A DNA stretch of 64,000 nt, taken from NCBI GenBank assembly GCA_000146465.1, contig CP001942.1, one strand, 5' to 3'. A program made the translations under genes and the position numbers. Below the pieces are notes generated by a model that saw only the letters and a list, made by a program, of their open reading frames with translations, did no database searches and had not been told where the DNA came from. Positions 1 to 64,000 of the stretch are shown in pieces (position 1 is the stretch's first letter; each line of letters opens with the position of its first letter).

Positions 1-713
1 AGCCTTTTCGACTCGTGAAGAATGCATAGAAAACTCTTGGATATAAACTGATGTCTTAAAGAGCCAAGAGGGTCAAATATGTAGGACTTTTCCTTATCCT
101 TCCAGAACATTTCGTTTATTTCCATTCCCACCTGTCGGATATTGTTGGAAGCACTCTTCATCCATAGGTCAATGTCCTTTATCATCAAGTCTGCAAGTAA
201 CTTTCTCGACCTGATGCATATCTGGTTTACATTCACAAAGAACCTGTATTTCTCGAACATACATAGTTTCTTTTCCATTTCTAGCACGTTCTTTGCCATC
301 TTGTAGTAGTATAGCGGATCCTCCCGGTCCTCCTTGTCTGTTTTCTCGTATTCAAATGCAATATTGATGAAGCCGAGAATCTCCTTCATCTCAGATACAA
401 CCAGGTTGAGACGGGACTCCACTATGGAGTTCTCCTCAATATCATGGAGAATATTTGCGTGCTGTATAACAGCATCAGAAACAGAGCAAAGCAGTTCATT
501 ATTTATGTTTACAATTTCTGGCAGCTTTTGCTTGACCTTCTCCAAGTCACTGCATTTGTTAATTATGTTCATGTAGTCCCGAGAAATGCTCTTCATCATC
601 TCTTTTTCCTTTTTCTCAATCTCTTTGGAAAGCTCTACCAGTAACTCTTCTTTCTTGTCAGACTTTAGCATCTCTTTGAACCTCTCTTCTTCGTCGGGAC
701 TAAAGTTCATAAG
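1..713 (-). CDS. Hypothetical protein, partial. The N-terminus (ATG at 713..711) is in the window and the gene runs off the left edge. Acidic/basic helical protein, possibly a vesicle-tethering or coiled-coil factor.
   Basis: I translated the minus strand by hand from 713 downward. It gives an uninterrupted frame (MNFSPDEEERFKEMLKSDKKEELLVELSKEIEKKEKEMMKS...LGSLRHQFISKSFLCILHESKR) reaching position 1. The short overlapping plus-strand ORFs in the track (334..576, 444..644, 586..834) look like antisense noise. Only 17 bp separate this start from the XPB stop at 731. Confidence 0.45.
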
Positions 714-730
714 GGATCGAAGATCAAGAC

Positions 731-2749
731 CTAAGGCTTTGGATTCAATTTCCTATTCTTTTTGTTACCTTTGCCGGACGAATTGGATCTTAGTGTCTTT
801 TTCTCGATATAGGCCATTTCATCTCCCCCACTAAAGCTCTTCAGTCTTGCTGTGCTATATATAGTCCCTTCCTCGTCTCCACTCTCCTCACTCTCCAATT
901 CCTTTTCAGATGCGAGAAGCACTCCAGCCAGCAACTCCCTCTGCTGTCCTTTTGTTCTGTACACACAGTGTTCATTTTCGTGAGCTTCCGGTATGTCTGT
1001 AAGTATCGTAAACGTGTAGCCCTGGTCTATCAGAAACTGTTGTCTCTTGTTCGAATAGAACATCTCATCCGTGTCCTTACTCACCAAAGAGTAGAAATAG
1101 ACCTTAAAGTCTGGGTCGTTTCTCCTCTTGGCCCGGAGGATTCTTCCAAGTCTTTGCGCTTCTTGCCTACGGCTTCCAAAATGGCTGCTTATTTGGATCA
1201 AACATGTAGCTTCTGGAAGATCGATAGATGTGTCTCCAACCTTGCTCAGAAATATCGTGTTGATAACCGGGTTTGTCTGAAATTGCTTGAGAATTCTCAT
1301 CCTCTCTGTTTGCCCTGTAGGCCCATAAATAAACGGCTTCCCAAGCTTTAGGGCATACGCTTTCAGTGCATACACACTGTCTGAAAATACAATGATCTTG
1401 TCTCCTCTACTTTCGTGTTTGTTGATCAGATATTCACACATTTGAAACTTCGTCGGGTTCATTATCGAAAGAAGCCTTCTTCTCCGCGTCGGCTGCGAAA
1501 GATATTCTCTATAGAAATCTCCAGTCATTCTGCACCATACCTCCACACACGACACCCTGGCTATATGCCCTTTGGCACTAAGGTCTTGCCAGTCTGCCTC
1601 ATAAAGCTTAGGTCCAATCAAGAAGTTAAGATCTTCAATCTTGTCGTCTTCCCGGACAAGGGTTGCAGTAAGCCCAAGCTTGCAGTGATGCCCCACCAGT
1701 GACAATACTCTTCTGAACATCATTGCAGGAACAACATGAACCTCATCCAGCACAAGCAATCCCCATTCCGTCTTCCGTATAAGGTCCATGATCTTCTGGG
1801 CTTCATACGATCGCTTTCCCGTGTATGCAAGCATCGTGTATGTTGTAACAACTATTCCACAATCGTCCTTCGGCCACTCCTTGTGATCGGAAGTAAACCT
1901 GCCCACATTCTCGGGGGATATGTTGGTGAATTGCAATGTCTGCTGCTTCCACTGCTCAACAGACACAGCAGATGTACACAGCACAAGACAGCTCTTCTTG
2001 ATAGTGCTTATTGCCGTAATTCCCACAATTGTCTTTCCCGACCCACAAGGAAGTACAATTATTCCCGACCTTGCCCGTCCATTCCCAAACATCTTGTTGA
2101 GACATATTTCTTGATAGGATCTAATAATCGTCGTGGGCTTGAGATCTATCTGAAGGCTTCGAAGTGTCTTGTCGTTTCGGAAATCGTACTCTTCAATTAG
2201 TGGATAGTCAACTTCAATGCACCTTTTCTTAACCAGCTCAACATCTTCTACTTCAATCGATAGTCCGCTTCCCTCTTTGGGCTTACAAACCGTGTGCGAT
2301 CGTATCACAGTGTCTTCAGACAGCATTTTGTACACAGACTCATTAGCCGCCTCCAGGAAAAAGCTGTTTTCCTTCAGAATAAGCTTTACTTTCCCATAGC
2401 TTAGTGTGCATTCCGTGATAAACACCTTAACAGATCTCGGAAGATAGTTCTTTGAAAACCGGTCCAATGTCTTGATGATGTCGTCTGTCGTCAGTCCAAC
2501 ACTTACTGCAGCATATAACGAATACGCCGTAATCTGAAATTCATGTATCTTCAGTGGCCTGCTCACGGGCTCTGCAATGGCTATTAGGAAGTCACAGGCT
2601 TGCCGGGAAGACTCTCTGAACATCTCCAGTATGATTAGTCCATCGTAATTCACCCACATCGGAAAGCCGTCGTTGTCCTCCTTGAGAACAAGCTCTTCAT
2701 ATGGGAACTGATGCTTTGTTGCTTTCTTGGGAATCACAAGCTCATTCAT
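731..2749 (-). CDS. SSL2: TFIIH/NER DNA helicase XPB (Rad25/Ssl2/ERCC3)
   Basis: 672 aa. Walker [21 protein letters not shown] box ([11 protein letters not shown]) and helicase C motifs (QRLGRILR) are present. The overall architecture is that of superfamily-2 XPB. Confidence 0.9.
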
Positions 2750-3002
2750 GTTTGGGATGCTATTCCCACAGATTTATCTAATCCACTTACATCGAAACAG
2801 TCCCCACCCCATGTTCGTCCAAGACCATACATACTACACAGATGCATTTCTGGACGCATGTCTTCTGAACTTCGAAAGAATCGAGCTGACCGCCAAGCCG
2901 TTCACAAACATAAAGGACGAGGACTTGGAGGAATCCCCAGTTCCTCTCAACAAAGATCATCCCTTCCCAATAGACTTCGAGCTTACCCCGCGGAATGCCT
3001 AA
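2727..3002 (+). CDS. Candidate small ORF (91 aa), function unknown. It lies in an unusually long 420-bp spacer and its 5' end overlaps the XPB start on the opposite strand.
   Basis: Track ORF only. A second frame, 2711..3028, also stays open over the same span, so coding status is uncertain. The real start may be an internal Met. Confidence 0.15.
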
Positions 3003-3169
3003 CTAGAAGAAAACAAATAATTAAATGAATGTTTATTCTGATTGAAGGAGGGAATGGTATTCTTACAATCTGTACGGATGCTTATACATGGTAACGCCAT
3101 AACCAAACCTCAATGCATCGCCCTTTACCCCATTATCTATGGTCCATTGAATTCTGGATATAGGCGTTA

Positions 3170-4315
3170 TTACTTTTTTTCATCGTAACATGAATCGCTT
3201 GTCAATTCGCTGGTCTCTTCCTTTTCATCGTCGTCGGCTTTCATGCCTTTTTTCCTTCTGTAGTCCTTGCAGTAATTGATGCATTCTTCCTTCATGCTTG
3301 GAGAATCATATCTATCCATGTCTGCACACATCTCCTTTGTGCACGACATCTCTGCCATTTCCGACGAATGAGGCCCAGAACCTTGGTTGTCTTCCCCTCC
3401 CTTCCATTCACTTGAGGCATCCTCCTTGTATCTTCTGGATCTTCCTCTCCTTCTTCCTCGCCTTGGCCGGCGCTGCTTGTCCCAGCTCTCTGAAGGACCT
3501 TTATTATAAGGTCCACTGGGATTTCCTTGCATCTCCTCAGACTCTTCGCCTCCCTGGCGAGAAGACTTCTCCTGCCGGTCTAGGATGTTGGTTATGGCTT
3601 CGTATTTGCTCTGTTCTATGGGATATATTAGCACCCCAGGCGGAATTCCCTTTCCGGCTCCAAGAGAAGATATACCATTCTCTTCATTACAACCTTCTTC
3701 CCCCCTAGCACATGAGGTCAGGCTTCCAAGCTTGTTTCCTATCTTCTTCAAGCTTCCCTTAAGAGAGTTTAGCAAGGAATCCTTCAATTGGTCCATATTG
3801 AGGTTCTTCAAGATCTCATTTGCAATCTTGTCCTGGCATTTTTTGTCTTTACAACTCTTTTCACCATCTTCTTCGTTACAGGAGGCGTTCCCTCCGTTGA
3901 GCACATCAAGACATTTCTGATCAATACAGCATTCCTTGGCATTTTCCCCAAGTGTTTTCCTGCAATTCTCTAATATGTTCTTGAACTTCTCGAGCTGTTC
4001 AGACAAACACTTCTTAAGCTGTTCTTTTTTCTCAGACATATCACAGACATTTGCGTACTGAATGTTTCCCGGAGGCTGAAGAGCTAAGGGAGATATCCCC
4101 ATCTGCTGCCCAACCCCTCCATCAGGCGCAAACGATAGCAGTTGCCCTGGCTTACTTGAAGGAGCACTGATCGTCTGAACCTGAGGCATGGGGCCTACAA
4201 ATCCCTGATCAAAAAGAGGTGAGTTCGATGGAAGAATCGAATATAACGGGCTTCCTGCATCTGCCGTCTCCACATATTTCCAAAGCGTTACCACCAAACT
4301 CAATTGCCCTATCAT
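3170..4315 (-). CDS. Cys-rich, Lys/Glu-rich protein with an N-terminal hydrophobic leader and an Arg-rich (heparin-binding-like) tract. Candidate secreted or spore-wall protein (EnP1-like?).
   Basis: 381 aa. The leader MIGQLSLVVTLW...ADA resembles a signal peptide. There are at least 20 Cys residues in CxxC/CC-like spacing and an RRPRRGRRRGRSRR basic cluster. No enzymatic motifs. Confidence 0.4.
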   Translation of the reverse strand: MIGQLSLVVTLWKYVETADAGSPLYSILPSNSPLFDQGFVGPMPQVQTISAPSSKPGQLLSFAPDGGVGQQMGISPLALQPPGNIQYANVCDMSEKKEQLKKCLSEQLEKFKNILENCRKTLGENAKECCIDQKCLDVLNGGNASCNEEDGEKSCKDKKCQDKIANEILKNLNMDQLKDSLLNSLKGSLKKIGNKLGSLTSCARGEEGCNEENGISSLGAGKGIPPGVLIYPIEQSKYEAITNILDRQEKSSRQGGEESEEMQGNPSGPYNKGPSESWDKQRRPRRGRRRGRSRRYKEDASSEWKGGEDNQGSGPHSSEMAEMSCTKEMCADMDRYDSPSMKEECINYCKDYRRKKGMKADDDEKEETSELTSDSCYDEKK

Positions 4316-4438
4316 CTGGTGTTTTGTTTATCAGAACTTGATTTGCCCATAGATATCAGCCATTTCTGTAACAGTTTCATTCAAACAATAAAGTGTTTCA
4401 AGGGCTTACCATGGTGCATGTAAATAGATATAAGAACT

Positions 4439-5359
4439 TTAATACTTCTTCTGAATCTTTGCATAAAAGAACCCGTCCATGTTGTGCACATGTGGATAGA
4501 TCCTTCTAGCCATCTTGAGAGACCCGTTGTAGTTTCTTCCCTTGAAACTCATGAATCCATCCTTTCCAATGTCTATCTCGCATTGGGCCATTCGGGCGGA
4601 AGGACATTTGTTGAGAAGATAATTAACAACCTCCTCGTTTTCCTTGACAAGCACAGAACATGTCGAGTACATCAGTATCCCTCCAGGCCTCAGCATCTCA
4701 AATCCATGAAGTATCAGTTCTTTCTGAAGCGTAACCATTCTATCTATCTCACTTCTTGTTCTGTTGGTCTTCACTGACGGATCCTTCGATATCACTCCGG
4801 TCCCAGAACACGGTGCATCCACCAGAACCCTATCTACCTTTCCAACATTCACCTTCCTTCCGTCCATGTTCATTATTATGCAGTTCTTCACCCCCATTCT
4901 CTGTACGTTGCTCTTTAATCCTGCTATTCTCTCCTCGTTCATATCGTTTGCATAGATCGTCCCTGTGTTTTCCATAAGTGCAGCAATGTGTGTTGTCTTC
5001 CCCCCAGGTGCTGCGCACAAATCAACAACAGTCAGACCCTCTTTGAGCTCCATGTTAAGGACCGGGAGCATCGATGCAGCTCCTTGAAGACAATAGTATC
5101 CGGCAAGATACTCGGGCGTGGCCCCAATAGGAACAGAGGACTTGAAGATAACACATCCGCTGTCTGTCCAGCTGAGATCGTCAATATCCACACCCCTTCC
5201 ACGTAAGAGCTTCGACACGTCTTTTCTACGCTTCAAAAGCGTATTGATTCGTATCGTTGTAGGCCTTTGCTTTTCGCTCTCCTCAATAAAAACCTCTGCC
5301 TCTTTACGTGGAAACAACTCGCATATCTTCTCCAGAAGATACTCGTTGTACGTATCCAT
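4439..5359 (-). CDS. NOL1/NOP2/Sun-family RNA (cytosine-C5) methyltransferase
   Basis: 306 aa. SAM-binding motif DLCAAPGGKTTHIAALM, catalytic DAPCSGTGV and the downstream TCS motif are present. Confidence 0.85.
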   Translation of the reverse strand: MDTYNEYLLEKICELFPRKEAEVFIEESEKQRPTTIRINTLLKRRKDVSKLLRGRGVDIDDLSWTDSGCVIFKSSVPIGATPEYLAGYYCLQGAASMLPVLNMELKEGLTVVDLCAAPGGKTTHIAALMENTGTIYANDMNEERIAGLKSNVQRMGVKNCIIMNMDGRKVNVGKVDRVLVDAPCSGTGVISKDPSVKTNRTRSEIDRMVTLQKELILHGFEMLRPGGILMYSTCSVLVKENEEVVNYLLNKCPSARMAQCEIDIGKDGFMSFKGRNYNGSLKMARRIYPHVHNMDGFFYAKIQKKY

Positions 5360-5439
5360 TAGAGGGCAATTTTTTCTTCAAAAAATCGTTCCTGTAGCTT
5401 GGCCAAATCCATAGAGTTTAATCATCCCATCCAGCCCAT

Positions 5440-7227
5440 TCACCTCTTGAAAAGAACCCCTGCCGTTGTACAAAATATAATCTCCTCCTTGGAATTACCG
5501 ATATACTTCGCTGGAGGTGTTGTGAGTTTTCGGCCGAAGTTATACAGGCTGGCCTCAAGCCTTTGCTCGTTGTAGCTGAGACCCTTGAAATACCTATTAT
5601 AATACTGCCGAAGATCCCCTGAAGTCTTTGCAGGAAAGTATGCTGCCATAGACACCCAGTTCTTGTTGTAGTATGGAAAATATATTGCAAACACCTGCCT
5701 TTCGTCTATAGTCCACTTCTTCAGCACATCTTCCTTGCTTATAGAAGCTCTTTTTACGGGCTCGCCCGTTTTTTCTAAGCTTTCATTCTGAGGCAGGACA
5801 AACTTTGTGTAGTATCTAAAAAACATCTTGAGATCTCTTTCCGGCCTATTTATCAATGGACGGTATTTTCCCCATGACTTTCCAAACACCCTGAAATGCT
5901 GAATAAATATATTTCTTTCATACTCCGACCATCCTCTTTCGATTATGAGCTTGACCTCCAAATCCGAGATCCTTCCAGACTTGTGTTTCATGTATGAGTA
6001 TGTCTTGTCTTTTGCCAAATAGTACTTTAGAATACACTTTTTAGTCTCTAGGTGTGATGCTGTCTCCTCAATCTTCCTGAAGTTGTTTCTGTACTTCTGT
6101 ATAAGTTCGGAGGCTATCTTGTCCTCTTCTTCAGAAAATCCAATCGGTGGAATCTCGGGAATACAAGAAATGATAGTCATTGGTGCTTTGGATGGCCCGC
6201 TTCCTACATCCGGAATCTCTGCCTTGTTGTTTTTAGCCCTCTTTAGAAGCATGGTCCTTTGATCTTCAATGTATTTTTGGATCTTCTCATCATCCCTCTG
6301 CATCGTTGGAAAAGCTCTTTTCAGGAAATATTTGTATCTACAGTCATTCATATCCAAGGGAACCATCTCCTTGTCCCTGCCACGTGCTTTTCCGTCTTCC
6401 AAATTCGTCTCTGTCTTTCTCTTTTTTCCAGAGCTGGACTTCATCTTGCCTTTTTCCGAAGAAACCAATAATTTCCTTGGGTCCTCTTCCAGAGACATCG
6501 GGAAAGATGCTACCGACCTAAATCCACTTGCCTTGAGTTCTCTACTATTTTCAAAGAAACAGAGTATAGGGACTATCTCATGCCCGGGAATGTCGATGGA
6601 AACATCGTTCATCACATCCCTGTATAGCATGTTCTCTATCTCCTCGATGTTGATATTGTTCGCCGAAGTATGCAAACCACACAATGGTCCATTAAGCAAC
6701 TGATGGCTTCTGGAACTTTTGTTTAAGTAAGCCTCGCTTTCTGCTGACTTATTTTTTGGTATCCCTTTTTCTCCTCTTCTCTTTCCCTTCATCCCCTCCT
6801 GGCAGAATTTTCCTTCCTTTCTTCTGTTTTCTTCGTCTTCTTTATAGTTCTCATCCTGCTTCCTAGCTCTTTCCTTACCTCCCTTTCTCTCCCCCAGGCC
6901 CCGAACATTCCAGTCTACCTCCTCTCCTCGAACAACTCTCCCATCTTCCCCCAATTCTCGAACTCCATGCTCTTCTGTTCTCCTCCCTTTCCCCCGAGAA
7001 AACCCTTCTCTTTTGCCTCGAGTCCAGCCCTTCTGTCTTCCCTCGCTTCTCTCCAAATAGCCAGTAGAACTTGTCCTTTCGTCATATCCCTCAATTCTTC
7101 GTCCCCTCTCTTCGGAACCCTTATGGTCTCCAAAGAGCTCCGTCCCTTGCCCACCTAAATCTCCCTCCCCCATCTCCTTGCTCTTGTCATGGTCTTCTAA
7201 ATTCCCTCTTACCTCGTTACTCTTCAT
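5440..7227 (-). CDS. Protein with two SANT/Myb-like domains and a low-complexity K/E/R/G-rich N-terminal half (co-repressor or chromatin-remodelling subunit-like)
   Basis: 595 aa. Two SANT-like repeats: WSEYERNIFIQHFRVFGKSWGKYRPLI and WTIDERQVFAIYFPYYNKNWVSMAAYFPAKTSGDLRQYY. The N-terminus is highly charged and repetitive. Confidence 0.55.
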   Translation of the reverse strand: MKSNEVRGNLEDHDKSKEMGEGDLGGQGTELFGDHKGSEERGRRIEGYDERTSSTGYLERSEGRQKGWTRGKREGFSRGKGRRTEEHGVRELGEDGRVVRGEEVDWNVRGLGERKGGKERARKQDENYKEDEENRRKEGKFCQEGMKGKRRGEKGIPKNKSAESEAYLNKSSRSHQLLNGPLCGLHTSANNINIEEIENMLYRDVMNDVSIDIPGHEIVPILCFFENSRELKASGFRSVASFPMSLEEDPRKLLVSSEKGKMKSSSGKKRKTETNLEDGKARGRDKEMVPLDMNDCRYKYFLKRAFPTMQRDDEKIQKYIEDQRTMLLKRAKNNKAEIPDVGSGPSKAPMTIISCIPEIPPIGFSEEEDKIASELIQKYRNNFRKIEETASHLETKKCILKYYLAKDKTYSYMKHKSGRISDLEVKLIIERGWSEYERNIFIQHFRVFGKSWGKYRPLINRPERDLKMFFRYYTKFVLPQNESLEKTGEPVKRASISKEDVLKKWTIDERQVFAIYFPYYNKNWVSMAAYFPAKTSGDLRQYYNRYFKGLSYNEQRLEASLYNFGRKLTTPPAKYIGNSKEEIIFCTTAGVLFKR

Positions 7228-7287
7228 CGAATCCCAGAATGGTGTCTAAGTGGGGCAAGAGAATCAACCCCTCAAATATACAAAGAC

Positions 7288-7578
7288 ATGGAGAACAAAG
7301 AAATAATAAAGCTGAAGAAATGGAATCTGGTTGCCCTTTGGTCTTTGGACATGAAGATTGAAACCTGTGCAATCTGCAGAAACCACATCATGGATACCTG
7401 TGTGGAGTGCCAGAACGGGCTTATAAACAATGACGAATGCAAGGTATCTTGGGGTGTCTGCAACCATGCATTCCATACCCATTGTATAACAAGGTGGTTG
7501 AGCTCGAAAAACGTCTGCCCCTTGGATACAAAGAAATGGGTTTACTATGACCCGGAGGAAAAGCAAGATGCAAAATAG
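7288..7578 (+). CDS. RBX1: RING-box protein Rbx1/Roc1/Hrt1 (cullin-RING E3 ligase subunit)
   Basis: 96 aa. CAICRNHIMDTCVECQ...VSWGVCNHAFHTHCITRWLSSKNVCPLDTKKW matches the Rbx1 RING-H2 signature almost residue for residue. Confidence 0.9.
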   Translation: MENKEIIKLKKWNLVALWSLDMKIETCAICRNHIMDTCVECQNGLINNDECKVSWGVCNHAFHTHCITRWLSSKNVCPLDTKKWVYYDPEEKQDAK

Positions 7579-7618
7579 AGTTTAATAAACATTTTGCCCA
7601 CTCCAAGAGGATTTCTGC

Positions 7619-8230
7619 CTATCTTTTCTTGCGCGGGCTCCTTATTCTTTTCCGAGTTCCATATTTCTCTCTGAGTTCAGAAGCCTTTACTCTATAAGCT
7701 TCATCAAGCTTCTTTTTGTACTCAAGAATCTTTTCTTTAGCAACCTTCTTATATGCCTCTCGCATCTCTTCGAGCTTTCTACTATACTTATTCTCTAGAC
7801 TCTCCATTTCCGCTTTCCTTTTGGATTCAATTCGACGCTTCAACTCTCCAACTTCTTTCTCCATTGCCCGTATTAGCTTTCTCCGATCTCTCAATACCTT
7901 TCTATGTATTTCCTTTAGTTCCTCAAATTCCTTTTGGATCTTCAAAAGCATGTTGGAATTCTTCTCTTCTCCACTTTCAACCTCCTTTCTTCCTTCTCCC
8001 AGGCCTTTTCTAGGCTCCTCAGTAAAGTCTCGAAAAATCACCTTACCTCGCACCTCATTTCCAAGACCTTTTAGGCTTTTGGACGTGTCTTGAGTCTCGG
8101 CCTTCTTTTCTCCACCCAGCTTCTCATCCTCAGGTCTGTTTGTAATGTTTGCAAAAGCACGTCTTTTACGGATCCTGACTCTCTCGTCAAACACCTCCCC
8201 AAAATCTCCATCTTCAGACAAAACATCCAT
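7619..8230 (-). CDS. Hypothetical basic coiled-coil protein (K/E/R-rich), possibly nuclear or nucleolar
   Basis: 203 aa. The C-terminal 120 aa are heptad-rich (KEFEELKEIHRKVLRDRRKLIRAMEKEVGELKRRIESKRK) and the protein ends in RKRIRSPRKKR (NLS-like). No catalytic motifs. Confidence 0.35.
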   Translation of the reverse strand: MDVLSEDGDFGEVFDERVRIRKRRAFANITNRPEDEKLGGEKKAETQDTSKSLKGLGNEVRGKVIFRDFTEEPRKGLGEGRKEVESGEEKNSNMLLKIQKEFEELKEIHRKVLRDRRKLIRAMEKEVGELKRRIESKRKAEMESLENKYSRKLEEMREAYKKVAKEKILEYKKKLDEAYRVKASELREKYGTRKRIRSPRKKR

Positions 8231-8588
8231 TCCAAGGGCTTCTCTTTTGCTGCCTTAGGAAGGTAGAGTACAGGCCCCAACCACAAAGTCTACAAAAAAA
8301 CTTAAACATTAAATATTACAAAAAAGCCTTCAGATTACGGAATATGCTCCTGCAGCAAGGGCAAACCTTTGACTCAGAGAGTGCAGTGCATCGGAAGATT
8401 CTCCATTCAAAGTACATCGAATAGGTGGAAAAATCAAGGTTAGACATCATTAGATGCTGGAATGGACCTCCTTTTATCTGTAATTATCATCACAAGACTT
8501 TAGGGGTAGCTTCTATTAAGTAGTTTAATACTAAGAACCTGAAAATTCCTTAAATTAAAAATATCAGCCAGGAAATTTATAGAGATAT

Positions 8589-9185
8589 TCATATAAGCAG
8601 CACAAACCTCAGGAGAATGTAGAAGAAACATACCATGAAGAAAAATAACAGAATAAACGAAAGAAAAAACGCAACTCCTCCAATAATCGCATTGGCAAAA
8701 GAGCCCTTTAGATCTTCACTTCGGAATATCTTCTTTTGGAGCTCTCTGTTGCACACCAAATCAAGTTCGTTCCCTATAAACACTGCTTTCACCACAGAAT
8801 CCCTTCCTGGGTGGTCTACCAAGTCTCCTTTGATCCCATTCATTTCCTCCTCTCTCCTCCGCAGGAAATTGCTTTTCTGGATATCTTTGAATATCCTAAC
8901 GTACAAGGGGTTCTTGACAACCTCAAAGTACAAAATATCTTTGACCTCGTTTCTGGTCGAAGGGTCCTTCAGTTTGTATATCCGAACCGTCCCAGAAACT
9001 GCATATCTCATATTAATTATACTTCTTGCCAAATACACGTGCTTGGTACTCTCACAAACCAAAATACAAAAAACTGCAGATCCTGTGCTCGACAGAAGCT
9101 CCTCATAAGTCTCTAGGGTCAACGGATCTACACTCTGGAGATCCTCCGAATGTATCACCTCCCCGTCCTTCACAAACTCCAGCAT
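8589..9185 (-). CDS. Tail-anchored membrane protein (C-terminal transmembrane helix), family unclear (SNARE/longin-like?)
   Basis: 198 aa with one C-terminal hydrophobic segment (AIIGGVAFFLSFILLFFFMVCFFYILL). The N-terminal domain is about 120 aa. No clear SNARE heptad layer. Confidence 0.3.
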   Translation of the reverse strand: MLEFVKDGEVIHSEDLQSVDPLTLETYEELLSSTGSAVFCILVCESTKHVYLARSIINMRYAVSGTVRIYKLKDPSTRNEVKDILYFEVVKNPLYVRIFKDIQKSNFLRRREEEMNGIKGDLVDHPGRDSVVKAVFIGNELDLVCNRELQKKIFRSEDLKGSFANAIIGGVAFFLSFILLFFFMVCFFYILLRFVLLI

Positions 9186-9302
9186 CTCTATGGGTTTTAG
9201 TAATTGTTTGTGGGAAATTTAAATGTTTATATGCTCCACTTCCTCATCACTCAAATCATCTCGACATGTAATTCATCTTATGTTGATGGCACTTCCCCTT
9301 TG

Positions 9303-9587
9303 CTACTGCCTGCTAATGACTCCCACAATACTATTGAATAGCAGCTCCTCCTTGTTTACATAGGAATGGGCTTTGTTGAATGCATCGGTACAATCCTTCC
9401 CTGCATACTTCATTATGGTCTCTGCTCCTCCTGGATGCACTCGAAGGAAGTCGGTGACATCATACACCGTTCCATCCATTATGATCCAGCAATCTTCCAG
9501 CTTATTGTGCTTGGATACTTCTTCCACACTAAGTGCCCTGAAGGATGGGCTTGTGCGTCTTTCCCGAGACCATCTTATCAGATTCAT
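9303..9587 (-). CDS. Cytochrome b5-like heme-binding domain protein
   Basis: 94 aa. WIIMDGTVYDVTDFLRVHPGGAETI...GKDCTDAFNKAHS carries the canonical HPGG heme-ligand motif of the cyt-b5 fold. Confidence 0.8.
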   Translation of the reverse strand: MNLIRWSRERRTSPSFRALSVEEVSKHNKLEDCWIIMDGTVYDVTDFLRVHPGGAETIMKYAGKDCTDAFNKAHSYVNKEELLFNSIVGVISRQ

Positions 9588-9638
9588 TGGAAAACCCAGG
9601 GCTGAGAATGCTATTGATTAAGCAAATTTTGTCCCTCG

Positions 9639-11072
9639 ATGAAAGGCATAGAGCAAAGCGATCTCTGTATCAAGATCGATCCATTGTTTAATGCATCCAT
9701 GAAGACATCGGCAACTATATATGTTGATGAGGAGCTGAGGAAACCTTTGATTGAAGAGTTGGATGCTGGGGTGGCTCTGTCTTCTATTTCTCAGATATCT
9801 GATGTCTGCTCTCTACCAGGACTCATTGGAGATGTCATAGGATTGCCAGACATACACACTGGGTATGGATTTCCAATAGGATCTGTTGCTGCATTCGACA
9901 TCAACAATCCCGAGTCGGTGGTAAGTCCTGGAGGGGTTGGATATGACATCAACTGTGGAGTTAGAGCATTGAGGGCCAACCTCGACATAGACCACTTTAG
10001 AGCTTGTGCGGAATCTCTTGCTGATGAACTCTTCAATATAATACCCACTGGAGTAGGAAATGATAAAGGATCAAGAATTGAAATGAGTACGTTGAATTCC
10101 ATCCTGGATCTCGGGTTAAGTCATCTGCTGAAATCAAAGGAGATATGTGATGAGGATGTGGAATATTGCGAAAGCAGGGGATATATGGATGGAAACAGCC
10201 GTCTTATTGGACAGAAATCAAAGGGGAGGGGATTGAATCAACTTGGGACTCTTGGGTCTGGAAATCATTATCTAGAGGTTCAATATGTCGACGAGGTGTA
10301 TGACACAGAGAAGGCAGAAATAATGGGCATAAGGAAAGGACAGATAATTGTGATGATCCACACAGGAAGCCGTGGTCTTGGACATGGAGTATGCCACAAT
10401 TCTCTAATGAAGATGGCGGGAATGGCGCCTGACTATGGCCAGCTTGCATGTTCCCGTTTCAACTCGGAGGAATCCCAAGAGTATCTTCTTTCGATGGGAT
10501 GTGCGGCAAACTTTGCCTTTGCTAACAGAGCGATGATAACCAAGAGTGCTAGGAAGGCGTTTGAAAAGGTGTTTCCAGGCTCGAGGCTTGAGCTGATTTA
10601 TGATGTTTGCCACAATATTGCAAAGAAAGAGAAGCATAGAGTCCATGGGAAAGAATACGATGTTCTCGTGCACAGAAAAGGAGCTTCCAGGGCATTTCCT
10701 CCATTCCATGCAGACATTCCGTGGAAATACAAAGAAATAGGACAGCCAGTGATAGTAGGGGGATCGATGGGAACATACAGCTACATTCTGTGTGGATCGG
10801 AGAAGTCCATGGAGTTGAGTTTTGGATCAACATGCCATGGGGCAGGACGTGTCCTTTCTAGAAGCAGGTCAAAGGATTTATTTACTCAAGAGAGCGTGCG
10901 TGATCTTCTAAGGAGTCAAGACATAGTATTTAGGTGTGCAAGCAGCCCTGGAATGGTTGAAGAATCGCCTGGCTGCTACAAAGATGTCAATAGAGTTGTT
11001 AATCTAAGCGACGCAATCGGACTAACGAAGAAGGTTTGCCGTTTAAAGCCGTGCCTGGTCATTAAAGGCTAA
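9639..11072 (+). CDS. RTCB: RNA 3'-phosphate ligase RtcB (tRNA-splicing ligase, HSPC117 family)
   Basis: 477 aa. Conserved metal and GTP-binding blocks are present: GYDINCGVRAL, NHYLEVQ, HTGSRGLGH and STCHGAGR. Confidence 0.9.
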   Translation: MKGIEQSDLCIKIDPLFNASMKTSATIYVDEELRKPLIEELDAGVALSSISQISDVCSLPGLIGDVIGLPDIHTGYGFPIGSVAAFDINNPESVVSPGGVGYDINCGVRALRANLDIDHFRACAESLADELFNIIPTGVGNDKGSRIEMSTLNSILDLGLSHLLKSKEICDEDVEYCESRGYMDGNSRLIGQKSKGRGLNQLGTLGSGNHYLEVQYVDEVYDTEKAEIMGIRKGQIIVMIHTGSRGLGHGVCHNSLMKMAGMAPDYGQLACSRFNSEESQEYLLSMGCAANFAFANRAMITKSARKAFEKVFPGSRLELIYDVCHNIAKKEKHRVHGKEYDVLVHRKGASRAFPPFHADIPWKYKEIGQPVIVGGSMGTYSYILCGSEKSMELSFGSTCHGAGRVLSRSRSKDLFTQESVRDLLRSQDIVFRCASSPGMVEESPGCYKDVNRVVNLSDAIGLTKKVCRLKPCLVIKG

Positions 11073-11079
11073 ACAATAG

Positions 11080-12477
11080 CTACTCCGTCTTGTTATTGAT
11101 TCTTTTTAAGAGTTTCTCCATGGATAGCATCGGAAGCTTTTTTCTTTTACTGCTAAGAAGTGCTGGTAATGGCCATAGAATAGAATCCTCGTAGTTACTG
11201 GTGGCGCTGTCTTCTACAACACGAGCATCGCTTATTATGCGACTCTTCAACGTGTAAGGGTCGTAGTTGTAGTATGTAAGATATGCAGCCATGACTCCTG
11301 TGGTGTGTGGAGCAGCCATGGATGTCCCGGAAACAATCTTTTGGGTTCCCCCTGTCCAGGAGCTGAGTATGTCTACACCAGGAGCAAAGATGTTCACACA
11401 CTCTCCAAAGTTGCTGAAGAACGCAATGGTATCTCTGTATGTCGACGCGCCTGTTGTTATGCTTGCCTTCGAAGATCCAGGTGAGAAGTCGCATGCATCC
11501 TCATGCTCGTTTCCTGCAGCAGTCGAAAAGTGGATTCCTAGCTTCGATGCATACTCAATTGCAAAGTTGAGTGCAGCGTTCCTGAATCCTCCAACACTGA
11601 GGTTAACAATTGTTTTTGGTTGCAAGGCCTTCTCTGAAACAATGTCTACCAGGTGCTGTATTGAAGGAGGTTCAGGGCGGATGAAGGAAAAGCTCTCGGA
11701 GCCATCTATCTCCACCTCAATATCAGAAGACCCGCTGGAATTGAGATACTTATCTGCTGCAGCTTCATAGAGTTTGTCTTTTTTCCTTTCATGCTCCTTA
11801 ATGACAAAGTCCACTCCTTGCAGAAGCCTCGAAGTCATCCCAGATCCATACTTGTCAAGAACCTTGACGGCTATGATCTTTGACTCCTTGGATATTCCAA
11901 AGTTCTTCCCGCCAATCACTCCTGCGCAATGTGTTCCATGCCCATGGTCATCTCCATCCTGGCTTTCTGGGACAAAGTTGGCACCCCATCTGGCTCTTCC
12001 TTCAAATTCAGGATGATCGATCTCCACCCCCGTATCCAGAACATACACGTCAACACCCTCTCCAGAGTTGACAGGATAGCAATAGCTTCTCTGGACCAAA
12101 GACATACTTCCTGCTACCCTGGCAAGGCCCCACGGTGCATGTCTTTGCATTAGAATACTGCCTTTCTCGTTGTTATTAAGGTCTCCAAGCTTCAGCCTAC
12201 TGATTCTTACAGAACTATCTTCTACAACCATTTTCACATTTGGGTGTTTCCTCATTCTTTCGGCTGGAGTATCGCTCATGCGAGCTACGAATCCATTGGT
12301 CATCTTTATTCCGATGGTTTCGTTGGGGCCAAGAATCCTTTGTGCCTCCAGGATGTTTATATTGTACAATGCATTCATGGATGCCCTGTCCATTCTTGGA
12401 TCCTGATCAAACATTACAATATAATCCCTCGCTTCCTTGCACAATACTAAAGATAGAAGTGTAATTCCGAAGATCAT
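11080..12477 (-). CDS. Secreted subtilisin-like serine protease (S8, proteinase-K-like) with I9 propeptide
   Basis: 465 aa. Signal peptide MIFGITLLSLVLC. Catalytic-triad blocks VYVLDTGVEIDHPEF (Asp), HGTHCAGVIGG (His) and GTSMAAPHTTG (Ser). Only 7 bp separate its stop from the RtcB stop (convergent). Confidence 0.9.
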   Translation of the reverse strand: MIFGITLLSLVLCKEARDYIVMFDQDPRMDRASMNALYNINILEAQRILGPNETIGIKMTNGFVARMSDTPAERMRKHPNVKMVVEDSSVRISRLKLGDLNNNEKGSILMQRHAPWGLARVAGSMSLVQRSYCYPVNSGEGVDVYVLDTGVEIDHPEFEGRARWGANFVPESQDGDDHGHGTHCAGVIGGKNFGISKESKIIAVKVLDKYGSGMTSRLLQGVDFVIKEHERKKDKLYEAAADKYLNSSGSSDIEVEIDGSESFSFIRPEPPSIQHLVDIVSEKALQPKTIVNLSVGGFRNAALNFAIEYASKLGIHFSTAAGNEHEDACDFSPGSSKASITTGASTYRDTIAFFSNFGECVNIFAPGVDILSSWTGGTQKIVSGTSMAAPHTTGVMAAYLTYYNYDPYTLKSRIISDARVVEDSATSNYEDSILWPLPALLSSKRKKLPMLSMEKLLKRINNKTE

Positions 12478-12536
12478 TTTACTCTTTAATATTTATTTCG
12501 TCTCATATTTATTCCTTGCCTGAAACGTACGTTTGG

Positions 12537-13661
12537 TTAGTCACAGCAAGAGTCTACAGTTCTGCTTATGCCTCTGTCAATTACCAACTCCTTGGTGGAC
12601 CTTCGTCTTGTCTTCTCTTGGCTTAAGATCTTCCTCACTTCGTCCCGGAGTTTGTCTTTTATTTTGTACAGGTAGCAATCAACAGCCAGGTTCTGAAACA
12701 CCTCAATCAAATCTTTGAACGTTCTGATTCCATAAACCTTTGTAATTTGGATAAACCTCGACTTCAGTAATGTAGAAGAAAATCTCACATATAATTTTAT
12801 GGTTCTCCAGAAAATATCCTCGACATCAATTGGAATGTCCAGTGTATAACTGTCCAGCCTTGGAATTAGCTTGGAGATTTCTTCTTTTATCCTTTCTCGC
12901 CCCACCGTCTCCTCCCCTTCAATGCCACTTTCATCTATAAGCTTAAGAATTTCGGAAATCTGTATCCCGATTGAGCAGAAGTGGTTGTGCAATATAACAT
13001 AGCCCATAAGCGCCATGTTGTTGTATTCGTTCCAGAAGGGCACAACAAGTTTGCTTGATATGTATCCGTTTATCAAGTGCGACAGTCTTTTTCGGGTGGT
13101 CTTGAGCTTCTCACACATTCCATCCCACTCTTCATCCGTAGTTGGAATCCCCTCCTCAGGCATCTTGAAGCTTTTCCTATACAAGTAGCCAAATCCCATT
13201 ATTCTATAGTACTTGGAAATGCACTTTCTAGAGGTCTTGTTCATTATCCCGCATATCTTCTTCCACTTGAATCCAAAGATTCTGACAAGATTCAGAAGCT
13301 GAATTTCGTTCTCGGGCTCCCATTTTGAATCAATGTATGGATGGTAGTGGTAGGAAACATAGACCCATAAGGAATTCATTGTTCTTTGCTTCAGTGCATT
13401 GCTCACTTCAATCAAGAGCTCTCGGATTGGGAACTCCGGCTCCTCCTCGAGAAAAAAACTATACAAGTTCTTCATCTCCATCTTGTTCTCCTTCAGAAAC
13501 TTTTGTATGGCCGAGTCAACCACTTTGGCTTCATAAGAGTTGTAGCATCCCCTCTTCATAGATATGTTGTATTTCTTCATGATCTCCTTGACCTCATGCG
13601 CATCTGTGAACTTTGTCCGTAGATGGTTTTCGGCCTCTTCCTTAGTCCTAAAGATATGCAT
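12537..13661 (-). CDS. Myb/SANT-like DNA-binding domain protein (transcription factor-like)
   Basis: 374 aa. One Myb-like repeat, WEPENEIQLLNLVRIFGFKWKKICGIMNKTSRKCISKYYRI. The rest has no recognisable catalytic motifs. Confidence 0.4.
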   Translation of the reverse strand: MHIFRTKEEAENHLRTKFTDAHEVKEIMKKYNISMKRGCYNSYEAKVVDSAIQKFLKENKMEMKNLYSFFLEEEPEFPIRELLIEVSNALKQRTMNSLWVYVSYHYHPYIDSKWEPENEIQLLNLVRIFGFKWKKICGIMNKTSRKCISKYYRIMGFGYLYRKSFKMPEEGIPTTDEEWDGMCEKLKTTRKRLSHLINGYISSKLVVPFWNEYNNMALMGYVILHNHFCSIGIQISEILKLIDESGIEGEETVGRERIKEEISKLIPRLDSYTLDIPIDVEDIFWRTIKLYVRFSSTLLKSRFIQITKVYGIRTFKDLIEVFQNLAVDCYLYKIKDKLRDEVRKILSQEKTRRRSTKELVIDRGISRTVDSCCD

Positions 13662-13674
13662 GGGTGCAGCACCA

Positions 13675-14262
13675 TCATTTCTTTAATACGACCGACTTTA
13701 TTTCCTCAACCAACGCCCTGTTCACCCTCACTCCAAAAAAGCATTCAAAGAGACTAAGTTCCTCATCGTCTAGAACACTCAATGCAACCATTTCCGGCTC
13801 ATACACCCCATTGAAGTATTTGATGAGATTTACTCTTCCATCTCCATGCACCTCGTCCAAAACAACAAGCTTCTTTAAGACATCTACATTCAGTGTCTTC
13901 CCAATCCTCAAAAGGAAGAATTGAGCAGGCCTAATGTTGAACTGGAACTCGATAAGCTCGATCACCTTGCACTCAATGGCTATAAGACGCTCCCTGGGGG
14001 GAATTGTGCCCGCATGTGTGGCTCTGGGCATTGCCTCAAGAATGGCTTCCAGCTTTATTAACGTTTCGTTGATTTTGGATGCCAAGTAAACACAGACAAG
14101 AACAACTATGTTGTAGCTCTCCTTCCTGAAGAGCTTTGGATATGTCTGCTGGAATATTATCTGGGATATTATCTTGGATCTATATGGGATCGAGAGGAGC
14201 TTTGAAAGATTCAGGATTGTTTTGTTTCCTTCGGCAATATCGTTTTTGAGCATGGATTCCAT
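13675..14262 (-). CDS. Cyclin-like protein (cyclin box; C/H/Pho80-like class)
   Basis: 195 aa. Cyclin-fold signature around IVVLVCVYLASKINE and a helical repeat organisation. Weak similarity only. Confidence 0.4.
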   Translation of the reverse strand: MESMLKNDIAEGNKTILNLSKLLSIPYRSKIISQIIFQQTYPKLFRKESYNIVVLVCVYLASKINETLIKLEAILEAMPRATHAGTIPPRERLIAIECKVIELIEFQFNIRPAQFFLLRIGKTLNVDVLKKLVVLDEVHGDGRVNLIKYFNGVYEPEMVALSVLDDEELSLFECFFGVRVNRALVEEIKSVVLKK

Positions 14263-14297
14263 GGCAGGGATTTGATGGATTTTTATCTATCCCTTGG

Positions 14298-17200
14298 ATG
14301 TTCATCAAGGAGATAGTTCTCGATGGGTTTAAATGCTATGAGGAAAAAGTGGTGGTAGCCAATCTCGACAGATCGTTCAATGCAGTAACTGGGATGAATG
14401 GATCTGGGAAGTCCAATGTACTTGACGGGATCCTGTTTGCTCTTGGGCTTGAAGGTACAAAGGCGCTGCGTGCGAACAACATCAAGGAGCTTATCAATAG
14501 CAACAGAAAGGAATGTAAGGTAAGTGTTGTGATGTGTAACAAAGAAAAGGCGAGGAGTCCACCTGGGTACGAACATTATGATGAGATTTGTGTTTCCCGG
14601 GCGATTGATAGTGAGGGAAGAACAAAATGCTATATAAATAATCACCTTTGTACCTTTTCGACGCTGAGCAAGCTGTGCGGGTCGATGGGCCTCACGTCCC
14701 GGGGATCTTTTTCTTCTGTTGTGATGCAAGGGCACATAACAAAAGTTCTGAGTATGAAGAGCTCTGATCTCCGGGGGCTTATTGAAGAGACAGCAGGAAC
14801 AAAGTCCTATGAGAAGGAGAAAGAGAAGGCAATGAGTATGATTGAGAAGAAAGAAGAGAAACTTAGAGAGGCCCAGGAGATGCTGAAGAGAAGGATATCG
14901 CCGTTTTACGACAAGCTTCGGGAGGAAAGAGCAAGGTTTCTGGAGACCCGAGACCTGAAGGAAAGGAAGAGGATTCTGTCGCAAAGGGAACAGGAAGTTA
15001 AAGAGATCCTGGTTGTGGATGAGGTTCGGGAAGAGATAGATGTTCTAGACAGGAGCTTAAGAAGTTATATTGAAGAGATGAAGAGCTTGGAACTGATTGA
15101 GAAAAGAATAGAGGAGATTTCGGGAGCAAAGGAGGAAGTGGATATTGTGTGGATTAAGGCATCTATTGATGGAGAAAAGTTGAAATTGGATGAGATGAAG
15201 GGCAAAGGATTGGAAGAAAGACTTTTAAAGAAGAAGGAAGAAGTAAGGATGATGGAAGGATTGAGGCCAGGCCTAGAGCTTGCTAGACTTGTTGAGAGGG
15301 AAAGATTGCTTGCGGAGAGCTTAAGAAGAATGGACACTGGGGAAAACGATGTCCTGAGAAAAGCTGAAGAACTTACATCTCTTAAATTACAGAGGTCCCG
15401 AATTGAATTTGAGTTTAACTCAATCTCAGAGGGAGTTTTCTCTCAGGAGAGATTAGACGAGATTGAGAGGATTAAAGTCTCTGAAGAGGAGATTGAGGAG
15501 CTTCGGAAGAAGGCACAAGTACTAAGGTCTAAAATCAACTATCCTCTTGTTGAAGGGGTTTTCGGGACTGTTGAGGAGAATGTTGAGGTATGTGATGAAA
15601 GATATCTTGAGGCGGTGTATACTGTAATGGGGGCCAGGGCCAAGTATGTTATAACATCGGACGAAAAAGTTGGGGGCCTTCTACTGAGCACTGCAGAGAG
15701 GAGTGTGAGCGTAATACCACTTTCGAAGATAAGGGTGTTTTGCCTCTCGGCAAGTGTTTTGAAAGAGATAGAATCGAGAGGAGGTGTGAGTATGGTCAAC
15801 CTTTTGAGATTTGACAACAGTGTTCGAAAGGCCATTGAGTTTGTATTTGGTAACTTCTTTATGTTTGAAAGCAAGGAGATGGCTAGAAAAGTCTGTTTTG
15901 AGCAGAAGGTGATGTGTGTAACCATTGATGGAACTGTATATGATCCAAAAGGAACACTTAGTGGAGGAAAGACGAGCTTCAAGATTGGTACTGTACGAAG
16001 AAAGGATGTGGAGGAGATAGAAAGGCTTGTTGAGTCTCTGGAGTTGAATAGAAGGAAGTTTGAGGCACTGAAGGAGGAATATGCAAGGTTATTGAGGGGG
16101 AAGGTCTTGGATGAGAGAAGGTTAAAGCTTAAAAAGGAGATGGGGTCTCTGGATACACGGATCTCCGTTTTGTCTGATCTGTGCGAGGATGGAATGAACA
16201 TCAGAGAGGAATTAAGGGTTGTACGAGAAAAGATAGTTGAAGGAATGAAGGAGAAGAGCAAAGCGGATATTATTGAAGAAAAGAAGAAGAAGTTAGAGTC
16301 CCAAATAAGAGAAATGGAGTTGGAGATCAAACAGAACCAAGAGGAGATGAGAAGGTGTGAAGAAAGGATCTTGTCCTACGAAAAGATGCTTGGGAAACAT
16401 GATGTTGAGAATGACAACAGAAGGATGAGCGAACGAGAGATGGATGGGCTTGAGTCCAAGCAAAGACACTTGATTAGAAGTACTGGAAAGCTACAAAACA
16501 AGATTGCAAAGATTTATAATGATGTTGAGAGGAAGCTTAGACAAACTCTTAATGGTGAGGAGGAACACATATATGAAGACAGAGTACTTGATGAAGAGAT
16601 CTATAAGACTGCCGAATCCATTGGAGTTAATCCTAGATATCTTTTAATCCGAAAGCAAAACATGGCAGAGAAAGAACGACTTGAATTGGTGGAGGAGCTG
16701 GAGATGATTAGAAGTGAAATGAAGAGGCTAAGCAGCATGAAGAAAAGTACGATGGACCCGGCGAACTTTGATCTTCTGGAGCGGAACGAACTGATGATCG
16801 AGGATCTAAAGGTGAAGATCGACAAGCTGGAAAAAGACAGGCTTGCGATTATACAAAGCATCTCAAGATTTGATGATCTAGGATATAAGGAGAATCTGAA
16901 AGCGTTCCACCACATCAATGGAAGATTGGGAAGGTTTCTTAGATACTTCATACCAGAGTCGGATGCAAGGATCGATGAAAACAATGGAGAGTATTCCTTA
17001 AGAGTCAAGATAGGAAACTGGAAGGAGTCTTTGGGAGAGCTTAGCGGGGGGCAGAGATCTCTTGTAGCTCTTTGTCTAATATTTTCCATGCTTACATACA
17101 GACCATCCTCATTTTATATTTTCGACGAGATTGATTCTGCATTGGACCTAAGCTATACACAAGGAATTGGAGAGATCATAAGGAACGAGTTTAGCAATGC

Positions 17201-17306
17201 CCAGTTCATAGTGGTATCCCTAAAGAATGGGATGTTTGACAATGCAAATAACATATTCAAGGTGTATCTACAGGATGGAAAGTCGAGGATATGTAGAATA
17301 AAGTGA
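14298..17306 (+). CDS. SMC2: Condensin subunit SMC2 (structural maintenance of chromosomes), shortened coiled-coil arms
   Basis: 1002 aa. N-terminal Walker A GMNGSGKSNVLDGILF. VMQGHITKVLSMKSSD matches the SMC2-specific IMQGRITKVLNMKP block. C-terminal signature LSGGQRSLVALCLIFSML and Walker B YIFDEIDSALD. A long coiled coil and hinge lie between them. Confidence 0.85.
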   Translation: MFIKEIVLDGFKCYEEKVVVANLDRSFNAVTGMNGSGKSNVLDGILFALGLEGTKALRANNIKELINSNRKECKVSVVMCNKEKARSPPGYEHYDEICVSRAIDSEGRTKCYINNHLCTFSTLSKLCGSMGLTSRGSFSSVVMQGHITKVLSMKSSDLRGLIEETAGTKSYEKEKEKAMSMIEKKEEKLREAQEMLKRRISPFYDKLREERARFLETRDLKERKRILSQREQEVKEILVVDEVREEIDVLDRSLRSYIEEMKSLELIEKRIEEISGAKEEVDIVWIKASIDGEKLKLDEMKGKGLEERLLKKKEEVRMMEGLRPGLELARLVERERLLAESLRRMDTGENDVLRKAEELTSLKLQRSRIEFEFNSISEGVFSQERLDEIERIKVSEEEIEELRKKAQVLRSKINYPLVEGVFGTVEENVEVCDERYLEAVYTVMGARAKYVITSDEKVGGLLLSTAERSVSVIPLSKIRVFCLSASVLKEIESRGGVSMVNLLRFDNSVRKAIEFVFGNFFMFESKEMARKVCFEQKVMCVTIDGTVYDPKGTLSGGKTSFKIGTVRRKDVEEIERLVESLELNRRKFEALKEEYARLLRGKVLDERRLKLKKEMGSLDTRISVLSDLCEDGMNIREELRVVREKIVEGMKEKSKADIIEEKKKKLESQIREMELEIKQNQEEMRRCEERILSYEKMLGKHDVENDNRRMSEREMDGLESKQRHLIRSTGKLQNKIAKIYNDVERKLRQTLNGEEEHIYEDRVLDEEIYKTAESIGVNPRYLLIRKQNMAEKERLELVEELEMIRSEMKRLSSMKKSTMDPANFDLLERNELMIEDLKVKIDKLEKDRLAIIQSISRFDDLGYKENLKAFHHINGRLGRFLRYFIPESDARIDENNGEYSLRVKIGNWKESLGELSGGQRSLVALCLIFSMLTYRPSSFYIFDEIDSALDLSYTQGIGEIIRNEFSNAQFIVVSLKNGMFDNANNIFKVYLQDGKSRICRIK

Positions 17307-17338
17307 CGATTGCATGGAATTAAAATATTTTATAGTCT

Positions 17339-19228
17339 ATGTTTGTGGATCGGAAACACCCTCAGGGAATGAATGAGACTATGAAAAGCGCAAAGTTTGA
17401 TCTAGACACAGGAGACAGCGATAGCCATAACTACATCCACAACGAGTCGGAAAGCTACTCTGCCGAGGATGGAAAGTACGAGGTAGGAAAGGAGGAAAAC
17501 AACGATCCATTTGAGAAGCTGAAGAGTAGTGCAGCAGACACTCTTCATCAGAGGACAGGATGGATTTTCCTGATAGGTGTTTTTCTATCCATACTTGCTG
17601 TGTGCTGCTGGAATTTTCACATGGATGTCAAAGATAGGAATGAAGCGACTTTCAGCGTCCGAGTGAGAGATGTTCTACTTGTATGTTCTGCAGGAGTGTT
17701 TTTCTTCATTGCCTTAAACTTCATTATCTTTAAGACGAGTTTTCTAGGAATGAAGAGGTCCAACAGCCTAAACACATTCTTCTACTACACCAACGAGCTC
17801 TCGGAACATATTTCTGTGGGAACCATCTTGATCTTTGGATTTTTCTTTGTGTTTCTGAAGGACTTGGACTGTTGTGTATATAACAAGCAAAGCCTTGATC
17901 TATTTCTCACTGATGTGTTTGGCAGTCTGTTGATAGCAATCTTTATGCTCGGGGTTGTAAGGGTATTCCATCGGGCCATATCGATGAATTTCAACTACTC
18001 TGTGTACATTAAGAGGATTAGAAGGGTGCTCCTGGAGGATGCATTTATCAACCTTCTTGGAGTCCTGGACACCAAGAGGAACAGGGGGATTGAGAGGTCC
18101 AGGCTGAACAAGTCCCAAGAGATTATGTACAGGAGCGATGCGATTTCGTCGATAAACGAATATATGGAGGACTTATATGGGTACAACGAGCCTACCAACG
18201 AGCTGGACCTTCCCAGAAAGAGAGTTCTTCTTAAGGAGTTTCAAAGACTCATGCGGCGTTCAAGCGGGATTCGTGGAGATGTCATGAAAATGTCCCAAAG
18301 ACTCAAGAACAGGGCAGGGAGTAAGGCAAGCAAGATAGTTGGAAAGGATGGAAGTATTGGTCCTATGTCTGATCTGTCGCTATATTTCCACAACCCAGAG
18401 GTGTTCAAATTCCTGATGAAGGAAATCGGTGTTGAAGAAGGGTTTAAATTCAGCAAAAGCAGCCTGGCGGACTTTATTGAAAGAACATACCGGGAGAGAC
18501 ACTTCTTGAAAGAGAATCTCGAGCACATGAATTCAGCCATAGACAAGGTTGCATTTGGCCTCAAAATCATAATAGGAGGACTTATTATAGCAATGATGTA
18601 CATCAGAGCAGGAGGAGAAGGAGTTACAACCATCGGAGTGATTTCTGCATTGTTTGGTACACAGTTTATATCCAACTCGTTTTCCGAGAGTGTGATTGGT
18701 AGCATAATCTTTCTATTTTTCATTCATCCGTATGACATTGGAGATCGGATCTTTGTGACTCTAGATGGAGAGGAAGAGAACTTGGTTGTATCGGAGCTGA
18801 ATGTGTTTTCGACTGTATTCTACAGATGGGATGGGGTCTACATAACAATCCTCAATACAGTGTTGGCACAGAAAGCAATCAGAAATCTTCGAAGGAGTGG
18901 AATCATGGCCGAGTCCCATAAGATTCAAGTAAACAGCAGGACTAACCAGAAGAAGTTGATCCGTTTGAAGGAACTCATAGAGGACTTTGTCAAGAGCAAC
19001 CCAGAAGACTATACAGAGTACATAATGCTAAATCATGAATTTATTTCGGATGCATCGAAGCTGCACATGAAAGTCTATATGCAGTATAAGAGCAGCTGGC
19101 AGAACTTCGAGTTATACCTCCGAAGAAAAACCAAGTTCCTGTCTTTTTTGAATAGAGCCCTCCAGGAGTTAGAGATAGAGTATATTCTGCCACCAATGCC
19201 GATTTCCTTAAGGAATGTCCAGAACTAG
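17339..19228 (+). CDS. MscS-like mechanosensitive ion channel (eukaryotic Msy-type), paralog 1
   Basis: 629 aa. Several TM helices, then the MscS beta-domain block HPYDIGDRIFVTLDGEEENLVVSELNVFSTVFYRWDGVYITILNTVLAQKAIRNLRRS. Confidence 0.8.
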   Translation: MFVDRKHPQGMNETMKSAKFDLDTGDSDSHNYIHNESESYSAEDGKYEVGKEENNDPFEKLKSSAADTLHQRTGWIFLIGVFLSILAVCCWNFHMDVKDRNEATFSVRVRDVLLVCSAGVFFFIALNFIIFKTSFLGMKRSNSLNTFFYYTNELSEHISVGTILIFGFFFVFLKDLDCCVYNKQSLDLFLTDVFGSLLIAIFMLGVVRVFHRAISMNFNYSVYIKRIRRVLLEDAFINLLGVLDTKRNRGIERSRLNKSQEIMYRSDAISSINEYMEDLYGYNEPTNELDLPRKRVLLKEFQRLMRRSSGIRGDVMKMSQRLKNRAGSKASKIVGKDGSIGPMSDLSLYFHNPEVFKFLMKEIGVEEGFKFSKSSLADFIERTYRERHFLKENLEHMNSAIDKVAFGLKIIIGGLIIAMMYIRAGGEGVTTIGVISALFGTQFISNSFSESVIGSIIFLFFIHPYDIGDRIFVTLDGEEENLVVSELNVFSTVFYRWDGVYITILNTVLAQKAIRNLRRSGIMAESHKIQVNSRTNQKKLIRLKELIEDFVKSNPEDYTEYIMLNHEFISDASKLHMKVYMQYKSSWQNFELYLRRKTKFLSFLNRALQELEIEYILPPMPISLRNVQN

Positions 19229-19295
19229 GTCGTTCTCCTCTCGAAAGGAATATGCCTTTTTGGTAAGGACCAAGAATTGAGAATAGCCCTGAGAA

Positions 19296-20447
19296 ATGGG
19301 AAGCCAGCTTTGGGCTGAGAGGTATAGGCCTAGGAAATACACAGAGCTGGTGTTCAAAGGAGATGTCCATCACGATGCCCTAAAATGGCTAAAGGACTAT
19401 CCAGAGCATGGAAAGATCCTCTTGCTGCGGGGACCCTCAGGGACTGGCAAGACTTCATTGGCATATGTTCTTTCATCTGCACTTGGATTCGATCTTGTTG
19501 AGTTCAATGCAGACAACGATCCTGACTGGATGGATAGGATGCTTAACAGCAACAGGATTATTAATGGAAGAAAAAATATAATTCTTGTCGATGAAATAGA
19601 CGGGAACCCATTTCTAAATGTGGATAAGCTGATATCTTCTCCGAAGTTAGTTTGTCCTCTAGTGATGACGTCTAACGAAATGTGCCTGAAAGATGTTTAC
19701 ACTGTGGAGATTCAAAGACCAGGATTTGAAGAAGTCAGAAGAGGGATAGAAAAGATTTGTAAGGAACAAGGAATCAGTATTGAGAACTCCATTCTGTCGC
19801 AGATGGCCTCAGAATCGGGAGGAGATCTTAGAACAATAATAAATCATCTTCAAATACATGGGAAAAGGCTAAAAAGCTCAGGCTATCTAGGAATTCACAA
19901 AACAAATACAATAAGCCAACACAAAGCGGCAGAGCTTATTCTGTCAAGAAACATAGGATGGAAAGCGTATGAAGATATATATTCCAGTAGTGTCCTGTCT
20001 CTATGCCACAGTTCGTTCCCATACAATACAAATATGATGAAATGCATTGCAGATATAAGTGAGGCCACGTCAATTGCGGACCTCCTCCCTGAGGAATTCA
20101 AGTATATAGCCCTGTCGAAGTACGGCACCTGTAATAACAGAAAGCCCAACATACAGGGAATAGAGTATTATAATGAGCCTAGAAGCGATCTTCTAAAAGA
20201 GACGGTCCTTCCATTTTTCAAAAAATATGATCTGAATAGGTCGGACAGAAGAAGTCTAAACCATCTTAAGGAAATAGTGAAGACATATGGCATCAAAGAT
20301 GTGAAGCTGAAGGAAGAGAACTTAACAGAAGTGGGTGGAAGTAAGGCTTCTAAGAAATTCAAATTTAAATACAAGTCCGGGTGTTCGGTGGCATTTCGAA
20401 GGGACGTAACAATGGACGATATCATGGATTGGTTTTTTAAGTCTTAG
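19296..20447 (+). CDS. Replication factor C large-subunit-like AAA+ ATPase (RFC1/Ctf18/Elg1 family)
   Basis: 383 aa. WAERYRPRKYTELV (RFC box II-like), Walker A LLLRGPSGTGKTSLA followed by FNADND (the RFC1-type ELNASD), and Walker B ILVDEIDG. Confidence 0.7.
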   Translation: MGSQLWAERYRPRKYTELVFKGDVHHDALKWLKDYPEHGKILLLRGPSGTGKTSLAYVLSSALGFDLVEFNADNDPDWMDRMLNSNRIINGRKNIILVDEIDGNPFLNVDKLISSPKLVCPLVMTSNEMCLKDVYTVEIQRPGFEEVRRGIEKICKEQGISIENSILSQMASESGGDLRTIINHLQIHGKRLKSSGYLGIHKTNTISQHKAAELILSRNIGWKAYEDIYSSSVLSLCHSSFPYNTNMMKCIADISEATSIADLLPEEFKYIALSKYGTCNNRKPNIQGIEYYNEPRSDLLKETVLPFFKKYDLNRSDRRSLNHLKEIVKTYGIKDVKLKEENLTEVGGSKASKKFKFKYKSGCSVAFRRDVTMDDIMDWFFKS

Positions 20448-21582
20448 ATTCGTCTAGGTCTTTTTCTAGCAAGGAATAAATGAGTTCTGTAAGTTCTTTT
20501 GGATTTATAACAGATTTATGGTACAAGACAAGAAGTAAGTCTACTACTGAGGGACTTTTCCTTTCTTGCCTAACAAACTTAGCTATATCATCCATGAATA
20601 CGTTTCCATGTAGAGTAAGGGTGTTCCACTTTTTCATCAAAGCAAGGGAATTCTCTGGAAGTTCTGACTCTGATTCTATGTTTCTATTTATCAGGGTTGA
20701 AAGGGTATCTATCGACCAGACTCCGGCGGCAAAACTCTCAGATGTTTTCTGGTCCGTTGGATCTTTTCTTGATTCTAGTCCTTTTCTTCTATATCTTCTG
20801 GAAAGATAAGTCAAGGTTCTAGAGGCTTCCGGGGCTTCTGCCTCGGATTTCTTAAGGTAAAGAGACTTTTCTTTCTGTATGCATTCATATCCAGAGTGTA
20901 TGCGGCTAATATGGAACACCAGAGAGTCAATAGATTCAAACTCCTTAATACAGAAAACACAACAAAAACCATACACACAATACTTTTCCCCTTCAATTTC
21001 AAAATTGAGAACATGTTTAGACCGTCTTCCTACATCGCTTGAGAAGCCCCAATAATAATGAAGAAGACCTTTGCTCTTACTTTTGATATTTATGGACTTG
21101 AGTACTAGATCGTGAGAAGGTTCCCTGTCCATTCTGTAGAATCCGTCCTCATGGAATAGCTCGATCCTATACAAAGGCACTTTGGAATCTCTAAGAGAAT
21201 GGCATCCACTAAAATGAGCGTGATACACAGAAGCTTTTCCATCCATATCTACAATAAACATATAGAGAACAGTCTTATCATGGCACGAAAAGTTTGTCAT
21301 TCTAGTTTTCTGTACTTCTCTAATAGAATAGCAATCGCCTGCTTCCAGGGCAGACGAAAAGTTTATTCCAGATCTAACTCCATCATTCCAATGGTATCCT
21401 CTCACTAGTAGGGTAGCAGGTTGTGGCTTCCCAACTCTGGGCACAATGGATACCATATAGGACACCGAACATTCCTTTGTATTGTTCAGGAAAACCTTCC
21501 TTTCCTTTTCCATTTTTCTTGGGTGCCTCAATAGAACAGGCGGAAACAAACCAAGACTATTCTCCACAAGCCAATTAATCAT
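20437..21582 (-). CDS. Suz12/EMF2-like protein: C2H2 zinc finger followed by a VEFS-box-like C-terminus (candidate Polycomb PRC2-type subunit)
   Basis: 381 aa. C2H2 finger CVFCIKEFESIDSLVFHISRIH. The C-terminal block LALMKKWNTLTLHGNVFMDDIAKFVRQ...VDLLLVLYHKSVINPKELTELIYSL matches the VEFS-box consensus (MKLWNLHVMKHGFIAD...FMLHL...). Domain order ZnF then VEFS is as in Suz12. The 3' end overlaps the RFC-like gene stop by 11 bp (convergent). Confidence 0.45.
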   Translation of the reverse strand: MINWLVENSLGLFPPVLLRHPRKMEKERKVFLNNTKECSVSYMVSIVPRVGKPQPATLLVRGYHWNDGVRSGINFSSALEAGDCYSIREVQKTRMTNFSCHDKTVLYMFIVDMDGKASVYHAHFSGCHSLRDSKVPLYRIELFHEDGFYRMDREPSHDLVLKSINIKSKSKGLLHYYWGFSSDVGRRSKHVLNFEIEGEKYCVYGFCCVFCIKEFESIDSLVFHISRIHSGYECIQKEKSLYLKKSEAEAPEASRTLTYLSRRYRRKGLESRKDPTDQKTSESFAAGVWSIDTLSTLINRNIESESELPENSLALMKKWNTLTLHGNVFMDDIAKFVRQERKSPSVVDLLLVLYHKSVINPKELTELIYSLLEKDLDESKT

Positions 21583-21653
21583 ACTAATGGGTTGTTTGAG
21601 GTAGAAGAAACTTTATTAAATAGTCTTTACAGGGCTAAACTCAATCAATGTTG

Positions 21654-22784
21654 TCAATGGGGAGAAGATTCAGGAGCTATCGAGAAGATACTCTCGTTGT
21701 CGGAGTAATTTAACGATGTAGGATTTTCAATGTTTTTGTTGTAGAAGTGGCTGTAGACGCTCTGTGCATTCTCAAGTTTTTTTACAAGCCCTATGTTTTC
21801 AGTCTCAAGATCTTTCAATCTGGACTCTTTTGCTTTCAATTCCTCCTTCATCTTTTTCATTTTCTCTTCCATTCCCTTCATCTTCTTCTTGAGGTCCTCG
21901 ATCTCAGCTTTGTACTTCTTGTTGTTCAACCGAAGATCCTTTGACGCTTCTTCATTTCCATTTATTGTGCTCTTCATCTGTGCCATATCATCGTTGTACT
22001 TTCTTATTATCCCATTTGCTGTGTTTAGTTCCTCTTTGAGAGTTTTGTTTTCGTCCTCTATCTCTTGGGCTCTTTCAACAAGCCCTGAGTTCTTCACATC
22101 CTGAAGTTTAAGCTTATCCAGATCATACTGTAGTCTCCCGTTTTCCTTTTCTAAATCATAAACTCTATTGCTCAATCGGTCAACCTCTTCCTTCCGGGAG
22201 TTGTTATTTTCGCTCAGCATCTCATTCTCCTTATATAGCTTATCTATTTTCTTTTGTGAAGCAGAAACTTCCTCTTCCAGGTATCTGATCCTGTCTCTTA
22301 CCTCCTTCTCTCCATTCTTGCACTTGTCTCGAAGCATTCCATTCTCTTTAATAAGCCTCACGTTGTCAGATTCCATTCGGCCTATCATGTCTCCAAGATA
22401 CATCTTGTAATGTGTTTCGTCGGGCTTTGAAAACTTCAATTCTAGCCTGATTATGTTCCTAAAATCATCCTTCTCAACAAACAGAAACTTGTTGGTTTCC
22501 TTCGAAAACAATCCCCTCAGCTTTCCACTGTGCAGGCTATGGAACATTTTCACCAAAATCGATACAAACCTTTCGTAGTCAACAATAATGTCTTGCTCTC
22601 TCTTCATTACATAGAAGTCTCCTGGAGATATTGTGCTGAAGTAGAATGTAAAGATATCTCTTGTATCTATGAGTCGGATCTCAATCTCATCGTCCGAGCG
22701 CACAATGTCACACTTCATCTGCCAAGGTATTTCTTCGTTTGGGCACGATATAGGAATCTTCCCAGTGAAAATCGACTCCCTCAT
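21654..22784 (-). CDS. Coiled-coil protein with an N-terminal head domain of about 150 aa that faintly resembles the XRCC4/SAS-6 superfamily head (PISA-like block)
   Basis: 376 aa. The head contains IEIRLIDTRDIFTFYFSTISPGDFYVMKREQDIIVDYERFVSILVKMF, which is patterned like the SAS-6 PISA motif. About 220 aa of continuous heptad coiled coil follow (LEKENGRLQYDLDKLK...). Confidence 0.3.
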   Translation of the reverse strand: MRESIFTGKIPISCPNEEIPWQMKCDIVRSDDEIEIRLIDTRDIFTFYFSTISPGDFYVMKREQDIIVDYERFVSILVKMFHSLHSGKLRGLFSKETNKFLFVEKDDFRNIIRLELKFSKPDETHYKMYLGDMIGRMESDNVRLIKENGMLRDKCKNGEKEVRDRIRYLEEEVSASQKKIDKLYKENEMLSENNNSRKEEVDRLSNRVYDLEKENGRLQYDLDKLKLQDVKNSGLVERAQEIEDENKTLKEELNTANGIIRKYNDDMAQMKSTINGNEEASKDLRLNNKKYKAEIEDLKKKMKGMEEKMKKMKEELKAKESRLKDLETENIGLVKKLENAQSVYSHFYNKNIENPTSLNYSDNESIFSIAPESSPH

Positions 22785-22849
22785 TTCGGGGTTGGGTTTA
22801 GGTATTCAGTAATATAAGTCTGTTCATCCAAGAACATGTTCTCTACCCC

Positions 22850-24613
22850 ATGGCAGACATCAAGAAGATACACAGACTGCAAGACATCAGCTCTGCTATG
22901 TCATGTCTTGGCATCGATATGCCACAGATAGTAGCAATAGGATCACAAAGCAGTGGAAAGAGTAGCGTGCTAGAGCAGATAATAAAAAGAGAGGTTCTTC
23001 CTCGAGGCACAAACCTAGTGACAAGATGTCCAATTGTCCTACATCTTAGAAGATGTGAAGATGGTGCAGAAGGCGTGGTATTTGATCATCTTGCAGGGTC
23101 TGTTGACTTTGGCACTGCAGGCTCTATAATTATAAAAAGAATGGAAGAAATATGCGGAATCAACAAAGGAATTAGCAGTAGACCAATAACTGCCTTTGTT
23201 AATCTAAAGGACACGCTTGAGATGACTGTGGTCGACCTTCCGGGCCTTATAAAGGTCCCTATTGGAGAGCAGCCCGAAGACATCGAGATACAGGTTGAGG
23301 ACATGGTTCTTGGCTACGCAATGAAGGACTCGTCGATAATCCTAGCTCTTGTAAATGCCAATGCAGACATCGCAACAAATGAAGCACTTAAGATAGCTAA
23401 AAAGGCGGATCCTCAGTTGAAAAGGACTCTGGGTGTGGTTACAAAAATCGATCTAATGGATGCAGGAACAGATTGCATGAACATCCTTTCGAATAGGAAT
23501 CCAAAACTGGCTCTTGGATATATTGGTGTGATAAATAGAGGGCAGCAGGATATTGCCAAGGGTGTATCTATAAACGAGGCTATTCATAAGGAGTCGAAGT
23601 ACTTCAAGGAAAATCCCTTATATGGCAAAATATATCCCAATATAGGGTCGGAATACCTTATAAAGAGACTAAACGAAATATTCTACGAGAAGGCAATGGA
23701 ATCAGTCCCGGGAATTAAGACAGCTGTGAAAAACCAGTTGAACGACAAGGCAAAAAGACTCCATGAAATAGAATCAGGGAATTCTGTGAAAAGGGAGCAG
23801 TCTCTTGTGCTAGATTACCACCAAGCCATTCTGGAAATATTCAGGCACGTTAGGCCGAATGTTGGAGTGTTTTCCAAGAGTTCCTCGGGCTTTTTGAATG
23901 AGCTCAAGAAGGCATTTGAAGAAGATGAGTTTCTTGCAATCTTCGAGGACCTACCCTCCAGGCTTAGCAGATCTTCATACATATTTATATCGGAGGCTGT
24001 TTTCTATGACGTGGTGAGAGAAAACATAAAGAAAATGGCTACAGAATATCTGGAGAAAGTCGATAATATTGTGAAGCTACTCATTAAAGAGATCTGGTCA
24101 ATATCAAGTCCAAGCTTTGCAGTACTCTCCAAGAAACTTAATGGTGTGGTGAGTGAATGCATAGAAGAGCAAAGATGCAAACTAGCCGATAGCATACACT
24201 TATACTCGTCGATCCAGTCGTCGTACATCAATGTAAACCACCCAGACTTTGACAGGCCGAGAGCCCTGAGCCTGATTCTTCGAAAAATACCAAGAAGCGA
24301 ATCCGGTCTTTTGGGGATGTTCAACTCCAAAGAAGTGTCTTTTGAAGACAAGGCCTTTGAAGTGAGACTTATAAAGGAGCTAGCCGGATCCTATCTTAGA
24401 ATTGTAAACAAGGAAATGAGAAATTATGTCCTAAAAGCAATTCATTACTACTTATGTGAGTACATGGATTCTAGGCTTCCTAGCGTTCTTACAGAGCTGG
24501 AAATTGAGGAGACCGAGATGGCCGAGTGTCCTGAGATTGTTGGAGAAAGAAATAGCCTTGCTAAAGACATAGAGATATTGAAGAATGCACTTTCCAGCCT
24601 AAGCGGATTCTGA
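22850..24613 (+). CDS. Dynamin-family large GTPase (Vps1/Dnm1-like)
   Basis: 587 aa. G1 IVAIGSQSSGKSSVLEQI, G3 DLPG, G4 TKIDLMD. The C-terminal GED-like helix region ends with the stop at 24613. Confidence 0.9.
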   Translation: MADIKKIHRLQDISSAMSCLGIDMPQIVAIGSQSSGKSSVLEQIIKREVLPRGTNLVTRCPIVLHLRRCEDGAEGVVFDHLAGSVDFGTAGSIIIKRMEEICGINKGISSRPITAFVNLKDTLEMTVVDLPGLIKVPIGEQPEDIEIQVEDMVLGYAMKDSSIILALVNANADIATNEALKIAKKADPQLKRTLGVVTKIDLMDAGTDCMNILSNRNPKLALGYIGVINRGQQDIAKGVSINEAIHKESKYFKENPLYGKIYPNIGSEYLIKRLNEIFYEKAMESVPGIKTAVKNQLNDKAKRLHEIESGNSVKREQSLVLDYHQAILEIFRHVRPNVGVFSKSSSGFLNELKKAFEEDEFLAIFEDLPSRLSRSSYIFISEAVFYDVVRENIKKMATEYLEKVDNIVKLLIKEIWSISSPSFAVLSKKLNGVVSECIEEQRCKLADSIHLYSSIQSSYINVNHPDFDRPRALSLILRKIPRSESGLLGMFNSKEVSFEDKAFEVRLIKELAGSYLRIVNKEMRNYVLKAIHYYLCEYMDSRLPSVLTELEIEETEMAECPEIVGERNSLAKDIEILKNALSSLSGF

Positions 24614-24650
24614 TTTCCAAAATAAAAGCCCAATGGAATGATTTTTCCTT

Positions 24651-25229
24651 CTAGAACTTGAATTCCTTGGATATAATCTCTTCAATTTCCTTTTTGGACC
24701 TCTCAAGAGAATGAGTGTTGTCGATGACATAGTCGCAGTCTTTCTTGATAGAATCGAATTTTTCATATAACTTCATTCTCCCCTTCACTTCATCCTCCCT
24801 GTTTTTGTTTTCCATCCTCTTCTTTAACCTCTCATAGGCAACATCTTTATCACAATCAATATACACAACAACGAAGTTTGGGTAGTTCTTTCTACAATAC
24901 ATGACTCCATCATATTCCAAATCCATCAATATTGCCTTTTCAGAGACCTTCAGCTGGTCAGAACCTGTTCCATAGTAGTTTCCATTGTATTTGATATACT
25001 CCAAAAGTTCCTGTCTTTTTACCATCGACTCAAACTCTTCTGTTGTCACAAAAAAATAATCCTTTCCATTCACCTCTCCTTTTCTCGGTTGCCTGGTTGT
25101 GTGTGACACCGAAAACCCAAAAGGAAACCTAGATAGAATGTGACTTATGATAGTGGACTTTCCGGATCCACTGGGCCCGGTGAGTACTAGATGTGCCTTA
25201 TCCATGGGCACGAAAAAAACCGAGAACAA
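24651..25229 (-). CDS. GUK1: Guanylate kinase
   Basis: 192 aa. P-loop LVLTGPSGSGKSTI and GMP-binding SHTTRQPRKGEVNGKDYFFV. The true start is probably the internal Met (MDKAHLV...) at about 25205. Confidence 0.85.
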   Translation of the reverse strand: MFSVFFVPMDKAHLVLTGPSGSGKSTIISHILSRFPFGFSVSHTTRQPRKGEVNGKDYFFVTTEEFESMVKRQELLEYIKYNGNYYGTGSDQLKVSEKAILMDLEYDGVMYCRKNYPNFVVVYIDCDKDVAYERLKKRMENKNREDEVKGRMKLYEKFDSIKKDCDYVIDNTHSLERSKKEIEEIISKEFKF

Positions 25230-25264
25230 AAAATGGACTCAATAGATCTCCACAACTAATCCAT

Positions 25265-27631
<2,367 letters not shown>

Positions 27632-27823
27632 TTAGCCTGGGCTTTTTATAAACAAACTTCCACACATGAAGTTGTAGTCTTCTTCATACCTTCCAAAGCC
27701 CATGAAAAACCCCCTGGTCTTTCCAAGAACCAATGCAGTGTGACCACCCCCTCCAGACCGGTTATAGGTGTTTGGTCTGCTTTTTGATCCATCATAATAT
27801 ATGATTGGCTCTACCCTAAAGGA

Positions 27824-29545
27824 ATGGGATGGTATCCAAATCTTCTTTTGCTCTCGGCTTTGATTGTCTTACTTCCAGGATACATCTTCCTTGGGAGACT
27901 AGGAAAGTGCATACTCTATCTCCCTCTCAATAGCATTTCGTTTGTGATCTACTTTAGAATCAGAGCATCCATTGGGAAGAGACATCTCAGTGTTGTTGTA
28001 AATGTGCTCTCAAGACTTGTGAAGTTTGGAGTTGGCGTCCTTTTGTCATACACAACATTGTCTCTGGGAGCAGCCAGATATACCCATGGGCCTTTGATTT
28101 TGGGAGCTCTTCTCCTATCAATAGACCTTGTCAGAGCATATCTCTACGAGTCATCGAAGAAGAGCTTTGAAAACAAGATACTCACGGGAAACTTCATGGA
28201 CATTCTCAAGCTGGAGAAATACATTATATATTCTGTAGAAGGCCCTCAGACAGTGGACCTAAAGAGGAACTTGTCTGTCGACGAATATTTCGATAGGGGC
28301 CGTCCAAAACCTGTAGATGCCAATGAGCTTTTTGACTTATGGAACGACCAAAATCCTTACGAAGACCATGTTTCAGACAGCGATTTCACAGAAGGAAATG
28401 AAAGACTGAAGAAAAGGACCAGAAGAGAAAAGATAAAGATTGATCCAAAGACATACGAGTTCATCGAAGAAAAAAGGAGGTTGTCCTGGAACCTTCTGAA
28501 TATACAGAAAGTAGTCCTTACTCCGGAAGAGAAAATGAGAGAGAGGTTATATGCAATGAATCCATTGGAAATGATACCTAGTCCAGACTGCCAACCAGAT
28601 GTTGAGAGGAAAGACGTTGATGGAGAAGAATGGAAGTTTCTTGAACTAGACAAGAAGAGGGCTAAGAAGATGCCTGCAAGGCCGGGGTTGATAACAGTCG
28701 AGTCTCTCAGCGTGCATTTTGGAGAGAGCCATGCAAAGGAAGCGTATTCGTTGATTGCTTTCAAAAGAGGAGAAAGGATTAATCATGAAATCTTCAAGGA
28801 AAATGCTAGGCAAATAAATGTAGAAAGAAACAACCTATACAGAACGATCATGGACAACAAGAAACTACTGAGGGTTATATGGTTTATTCTGGCACTCCTC
28901 GAAAGTATAGTTGGATACTTGATCACTGCGGTATTCTTCAGGACCAAGCCATTGCTGTTGGAGCTGATCTTTCCGATGGTAGTTGTTCCGGCCCTTCCGA
29001 TGATCAAGATGACGGTGGAGTCATTTCTGTTTATTATATACACCCACCCATACGATCCCGGAGACAGGGTTCATATAGACGGAGAAAATATGGTTGTCCG
29101 GAGGATCTCTTTATTTAGTACTGTGCTTGAGAGTTGGGACGGAATGGAAATAATAATTCCAAATATTGTTATAAGGAAGAAAGCGATTTTGAACATAAGA
29201 AGATCGAAACAGCAGCAATGGAAGCTCTCGATGCTTATATCATCAAAGACGTCGGAAAGAAAGATCGAATTGTTGAGAGAGGCAATCAAGAGGTTTGTAA
29301 GGAGCGACAAGTCCTATATTACTGTAAGTGTAAGCATCTCGGAAATAGTCGATTGTAATCACTTGAGGCTAACGGTGATTGTAAAGCATTCCATAAACTT
29401 TCAAAGTGGATTCTTTATGTGGACAAGCCATACCAAGTTTGTAAACATGCTTCTAGCTATTCTGTGCAAACTTGACATCAGGTTCATTCCACTCACCAAA
29501 GAGATTATGAATCTAGGGCCTACCTATGAACAAGGCATCTCATAA
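27824..29545 (+). CDS. MscS-like mechanosensitive ion channel, paralog 2
   Basis: 573 aa. TM helices, then HPYDPGDRVHIDGENMVVRRISLFSTVLESWDGMEIIIPNIVIRKKAILNIRRS. This block is clearly paralogous to the 17339..19228 gene. Confidence 0.8.
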   Translation: MGWYPNLLLLSALIVLLPGYIFLGRLGKCILYLPLNSISFVIYFRIRASIGKRHLSVVVNVLSRLVKFGVGVLLSYTTLSLGAARYTHGPLILGALLLSIDLVRAYLYESSKKSFENKILTGNFMDILKLEKYIIYSVEGPQTVDLKRNLSVDEYFDRGRPKPVDANELFDLWNDQNPYEDHVSDSDFTEGNERLKKRTRREKIKIDPKTYEFIEEKRRLSWNLLNIQKVVLTPEEKMRERLYAMNPLEMIPSPDCQPDVERKDVDGEEWKFLELDKKRAKKMPARPGLITVESLSVHFGESHAKEAYSLIAFKRGERINHEIFKENARQINVERNNLYRTIMDNKKLLRVIWFILALLESIVGYLITAVFFRTKPLLLELIFPMVVVPALPMIKMTVESFLFIIYTHPYDPGDRVHIDGENMVVRRISLFSTVLESWDGMEIIIPNIVIRKKAILNIRRSKQQQWKLSMLISSKTSERKIELLREAIKRFVRSDKSYITVSVSISEIVDCNHLRLTVIVKHSINFQSGFFMWTSHTKFVNMLLAILCKLDIRFIPLTKEIMNLGPTYEQGIS

Positions 29546-29682
29546 AAGTGGAAGATTTTTGAAGTGTCCAAAAATGTTAATCTGAAACGGAGCCTTCTCG
29601 AAGAATGGGATGATTCGATTTGTCAACTTCAGGTCATCAAGATGTTTTGAAAGAAAATAAAACCCATTGAAACAAACCCTAA

Positions 29683-32600
29683 ATGGAAGAGTTTTCGACG
29701 ACCAGCAACAGAAGAGAGAAACTATCGAAACCTCTTCTGCCCGAGGATATTCCAAAGAGAGTGGATGAACCCCAGCTCAAGATCCACGAAAGGAGTGTGG
29801 AGGAATTCCAGGACATTTTGGATATCGAGCCGAAGGAGGGGCTTTTTTTTTATATAAGGATTCCTGGATTAATCTTTGTAGGGTCTGTTGTAGGTTATAT
29901 AATAGGGAAGATGGGATTTAGCATTGTCAATTTGTTTTTTGTTGGATATGTGATTTTCTTCATATATAATCGAAAGGTTGAAAGATTCACTCGGAGTCTT
30001 AAATCGCTTGTGTATCATAGTGCAAGGAGGGAGAAGGCCCGAAACAATGGAGAGACTGTTGAATGGTTGAACTATGCTCTTAAAAAGTTCTGGGAAGTTG
30101 CTGAGCCTGTTATATCTGCAGAGGTGTACCAACAGGTCAACAATGAACTCCTCAAGGTTTCTCCGCCCTTTCTTAATGGACTAAGGTTAATTGAATTCAC
30201 CCTTGGAAGCCGTTCACCGTTTATAGAGGGCATATCCTACATAAGCATGGACGGAAATACTCTTGCAATAGAAGTGGAGGTAGCTTTTGTGCCTCTGGAA
30301 ATAAGCAGGGATGTAGTCAACTACCTGGAGAACGATAGTAAAAATTGGAACTCTAAGATTCAGCTGTCGGCCCGGGTTGGAACAAGAAATGGAATAGGAA
30401 TCAACCTTCCAATTCTTGTCAAAGAGCTGTTTTTCAAAGGGAGGGTCAGAATTGTTGCCAACCTATTTTCGAAGAACATGTTTGTCAAAGACGTAGAGAT
30501 TTGTTTGATGGACAGCCCGGAGTTTGACTTTACTCTTGTCCCCTTGAAGATGGTGGACATAATGGATGTTCCTGGACTCAGCAGATGGATAAGAAGTATA
30601 ATCAACTCCTCGTTGGCTACAACTGTTATTAATCCAAACTCAATGACCATCGACGTGGATAGGATCTCAAAAGACAAGGGAAAGATTATTGGAGTTGTGT
30701 GTCTTCAGATACTCAATCTAGAAAACGAGGACGACGAAAGATTGACTGTGGAAATAGACGTGGATGGCAGAGTTGGATACCAAACGAGATATGGAGAGGG
30801 GAAAGGGATTGTTTACAATGAGCATTTCTATATGCCTATTGAAAATGTTGACTCAAGAATTGGATTATCTCTAAGAAGCGAATCAAGAAAGACCAGGAGA
30901 AGGAACGGGTCGATATTCTTGAAGAACCTTCCTCTGGATAAGATTGAGGAGTCTGTGGACAATGAATGGTATGAGCCAAGGAGAACCTTTTTCTGTTCGA
31001 CAAGGTTAGTTAAGGATGAACAGACATATTCTTTTGTGAACACGAACTTGCAGTTTTACCCGATACAGAAGGAAAGGAGTAACAGTGGAATTGTCAAGAT
31101 GACACTTGTAGGAATTGAGGATCTTCGAGGAAACAAGGCCTCTAAGGCATATACATATTCTACATTCTGTACAGTAATTGTATCACCTATCAACCGAGAA
31201 GAATCCAGCATTCCAATAGGCTTTATCGAAAACACAGTTAGTGCAACGGCAATGATGATGAGTGGAATTGTCAAGACAACAGGGAATATGATCTCAAACA
31301 TTATTCCCGGAATCGAGACGACCACAACGAGGCTTCTACCTTCGTCGAAGAACACTTTCTATGTATTTGAGTCGAAGAGGATATTCGGGACAAACTCGCC
31401 TATTTACAACGAAAGCTTCACATTCTTTTGCAGAGATATCCAAGTTGATGTGGTGTCCATCTGCGTGATGAATGACAAGACAAGTGAAGTGATAGGAAGA
31501 GTGTCGATTCCTGTGAGAGATATCCATTTCAACAAAAAAGAGAAGTATAAACTGAACGACGCTCACAGTGGCCGAATGGAGCTTTCATTCACGATTGATT
31601 ATGTGGACATGGTTGATAAAGAGATAGGATTTGTAGACTACGAGAGGATGTTGAAGATCTCTGTGGATTCTATGAATGAGAAGGGAGTCTACTACGCGAT
31701 ATTTGAGACTAACACAGACTGCTTCAGGATGGAGACGTTTACATCAGCACTGCCTATTAAGAGAAGAATTTATGTTCCTGTGCAGAAGGAAAATAGCTTA
31801 AGATTTAGGCTTTACAAGGAAACAATCAATGGGGATGTGTTTATTGGAGAGGACAAGATAAATTGCAGTCCCTGCGATGGAGTTAGGCGGGAAGCCTTCT
31901 TACTCGACGAACAAATAAGCCTGACCCTTAGCATTGAGGAGGAATCTCTTCGAGACTACTCAGGGGCTCCTGATGAAAAGAACAATATCAAGGTAATACA
32001 GGCAAAGTTTGGAAAGTTCTATGGGTATAGCCAGGAAATGTTTATTGAGTTTTCCAACAAGTATGGGGCGATTGGAGCTTCGGGATTTACCCGAGGAGGG
32101 AAGCTTAATGACACATTCACATTTATTGCGGGAAATGAGGAGATATATGCTATTATCAAAAGCGGAGACCAGACCGTCAACCAAACACTAGGACAATGTA
32201 TAATTCCAAAGAGGACCTTAAAAGAGAAGGTTATGCTTAATGAGCATGGACTGTCGGTAGACATGGAAGTAAAGATTCAAGGATGCTCATACAAACCGGC
32301 TTCTATGTTGAAGACCGGATATCTCGAAGTTTACATTAAGAATGGGAGCAACATCAGGTCGTCAGTCCAGAGCCCGATTGACACTTACTGCAAGATTCTT
32401 GTCAACGAGACCAAAGTATATACAACAAAACCTGTACGTAAAAACAACAATCCTGTCTTTAATGAGTCATTTATAATGGAAATAGACAAAACAAAGGATG
32501 TGTTTGGGATACAAATATGCGACTACAATGTCTCGGAGAGAAATGCACTTTTGTATTACACCGAATTTTCCTTGCACAACCTGTCTGAAGGGTTCAGCGA

Positions 32601-32739
32601 GATGGAATTTGGCCTATTTGATGGAAAGACCTTCCAGCCGGTCGAGTCAAAAATTAGAATTGGATTTAATTTCTGTGCAGATCACAAAAGTTTAAAAATC
32701 AGAAAGAAAGGAATTCTTAGTGATTTCTTTGGATTCTAA
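29683..32739 (+). CDS. Tricalbin / extended-synaptotagmin-like ER-plasma-membrane tether (TM hairpin, SMP domain, multiple C2 domains)
   Basis: 1018 aa. N-terminal hydrophobic hairpin. SMP block ETVEWLNYALKKFWEVAEPVISAEVYQ. Several C2-like repeats downstream. Confidence 0.7.
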   Translation: MEEFSTTSNRREKLSKPLLPEDIPKRVDEPQLKIHERSVEEFQDILDIEPKEGLFFYIRIPGLIFVGSVVGYIIGKMGFSIVNLFFVGYVIFFIYNRKVERFTRSLKSLVYHSARREKARNNGETVEWLNYALKKFWEVAEPVISAEVYQQVNNELLKVSPPFLNGLRLIEFTLGSRSPFIEGISYISMDGNTLAIEVEVAFVPLEISRDVVNYLENDSKNWNSKIQLSARVGTRNGIGINLPILVKELFFKGRVRIVANLFSKNMFVKDVEICLMDSPEFDFTLVPLKMVDIMDVPGLSRWIRSIINSSLATTVINPNSMTIDVDRISKDKGKIIGVVCLQILNLENEDDERLTVEIDVDGRVGYQTRYGEGKGIVYNEHFYMPIENVDSRIGLSLRSESRKTRRRNGSIFLKNLPLDKIEESVDNEWYEPRRTFFCSTRLVKDEQTYSFVNTNLQFYPIQKERSNSGIVKMTLVGIEDLRGNKASKAYTYSTFCTVIVSPINREESSIPIGFIENTVSATAMMMSGIVKTTGNMISNIIPGIETTTTRLLPSSKNTFYVFESKRIFGTNSPIYNESFTFFCRDIQVDVVSICVMNDKTSEVIGRVSIPVRDIHFNKKEKYKLNDAHSGRMELSFTIDYVDMVDKEIGFVDYERMLKISVDSMNEKGVYYAIFETNTDCFRMETFTSALPIKRRIYVPVQKENSLRFRLYKETINGDVFIGEDKINCSPCDGVRREAFLLDEQISLTLSIEEESLRDYSGAPDEKNNIKVIQAKFGKFYGYSQEMFIEFSNKYGAIGASGFTRGGKLNDTFTFIAGNEEIYAIIKSGDQTVNQTLGQCIIPKRTLKEKVMLNEHGLSVDMEVKIQGCSYKPASMLKTGYLEVYIKNGSNIRSSVQSPIDTYCKILVNETKVYTTKPVRKNNNPVFNESFIMEIDKTKDVFGIQICDYNVSERNALLYYTEFSLHNLSEGFSEMEFGLFDGKTFQPVESKIRIGFNFCADHKSLKIRKKGILSDFFGF

Positions 32740-32775
32740 GTTAGATTCATTAAAACACAAACAAAATATGCTCCA

Positions 32776-33171
32776 CTACTCTTCTTTATAAATCTTGTTG
32801 AAATCTTCAAGTCTCATCTTTCTATCTTTAAACATATCGATCATCATGTCGATGTAACTTTCTTTGAAAGAAAGGCCATAACTCCTAAGGATTGCCTCCA
32901 GGTCCGATCTATCTATGTAGCCCTTCTGGCCTTTGTCCCAAGAGTTGAAGACATCCAAGCTTCCAGCTCTTTTCAATACTAGGATTTCAAGAATCGAATG
33001 GAATTCATCTCCTGTTACAGTGCTCCCAAGAGATTGAGTTAGCTGGGACACTTGCTGGGGATTTAGGTGCAAGAATACAATATCTATGAACTCCTTGAGA
33101 TCCTCAAGGGTCATCGTGGTGCCATTGCTTACCAAATCATATATTTTGTCCGACTCCCTATCCTTTATCAT
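32776..33171 (-). CDS. Small EF-hand protein (calmodulin- or myosin-light-chain-like, degenerate loops)
   Basis: 131 aa. One recognisable Ca-loop-like segment (DKGQKGYIDRSDLEAIL) and helical EF pairs. Loop positions 3 and 5 are non-canonical. Confidence 0.45.
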   Translation of the reverse strand: MIKDRESDKIYDLVSNGTTMTLEDLKEFIDIVFLHLNPQQVSQLTQSLGSTVTGDEFHSILEILVLKRAGSLDVFNSWDKGQKGYIDRSDLEAILRSYGLSFKESYIDMMIDMFKDRKMRLEDFNKIYKEE

Positions 33172-33417
33172 ATGGGTTGGAAGTAGCCCAACATCAATTG
33201 AAACAAGTTATGGCTTTAGAAACACCATTTGGTGCCCTATGACGGCATTCAAGTGGGTGATATATTAAGGTAATAGAAGGGTTATTGCCTTGTGAAATTG
33301 ACAACCTTTCGATGGGGTGTATTTAGATTTAGAAGGAGATAATGAATTCTATATAAGGAAAAAGAATTGTTATTCTTTTTATTTCTAAATATAAATAAAG
33401 GATAAACATAAAGTTCA
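33172..33417. promoter_or_regulatory. AT-rich divergent promoter region between the EF-hand gene (-) and the Ser/Thr-rich surface-protein gene (+)
   Basis: The 246-bp spacer is long for this genome and very AT-rich (tatataaggaaaaagaattgttattctttttatttctaaatataaataaagg). Its position fits a strong promoter for a structural-protein gene. Confidence 0.35.
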
Positions 33418-34086
33418 ATGATTAGAAAGAGTCTTTTCATTTTGGTTGCAACTGGAATGGGAATCATAAAGGCCACAGGAGGAGAAGGAGGCCTCTACAT
33501 ACCTAGCACCATCTTACGAGAGTTAGGAAGTGCTTCCATGGGAGGATATCTCATGATTGCAGAAACAGGAAATGGAGACTTCGGAATTGTAAGCAGTTCT
33601 GAGTCCCCATACATCATAGAGAGTGGAGTACATTCGGAAGTAGCCTGGCAACCGGTGAATGGAGACAATAGAGCAGTTCCCGTCTATGCCCCCTCTCCTG
33701 CAGAAATTCGAGAGAGCATCCCGACTGTATATGGAGAGCCATCCCAGTACATGGGTCCACAACAAGAAGGATTTGTCCCTGCCTCTACACCTGTGGTTAC
33801 ATCTGTTGAGGAGACTGGATCTACATCTGGAGTGTCTACTGGCGCCATTGTAGCCGGAACAACCGCAGGAGTTGCAACTGGAGCTGCTACAGGAGCTGCA
33901 GTGTCTTCCACCACATCTGAGACCAAAGATACCACTGCTGCAGGAACCACCACTGGAAAGACTTCTGGAGACAAGACAAGCACAACCAAAGACACCAAGA
34001 CCTCCACCAAGACCAAGAAGAAGGGAGCCAAGAGCCTTGTAGCCCTCAGTGCAGTTGCAGTTACAGCATTGTTCTCAATCTTGTGA
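33418..34086 (+). CDS. Ser/Thr/Gly/Ala-rich secreted protein with predicted signal peptide and C-terminal hydrophobic (GPI-anchor-like) tail. Candidate microsporidian endospore/spore-wall protein (EnP2/SWP3-like).
   Basis: 222 aa. N-terminal MIRKSLFILVATGMGIIKA. The central and C-terminal region is low-complexity T/S/A/G repeats (TAGVATGAATGAAVSSTTSETKDTTAAGTTTGKTSGDKTSTTKDTKTSTKTKKKG). It ends in the hydrophobic SLVALSAVAVTALFSIL. The antisense ORF 33684..34103 is a composition artefact. Confidence 0.55.
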   Translation: MIRKSLFILVATGMGIIKATGGEGGLYIPSTILRELGSASMGGYLMIAETGNGDFGIVSSSESPYIIESGVHSEVAWQPVNGDNRAVPVYAPSPAEIRESIPTVYGEPSQYMGPQQEGFVPASTPVVTSVEETGSTSGVSTGAIVAGTTAGVATGAATGAAVSSTTSETKDTTAAGTTTGKTSGDKTSTTKDTKTSTKTKKKGAKSLVALSAVAVTALFSIL

Positions 34087-34267
34087 TGTAAATAAATTTT
34101 CAAGCATCAATTGTAAAATATTCTTGGTCTTTCTAACTCTATGAATTGAAGATTGTCTCTCCTGTAGGATTGTCGTTCTTCATAGGCGTTGTACAAGATT
34201 TCCAATTTCTTTTGTCTACGATGGAATTTTCTAAGGTAAAATTTTCTTTAGGGCAGCCCTGGTAAAA

Positions 34268-34663
34268 ATGCCTGAGGAAGCGAAGTACACATGGGATCAA
34301 GAGCTTAACGAAATTAATATCCGACTTCCAATGCCCAAGGACACAGATAACAGCTTGATAAAGATTGATGTGGTGGGAAGGAAGGTCCTTGTGAAAATAC
34401 AGGACGAAGTGATGATAGATGGAGAGTTTTTACACGAGGTAGACGTCTCGAGTCTTTGGTGGGTGGTTGAAGGAGACATGGTTGATGTCAATATAACAAA
34501 GAAAAGAAATGAATGGTGGGACAGTCTGTTAGTAGGGTCTGAGACAATCGATGTCCAAAGGTTGGCTGAGGATAAGCATGCAGACATAAGTATGCTCGAT
34601 CCGGAGGCCAGAGAGGTTGTGGAAAAGATGATGCACAACACAAGCAAAAAGGACTTGGAATAA
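34268..34663 (+). CDS. CS-domain protein (NudC/p23-like co-chaperone fold)
   Basis: 131 aa. YTWDQELNEINIRLPMPKD...IKIDVVGRKVLVKIQDEVMIDGEFLHEVDVSSLWWVVEGD follows the CS/NudC beta-sandwich pattern. Confidence 0.55.
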   Translation: MPEEAKYTWDQELNEINIRLPMPKDTDNSLIKIDVVGRKVLVKIQDEVMIDGEFLHEVDVSSLWWVVEGDMVDVNITKKRNEWWDSLLVGSETIDVQRLAEDKHADISMLDPEAREVVEKMMHNTSKKDLE

Positions 34664-34758
34664 GCTATATGATTAAAGTCTTATGAGCCTTATTTGCATA
34701 GATTGTCTTTTTTCAGGTCTAGGGAAAATATTTCAAAAAATAAACAGAGGAAGGGCTT

Positions 34759-37701
34759 ATGACGGCGAAGGATCTTAAGAAGATTATGGAGAAGGAGGCG
34801 TCAAGGGTAAAGAGCCTTAGCTTCCACCCGACAAAGCCTGTAATAATTTCGGGGCATCATAGCGGATCCATAAAGGCATGGGACTACCAGATGGGTGTTT
34901 GCATCCACGAGTTTCTTGACCACGACGGATCTGTAAGGGCTGTCTTGTTCCATCCTAGGGGGGATTTCTTTGTAAGCGGAGGAGACGACAAGGTTATAAG
35001 GGTATGGAGTTATACAGAAAGAAGAATCACAAACAAGCTTCGGGGACATGACGATTTTATCAGATCATTGGATTTCCACCCAACAAAGCCTTGGATCCTC
35101 AGTGCATCTGACGACCAAACAATAATGGTATGGAATATGCTAACAGGCAAACTTCTTGCGACTGCTAGAGGGCATTGCCATTATGTTATGGCAGCCAAGT
35201 TTTTGGGAGAGGAGTCTATTGTGAGTGGATCGCTGGACCAGTCGATAAGGATTTGGGACTGCAAGGGACTAAAGGAGGGAGGCAAAAAGAACTCGCTACT
35301 GCCGGATATAGTTATAAAGCAGATTGTAGATGGACACGATAGAGGAATCAATGCAATAGCTGCGAAGGATGGAGTTTTTGTAAGCGGGGGAGACGACAGA
35401 GACATCAAGTGCTGGGAATGGTCTGAGACCTCTGTCTGGGAGAAGGAAGTTATGTACAATCATCAGGGACCTGTTACTGGGCTTCTTTGTGATAGGGAGT
35501 ACGTGCTAAGCTCTGGAGAAGACGGGCTGTTTTCGATATACAACACAGAAACCAGGAAATCAATTGAACGCCGCACAGAAGGGAGGTATTGGTGTGTAGC
35601 CAACAAAGGAAATCTGTATGCAGCAGGCCATGACTCCGGCTTTGAAGTGTATATTTATTCTGAACCAAAGATCATCTGTACACATGGGCAAGGATTTTTC
35701 TATTTGAAGAACTCTCGGATTCATTACAGCGACTTCAAAACAGAGAAAGTCCTCCTGAAGCCAAAGAAAGACGTTACTTCGATCTGTGCCAAAGGGGAAT
35801 ATCTTCTTGTCCAATATGATGGTAAGTTTAATGTCCTTATCGACGGAAAGGTTGTAGTAGAGGAATCAGGAGAAGGAGACCTATTTGAGAACTCGGAAGG
35901 AGATGTAGAGTTAATTGTAAAGAATGAGGAAGGAGCTTATAGAGGAGGGATTTCCTCTCGGAATAAGCATCTTCTCTCTTCATCCAAAGGGAGTCTTTTC
36001 CCTGGAAGTAACGAGTTTTTCTTCCTGGTGAATGGAAGAAGTATTACAATGTGCTTTGTTGAAGGAGAGGAGAAAACATTCAATATTCCATTCCATCTGA
36101 CCAAAATAGTTTGCTCCAACAGTAGAATATCATTTGTTGGGAACAATGATATTTTGATTTACAACCTTGATTTGAGTCCTGTAAATAGCATTAATGAGAT
36201 AGTTCCGATTATTGATGGATTTTTCCATGAGGATATTTTCATCTATGCTACTCATCGGCACCTGAAGTATGCCTTTGAAGATTCAGGAGTGTTAAAAAGC
36301 ATTGAAAAGCCTATCCTTCCATTTGCTCTTGAGGAGGGGAAGACCATTTACTTCCTGTCTGACGATGGAATTGAATGTGTTGATGTGGAATTGATCGAAG
36401 TGAAGTTCAAGAAGGCAGTCCTAATGGAAGAAGACATAGCTCCTCTTATTGAAGAGGGAGCGATGCCGGGTCTGTCGCCTCTTTCCTATCTTGTTAGGCA
36501 GAAAAAGGGAGCTCTAGCTCTCCCATATATCAAGGACAGGAGACAGCGGTTTGAACTTTGTCTCAGTGACTTGAGATTAGATGAGTGTATGGAGTACTGC
36601 ATACAGGAGGGAGATGTGGATATGAACAGGAGACTTGCAGATGCAGCCATAAGAGAGTGTAGAGTAGACATAGCCGAAAGGTGTCTCGAAAGCACAAGGG
36701 AATGGAATATGTTGTTTATGCTCTATGTGTGCTCGAGGGATGATGAGAAAATCAGGGAACTTGCTGAAAAAGTAGACCCTGTCACAAAAAATATGATTAT
36801 GATGTATTTGGAAGATGTAGAATATTTCAAAAAGACCAAGGTTATTGGAGAGTACAAAGGAGAGAATGGGAACAAGAATCCAACCCCGGATGTTAGCTCA
36901 TGGGGGCGTGGAGAGAGTAAGGAAATAGATTTTCAATCCACCGCCAAGAACGATTCGGATTTTTTTGAGATATCTCCGAGCTCAAATGATATTCCACAAA
37001 GATGGAACTACAATGAAAAAGACGATGTCCAGTCTGAGGACGAGATACATTCAGATCTCTCTGAAACAGAGGAGAAATGGAATGAGAGAAGCCTTCCTGT
37101 GGACGAGAAGTCTTTGCAAGAGAGTGCCTACCTTGAAAGTTCGGAGGGTATGAATGAGATACTAGAAAGAGGCCTGTCTCTGACGACCGAAGGGAAGTTT
37201 GGCAAAGCAATAGAGGCTTTCCGGGAAGGGATGGTGAAGATTGCACTCTACATTAGAGATAATAATGCGAGCGAGTCCTTTTTAGAGGAGAGAAGGAAAA
37301 TCGGATCTTATATTTCTGGTTTGGTGGTTGAAAAGATAAGGAGAAAGACCGATTCGCCTTTGAAGAACATTATGATGGCCAAGTACTTTTCGGAGCTCCC
37401 GCTGGAGAAGGAGCATCACGTCCTAGCCTCATCCACAGCCATCATGGTGTTCAGAAAGAACGGAAATTTGAAACAGGCTAAGGAGTTAGCGATGGAGCTC
37501 AGGAAGGAGGGAAAGGATAGTAAGGTCATTGAGAAAGCAATTGAGGAAGAAAATCCAAAGGACGAGCATGAGCTTCCTGAAGGGGTTTTTTGCCATGACA
37601 TCCTAGAGACAAGGACTAGTGCTAAAACATGCTTGCTATGCTTCGTCAACAGCTCTAGTGGCAATATATGTACAAGCTGCAGGGTTGGAGTCCTTCAATA
37701 A
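34759..37701 (+). CDS. COPA: Coatomer (COPI) alpha subunit, reduced length
   Basis: 980 aa. The N-terminal WD40 propeller, [65 protein letters not shown]...[21 protein letters not shown], is near-collinear with COPA (FHPKRPWILTSLHNG...[21 protein letters not shown]). A helical C-terminal domain follows. Confidence 0.85.
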   Translation: [980 protein letters not shown]

Positions 37702-37790
37702 TAATAAAAACTCTGTGCTATTTCCCCGTCATTTGTCTACCCTATTGGCCTCCAAAATTCAGATTCTCTTAGATAAGCCCTTGGGGTGGT

Positions 37791-39017
37791 ATGAATAACA
37801 AAGAGAAACAGAAATCCAAAGAGAACTTGAACAGTACTTTGGGGCTTCCCCAGGAGCTGATCGGAAGGATTATGGCCCACTCAAATGTGAAACATGTAAA
37901 GAGACTAATGAAATGCAACTCACTTCTCTTTACAAAACTGAGGAACGATTTTTCTGTGTGGGGATTCTTTACATCTGGAAGGTATCCGTGCATTGCTGGA
38001 TATATAAGTGAAATTAAGAATAAATACACATTGATGAAGAACATATCCCGGTCCCGGAACGAAAGAAGCGTTGACTTCGAGACCAATCAATCGGATATCA
38101 CGTTTATGCAGATAGACAGAGACAGAATAGTATGTTCTTCGGACGATCAAACTATAAAGATATTTGGAATGGATGGACGGCTCATAAGGACGTTTATCGG
38201 CCATAAGGGAGGAGTGTGGACCTTTATGCTCAATAACAAGCATCTTGTAAGCGGAAGTACGGATAAAACAGCTAGGATCTGGGATTTGTGGACAGGATGT
38301 ACTCTTTGTGTTCTTTCCGGGCACAAGTCTGTTGTCAGATCTTTGAAGATTTATGAAGACTATATTGCAACTGGGAGCAGAGATTCTGAAATAAGAATTT
38401 GGAATTTCAGAGGGACATGCCTTAATGTACTCAAGGGGCACACAATGAGCGTCAGATGCATGGACATGAATGAGAGCTATCTCGTAAGTGGGTCCTATGA
38501 CGGAAGTGTTGCCCTGTGGGACTACAGAAGAGGGAAGCTTCTAAGATATTTAAAGTCGCATTCTCTTAGGGTATATTCTGTCTCTCTTTCTCTAAACTAT
38601 GTTGCATCAGGGAGCCTGGATTCTAGTGTTCACGTTTCAACACTGGATGGGAAGCTTGTGTGTTCATACAAGATCCACCGCTCGTTAGTGATCTGGCTTA
38701 AGTTTGTTAACAACGGTCGATACCTGCTTAGTTCAGGAGCGGATGGGATCCTATGCAAATGGGATCTTCGAGAAAACATTCTCGTTTATAAGATCGAAGA
38801 AAATGGCCATATAACAGCGCAAGCGGTTATCGAGGATTTACTGATAGTCGGAACCAAGAGAGAAGTGAAGATATATAACTTAAGCGATGGAAGCTTTATC
38901 AGAACTCTCTTTTCTGCATCATCTCTGATAAGTAAGGTTGAGGTGTCTGGTCGATGCATATCCGTTGGATATTACTCGGATTCAGGAGCCTGTAGATTGA
39001 TAGTATTCAATTATTGA
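37791..39017 (+). CDS. F-box/WD40-repeat protein (Cdc4/Met30/beta-TrCP-like SCF substrate adaptor)
   Basis: 408 aa. F-box-like [32 protein letters not shown], then about 7 WD repeats ([29 protein letters not shown], ...). Confidence 0.75.
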
Positions 39018-39036
39018 AGAGCCAAGGCTGCAGAAG

Positions 39037-39417
39037 ATGAGACACAATTCCCAGCCCTTGCAAATGGCTCTCGGGCAGAAACTACAAAAAGGAATTCCAA
39101 AACCTTTGTATCACCGACTAGCAGACGAAGAGCTATCAGATCTATCAGAACATTTGGAAAGGAAGCTTTGCAACGAATATGCTGACTACAAGGACGGAAA
39201 TCTTCAGATCAGAATCGAGGGAATCGGGGAGTATATGTTCAATAAGCAGCCTGCTGCCATGCAGATATGGGCATCGTCTCCAATAACAGGGCCTAGGAAG
39301 TTTGATATATGCAAAAGGTATGAATGGATAGATCTAAGAAACAACATCTCACTTAGTGAATATGTCAAAGAAGAGCTGAAAAAGATACAAAGTAAAATAG
39401 GCAGAAAAGATAAATAG
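39037..39417 (+). CDS. YFH1: Frataxin (mitosomal Fe-S cluster assembly)
   Basis: 126 aa. [17 protein letters not shown]...[38 protein letters not shown] matches the frataxin/CyaY core, including the acidic ridge and the conserved W. Confidence 0.85.
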
Positions 39418-39504
39418 AAAGACCATGTTTTCACATCTCGACGACGCTTATAAAGTAGAATTCTTTTATTCCACAAACCTTTTAATCTCACAATTCTTTG
39501 AAGC

Positions 39505-42102
39505 TTAATATCCCTTACTTATACCCAGGAGTTTGTCCTTCTCTTCAATTGTCCTCATCGTAACATAGTATGTTTTCCCGGTCTTCAGTGCAGAGTAGAG
39601 TTCACAAGAGACATCTCCAAGGACATAGCAAGACTTATGGACAATCATTTTGCAGTCTCTACATTCGAATCCCTGGTTGACAAGTCCATATAGAACCTCG
39701 TTACAGAAGTCACAGAGAGATCCCTGAGGTAGCGTCTTAGAAGCAAATAGGTGATTGTTAAACTCATAGATCTTCACAGGGTCATCAGGGATGCTCTCTT
39801 CAATCGTACTCTTTCGGCTTCTTTCGATTTCGGCCTTTAGCTGGCTTATCTTTCGGTTTGATCCCTCAAGCTGCATGTTTGCTTCCTCCAGTGTTTTTCC
39901 CTGAAGTAGGGTCCTGATCTTTTCTATTCCTTCCTTGATGGCTATTTCCGTATTAAGGTCTTCTTCCAGAGATTTCAGGCTTCTTCGGCCTGCCGAGCTT
40001 ACACTTTTTACTTCCTCGTTCATAAAGATAATTTTCAAGGTCATTGGGATTTTCTTTTGGGGAAGATGGTGAAGTTCGTTGGGCCTTAGTTCTCCAACAT
40101 AGACATTAGAGATGTAATGTCTTTCCTCTCCAACCCACAGGTGGTCTTCTTCCACTCTTACAATAGTAGATTCTCCGTTAAGCAGATGGCACGAAAAGGA
40201 TTGCTTTCCAGCTACTCTATGAACCTTTGTTCTTTCTTTCTTTAGAAAGTTCAATTCTTCTTCTACACTCTTCCTAAGAAGAATTTCCTGGTTAAGCTTT
40301 TGCTCATATTCCTTAATCTCGGTAGCTTTTAGTCTAAGTTGCCTTTTCAGGCTATCCAAGCCCTCTGACTTGAGTTTCTCCGTGAGGATTTTATTCTCCG
40401 ATTCAAGTGTTGCTCTCATCCTGAGAATCTCTTGGCATTTCTCCCTATAAATCTCAATCTCGGATTTCAGCCCTTTGTTCTCTATAATCAGCTTATTCAT
40501 AGATTCCTGGAGGTTGCCAAAGATATCCATTATTTCTTCCGTTTCTCTCCTAGCTTCATGAATAGAAGAAGAGAGATCTTTAATCAGGACATCTTTCTTC
40601 CCCAAAGATTCAATTGATCCCAGGAGCCTGTCTACATTTTCCGGCATTTTCTCAGCAATAGAATATTCTTCAGAAAGGAAGTCCTTACTGTTCACTTCCT
40701 CGGTAATGCCTTTCAACCATTTTTTGTATCTCTCAAGCTCGGTCTTGGCTTCCTCCAATTCCTCTTTTTCTGCGAGGAGTTCTGTTAAGACCTCTTTCAG
40801 CTCCTTCTGATGCTTTTGGATCTCTCCTTTCGAATCTTCCAGTTTTATCTTGGCATTTTCGAGCTCGGCTTTCGTCCCCGTGAGCTCTTGGCTTTGTAAA
40901 TCAATAAGCCTTTTGTTCTCAGAAATCTTAATCAAAAGATTCTCAAGAGTCCCTTCATGCTCTCTAACCTTCAACTCAAGTTCGTTACTTGCTCTGTCCA
41001 TCTCCTTTTCCATCATAACACTGAACTTGGACACAAACTCGGGATCAAAAGTAAATCCCACAAACGGCATATAATTTCCTTTGACATCCGGCTTCCTTTT
41101 CTCAGGGTCGAATTGTGTGTCAACAAAATGGGATGTGTCGGAATCTCCACTGATTTCAGGAACAAAAGGTGGCTTAAGCTCCTTAAGCCTGTCCCAGTCT
41201 ATTCCTTTGAAAAAGGCATGAGACTTTATCTCATTAATTTTCATCCTTTTATCCTTCGTTGTTATTAGACTCTTAATCAGGCTCGTAAGCTCCGGAGACA
41301 CCTTGAAGGGAAATCCAAACTCAACCTTTGTTATCCTTCGATATGTTTCCATCAAAGTGTCGGAATAGAAGGGAGTTGTTCCGTAGATCATCTCGTAGAT
41401 TATAACTCCAAGCGTCCAGAAATCCACATCCTCCTCGTATTCACATTCTTCATTCACAGAGCACAATACATCCGGAGAAACATAGTCTGGTGTCCCAACC
41501 GTAATAGATGATCTTGCCTTTCCATCCCTCATCTTAATACAGCTACCAAAGTCCGCCAGCTTCACATGCCCATCAATTCCAATAAGTACATTGTCCGGTT
41601 TCAGGTCTCTGTGTATCCATCCCAGCTTGTGGAGTTCATCCAGTGCTGCAACTATCTCGGCCGTATAGAATCTCACCCAGTCCTCTTCTAGAACATCTTC
41701 CTTGGATAGGAGACCCATGAAGTCTCCTCCAGGAATAAAGTCCATTAAGTAGTAGAGATACTCCTCATCCTGCATTGTCATGTGTGCACACACAAGCCAT
41801 TCACTCCCAATACAATCAACCATCGCCTCCTTTTCAGCCATAAACAATGCTGTATGTGGCTGTCTGAGAACAAGCTCCTTAGAAACCCTTTTCATAGCAT
41901 ATATCTTTTCTCTTTTTACAAGAAAAACTTCCCCGTACCCACCTTTAGCCACATTCTTTATAATTTCGTAATCAGAGGGCTTTGTCTTTGCTCTAACAAT
42001 CTCCTTAATTCTCTCTAATGGCGCGCCTGTTCCCTTCCCAGAGACCTCATGGTAAACCGCTTCTAAACAGTCTCCAATTATGTTTATCCTCTCCCTCTCC
42101 AT
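39505..42102 (-). CDS. AGC-family Ser/Thr protein kinase with long coiled coil and C-terminal C1 (phorbol-ester/DAG-type zinc finger) domain (ROCK/MRCK/DMPK-like)
   Basis: 865 aa. Kinase subdomains GGYGEVFLVK, HRDLKPDNVLI, DFGSC and the AGC tail FVGFTF. About 300 aa of coiled coil. C1 domain HHLFASKTLPQGSLCDFCNEVLYGLVNQGFECRDCKMIVHKSC. Confidence 0.85.
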   Translation of the reverse strand: MERERINIIGDCLEAVYHEVSGKGTGAPLERIKEIVRAKTKPSDYEIIKNVAKGGYGEVFLVKREKIYAMKRVSKELVLRQPHTALFMAEKEAMVDCIGSEWLVCAHMTMQDEEYLYYLMDFIPGGDFMGLLSKEDVLEEDWVRFYTAEIVAALDELHKLGWIHRDLKPDNVLIGIDGHVKLADFGSCIKMRDGKARSSITVGTPDYVSPDVLCSVNEECEYEEDVDFWTLGVIIYEMIYGTTPFYSDTLMETYRRITKVEFGFPFKVSPELTSLIKSLITTKDKRMKINEIKSHAFFKGIDWDRLKELKPPFVPEISGDSDTSHFVDTQFDPEKRKPDVKGNYMPFVGFTFDPEFVSKFSVMMEKEMDRASNELELKVREHEGTLENLLIKISENKRLIDLQSQELTGTKAELENAKIKLEDSKGEIQKHQKELKEVLTELLAEKEELEEAKTELERYKKWLKGITEEVNSKDFLSEEYSIAEKMPENVDRLLGSIESLGKKDVLIKDLSSSIHEARRETEEIMDIFGNLQESMNKLIIENKGLKSEIEIYREKCQEILRMRATLESENKILTEKLKSEGLDSLKRQLRLKATEIKEYEQKLNQEILLRKSVEEELNFLKKERTKVHRVAGKQSFSCHLLNGESTIVRVEEDHLWVGEERHYISNVYVGELRPNELHHLPQKKIPMTLKIIFMNEEVKSVSSAGRRSLKSLEEDLNTEIAIKEGIEKIRTLLQGKTLEEANMQLEGSNRKISQLKAEIERSRKSTIEESIPDDPVKIYEFNNHLFASKTLPQGSLCDFCNEVLYGLVNQGFECRDCKMIVHKSCYVLGDVSCELYSALKTGKTYYVTMRTIEEKDKLLGISKGY

Positions 42103-42173
42103 AAGGACTTCGATTTTTAATGTTTTTACAGCAGAGAGGTCAGATGCTCTCAGGTGGTCGGGAGAAGAAGTAA

Positions 42174-43004
42174 TTACATTTTATTTTCACAGAGGTCTTC
42201 AGATATATTCAAGTGAATGTCATTCCATAACTCCTCGTCCTTAAGGATGTTACCATGTCCGTGGTCGCTAAGCTTGATCTTAGCTCCATACTTCTTCGAC
42301 AATGTAACAGAGTGGTGATAGGGAACAACATCATCTTTCATCCCGTGGTACAGAAATAGATCCCTTCCCTTCGCACTCTCTATGTTTTTCACCGTGTCAT
42401 ATCCAATCTCTTTCAAAACTCTTTCCTTTATCCAAGGAACCAGAAAATTGATTGTCCTGAAAATAACATTCTCCATACCTACATCAATAATAGATGTAAA
42501 AGCAGAGATCATAAACATCTTTCGAGGATGATACTTTGCCTCTATATTGTTTTTCGTTATGTATCTGTAATACTCAGCCATTATTCCAGTCCCCAATGAG
42601 TGTCCAATCATATGAATCTCTTGGGCATCAAATCTTGATGTGAGATACTCAAAGCATGCCATAATATCCAAATTAACCATATCAATCTTAAACTCTCCCT
42701 CAGAGTCTGCAAACCCACGATAGTCTGGGACAAGAACACAATATCCCAAGTTCACTAGAGTATGGATCTTGGAATTTGATACATAGTCCTCTCGGGAGCA
42801 TCCCTTTCCATGAAGAGCAACAATGAACTTTTTTGGATCTTTATGGCACTCCGGCTCCAGCAGATAGGCTCCGATTTTCTTGTTGTCTTGGGTGGTTATG
42901 TAAACATTATACTTCAAATGCTTATGATGGTCTCGAAAGTTCTTTCTTGAGTCGTTTATATTTAGAATCATTCTCTTCACAGCCGATATCATTTCCAGCC
43001 CCAA
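42174..43004 (-). CDS. Alpha/beta-hydrolase fold protein (serine hydrolase; BEM46/ABHD-like)
   Basis: 276 aa. Nucleophile elbow GHSLGTG, flanked by the typical beta-strand/helix pattern. Confidence 0.65.
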   Translation of the reverse strand: MGLEMISAVKRMILNINDSRKNFRDHHKHLKYNVYITTQDNKKIGAYLLEPECHKDPKKFIVALHGKGCSREDYVSNSKIHTLVNLGYCVLVPDYRGFADSEGEFKIDMVNLDIMACFEYLTSRFDAQEIHMIGHSLGTGIMAEYYRYITKNNIEAKYHPRKMFMISAFTSIIDVGMENVIFRTINFLVPWIKERVLKEIGYDTVKNIESAKGRDLFLYHGMKDDVVPYHHSVTLSKKYGAKIKLSDHGHGNILKDEELWNDIHLNISEDLCENKM

Positions 43005-43037
43005 GACGTAAACAAGTATTTTTCTCCTGTAAAGTCT

Positions 43038-43481
43038 TTGAAAACAGGCCCAACTCTAGTCCCTGAAATGGCATCGGGAGAGAACTTGGCGCCACGAGAT
43101 GCAAAGGTCATCTCGGTTATCCTTAGATCCTTGGGAATAGAAGAATGCGAGCCAAAGGTTATCATACAGCTGCTGGAATTTGCCTACAAATACACCACAG
43201 ACGTTCTGGAGGATGCACTATTGTTTGCAAAGCATGCAGGAAGGACACATATCAGTACAAGTGATGTCAAGCTTGCATTGCAAACAAAGGTTGGAAGGCA
43301 CTTCGTCCCTCCGCCTCCAAGACAGTATCTGTCAGACATAGCTTCAATGGTTAACTCAAAACCGCTTTCGGTTCCAGATGGGGAAAATCTCATTAGGGTT
43401 CCCCCCTCGTCCTCAGCACTACTAAACCTCGACTATGAAGTCCTTAGAAAAGACGGCGATAAGAAAAGAAGGATTTACTAA
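43038..43481 (+). CDS. TAF9: TFIID subunit TAF9 (histone-fold, H3-like)
   Basis: 147 aa. PRDAKVISVILRSLGIEECEPKVIIQLLEFAYKYTTDVLEDALLFAKHAGRTHISTSDVKLAL is collinear with the TAF9 histone-fold consensus ([51 protein letters not shown]...DVRLAI). Confidence 0.85.
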   Translation: MKTGPTLVPEMASGENLAPRDAKVISVILRSLGIEECEPKVIIQLLEFAYKYTTDVLEDALLFAKHAGRTHISTSDVKLALQTKVGRHFVPPPPRQYLSDIASMVNSKPLSVPDGENLIRVPPSSSALLNLDYEVLRKDGDKKRRIY

Positions 43482-43545
43482 GAATCTTATAAAAACACAT
43501 CTAATTAAACTTTTCTTCCAGGGAAATTTTTTATATATATCATCT

Positions 43546-44649
43546 TTATTCCATAAACATACTGTATAGAAGCTCTTTTGTAGATTTTTGATTATTCTCA
43601 AGTAGATCAATATATGTCTTGACTACAGGCTTATCTATTCTTAGAGACAGATCGTCGTCCTCTATGTTCCTAAATACAAATATGAGCTTGGATATTTCGT
43701 CCTCTTGAAGCTTATCGAGTATCTGCAGCTTCTGCCGTGCCTTTGGATCTCCTTTCAAGTAGATCTCTAGTATCTTTGTCCTTTCCTCAAAGGCTCGATC
43801 TATTTTCTCCTTAAAAGGGCTGTCCTTCCTCTCCAGGCAGCTATAGAGAAAGTCCAACACCTGGGATCTTTTCTCCGTGGATGTCTTCAAATGAATCTTA
43901 GATACAAGGTCTTCCACCGGAGCAAGGAGCCTTGGAACTGTTCTATTAATCATCTCCGACACATTTGGAACACTCAACCTTCGGAATAAATCTGCGAGAA
44001 TCCCTGGAGAAAATATAGATCCCCCAATGCTGAGACTAACTCTAGAGTCAAGGACAAATGATTTGGGGATCTCGGTTCTTTCGCCATAAAATTCTGCCAT
44101 CTCTCTGTTGATTGCCTTGTACATTCCATCTTCTTCATATTTGGCACTAATAAGCCTTTTCATCATTTGAAGATACTCTTTATCTTTATTCTCATAGTAC
44201 AATCTTGGAAGATGTCCATTCGTCCTGGAGTGGAGTGATTTGTACTTCTTTGCAGACAGATTTCTCCCTATCAATGATCTATCGTTTGCAAAGTACTTGT
44301 TCCGAAGCTCCAATGCATCCTTTAGCTTTTTCTCTACCCCGTCAACCTCTTCTAGATAATTATTGAACTTATCGAAGACCGAGGGATTTTCGAGTAGAAG
44401 TTCCTCGGCAGTAAACACTGTTTTCTTTATAAACTCTTCTAGAGACTCCTCAGTAAATTGGTTCATCTCAAAGATAAATACCATGGAATCTACAGATATA
44501 AAGCTCTCATACAGAATCTCCCTATTCAAATTTATTGGAATGGAAATCTGGCCATTCCCAGGATCATCGTGGCTACGTTTATCCCTTCCTGCTTCATCTC
44601 TAGAAATACCCGCAACTAATGCATTAAGGAATAACTTCAAGACACTCAT
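43546..44649 (-). CDS. Hypothetical protein
   Basis: 367 aa. A long uninterrupted ORF tightly packed between TAF9 and ICMT. I could not recognise any diagnostic motif. Confidence 0.3.
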   Translation of the reverse strand: MSVLKLFLNALVAGISRDEAGRDKRSHDDPGNGQISIPINLNREILYESFISVDSMVFIFEMNQFTEESLEEFIKKTVFTAEELLLENPSVFDKFNNYLEEVDGVEKKLKDALELRNKYFANDRSLIGRNLSAKKYKSLHSRTNGHLPRLYYENKDKEYLQMMKRLISAKYEEDGMYKAINREMAEFYGERTEIPKSFVLDSRVSLSIGGSIFSPGILADLFRRLSVPNVSEMINRTVPRLLAPVEDLVSKIHLKTSTEKRSQVLDFLYSCLERKDSPFKEKIDRAFEERTKILEIYLKGDPKARQKLQILDKLQEDEISKLIFVFRNIEDDDLSLRIDKPVVKTYIDLLENNQKSTKELLYSMFME

Positions 44650-44722
44650 TGTTTTATTAATTTTGCTTTCTTAAATAACAAACGTTTCAAATCTGGTTTA
44701 TTTAAAAGGATATCTATTAACA

Positions 44723-45313
44723 TCATTTGTACATTGGAATTCCAGACCAGACTATCTTTCTGTACTCTGTGTACTCTGGAGAAGCTGAAATCAGTTCTCT
44801 TTCATATTCCTTTATCCGTGGAATGATCCAGCTGCTTACAAACCAGAGAAATATTGCAAGAGAAATAAAGCAAGAAAGGTAGATACAACAAGATATCCAG
44901 TGCAAAATTAGAGATGAATATAGCGGATGTCTAACATATCTGTATGGCCCATTTCTTTGTATTTTTTTTCTTTCAGACTTGTTCTCACCAACATATCCCA
45001 GAGTGATGTGAAAAAATGCAATCGAAAGGACTAGTCCGCATGCTGCCATGATCTTAAAGACTCGAGCCCCGAGGTATCCTGTAGACCTTGAAACAAAAAG
45101 ACTTTCAAGGAATAGACTTCCAAAGAGGAGAACAAGGTCACTATGCCTGAGAATCTTTGTCTCAAGATTGATTCTTCGGGCCTTTTCCCGGGAGTACATA
45201 AAGACTAGAAGCGATATCGATGAGACTATGTGAAGAGACAAATAGCTCCCGGAATGGGAAATCCCAAGCATAAATAAAGACCCAAGAGCAAAGTAAAATG
45301 ATGGACATTCCAT
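44723..45313 (-). CDS. STE14: Protein-S-isoprenylcysteine O-methyltransferase (ICMT/Ste14)
   Basis: 196 aa. Multi-TM protein. The C-terminal block GPYRYVRHPLYSSLILHWISCC matches the ICMT signature. Confidence 0.8.
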   Translation of the reverse strand: MECPSFYFALGSLFMLGISHSGSYLSLHIVSSISLLVFMYSREKARRINLETKILRHSDLVLLFGSLFLESLFVSRSTGYLGARVFKIMAACGLVLSIAFFHITLGYVGENKSERKKIQRNGPYRYVRHPLYSSLILHWISCCIYLSCFISLAIFLWFVSSWIIPRIKEYERELISASPEYTEYRKIVWSGIPMYK

Positions 45314-45517
45314 TTAGGGGTTTTATCTATCCTGTTTCTAAACATAGAAGAAAAAAGACCAATTAAGAAAACCGTAGCAGCAGATATTTTCGTAAATATC
45401 TCAAGGCTATCTACAAAAAACTTGGGATTCGGTTGGTTTTTAAAAACAGAAAAAGAATTTCTTCCCGGGAGAAATGTATAGAGCTTATCGTGCAGAAAAA
45501 CACTCCCTTGTTGTGTA

Positions 45518-46060
45518 ATGGCTAGGGATTTTAAAAACAGGAGAACACAAAGATCAACCGAAACAATGGAGCTTGGAAAGGTATTGTACATGTGCCAAGG
45601 GCAGCTTGTGATAAAACTAACAGCAAAGGATATTCCATATCCAAACTCTCCAGTCTTGAATTCGTCCTCCAAAATCATAGGAAAGGTGGACGAAATCTTA
45701 GGAAGAATAGACGATGTTCATGCAACTATCAAGATGGAGAACCCGTGCAATTCTGGCAACGAAGGAGAGACAGTGTTTTGCTATGCAGACAAACTTATTC
45801 CTAAAAAGAGATTTCTACCAAGAGAAGAGGTTGAAAAGAAAAAAGAGGAAATGGATCGCACGAAACCGAAAAGGAGCCAGGGATTGGAAAAGAACAAGCC
45901 CAGGACTTTCAGAGACAGGCCAAGCCTTCACAACAAGAAGCCTGGAAGCAATTGGGGAGGAAAGCAAAGCGGCTGGAACAAGAGCGGAAGAAAAGGAAAT
46001 TTCGAGAAGAATGCCAGAAGTAAGAAGCCGGATTCTAATAAGAGCAAGCGTGGGGATTAA
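45518..46060 (+). CDS. GAR1: H/ACA snoRNP protein Gar1
   Basis: 180 aa. LGKVLYMCQGQLVIKLTAKDIPYPNSPVLNSSSKIIGKVDEILGRIDDVHATIKM is collinear with the Gar1 core. A basic K/G/R-rich tail follows. Confidence 0.85.
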   Translation: MARDFKNRRTQRSTETMELGKVLYMCQGQLVIKLTAKDIPYPNSPVLNSSSKIIGKVDEILGRIDDVHATIKMENPCNSGNEGETVFCYADKLIPKKRFLPREEVEKKKEEMDRTKPKRSQGLEKNKPRTFRDRPSLHNKKPGSNWGGKQSGWNKSGRKGNFEKNARSKKPDSNKSKRGD

Positions 46061-46100
46061 AGCATTTTATTAGATGTACATCAAAGTGTCCTGGGCACAT

Positions 46101-47228
46101 CTAAGAGGAATTTATTTCTTCGTCCCTGTGATTATCTACCATCTCCAGCAGTTTTGACTCGTAATATTTTCTTTTTTCTATCAGTCTCTGCCTTAGCTCT
46201 GCAATAGTCTTTTCGTCTTCTTTGATCTTCTTTTGTATTTCCCTTGTTAGCTTCTTGTCATCCTCCCCAAGAATCTCCGGTTTGTTTGCTATTGACCTGC
46301 CAATCTCTTTAGTCTTGTAGTCGTCATAAAACGTCTCTGTTGCTTCTACAAGCTTTATGAGATTCTTTGCTATCAGAGAGTCAACCAGAAGGTAAAAATC
46401 ATTGCTTCCCACTTTTTCAGGAACCATTGTTCCCCATGGATATTCTCTGTTGTGCCCTGGGGTGTCTTCGTGGTCAACGTTCTTTGCAATGACAAAAAAA
46501 GGATATTCCGATTTACCGATTCTCTCTCTGTCTGGCACATCTAGGTAAAAAACATCGATGTTTTCTGCAGATATAGCCTCTGCAATCCTGTCGCTGCATT
46601 CCTGTCTTTCCAAGTCGCTCAGAAGATCGCTCTTCCCAACCACTGGAATTAAGTTGCAAATCTTCGATATCTCCTTCATGGTCTTTATGTCCACAAGCTT
46701 CACATGAGATGGATTGGGTTCCAAGAAGTAAAGGCAGATATGGATTCTTTTATCCTTGATCAATGGCCTGACATTCTTCCTCTCTTGCTCTAGGTAGTCT
46801 TTGAAGTTATTCTGAATCAACTCCACAACAGGTACCCAGCATTCCTCGTTACAGACATTATCTCCCACTCCATCCACCTCGGCCACGGTAATTCTTGTTT
46901 GAAACTCATTTTCCATGACAAAGAACTTCGATATCTGAATATTAATCAAAGAGTTCCTGTGAAAATATCTATCTTCCTGCTCTTCGGCTCCATCTGTATC
47001 GGACACCCTAGTAATCTCATTACTCTGGTTTCCATCGTCCTCCTTCAAAAACGGATCGGAGGACAGAACGGGTTCACCTAGCATCTGATTGATGAAAGAT
47101 GATTTCCCCAAGCCGCTTGAGCCGATTATCATTATGTTGAAATCTATTCCTGCCTTGCAAAAGCTTCGATATTTTACATTTGGGAGGTTGGACACGCCTA
47201 TACCTTTCTGCGACATATAAACAAACAA
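46101..47228 (-). CDS. Septin (CDC3/10/11/12-type GTPase)
   Basis: 375 aa. G1 IMIIGSSGLGKSSFINQM, G3-like VDGVGDNV, G4 VVGKSD. There is a septin unique-element region and a C-terminal coiled coil. Confidence 0.8.
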   Translation of the reverse strand: MFVYMSQKGIGVSNLPNVKYRSFCKAGIDFNIMIIGSSGLGKSSFINQMLGEPVLSSDPFLKEDDGNQSNEITRVSDTDGAEEQEDRYFHRNSLINIQISKFFVMENEFQTRITVAEVDGVGDNVCNEECWVPVVELIQNNFKDYLEQERKNVRPLIKDKRIHICLYFLEPNPSHVKLVDIKTMKEISKICNLIPVVGKSDLLSDLERQECSDRIAEAISAENIDVFYLDVPDRERIGKSEYPFFVIAKNVDHEDTPGHNREYPWGTMVPEKVGSNDFYLLVDSLIAKNLIKLVEATETFYDDYKTKEIGRSIANKPEILGEDDKKLTREIQKKIKEDEKTIAELRQRLIEKRKYYESKLLEMVDNHRDEEINSS

Positions 47229-47320
47229 TTGTGAGATTCTTAAATATTATAAACAATGGAGAATCCTAAGGCATTTGAAACACGGTACTTTTATTAAACA
47301 CGTGTTATTTTTGATAGATA

Positions 47321-47590
47321 ATGGACGAAAAGCTTAAGGAAATGGTAAATGCAAGCAGCTTTGCAGAGAAAGAGTTAAAGTCAATACTTGGAGAAATAAC
47401 TTTGCAGAACGAAAAACTTGTGGATATCCAGCGCAAAATAGGAATTACTCGGACACATCTACTAAAGAACTCGAAGCTTGTTGGAGAGATACTCAAAATT
47501 ACAAAGCCTAGATTGGCCATAGCAGTAATAGTACTCTCGATGATGCTCATCGCATTAATATATATTAAGCTTATATTTCCACTAAAGTAG
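47321..47590 (+). CDS. Small tail-anchored protein, SNARE-like (Bet1/Sft1/Use1-type?)
   Basis: 89 aa. A 60-aa helical region with heptad character (LVDIQRKIGITRTHLLKNSKLVGEIL), then a single C-terminal TM (AIAVIVLSMMLIALIYIKLIF). Confidence 0.3.
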   Translation: MDEKLKEMVNASSFAEKELKSILGEITLQNEKLVDIQRKIGITRTHLLKNSKLVGEILKITKPRLAIAVIVLSMMLIALIYIKLIFPLK

Positions 47591-47651
47591 ACACTCCTGT
47601 TTGTTTTGCTCGAATTTTTTAATCTGATAGTGTTTATCATTCCCCAACTTT

Positions 47652-48947
47652 ATGGAGCATATTGACTGGAGTAATCCAGAGTTTTTCTTTAAAGATGGGA
47701 TAACAAGAGACTTCACAACAGTGGAGGAAGAGTTCCAAAAGATAAGATCCTGTAAATTCGAAAAAAGTCAGAGTATTCTGGTACCTAAAATTCTTTTGGT
47801 GATAAAGAACTCGAAGGAATATAAAGGAATGCATGTCAAAGCGGTAGTGGAGGAATCGATTTCCGGAAAAACAGCCATGGCAGAGATATATCCTGAAAGT
47901 TTTCTAATGGTCAAATGTGAGGAAGACATTTCCAATAACGAATCATTTTCCGTCCAAGTTGAGGTGTGGAGTTCAGAAGGAATGATTTCTGAAAAAAGCT
48001 TTAGGATCTTCAATCGTGAGGTGTTTTCCAAAGTGTCGGGTTCCCTTAGTATAACTTTTGAAGGAAGAAAAGAGGAAATTGAAATGGAGATTTATTCTAT
48101 CAAACCATCTCATAATGCAAGTGAAGCCTATGAAGACATGAAGATGATAGGACATCGAGGATGTGGAATGAATGGAATACCCTCAACAACCATGATGGAA
48201 AATACAATTTCCTCGATCCAAGAGGCATACAGAATGGGAGCAAAGTGGGTAGAGATTGATGTACAGCTTACAAAAGAAGGAATACCTATTGTATTTCATG
48301 ACTTTGTTATAGAGGCGGGTGGACTTTGTTTAGGGATAAATGAGATAACACTTCAAGAGTTTCTCCGCCTGGTGGGGAATCCAAACGAAGAAAGACAAGA
48401 TCTTCCCTGTACACTTTCAAGACTTTTAGAATGTGTTAGCGATAAAAATGGAATCAATATAGAAATTAAGTACCCCTTGCCATCCGAAAAAAGAAAGTAT
48501 AACCTAAAGGATCTAGATCCTGCAGAAAAGGTTGTTGAAAAAATAGTGGAAACAATACAGAAAAGCGGAAAGGAAAAAATAGTCTTTTCATCATTCCATC
48601 CATATATTCTTCTAATGTTGAAGCTGGTGCTTCCCAACTTTGGGGTTTACATGATAACTGAAACAAAAGATAAGGAGGAAAACCCATATACAAAGACCTT
48701 GTACGGTGCCCTATACTTCTGCACAAAACTGGGGCTTGATGGCATTGTCTTGGATTGGAACTGTATAGCAGAAAACCCAGCAGATATTATCAAGATTTTC
48801 AAGGAATTTGATCTCAAGACAATTGTGTACGGTGATTCTATTAATAATAGAAATATGATACGCATATTGAACGAGTTAGGAGTCTATGGAATAATAGTAG
48901 ATGATCTAAAATTAATCTTTTCAGCAGATAATAATGATCATTATTAA
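47652..48947 (+). CDS. Glycerophosphodiester phosphodiesterase (GDPD domain) with an N-terminal accessory domain
   Basis: 431 aa. GDPD catalytic blocks IGHRGCGMN (HRG motif) and VEIDVQLTKEGIPIVFHDF (E.D...T.DG..V..HD). Confidence 0.75.
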   Translation: MEHIDWSNPEFFFKDGITRDFTTVEEEFQKIRSCKFEKSQSILVPKILLVIKNSKEYKGMHVKAVVEESISGKTAMAEIYPESFLMVKCEEDISNNESFSVQVEVWSSEGMISEKSFRIFNREVFSKVSGSLSITFEGRKEEIEMEIYSIKPSHNASEAYEDMKMIGHRGCGMNGIPSTTMMENTISSIQEAYRMGAKWVEIDVQLTKEGIPIVFHDFVIEAGGLCLGINEITLQEFLRLVGNPNEERQDLPCTLSRLLECVSDKNGINIEIKYPLPSEKRKYNLKDLDPAEKVVEKIVETIQKSGKEKIVFSSFHPYILLMLKLVLPNFGVYMITETKDKEENPYTKTLYGALYFCTKLGLDGIVLDWNCIAENPADIIKIFKEFDLKTIVYGDSINNRNMIRILNELGVYGIIVDDLKLIFSADNNDHY

Positions 48948-48998
48948 AACTATCTTCTTTATTATTTGTTTGGAAATTGTGTCTTGCGTAAAGTCTGG

Positions 48999-51449
48999 TC
49001 ACTTATTTATCTCGTTAAGAAACTCTTCTAGTTCTCGCATTTTGATTTTGGTATGATCAAACATACCAAGGTTGTCTTCTTTTCCCTCACCATCAACCTT
49101 CCTAGTGTCTCCCCAAGTGAAATTGTCAAAGTGCCAGAAGGCATATGTGGGCAGAACAAAATTCCAGATAGGAATAGACAGCACATAAACAAAACACCAG
49201 AATATGTACTGTATCTCCATCGTTGTGATCAGTATCAATAAGGCAGGTAAGCCGAAAATTCCAACTAACATGATCAAAGGAACCCAGGCTGGCTCTATCA
49301 GGATGGATACAGTAATCATGATAAACGTGAAAATTATCGCTGCCGGGAGTACTAATGTTCCAAATAGCTCCATCACCACAACAAGTTGCATCGAAAAGCA
49401 AAAGGCCCCACAAAGATTGTTAACCTGGACAAGCTCAAATAGATTATGTATAGTTGAGTTAATCCATCTTCTCCTTTGGCTGAGAAGGACACTAAACTCC
49501 CCAGGGACATACGTTTCGCATTTGGCTGCAGGAATAAACACAAGTTTTCTTCTATAAAAGTTTTTCAGCAACAGAGTCGTTAAATACCTATCTTCTCCCA
49601 GGTGCAAAAGATTTTTTTGATGCAAGGTCTTTGCTTCAAGAACAGAATAAGCATTTATGATTGCTGGATTTGCAAGAATCGGAAGGCAAAAACTCTTTTC
49701 TAAGGACGAATTCAGAATAGACTTCACATTGTTCAGCCTTGGGGCGTTCGTTTGAGACTTAGACGGCCCAGAAAGCAATCTCCCTTGCTGGTTTGTAACA
49801 ATCTTAATTCTATACATGCAAAAGCATCCAGGAAGGCATGTAACACCACCAAATACAGACTCAAAAGCCTTATTAAGGTGGTGACTGATGTAATATTCAA
49901 AAACCTGTATCATGGTAACCCAGCTCTCGAATTTGTTCAAAATCATGGTCTCCCCGCATATTCCAATAACCTTTTGATCAGTTTCAAAAACATTCACCAT
50001 AATAGACAAAGCATCCGGTTTAACTATTGTATCTGCATCAACCATCAGTATACATTCAAAGTCTTCCGGCTGCATATGCGGCATCAAAAACTTCATCTTC
50101 TGGTAAATTTCAAAATCTAGCTCCGTCATCCTGTCTCCATAAATTAATTTTGAAAAGAAGGACATCAGAATCACCTGACTGTCTCTTTTTCCTCTGTTCC
50201 CAGCCTTAAATGTTTCTTCGGGATTTCCACATTTATTGATTATGAGGATCCTTGTCTTATAGTTCTTGACCTCCGTAGAATCTTCCTGTCTTCCAAAGCA
50301 AGGCCAACATCTGTATTGTTTTCTCTTTTTTTCTTCACTTACATGGTAGTATCCTCCATATACCTTGGCTCGGTTGTAGCGCTTGGCTCCGTCCGTAAGA
50401 GATATGTAACCTTTGGGCTCTGCATTTCTATTTACATCACACAGCCCTAAAACTATATCGGGAGTACTCAAATCGTTTCCAGACCCAGTTATTTCTCCGT
50501 CGCATATCACCACAATCAACTTATAGTCATATCCATAATCTTGTTTGCAGAGACTGTCTAGAGTGTTTTTTATACCATCCCTTCCTTCGCTGTAGCATGT
50601 TACCAGCAGTATACAGGGAGTTACATTTGGACTAGGTCTTGGTTTCCTCTTCACATACCAAGAGTAGAAAAATCCTAGGGAGAACTTTGTAATTATCAGT
50701 CCAAAGATGGAGACAGTTGTGATCCAGAATACTGTGTCGGCAAGAAGGCATCCCGGTGTTTTTGTAGCAATCTTCCCTGCATAAAACATGTCTTGATAGC
50801 ACTTCCATTCGTCCATATCGAAATCAGGTTTTCCTTCCGTCCCTGCATACTTACGGTTAAATTCTTCAAATAAAGGCTCAGAACAATGTGATGGGTCGTA
50901 AACTTTGTTGTTGACAACTACCATTCCCTTCTTCATTATATCCCCCCACTCCCAATAGATATCGTTTATTCTCTCTAGGTCTTCGATATCCTCTGAACCG
51001 CTGGGAAGCTGTCTTCCAAATGCAAGCTTGCATGCATCACTCTCTTTTTCAAACACATGTGTGTAGTTCTCCCCAATTGTATATTCGTCATCTGTATAAT
51101 AGAGCCCTCCATTTGCTATTACAATGTTTCTGTTAAATCCATCCACCTTAAGTTTTGATGCAACATATTGTGTATTTCCTCTGCAAACAATAGTGTTCAT
51201 TCCATAGGTCATAAAGGCTAATACGATCCAACAGAAAAATATACAAATGCATAAAGCTACCTTTTCTCTCCATGCATGTTGAATCTCCGGCGTTGTCATT
51301 CCAAAGCATCTCAACATAAAATTCGGAATTAAACATGTTAGAAATATAGTCATCTTATACCACCATCCTTTGTTTTCCGATGTACTTTTGGGAGGCCTTT
51401 GAAGCCTTGTTCTGGACGGATTTCTTAGTATCTCCCCCTGCGATAGCAT
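48999..51449 (-). CDS. CHS: Chitin synthase (GT2; multi-TM)
   Basis: 816 aa. Catalytic signatures LGEDRYLTTLLL (EDR) and LLSQRRRWINSTIHN (QRRRW). Multiple TM helices at both ends. Confidence 0.95.
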   Translation of the reverse strand: MLSQGEILRNPSRTRLQRPPKSTSENKGWWYKMTIFLTCLIPNFMLRCFGMTTPEIQHAWREKVALCICIFFCWIVLAFMTYGMNTIVCRGNTQYVASKLKVDGFNRNIVIANGGLYYTDDEYTIGENYTHVFEKESDACKLAFGRQLPSGSEDIEDLERINDIYWEWGDIMKKGMVVVNNKVYDPSHCSEPLFEEFNRKYAGTEGKPDFDMDEWKCYQDMFYAGKIATKTPGCLLADTVFWITTVSIFGLIITKFSLGFFYSWYVKRKPRPSPNVTPCILLVTCYSEGRDGIKNTLDSLCKQDYGYDYKLIVVICDGEITGSGNDLSTPDIVLGLCDVNRNAEPKGYISLTDGAKRYNRAKVYGGYYHVSEEKKRKQYRCWPCFGRQEDSTEVKNYKTRILIINKCGNPEETFKAGNRGKRDSQVILMSFFSKLIYGDRMTELDFEIYQKMKFLMPHMQPEDFECILMVDADTIVKPDALSIMVNVFETDQKVIGICGETMILNKFESWVTMIQVFEYYISHHLNKAFESVFGGVTCLPGCFCMYRIKIVTNQQGRLLSGPSKSQTNAPRLNNVKSILNSSLEKSFCLPILANPAIINAYSVLEAKTLHQKNLLHLGEDRYLTTLLLKNFYRRKLVFIPAAKCETYVPGEFSVLLSQRRRWINSTIHNLFELVQVNNLCGAFCFSMQLVVVMELFGTLVLPAAIIFTFIMITVSILIEPAWVPLIMLVGIFGLPALLILITTMEIQYIFWCFVYVLSIPIWNFVLPTYAFWHFDNFTWGDTRKVDGEGKEDNLGMFDHTKIKMRELEEFLNEINK

Positions 51450-51509
51450 TTGTTTGTGTAAGGTAGATTCAATATAAATTTCACTTTAATTAATTTGAAA
51501 AAGAGGCTT

Positions 51510-52043
51510 TCAGGGAGACTTCAAAAAATAGAAGGCTGAGTTGACATAGAGCTCGTAGAGGATGTCAAAGATGTCCAGGTCCTGGGTGTCTGTCTCAGAA
51601 AACCCAAGCACAGCACACCTCAGGTCTCCCTTCCACCGCACCCCGCTCCTCTCCACATCTCTCCTCCCAAGATATGCCTTCTTCGTCAGCGCAGTGTTCT
51701 GCACAAACTCGTTCTCGTTGAGCTCCATGTGCACCCTGTATCCATATTCAGGGAGGTAGTCGACCTCGAGAGATCTCAGCCATCGCGTGTCTGGCCTGCC
51801 GAGTGCATCCACAGGGAGCAGTGCCGCCCCGGGCCTGTAGTTCGCAAGTGCGCGGGCCCAGTAGCACTCAACTGCCCTGCGGACAAGCCCGTCCTTCTTT
51901 CCAAGCAGAGGCTTGATGTTCCTGTGGTGCTCCAGCTTGCACTCAAAGTCCCTCCTTGCAAACGCCTCGTGCTCCCCGTCAATGTCGGACTGGATCTCGT
52001 CCAGAAGCCTACAGATCTCTGCATCCTGCATCCAGGGGGGCAT
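51510..52043 (-). CDS. Nucleosome-assembly-protein (NAP/SET)-family-like ORF, short and possibly truncated. It lies in the GC-rich block and its 5' end overlaps the ABC-transporter 3' end by about 35 bp.
   Basis: 177 aa. ECYWARALANYRPGAALLPVDALGRPDTRWLRSLEVDYLPEYGYRVHMELNENEFVQNTALTKKAYL mirrors the NAP core pattern (FWxTAxxNH ... YLxxIxV ... GFxLxFxFxxNxYFxNxxLTKxYxL). It is only about half the length of typical NAP proteins. Confidence 0.45.
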   Translation of the reverse strand: MPPWMQDAEICRLLDEIQSDIDGEHEAFARRDFECKLEHHRNIKPLLGKKDGLVRRAVECYWARALANYRPGAALLPVDALGRPDTRWLRSLEVDYLPEYGYRVHMELNENEFVQNTALTKKAYLGRRDVERSGVRWKGDLRCAVLGFSETDTQDLDIFDILYELYVNSAFYFLKSP

Positions 52044-53853
52044 GGCGGCTTTGCAATGGGTCCCCTGCAGCGGGTTTGAAGTTTCCTAGCCCCGTCTTCA
52101 TGCGCCAGTACTCCCCGCGGAGCTCCATCAGCTCGCCATGGCTTCCAGACTCGACTATGCGGCCGGCGTCCATCAGGATGATCCTGTCCATGTGCTCTGC
52201 CATCCACAGATCGTGGAAGACCATGACAACAGTCTTTCCGGGAAGGCCCATCAGCAGGTCGAAGATGGCCCTTTCCCCACTTGCATCCAGCCTCGACGTG
52301 ACCTCGTCGAGAAGCATCAGCGGCTTGTTCTGGAGCAGGCATCTTGCAATCGAGACCATCTGGACCTCTCCGCCGCTCAGCATCTTCATGGCCGAGTGGA
52401 GTCCTCGCCTCACAAGCAGGGGCCCGAGGCCTGCACTCCTGGATGCCTCGAGGATCTTCTGGAGGCTGGTTGCTGGGAGGCCGTATGAAATGTTGTGGAA
52501 GACAGTCTCGTCGAAGAAAGGCATGTCCTGAAGAATGCAGGCGATGGAGGCGCGGAGGGCAGCAGGGGAGGTGTTGCGGAGCTCGAGGCCGTTGACGCGG
52601 ATGGAGCCTGTGTAGGAGTGGAGCATCGGGATCAGCCTTAGGATGGAGCTCTTGCCGCTTCCAGGCCTTCCGATGATTCCGACACGCTCGCCACGGGCAA
52701 TCTTGAAGGACAGGTTTCTGAGGATGGGAGGGGCGTTTGGATATCCGAAGCTGACGCCCTCGAACTCGATGGCTGGAGGGGCTTGGGACTTGGGGGATGA
52801 CAGAGAGGGACACGGGAAGCCTGTGGCAAGGGAGGAGGCGGGACTCTGTCTGGCCATCCTCTCCAAGTGGTCGTGGAGGATCAGCAGATCTTCGCAGTCT
52901 ATCAGCCAGAACCCCATGTCCCTTGCAATGACACCCAGTGTCCACATGGACAGGTCGATGGAGAATACAAAGGAAAAGAGAGTTGCCAGGTCTCCAATGG
53001 TCATTGTGCCGGAAAAGGCATCTGGAGTGCCCTTGAGGACGGAGTAGACAAAGAGGATTGTGAAGAGTATCCTCTGGCCAAAGTTGATTATGGCCACACA
53101 TCCCTTGTCGGAGAGCTTGAGAGTCCACATTGCCCTTATGATCTCCTGGAGGCTGTCGACCTCGGCCTGCTCGCAGCAGCATGTCTTGACAAGATCCATG
53201 TTTGAGACACACTCGTGGATCTTCTTGGAGACCGAGTTGTCTGCATAGTTGATTCTCTCCTTGTACCAGGAACGGATCCTCAGGGTCACAAAGGTGTAGA
53301 CAGCATAGATGGAGATTGTGAAGAGGATGGGGAGAAGGTATCTGAGGCCAAACATCCTATAGACCTCTCTGAGGAGAAGAACAAGGTTGAAGAATGCAGG
53401 GACGGCGACGGTGAGGATCTTTGTAAGGACCTTGCAGATCTTCTTGTTTCCCCTCTCGACAATCCTGTTGAGGCTTGTGGGCTTGATTTCGCAAGCATGG
53501 GAGGCGTGGATTGCAAGGTAAAGAATGCGGGAGGTTATGTCCTCGACAATCCTGTTTGTTATGATGGAGAAGAGGACGACCTTGGACTCGATGAAGAGAG
53601 AGGAGAGGGTTCTGAGGACGAGGAAGGCTGTTGCCTTGCGGAAGATCAAGGACATGCCTGGATTGTCGGAGTCCTTGATGTGCTTTATGGTGTCGATGAT
53701 AGAGCCTCTCTTCTTGATGGAAGCAACGTCAAGCCACTTTCCAAGGACGATGCAGAGGGCCATTACAACGACTATTGCAACCTCGTGGGGAGATGTGGGC
53801 TTTAGCATGGATGCAAGTCTGCTCCATATTGCTCGACGGTCTATTTTCTTCAT
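52009..53853 (-). CDS. ABC half-transporter (TMD-NBD; ABCB/Atm1-Mdl-like)
   Basis: 614 aa. N-terminal 6-TM domain. Walker A GIIGRPGSGKSSIL, ABC signature LSGGEVQMVSIARCL, Walker B LMLLDEVTSRLD. Confidence 0.85.
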   Translation of the reverse strand: MKKIDRRAIWSRLASMLKPTSPHEVAIVVVMALCIVLGKWLDVASIKKRGSIIDTIKHIKDSDNPGMSLIFRKATAFLVLRTLSSLFIESKVVLFSIITNRIVEDITSRILYLAIHASHACEIKPTSLNRIVERGNKKICKVLTKILTVAVPAFFNLVLLLREVYRMFGLRYLLPILFTISIYAVYTFVTLRIRSWYKERINYADNSVSKKIHECVSNMDLVKTCCCEQAEVDSLQEIIRAMWTLKLSDKGCVAIINFGQRILFTILFVYSVLKGTPDAFSGTMTIGDLATLFSFVFSIDLSMWTLGVIARDMGFWLIDCEDLLILHDHLERMARQSPASSLATGFPCPSLSSPKSQAPPAIEFEGVSFGYPNAPPILRNLSFKIARGERVGIIGRPGSGKSSILRLIPMLHSYTGSIRVNGLELRNTSPAALRASIACILQDMPFFDETVFHNISYGLPATSLQKILEASRSAGLGPLLVRRGLHSAMKMLSGGEVQMVSIARCLLQNKPLMLLDEVTSRLDASGERAIFDLLMGLPGKTVVMVFHDLWMAEHMDRIILMDAGRIVESGSHGELMELRGEYWRMKTGLGNFKPAAGDPLQSRHAPLDAGCRDL

Positions 53854-53916
53854 TAGCTTTGGAAAGGGGAGGGGGTTTTATTGTCTGAGATGGCGGCAAG
53901 AAGCGTTTTTAATAAA

Positions 53917-55296
53917 CTACTTGTAGATGGGATGGGCGTCTACGAGGGCAAGGACCCTTTTCTTCAGATCGGCGGCAGCGGGGCTGGAGGACAAGAGGGC
54001 AGACGCTGTTTTCTGGAGCTCTGCCTTTGGGATGCTCTTCCCTGGGAATGTCTCTCTGCAGAGCTCGACGACGCCGTTGATTATGGCGGCAAGCTCTCTC
54101 ATGTCATGTGGGCCAAGGCCCCTGGCAGTGACGGCATATGTGCCTATGCGGATTCCGGATGGGTTGAGGGGGCTTGAGTCACCGGCAATGGTGTTTCTGT
54201 TGAGGCTGATTCCCAGGATGTCGCACACATGCTCGACAGCGGTGGCGTTGACGTCCTTGTTCTTGAGGTCTACAAGGAACATGTGGTTGTCTGTTCCGCC
54301 TGTGGGGATGTCGAAGCCCAGGGACAGCAGATGGGCGGAGAGTGCTTTAGAGTTTTCGACGACACACCTGGCGTACTCTGCAAACTCGGGGGTTGCGGCG
54401 TGGAGAAGAGCCGAAGCGATTCCAGCGATTGTGTGGTTGTGGGGGCCGCCCTGGAGCATGGGGAAGACGGCGAAGTTGATCTTTGTGTCCAGGTCGATGG
54501 AGACGGCGTTCTTTGTAACTGTTTTCCTGTAGAAGATGAGGGCGCCACGGGGGCCTCGAAGGCCTTTCTGGGTTGTTGTCATGACCACGTCGCAGTGGTT
54601 GAAGGGGCTGTTCATCAGGCCACATGCAACCAGAGGAGAGATGTGGGAGATGTCGGCAAAGAGAAAGGCGTTGTTGGAGGCAGCCAGGGAGGAAAGCCTC
54701 TTGTAGTCGATGTCTCTGGAGTATGCGCTGTACCCGCAGATCAGGATGTGAGGCTGGAAGTTGTTGAAGGCATCCTCGAGGGCATTGTAGTCGATGAAGC
54801 CGTCGGGGCCTATTCTGTAGGCTCTTGAGTCGAAGTAAACGCTTGTGGCCGATATCTTCCTGGTCTTTGTCCTGTATCCGTGTGTCAGGTGGCCTCCAGA
54901 TGGAAGATCGAGGCCCATGATTCTTCCTCCGGGAGGAACGAGGGCTGTATAGACGGCAAAGTTGGCTGGGCTCCCCGAGTATGGTTGGACATTGACGCCC
55001 CAGACTGCTGGGTCGAGGCCGAAGAGCGAGAGAGCCCTCTTCTGGCAAAGGGTCTCGATCTTGTCTATCCATTGTGTTCCTCCGTAGTACCGTTCTCCCA
55101 CTCTCCCCTCGGAATACTTGTTGGTAAGGACCGACCCGCAGGCCTCCATCACGCTTTGGTGGACGTAGTTTTCACTGGCTATCAGATTTATTGTCTTTTG
55201 CTGCCTTGCAGCCTCTCCGCAGATCAGGGCATGGAGCTCTGGATCCACTGTTTCCATCGGGCCTGTCCAGAAGCCCTCTCCTCTTCCCTTTGTCAT
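53917..55296 (-). CDS. SHMT: Serine hydroxymethyltransferase
   Basis: 459 aa. LIASENYVHQSVMEACGSVLTNKYSEGRVGERYYGG and the PLP-lysine region TTTTQKGLRGPRG. Confidence 0.95.
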   Translation of the reverse strand: MTKGRGEGFWTGPMETVDPELHALICGEAARQQKTINLIASENYVHQSVMEACGSVLTNKYSEGRVGERYYGGTQWIDKIETLCQKRALSLFGLDPAVWGVNVQPYSGSPANFAVYTALVPPGGRIMGLDLPSGGHLTHGYRTKTRKISATSVYFDSRAYRIGPDGFIDYNALEDAFNNFQPHILICGYSAYSRDIDYKRLSSLAASNNAFLFADISHISPLVACGLMNSPFNHCDVVMTTTQKGLRGPRGALIFYRKTVTKNAVSIDLDTKINFAVFPMLQGGPHNHTIAGIASALLHAATPEFAEYARCVVENSKALSAHLLSLGFDIPTGGTDNHMFLVDLKNKDVNATAVEHVCDILGISLNRNTIAGDSSPLNPSGIRIGTYAVTARGLGPHDMRELAAIINGVVELCRETFPGKSIPKAELQKTASALLSSSPAAADLKKRVLALVDAHPIYK

Positions 55297-55342
55297 GGCT
55301 TGTCCTTCCCCAAAACTTAAATACTTGTTGGAGGGAAGATTT

Positions 55343-56871
<1,529 letters not shown>

Positions 56872-56914
56872 GGATTATTAAATAGTATTAATAAAAAAGC
56901 GAAAACAAAAGGGA

Positions 56915-59503
56915 ATGAAATGGATTGAATTGGCAATTGGATTGATACCCATGATTGAGGGTAGGCAGGAAGAGGATTCTTCGTACAGGCGAAGACTGGA
57001 GAAGATTGTGATTCCGGAGCATTACGACCTGCATGTAAAAGTGATGGACGTGGGGTTCTGCGGAAAGGTAGGGATCTCTGTGAGTATTTTGGAACCTGTA
57101 AGGGAGATAGTGATGAACGCAAAAGAACTTGAGATTCAGGAGGCGACGATTCGGGTTGGAGACACCGAGGTTCCTGGAGAGATAGTGATGGGGGAGAAGG
57201 AGAAAGAGTACGAGATTGTGCGGATTGTGTTTGAAAAGGAGATTGAGGCGGGGAAGGGATATATCACGGCGAAGTTCTGTGGAGACTACAACAACGGACT
57301 TGTAGGGTTCTACAAGAGTGGGGAAGAGAAGGAGATATATAGTACGCACTTTGAGCCGACGGATGCACGGAGGGTGTTTCCATGTTTTGACCAGCCGGAC
57401 ATGAAGGCAACATTCCAGATTTCGATTGATGCGCCCTCGAGGCTTGTTGTTCTTTCGAACAGCCCCGAAGAGGAAGAGAAGCGGGAGGAGTATGGAGACA
57501 GGGCGATTTCGTATTTTGAGAAGACAAGCAAGATGTCGACGTACCTTGTTGCATTTGTGATTGGAGACCTTAATTACATTGAGGACTGGAGCAAGGGGGG
57601 AGTGCGACTTCGAGTGTATGGACAAGGAGAGGAAGTGGAGTGGGGAAGATACGGACTGGAGGTTGCAAAGAGATGCATTGACTACTTTTCTGAGTACTTT
57701 GGGATTGGATATGAGTTTCCACGGAAGGAGAGTGCAAAGGTGGACATGGTAGGGATTCCGAGCTTTGGAAGTGGAGCAATGGAGAACTGGGGGCTGATTA
57801 CGTTCCGACGGGAGAGTCTTCTGTATGTTGCAGGGAAGAGCAGTGTGGAAGACAAGAAGAATGTGGCGGAGACAGTGTGCCACGAGCTAGCACACATGTG
57901 GTTTGGGAACCTTGTGACGATGGAGTGGTGGGACGACCTATGGCTGAACGAGGGGTTTGCAACATGGATGTCGTACAAGGGGATGGAGAACATCGGGGAT
58001 GTTGTGGACTGGGATGTGTGGGGAGAATTTTTGCTCTGGGATGTGATCCGAGGAATGCTTGATGATGGGCTTGGAAAGAGCCACAAGATCCAAATGGCTG
58101 TTGAGAATGCAGGGGAGATTGGAGAGATTTTTGACACGATAAGCTACAGCAAGGGGTCGAGTGTGATCAGGATGATTGAGAGATATGTGGGGGAGTCTGT
58201 ATTTATGCTGGGGATCCGGCGATACATAAGAGAGCATATGTATGGGAATGTGAATGGAGAGAGTCTGTGGAAGGCGATTGGAAAGGAGTATGGAAAGGAT
58301 ATTTTGCCGATGGTTGAGGGATGGATTTCGCAGGCGGGGTATCCTATGGTAGAAGTGTCTGAACGTGAGTCTTCACTTATGCTGAAGCAGTCGCGGTATT
58401 CGATGATAGGAAAGGGGGATTCGAGTGTATGGACGGTGCCTGTTGTGATAGAATGGGAAGGAGGAGAGAAGGAGAGTATTTCGTTTTCTGGGAAGGAGAT
58501 GGAGATTCCTCGGAAGAAGGAGGGATACAAGATGAATGCGGAGTATGGAGGGTTTTACCGAGTGAAGTACGGACTTGATGGGCTTAAGCGTCTTGAGAAG
58601 AGGATTGGGGAGATGAGCAGCGAGGACCGAGTGAACATGATTGAAGATGTGTTTGGGGTTGGGTTTGGGCTGTATGGAGGACTAAAGGAAGGACTTCGAA
58701 AGGTTGGAGAGTATTACTCTGAGACGTACCATGTTGGACGAAGTGCCATTGAGAAGCTTCTCCGGATCCGAAGTGTGTTCTATGACGACTCGGAGGTTGT
58801 TTCTCTTGTGGAGAAGAAGATTATTGGGCTAATTGAAAGGAGGATTTCTTCTGTGGATGTTTGGAAGAGGGAAGGATCAGTTGAGGAGATCAGCATGGAC
58901 AAGTATGTACTGTCGGTGGGGATTGAGGTTGGCAGCAAGGTGGCAAAGGAGAAGGTTATGGAGATGTGGAATGAGCATCTTAGAAGCGGAAAGGAGCTTG
59001 GAGAGTTCCGAAGGATTGTGTACGAAGGAGTTGTTGACGACAATCTGGAGTACATGATGGAGAAGTACTGGAAGGGAGACACGCCTGGGATGCGACGGGA
59101 GGTGATGTTTGGATTCGGAGGGATCCAGAAGCAAGAGAACTTTGAGAAAATATTGTCTTCGCTTGGGAAGTTTAATGTGGAGGACATTGGAGTGGTGATA
59201 GCGGTGATCTGCCGAGGAAACAAGTTCCGGGACGCAATGGTTGAATATGTTGTGAGCCACGGGGAGGAGCTGTGTTCGATGGTGCATGATAACGGGATGT
59301 TGTATAACATAATCATTATGTCTCTGCGGCACGTGAGTGGAGAGGCGATGGTGTCTCGAGTGGTTTCGTTCCTGTCTGGAATCAAGCATCCTGGAAGCCA
59401 GCTGAACATTGAGAAGGTGCAGGACGAGATTGAGTGGAGACGAAGAATGAAAGGAATCCGAGAGGAGATTCTCTCTGGGCTTCGAGAAGAAGCATGGGAA
59501 TAA
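56915..59503 (+). CDS. M1-family zinc aminopeptidase (aminopeptidase N / glutamyl aminopeptidase-like)
   Basis: 862 aa. GAMENWGLITFRE exopeptidase motif and zinc-binding HELAHMWFGNLVTMEWWDDLWLNEGFATW (HExxH-18-E). The coding strand is strongly purine-rich. Confidence 0.95.
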   Translation: MKWIELAIGLIPMIEGRQEEDSSYRRRLEKIVIPEHYDLHVKVMDVGFCGKVGISVSILEPVREIVMNAKELEIQEATIRVGDTEVPGEIVMGEKEKEYEIVRIVFEKEIEAGKGYITAKFCGDYNNGLVGFYKSGEEKEIYSTHFEPTDARRVFPCFDQPDMKATFQISIDAPSRLVVLSNSPEEEEKREEYGDRAISYFEKTSKMSTYLVAFVIGDLNYIEDWSKGGVRLRVYGQGEEVEWGRYGLEVAKRCIDYFSEYFGIGYEFPRKESAKVDMVGIPSFGSGAMENWGLITFRRESLLYVAGKSSVEDKKNVAETVCHELAHMWFGNLVTMEWWDDLWLNEGFATWMSYKGMENIGDVVDWDVWGEFLLWDVIRGMLDDGLGKSHKIQMAVENAGEIGEIFDTISYSKGSSVIRMIERYVGESVFMLGIRRYIREHMYGNVNGESLWKAIGKEYGKDILPMVEGWISQAGYPMVEVSERESSLMLKQSRYSMIGKGDSSVWTVPVVIEWEGGEKESISFSGKEMEIPRKKEGYKMNAEYGGFYRVKYGLDGLKRLEKRIGEMSSEDRVNMIEDVFGVGFGLYGGLKEGLRKVGEYYSETYHVGRSAIEKLLRIRSVFYDDSEVVSLVEKKIIGLIERRISSVDVWKREGSVEEISMDKYVLSVGIEVGSKVAKEKVMEMWNEHLRSGKELGEFRRIVYEGVVDDNLEYMMEKYWKGDTPGMRREVMFGFGGIQKQENFEKILSSLGKFNVEDIGVVIAVICRGNKFRDAMVEYVVSHGEELCSMVHDNGMLYNIIIMSLRHVSGEAMVSRVVSFLSGIKHPGSQLNIEKVQDEIEWRRRMKGIREEILSGLREEAWE

Positions 59504-59889
59504 ACAGAGCATTCTTTAGTGAAAGTATTTAATGTCTTGTCTGATTAAGAGGTTTTGGGGCCCCTTCTATTGTTTCCGGGATGTGGAGTAGGGCCAGGGC
59601 CATTGTATGGTCTGTGCCGATGGGCCTTTGAGTGTTTCTTTACTCATCATCATCACCGTTTTCTCCATTAGTACCGCAGGAGGGATCTCCCAGTCCTCCG
59701 GGATTTCCCGATCCTCCACCTCCATTTCCTTGTCCTTCTACGTTACCAGAAGACGAAGACGATCCGGTCTCGGCAAGAATTCCTGTGAGGAGTGAGAGAG
59801 AGAAGAAAAGAAAAGCCTTGGAGTTCATTGTAGGGGTGAGCGGGGAAGTTCCTTATGTACTTGAGGATTTAAGGAGAGGAGCAAGTTAA

Positions 59890-60189
59890 AGGAGAGGCTT
59901 TTCAATGTCCTGTAGAGGAAGTGTGTGATTGAAAAGATTGAGAGCATAGGGTGGTTTGAGAGGGGTCTATGTTGTGATTGGGATGTGGGGGGAGGGGCTA
60001 TGGAGAGAAGGGGGAGCGAGGGGGAGGATTGGGATGTGGGGAGAAAAGAGAGTGGTTTTGGATTAGTTTTGGTCTCCTCTGAGAGAGATTTGTGTTTGAC
60101 GGTGGGGATGGAGGATTTTTTGGGATTTGATGTGGCTGTGGCCAGGGGTTTGTTGATGAGGGATCTGAGAGATTTTTGATGGGGGGTAG
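59890..60189 (+). promoter_or_regulatory. G-rich, C-depleted spacer immediately upstream of the SSU rRNA (putative rDNA promoter / external transcribed spacer). It contains a 15-bp direct repeat GATTGGGATGTGGGG at 59977..59991 and 60028..60042.
   Basis: Hand count gives about 14 C in about 265 nt, with many GGGG runs (gggatgtggggggagggg, agggggagcgagggggagg, gacggtggggatggagg, tgatggggggtagc). It sits between the last CDS stop (59503) and the SSU start (about 60190). Confidence 0.4.
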
Positions 60190-61481
60190 CATCAGGTTGA
60201 TTCTGCCTGACGTGGATGCTATTCTCTGGGACTAAGCCATGCATGTTGATGAACCTTGTGGGGGATTGACGGACGGCTCAGTGATAGTACGATGATTTGG
60301 TTGGCGGGAGAGCTGTAACTGCGGGAAACTGCAGGTAGGGGGCTAGGAGTGTTTTTGACACGAGCCAAGTAAGTTGTAGGCCTATCAGCTGGTAGTTAGG
60401 GTAATGGCCTAACTAGGCGGAGACGGGAGACGGGGGATCGGGGTTTGATTCCGGAGAGGGAGCCTGAGAGATGGCTACTACGTCCAAGGATGGCAGCAGG
60501 CGCGAAACTTGCCTAATCCTTTGGGGAGGCGGTTATGAGAAGTGAGTTTTTTTCGAGTGTAAAGGAGTCGAGATTGATTGGAGGGCAAGTCGGGTGCCAG
60601 CAGCCGCGGTAATACCTGCTCCAATAGTGTCTATGGTGAATGCTGCAGTTAAAAAGTCCGTAGTCTTTTGTATGTCTTTGTTTGGGGGATTATGTCCTGA
60701 TGTGGATGTAAGAGGTTTGGCAGAGGACGAGGGGCACCGGATAGTTGGGCGAGGGGTGAAATACGAAGACCCTGACTGGACGGACAGAAGCGAAGGCTGT
60801 GCTCTTGGACTTATGTGACGATGAAGGACGAAGGCTAGAGGATCGAAATCGATTAGATACCGTTTTAGTTCTAGCAGTAAACGATGCCGACTGGACGGGA
60901 CTATATAGTGTTGTGCATGAGAAATCTTGAGTATGTGGGTTCTGGGGATAGTATGCTCGCAAGAGTGAAACTTGAAGAGATTGACGGAAGGACACCACAA
61001 GGAGTGGAGTGTGCGGCTTAATTTGACTCAACGCGGGGCAACTTACCGGTTCTGAAGCGGGCAGGAGAACGAGGACGGGATGCGCGCGGCGGTGGTGCAT
61101 GGCCGTTTGAAATGGATGGCGTGAGCTTTGGATTAAGTTGCGTAAGATGTGAGACCCTTTGACAGTGCTCTTTGGGGCAAGGGAGGAATGGAACAGAACA
61201 GGTCCGTTATGCCCTGAGATGAAGCGGGCGGCACGCGCACTACGATAGATGGCGAGGGAGCCTGCTGTGAGGGATGAAGCTGTGTAATGGGCTTCTGAAC
61301 GTGGAATTCCTAGTAATAACGATTGAACAAGTTGTTTTGAATGGGTCCCTGTCCTTTGTACACACCGCCCGTCGCTATCTAAGATGACGCAGTGGACGAA
61401 GATTGGAAGGTCTGAGTCCTTCGTGTTAGATAAGATATAAGTCGTAACATGGCTGCTGTTGGAGAACCAGCAGCAGGATCA
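60190..61481 (+). rRNA. Small-subunit (16S-like) rRNA, microsporidian type, about 1.29 kb
   Basis: 5' end CATCAGGTTGATTCTGCCTGACG matches the classic microsporidian 18f primer site. Universal blocks GTGCCAGCAGCCGCGGTAAT (about 60592), GGATTAGATACC-like (60850s), ACACACCGCCCGTCGCTA (61360s). 3' end GTCGTAACATGG...GGAGAACCAGCAGCAGGATCA. Confidence 0.9.
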
Positions 61482-61509
61482 GTATTTGAGAGATTGGGGG
61501 GAATTTTTT
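61482..61509 (+). other. Internal transcribed spacer (very short; no GTTT-repeat array)
   Basis: It lies between the SSU 3' end (GGATCA) and the first LSU-conserved block. Boundaries are approximate to within about 15 nt. Confidence 0.5.

Positions 61510-64000
<2,491 letters not shown>

What the first reader, a model, noticed from the sequence alone, without database searches (positions are those of the whole stretch)
21654..22784. Coiled-coil protein whose head domain resembles the SAS-6/XRCC4 superfamily (PISA-like block)
Residues about 60-110 (IEIRLIDTRDIFTFYFSTISPGDFYVMKREQDIIVDYERFVSILVKMF) resemble the SAS-6 PISA motif pattern ([48 protein letters not shown]). A 200-aa coiled coil follows, which is the head-plus-stalk architecture of SAS-6, XRCC4 and CCDC61. 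Microsporidia lack centrioles, so a SAS-6-like protein would be unexpected. An XRCC4/XLF-like repair factor or a spindle-pole-plaque scaffold are alternatives.
Basis: inference. Interest (0 to 1): 0.5.

Follow-up and report, generated by a model that had tools for sequence, protein, structure and literature searches.

The report
Microsporidian SAS-6 gene, already known
This gene is a genuine but compact copy of SAS-6, the protein that builds the hub of centrioles, kept under strong selection in a parasite (Encephalitozoon intestinalis) that has no centrioles; the oddity is real but was already reported for microsporidia, so the finding is correct rather than new.

Summary
The 376-aa ORF at 21654-22784 (minus strand) exists. 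It is 100% identical to Eint_011130 of Encephalitozoon intestinalis ATCC 50506. Pfam SAS-6_N matches at E=3.2e-20 (73 bits, cutoff 25). A profile of the head hits zebrafish SAS-6 in the PDB at 2e-12. The AlphaFold head model (pLDDT 86) has only SAS-6/SAS6L heads among its top 50 Foldseek hits; no XRCC4, XLF or CCDC61 appears there. The model shows seven strands plus a helix-turn-helix, then one 220-residue helix (about 33 nm) and a 34-residue disordered tail. Phe108 sits at the tip of the beta6-beta7 hairpin and aligns with the Phe that drives head-to-head oligomerisation (zebrafish F131, Chlamydomonas F145, Drosophila F143). It is invariant in 41 microsporidian orthologs. The gene is syntenic in E. 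cuniculi and E. hellem and under strong purifying selection. It is not new: several databases already name the orthologs SAS-6, de Leon et al. 2013 cite earlier work for SAS-6 in E. cuniculi, and a 2019 paper is titled as identifying and localising SAS-6 in Nosema bombycis. What it does without centrioles is still unsettled. One detail was wrong: the PISA block is residues 34-81, not 60-110.

The parts
21654..22784 (-). Complete SAS-6 ortholog gene (376 aa plus stop), identical to Eint_011130 of Encephalitozoon intestinalis ATCC 50506
   Evidence: ORF. 100% identity over 100% coverage to P0001. Pfam SAS-6_N at E=3.2e-20.
22419..22784 (-). N-terminal globular head, residues 1-122: seven beta-strands plus a helix-turn-helix (helices 54-63 and 70-86)
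   Evidence: AlphaFold2 models (head pLDDT mostly 87-93). Foldseek best hits are SAS-6 heads, 4ckn_B at E=4.3e-8 and TM 0.77, 2y3w_B at TM 0.78. The fold matches the description of the SAS-6 head in PMC3939493.
22542..22685 (-).
   Evidence: Located. Aligned to the PISA regions of zebrafish, Chlamydomonas, Drosophila and human SAS-6.
22461..22463 (-). Codon of Phe108, at the tip of the beta6-beta7 hairpin; equivalent of the head-to-head dimerisation residue (zebrafish F131, Chlamydomonas F145, Drosophila F143)
   Evidence: Invariant in 41 microsporidian sequences. It aligns with the F of zebrafish 'NAFKHL', which is D in the F131D construct 2y3w. It aligns with the F of Chlamydomonas 'NDFKQL', and with the D of the Drosophila F143D construct 5al7. 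It lies in the loop between strands 99-105 and 110-117.
21759..22418 (-). Stalk, residues 123-342: one continuous predicted alpha-helix of 220 residues (about 33 nm if a coiled coil)
   Evidence: DSSP on the full-length model gives H123-342. No proline in residues 122-353. Many sub-threshold coiled-coil Pfam matches. The membrane-proximal part (123-160) and distal part (321-350) are better conserved (63% and 62% mean identity) than the middle (37%).
21738..21788 (-). Conserved distal motif LVKKLENAQSVYSHFYN (residues 333-349) at the stalk/tail junction, conserved in all microsporidian orthologs aligned here
   Evidence: L333, L337, E338, N339, Q341, V343, Y344 and F347 are at least 90% conserved, and H346 is invariant in 41 sequences. 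Function unknown.
21657..21758 (-). Short disordered C-terminal tail (residues 343-376) ending in the conserved PES(S/P)P motif
   Evidence: pLDDT below 50 for 343-372. P371 is invariant; E372 and P375 are at least 90% conserved. pN/pS is 0.05 in this tail among Encephalitozoon species.

Best explanation
The gene encodes the microsporidian ortholog of the centriole cartwheel protein SAS-6, in a compact form of 376 aa against about 600 aa in typical SAS-6. Shown here: it has the SAS-6 head fold, the PISA motif, the conserved hairpin-tip phenylalanine (F108), a 220-residue helical stalk and a short tail. It is conserved in length and sequence in all microsporidian lineages recovered by the homolog search, syntenic within Encephalitozoon, and under strong purifying selection. 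Inferred mechanism: two chains pair through a parallel coiled coil along the stalk. Heads of neighbouring dimers then bind by inserting F108 into the hydrophobic pocket formed by the helix-turn-helix, giving curved higher-order oligomers (rings or spirals) as in canonical SAS-6. Because microsporidia build no centrioles or flagella (established knowledge), the oligomer most likely acts as a scaffold or duplication-licensing element. The probable site is the nuclear-envelope spindle plaque, the acentriolar microtubule-organising centre. The conserved distal LENAQ-VY-HFY motif and PESPP tail would serve as attachment or regulatory sites. Both the site of action and the role of those motifs are inference, not shown.
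For: Family membership: Pfam SAS-6_N at 73.1 bits against cutoff 25, full model coverage. The head profile hits PDB SAS-6 of zebrafish 2.2e-12, Chlamydomonas 1.6e-9, Drosophila 4.8e-8, human 7.7e-8 and Leishmania 1.4e-6. The AF2 head model has pLDDT 85.9, and all top 50 Foldseek PDB hits are SAS-6/SAS6L heads with TM up to 0.78. Architecture: seven strands plus a helix-turn-helix, then helix 123-342. [quoted passage not shown] Oligomerisation interface: F108 is invariant in 41 orthologs. It aligns to the position mutated to break head-to-head contacts in the crystallisation constructs 2y3w (F131D) and 5al7 (F143D). Function retained: orthologs of 361-385 aa occur in Encephalitozoon, Ordospora, Nosema, Vairimorpha, Hamiltosporidium, Dictyocoela, Astathelohania and Enteropsectra. 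Gene order is the same in E. cuniculi and E. hellem. pN is 0.06-0.08 against pS 0.64-0.77, and the head is the most constrained part. Literature: SAS-6 in E. cuniculi was placed in the SAS-6 rather than the SAS6L subfamily (PMC3697468). [quoted passage not shown] 2019, cited in PMC9272817).
Against: No oligomer or dimer was modelled or measured here. The pocket that should receive F108 was judged only from aligned conserved aromatics (F57, Y70, F73), not from coordinates. The protein is much shorter than canonical SAS-6. It also lacks a significant match to the SAS-6 C-terminal coiled-coil family (PF22216, 16.3 bits against cutoff 27), so the partner-binding regions of canonical SAS-6 may be gone. 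Microsporidia have no centrioles, so the canonical function cannot apply as such. Localisation to the spindle plaque is my inference. I could not read Dai et al. 2019 and do not know what localisation they reported.
Confidence: 0.85

Rival explanations
1. It is an XRCC4/XLF/PAXX-type DNA double-strand-break repair scaffold. These proteins have the same head-plus-stalk superfamily architecture and bridge DNA ends with ligase IV.
For: The general architecture is shared by the superfamily (established knowledge). One PDB hit involves an XRCC4 fusion construct (7m3p_A), but at E=0.78 and only over stalk residues 152-214.
Against: No XRCC4 or XLF family appears among the 25 best Pfam families, while SAS-6_N scores 73 bits. 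All top 50 Foldseek hits are SAS-6/SAS6L. The SAS-6-specific PISA motif and hairpin-tip Phe are present and invariant.
Confidence: 0.02
2. It is a SAS6L-type or CCDC61-type paralog rather than an ortholog of SAS-6. That would make it a member of a related family with a non-cartwheel role, such as the apical/conoid fibres of Toxoplasma.
For: The Pfam SAS-6_N domain is shared by SAS-6 and SAS6L (PMC3697468). Toxoplasma conoid-fibre chains (9y9z) appear among the structural hits at E about 4e-7.
Against: [quoted passage not shown] The head profile scores bona fide SAS-6 far better (2e-12 to 1e-6) than the Toxoplasma SAS6L-like chain 9y9z_20 (1.4e-3). The published phylogeny lists the E. cuniculi gene among SAS-6 genes, and that protein is 83% identical and syntenic to this one.
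Confidence: 0.04
3. It is a SAS-6 ortholog that has lost ring-forming ability. It would survive as a plain coiled-coil dimer with a new role unrelated to microtubule organisation, for example in polar-tube or spore morphogenesis or nuclear architecture.
For: No centriole exists to be templated. The protein is truncated relative to canonical SAS-6 and has lineage-specific C-terminal motifs. No sequence evidence obtained here ties it to spindle plaques.
Against: The residue whose only known role is head-to-head oligomerisation (F108) is invariant in 41 divergent orthologs, and the head is the most constrained part of the gene. That is hard to explain if oligomerisation were dispensable.
Confidence: 0.12

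Closest known systems
SAS-6 (Bld12p / HsSAS-6 / DSas-6), the centriole cartwheel hub-and-spoke protein
   Same: Head domain with the PISA motif, above the Pfam threshold. Seven-stranded barrel plus helix-turn-helix fold. Conserved Phe at the beta6-beta7 hairpin tip (F108, equivalent to Dr F131, Cr F145 and Dm F143). A long helical stalk directly after the head, then a disordered C-terminal tail.
   Different: 376 aa instead of about 600 aa. The stalk is about 220 residues instead of about 300 (for the canonical figures). The head is compact, with shorter loops: the alignments to zebrafish and Chlamydomonas need insertions in the canonical proteins. It has its own conserved LENAQ-VY-HFY and PESPP C-terminal motifs. 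The host organism builds no centrioles, basal bodies or flagella.
E. cuniculi SAS-6 and Nosema bombycis SAS-6 (NbSAS-6, Dai et al. 2019)
   Same: Direct orthologs. E. cuniculi P0003 is 83% identical, 376 aa, with the same neighbouring genes. N. bombycis P0018 is 53% identical and 367 aa. These are the previously reported microsporidian SAS-6 genes.
   Different: A different species only. The E. intestinalis copy is labelled 'uncharacterized protein' in NCBI, though UniRef names it 'Spindle as...' (the name is cut off in the output; the orthologs' entries read 'Spindle assembly abnormal protein 6').
SAS6L (SAS-6-like, Toxoplasma conoid / trypanosome)
   Same: Shares the head domain, in both Pfam family and fold.
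   Different: SAS6L lacks the coiled-coil tail, which this protein has. The profile score to the Toxoplasma chain is about nine orders of magnitude weaker than to zebrafish SAS-6.
XRCC4 / XLF / CCDC61 (other members of the XRCC4 structural superfamily)
   Same: The general architecture of an N-terminal beta-rich head followed by a dimerising coiled-coil stalk (established knowledge).
   Different: No significant sequence or top-ranked structural match. The PISA motif and hairpin-tip Phe are SAS-6 features.

Membership tests
SAS-6 | N-terminal head domain matching the SAS-6_N profile (PF16531) above the curated threshold | tested here: met
   73.1 bits against cutoff 25, E=3.2e-20, residues 6-118 covering model positions 3-135 of 135. 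All 44 homologs carry PF16531.
SAS-6 | PISA motif (about 50 aa conserved block within the head) | tested here: met
   Residues 34-81 align without gaps to the PISA regions of zebrafish, Chlamydomonas, Drosophila and human SAS-6.
SAS-6 | [quoted passage not shown] | tested here: met
   The AF2 model has strands 3-13, 22-29, 34-40, 47-52, 90-94, 99-105 and 110-117, and helices 54-63 and 70-86. Foldseek TM is up to 0.78 to SAS-6 crystal structures, and the top 50 hits are all SAS-6/SAS6L. The fold definition comes from PMC3939493. This is a predicted, not experimental, structure.
SAS-6 | Conserved hydrophobic residue (Phe) at the tip of the beta6-beta7 hairpin that mediates head-to-head dimerisation | tested here: met
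   F108 lies in the 106-109 loop between the last two strands. It aligns to Dr F131, Cr F145 and the Dm F143D site and is invariant in 41 orthologs.
SAS-6 | Hydrophobic pocket (helix-turn-helix plus hairpin base) that receives the Phe of the partner head | tested here: inconclusive
   Aromatic residues in the helix-turn-helix are conserved (F57 and Y58 at least 90%, F73 invariant, F81 at least 90%). They align with the canonical DF...DF..F pattern. No coordinates or dimer model could be inspected with these tools.
SAS-6 | Long parallel coiled-coil stalk directly following the head, forming the homodimer (cartwheel spoke) | tested here: met
   A single 220-residue helix, 123-342, with pLDDT above 90 over residues 141-240. 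It is proline-free and rich in charged residues and Leu. Dimerisation itself was not tested.
SAS-6 | Assembly into ninefold rings, or spirals, of nine homodimers | not testable with these tools
   This needs multimer modelling or EM/AUC of recombinant protein.
SAS-6 | Orthology: branches in the SAS-6 subfamily rather than SAS6L | tested here: met
   Indirect. The published phylogeny lists the E. cuniculi gene among SAS-6 genes, and that protein is 83% identical and syntenic to this one. The profile E-values favour SAS-6 (2e-12) over a SAS6L-type chain (1.4e-3). No new tree was built here.
SAS-6 | Localisation to, and requirement for, the centriole/basal-body cartwheel | not testable with these tools
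   Microsporidia have no centrioles (established knowledge). A localisation study exists for Nosema bombycis (title only), but the paper is not held.
SAS6L | Head domain only, with no coiled-coil tail | tested here: not met
   A 220-residue helical stalk follows the head. The definition is from PMC3697468.
XRCC4 / XLF / PAXX | Significant profile or structural match to the XRCC4- or XLF-type head | tested here: not met
   Neither appears among the 25 best of 83 Pfam families at E<=10, nor among the top 50 Foldseek PDB hits. The only XRCC4-containing PDB hit is a fusion construct at E=0.78 over the stalk.

The most novel reading that the evidence does not exclude
The invariant ring-forming interface (F108) and the spoke-length stalk (about 33 nm) leave one possibility open. 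'Acentriolar' microsporidia may still assemble a SAS-6 ring or cartwheel-like hub inside the spindle plaque. That would be a cryptic remnant of the centriole that licenses duplication of the microtubule-organising centre without any microtubule triplets. It would mean SAS-6 self-assembly has a function separable from centriole building, and that loss of centrioles in this fungal-related lineage was incomplete.
Probability: 0.3. Interest if true: 0.65.

Novelty: already known. Interest (0 to 1): 0.22.

Why it matters
SAS-6 is the protein whose self-assembly sets the ninefold symmetry of centrioles, so its retention in a lineage with no centrioles or flagella and a drastically reduced genome is a real puzzle. 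Here it is kept under strong purifying selection with the oligomerisation residue intact. That suggests a centriole-independent use of SAS-6 oligomers, probably in spindle-pole organisation or duplication. The puzzle has been in the literature since about 2010 for E. cuniculi, and a Nosema study followed in 2019. This window therefore adds one more ortholog (E. intestinalis Eint_011130) and some detail: F108 conservation, stalk length, and conserved C-terminal motifs. It does not add a discovery. A practical consequence is that the NCBI label 'uncharacterized protein' for Eint_011130 could be updated to SAS-6.

Tried and rejected
1. XRCC4/XLF repair factor: rejected. There is no profile or top-ranked structural match, while SAS-6 matches are strong.
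2. SAS6L: rejected because of the long stalk and much weaker profile score.
3. SAS-6 C-terminal coiled-coil family PF22216 (16.3 bits, cutoff 27) and the PDB SAS-6 coiled-coil fragments 6ys4 and 6z26 (E=0.046 and 1.6): below threshold and in low-complexity coiled coil, so not used as evidence.
4. The many other coiled-coil Pfam hits (KASH_CCD, bZIP, Csm1_N, tropomyosin and others) are all below their cutoffs. I treat them as generic coiled-coil similarity.
5. I tried to read the primary sources. Hodges et al. 2010 (PMC2858018), Carvalho-Santos et al. 2010 (by DOI), one further review looked up by a PMC id recalled from memory, and Dai et al. 2019 (PMID 30244093) are not held. My knowledge of them is limited to how de Leon 2013 cites them and to the title of Dai 2019.
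6. Searches for 'NbSAS-6', for microsporidia + 'spindle plaque' + centriole, and for microsporidia + 'spindle pole body' + kinetochore + mitosis found nothing relevant.
7. Jukes-Cantor dS could not be computed for several comparisons because synonymous sites are saturated. I report pN and pS instead.
8. I ran no further search on a new SAS-6/SAS6L phylogeny, because the published one already covers the 83%-identical E. cuniculi ortholog.

Full report
**1. The observation**

The window has an ATG-initiated ORF of 376 codons on the minus strand at 21654-22784.

The window itself is microsporidian. It ends in a microsporidia-type SSU rRNA (60190-61484, 1113 bits) and an LSU rRNA (61594-63974). 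The ORF product is 100% identical over its full length to Eint_011130 of Encephalitozoon intestinalis ATCC 50506.

**2. What it is**

Sequence profiles:
- Pfam gives one hit above threshold, SAS-6_N (PF16531). It covers residues 6-118 and model positions 3-135 of 135, at E=3.2e-20 and 73.1 bits against a gathering score of 25.
- All other Pfam hits are generic coiled-coil families below their cutoffs.
- The single sequence finds SAS-6 heads first in the PDB.
- A 28-sequence profile of residues 1-165 finds only SAS-6-type chains. These are zebrafish 2y3v at 2.2e-12, Chlamydomonas 6zz8 at 1.6e-9, Drosophila 5al7 at 4.8e-8, human 6z4a at 7.7e-8, Leishmania 4ckp at 1.4e-6, C. elegans at about 1e-3, and a Toxoplasma conoid SAS-6_N protein at 1.4e-3.

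Predicted structure:
- An AlphaFold2 model of the head plus proximal stalk has mean pLDDT 85.9.
- Its top 50 Foldseek matches in the PDB are all SAS-6 or SAS6L heads. The best is Leishmania 4ckn_B at E=4.3e-8 and TM 0.77; zebrafish 2y3w_B has TM 0.78.
- The full-length model (pLDDT 81.3) shows seven strands (3-13, 22-29, 34-40, 47-52, 90-94, 99-105, 110-117) and a helix-turn-helix (54-63, 70-86).
- One uninterrupted helix then runs from 123 to 342, followed by a low-confidence tail from 343 to 376.
- At about 0.15 nm per residue, the 220-residue helix would make a stalk of about 33 nm.

**3. The oligomerisation residue**

In canonical SAS-6, a phenylalanine at the tip of the beta6-beta7 hairpin inserts into a conserved hydrophobic pocket of the neighbouring head. 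This residue is F257 in Leishmania and F131 in zebrafish. Head-to-head dimerisation depends on it (PMC3939493).

In the alignments here, Phe108 of the microsporidian protein ('KDDFRNII') lines up with:
- the F of zebrafish 'TNAFKHL', which reads 'TNADKHL' in the F131D construct 2y3w;
- the F of Chlamydomonas 'INDFKQL';
- the engineered D of the Drosophila F143D construct 5al7.

In the model, F108 lies in the loop between the last two strands. It is invariant in all 41 aligned microsporidian sequences, whose identity to the query goes down to 38%. Aromatic residues of the helix-turn-helix that align with the canonical DF...DF..F pattern are also conserved: F57 and Y58, Y70, the invariant F73, and F81. 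I could not inspect the pocket in three dimensions, so that feature is scored as inconclusive.

**4. Is the gene functional?**

- The search returned 44 protein clusters with E<=1e-64, nearly all 361-385 aa long. Every cluster that carries a taxon name is microsporidian: Encephalitozoon, Ordospora, Nosema, Vairimorpha, Hamiltosporidium, Dictyocoela, Astathelohania and Enteropsectra.
- In E. cuniculi (chromosome I, AL391737) and E. hellem the gene sits in the same neighbourhood. The order is Cdc48-like AAA ATPase, guanylate kinase, dynamin, SAS-6, a 375-aa unknown, an RFC/Rad17-like AAA protein, and an MscS-like channel.
- Among the three Encephalitozoon species, non-synonymous differences per site are 0.064-0.080, while synonymous differences are 0.64-0.77, which is saturated. 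pN/pS is about 0.1 overall, 0.04-0.08 in the head and 0.11-0.14 in the stalk.
- Across all 41 sequences, the head (60% mean identity), the proximal stalk (63%) and the distal stalk/motif (62%) are better conserved than the middle of the stalk (37%).
- The distal motif LVKKLENAQSVYSHFYN (H346 invariant) and the terminal PES(S/P)P (P371 invariant) are conserved in every microsporidian ortholog aligned here. They have no significant match to the canonical SAS-6 C-terminal family (PF22216, 16.3 bits against cutoff 27).

**5. How it most likely works**

Shown: a SAS-6 head with the dimerisation Phe, a long helical stalk, and strong constraint.

Inferred:
- parallel coiled-coil homodimers;
- F108-mediated head-to-head contacts giving curved oligomers;
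- action at the acentriolar spindle plaque, as a scaffold or duplication-licensing element;
- use of the lineage-specific C-terminal motifs for anchoring or regulation.

Rivals:
- An XRCC4/XLF repair factor is effectively excluded.
- SAS6L is excluded by the stalk and by the profile scores.
- A repurposed, non-oligomerising dimer is disfavoured by the invariance of F108.

**6. Comparison with what is known, and novelty**

The protein passes every defining feature of SAS-6 that could be tested here. It differs in three ways. It is compact: 376 aa with a stalk of about 220 residues, against about 600 aa with about 300 aa of coiled coil. It has its own C-terminal motifs. And it lives in an organism without centrioles.

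None of this is a new discovery:
- De Leon et al. [quoted passage not shown] 2010 among others.
- Dai et al. [quoted passage not shown]
- UniRef, NCBI and JGI already name many of the orthologs 'spindle assembly abnormal protein 6'.

**7. Verdict**

The finding is already known, so overall interest is low (0.22). The open question is whether acentriolar microsporidia still assemble a SAS-6 ring at the spindle plaque, and it is worth testing. I give that reading a probability of about 0.3 and an interest of about 0.65 if true.

Noticed in passing
window 60190-63974 (+), and the GC-rich stretch 52000-60000: A complete microsporidia-type SSU rRNA (60190-61484) and an LSU rRNA (61594-63974) lie at the end of the window. 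GC content jumps from about 0.40 to 0.50-0.55 from 52 kb onward, and many overlapping ORFs appear there on both strands. This fits the subtelomeric rDNA unit of an Encephalitozoon chromosome end.
   Followed up: partly
window 20437-21582 (-): The 381-aa ORF immediately downstream of SAS-6 has no Pfam match at E<=0.001. It is nevertheless conserved in position and size in E. cuniculi (375 aa) and E. hellem (374 aa). It contains a C2H2-like stretch, CVFCIKEFESIDSLVFHISRIH. Its function is unknown.
   Followed up: no
window 17339-19228 (+) and 27824-29545 (+): Two paralogous proteins (629 and 573 aa) with only an MscS-type mechanosensitive-channel beta-domain match (PF00924) lie about 2.4 kb and 5 kb on either side of the SAS-6 gene.
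   Followed up: no
window 22785-22849: Only 65 bp separate the SAS-6 start codon from the start codon of the divergently transcribed dynamin-family gene (22850-24613; Dynamin_N, Dynamin_M, GED). Both promoters must fit in this very short interval, which is typical of Encephalitozoon genome compaction.
   Followed up: no
P0018 (Nosema bombycis CQ1 ortholog, 367 aa): The N. bombycis ortholog of this SAS-6 is named 'Laminin subunit beta-4' in NCBI and UniRef. This looks like a misannotation caused by coiled-coil similarity. The E. intestinalis entry itself is still 'uncharacterized protein' in NCBI.
   Followed up: no
window 21657-21788 (-), residues 333-376 of the SAS-6 protein: Two C-terminal motifs are conserved in all microsporidian orthologs aligned here: LENAQ-VY-HFY at the end of the stalk, and a terminal PES(S/P)P that contains a minimal Ser-Pro site. 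They are as conserved as the head but match nothing in canonical SAS-6. They are candidate partner-binding or phospho-regulatory sites.
   Followed up: partly
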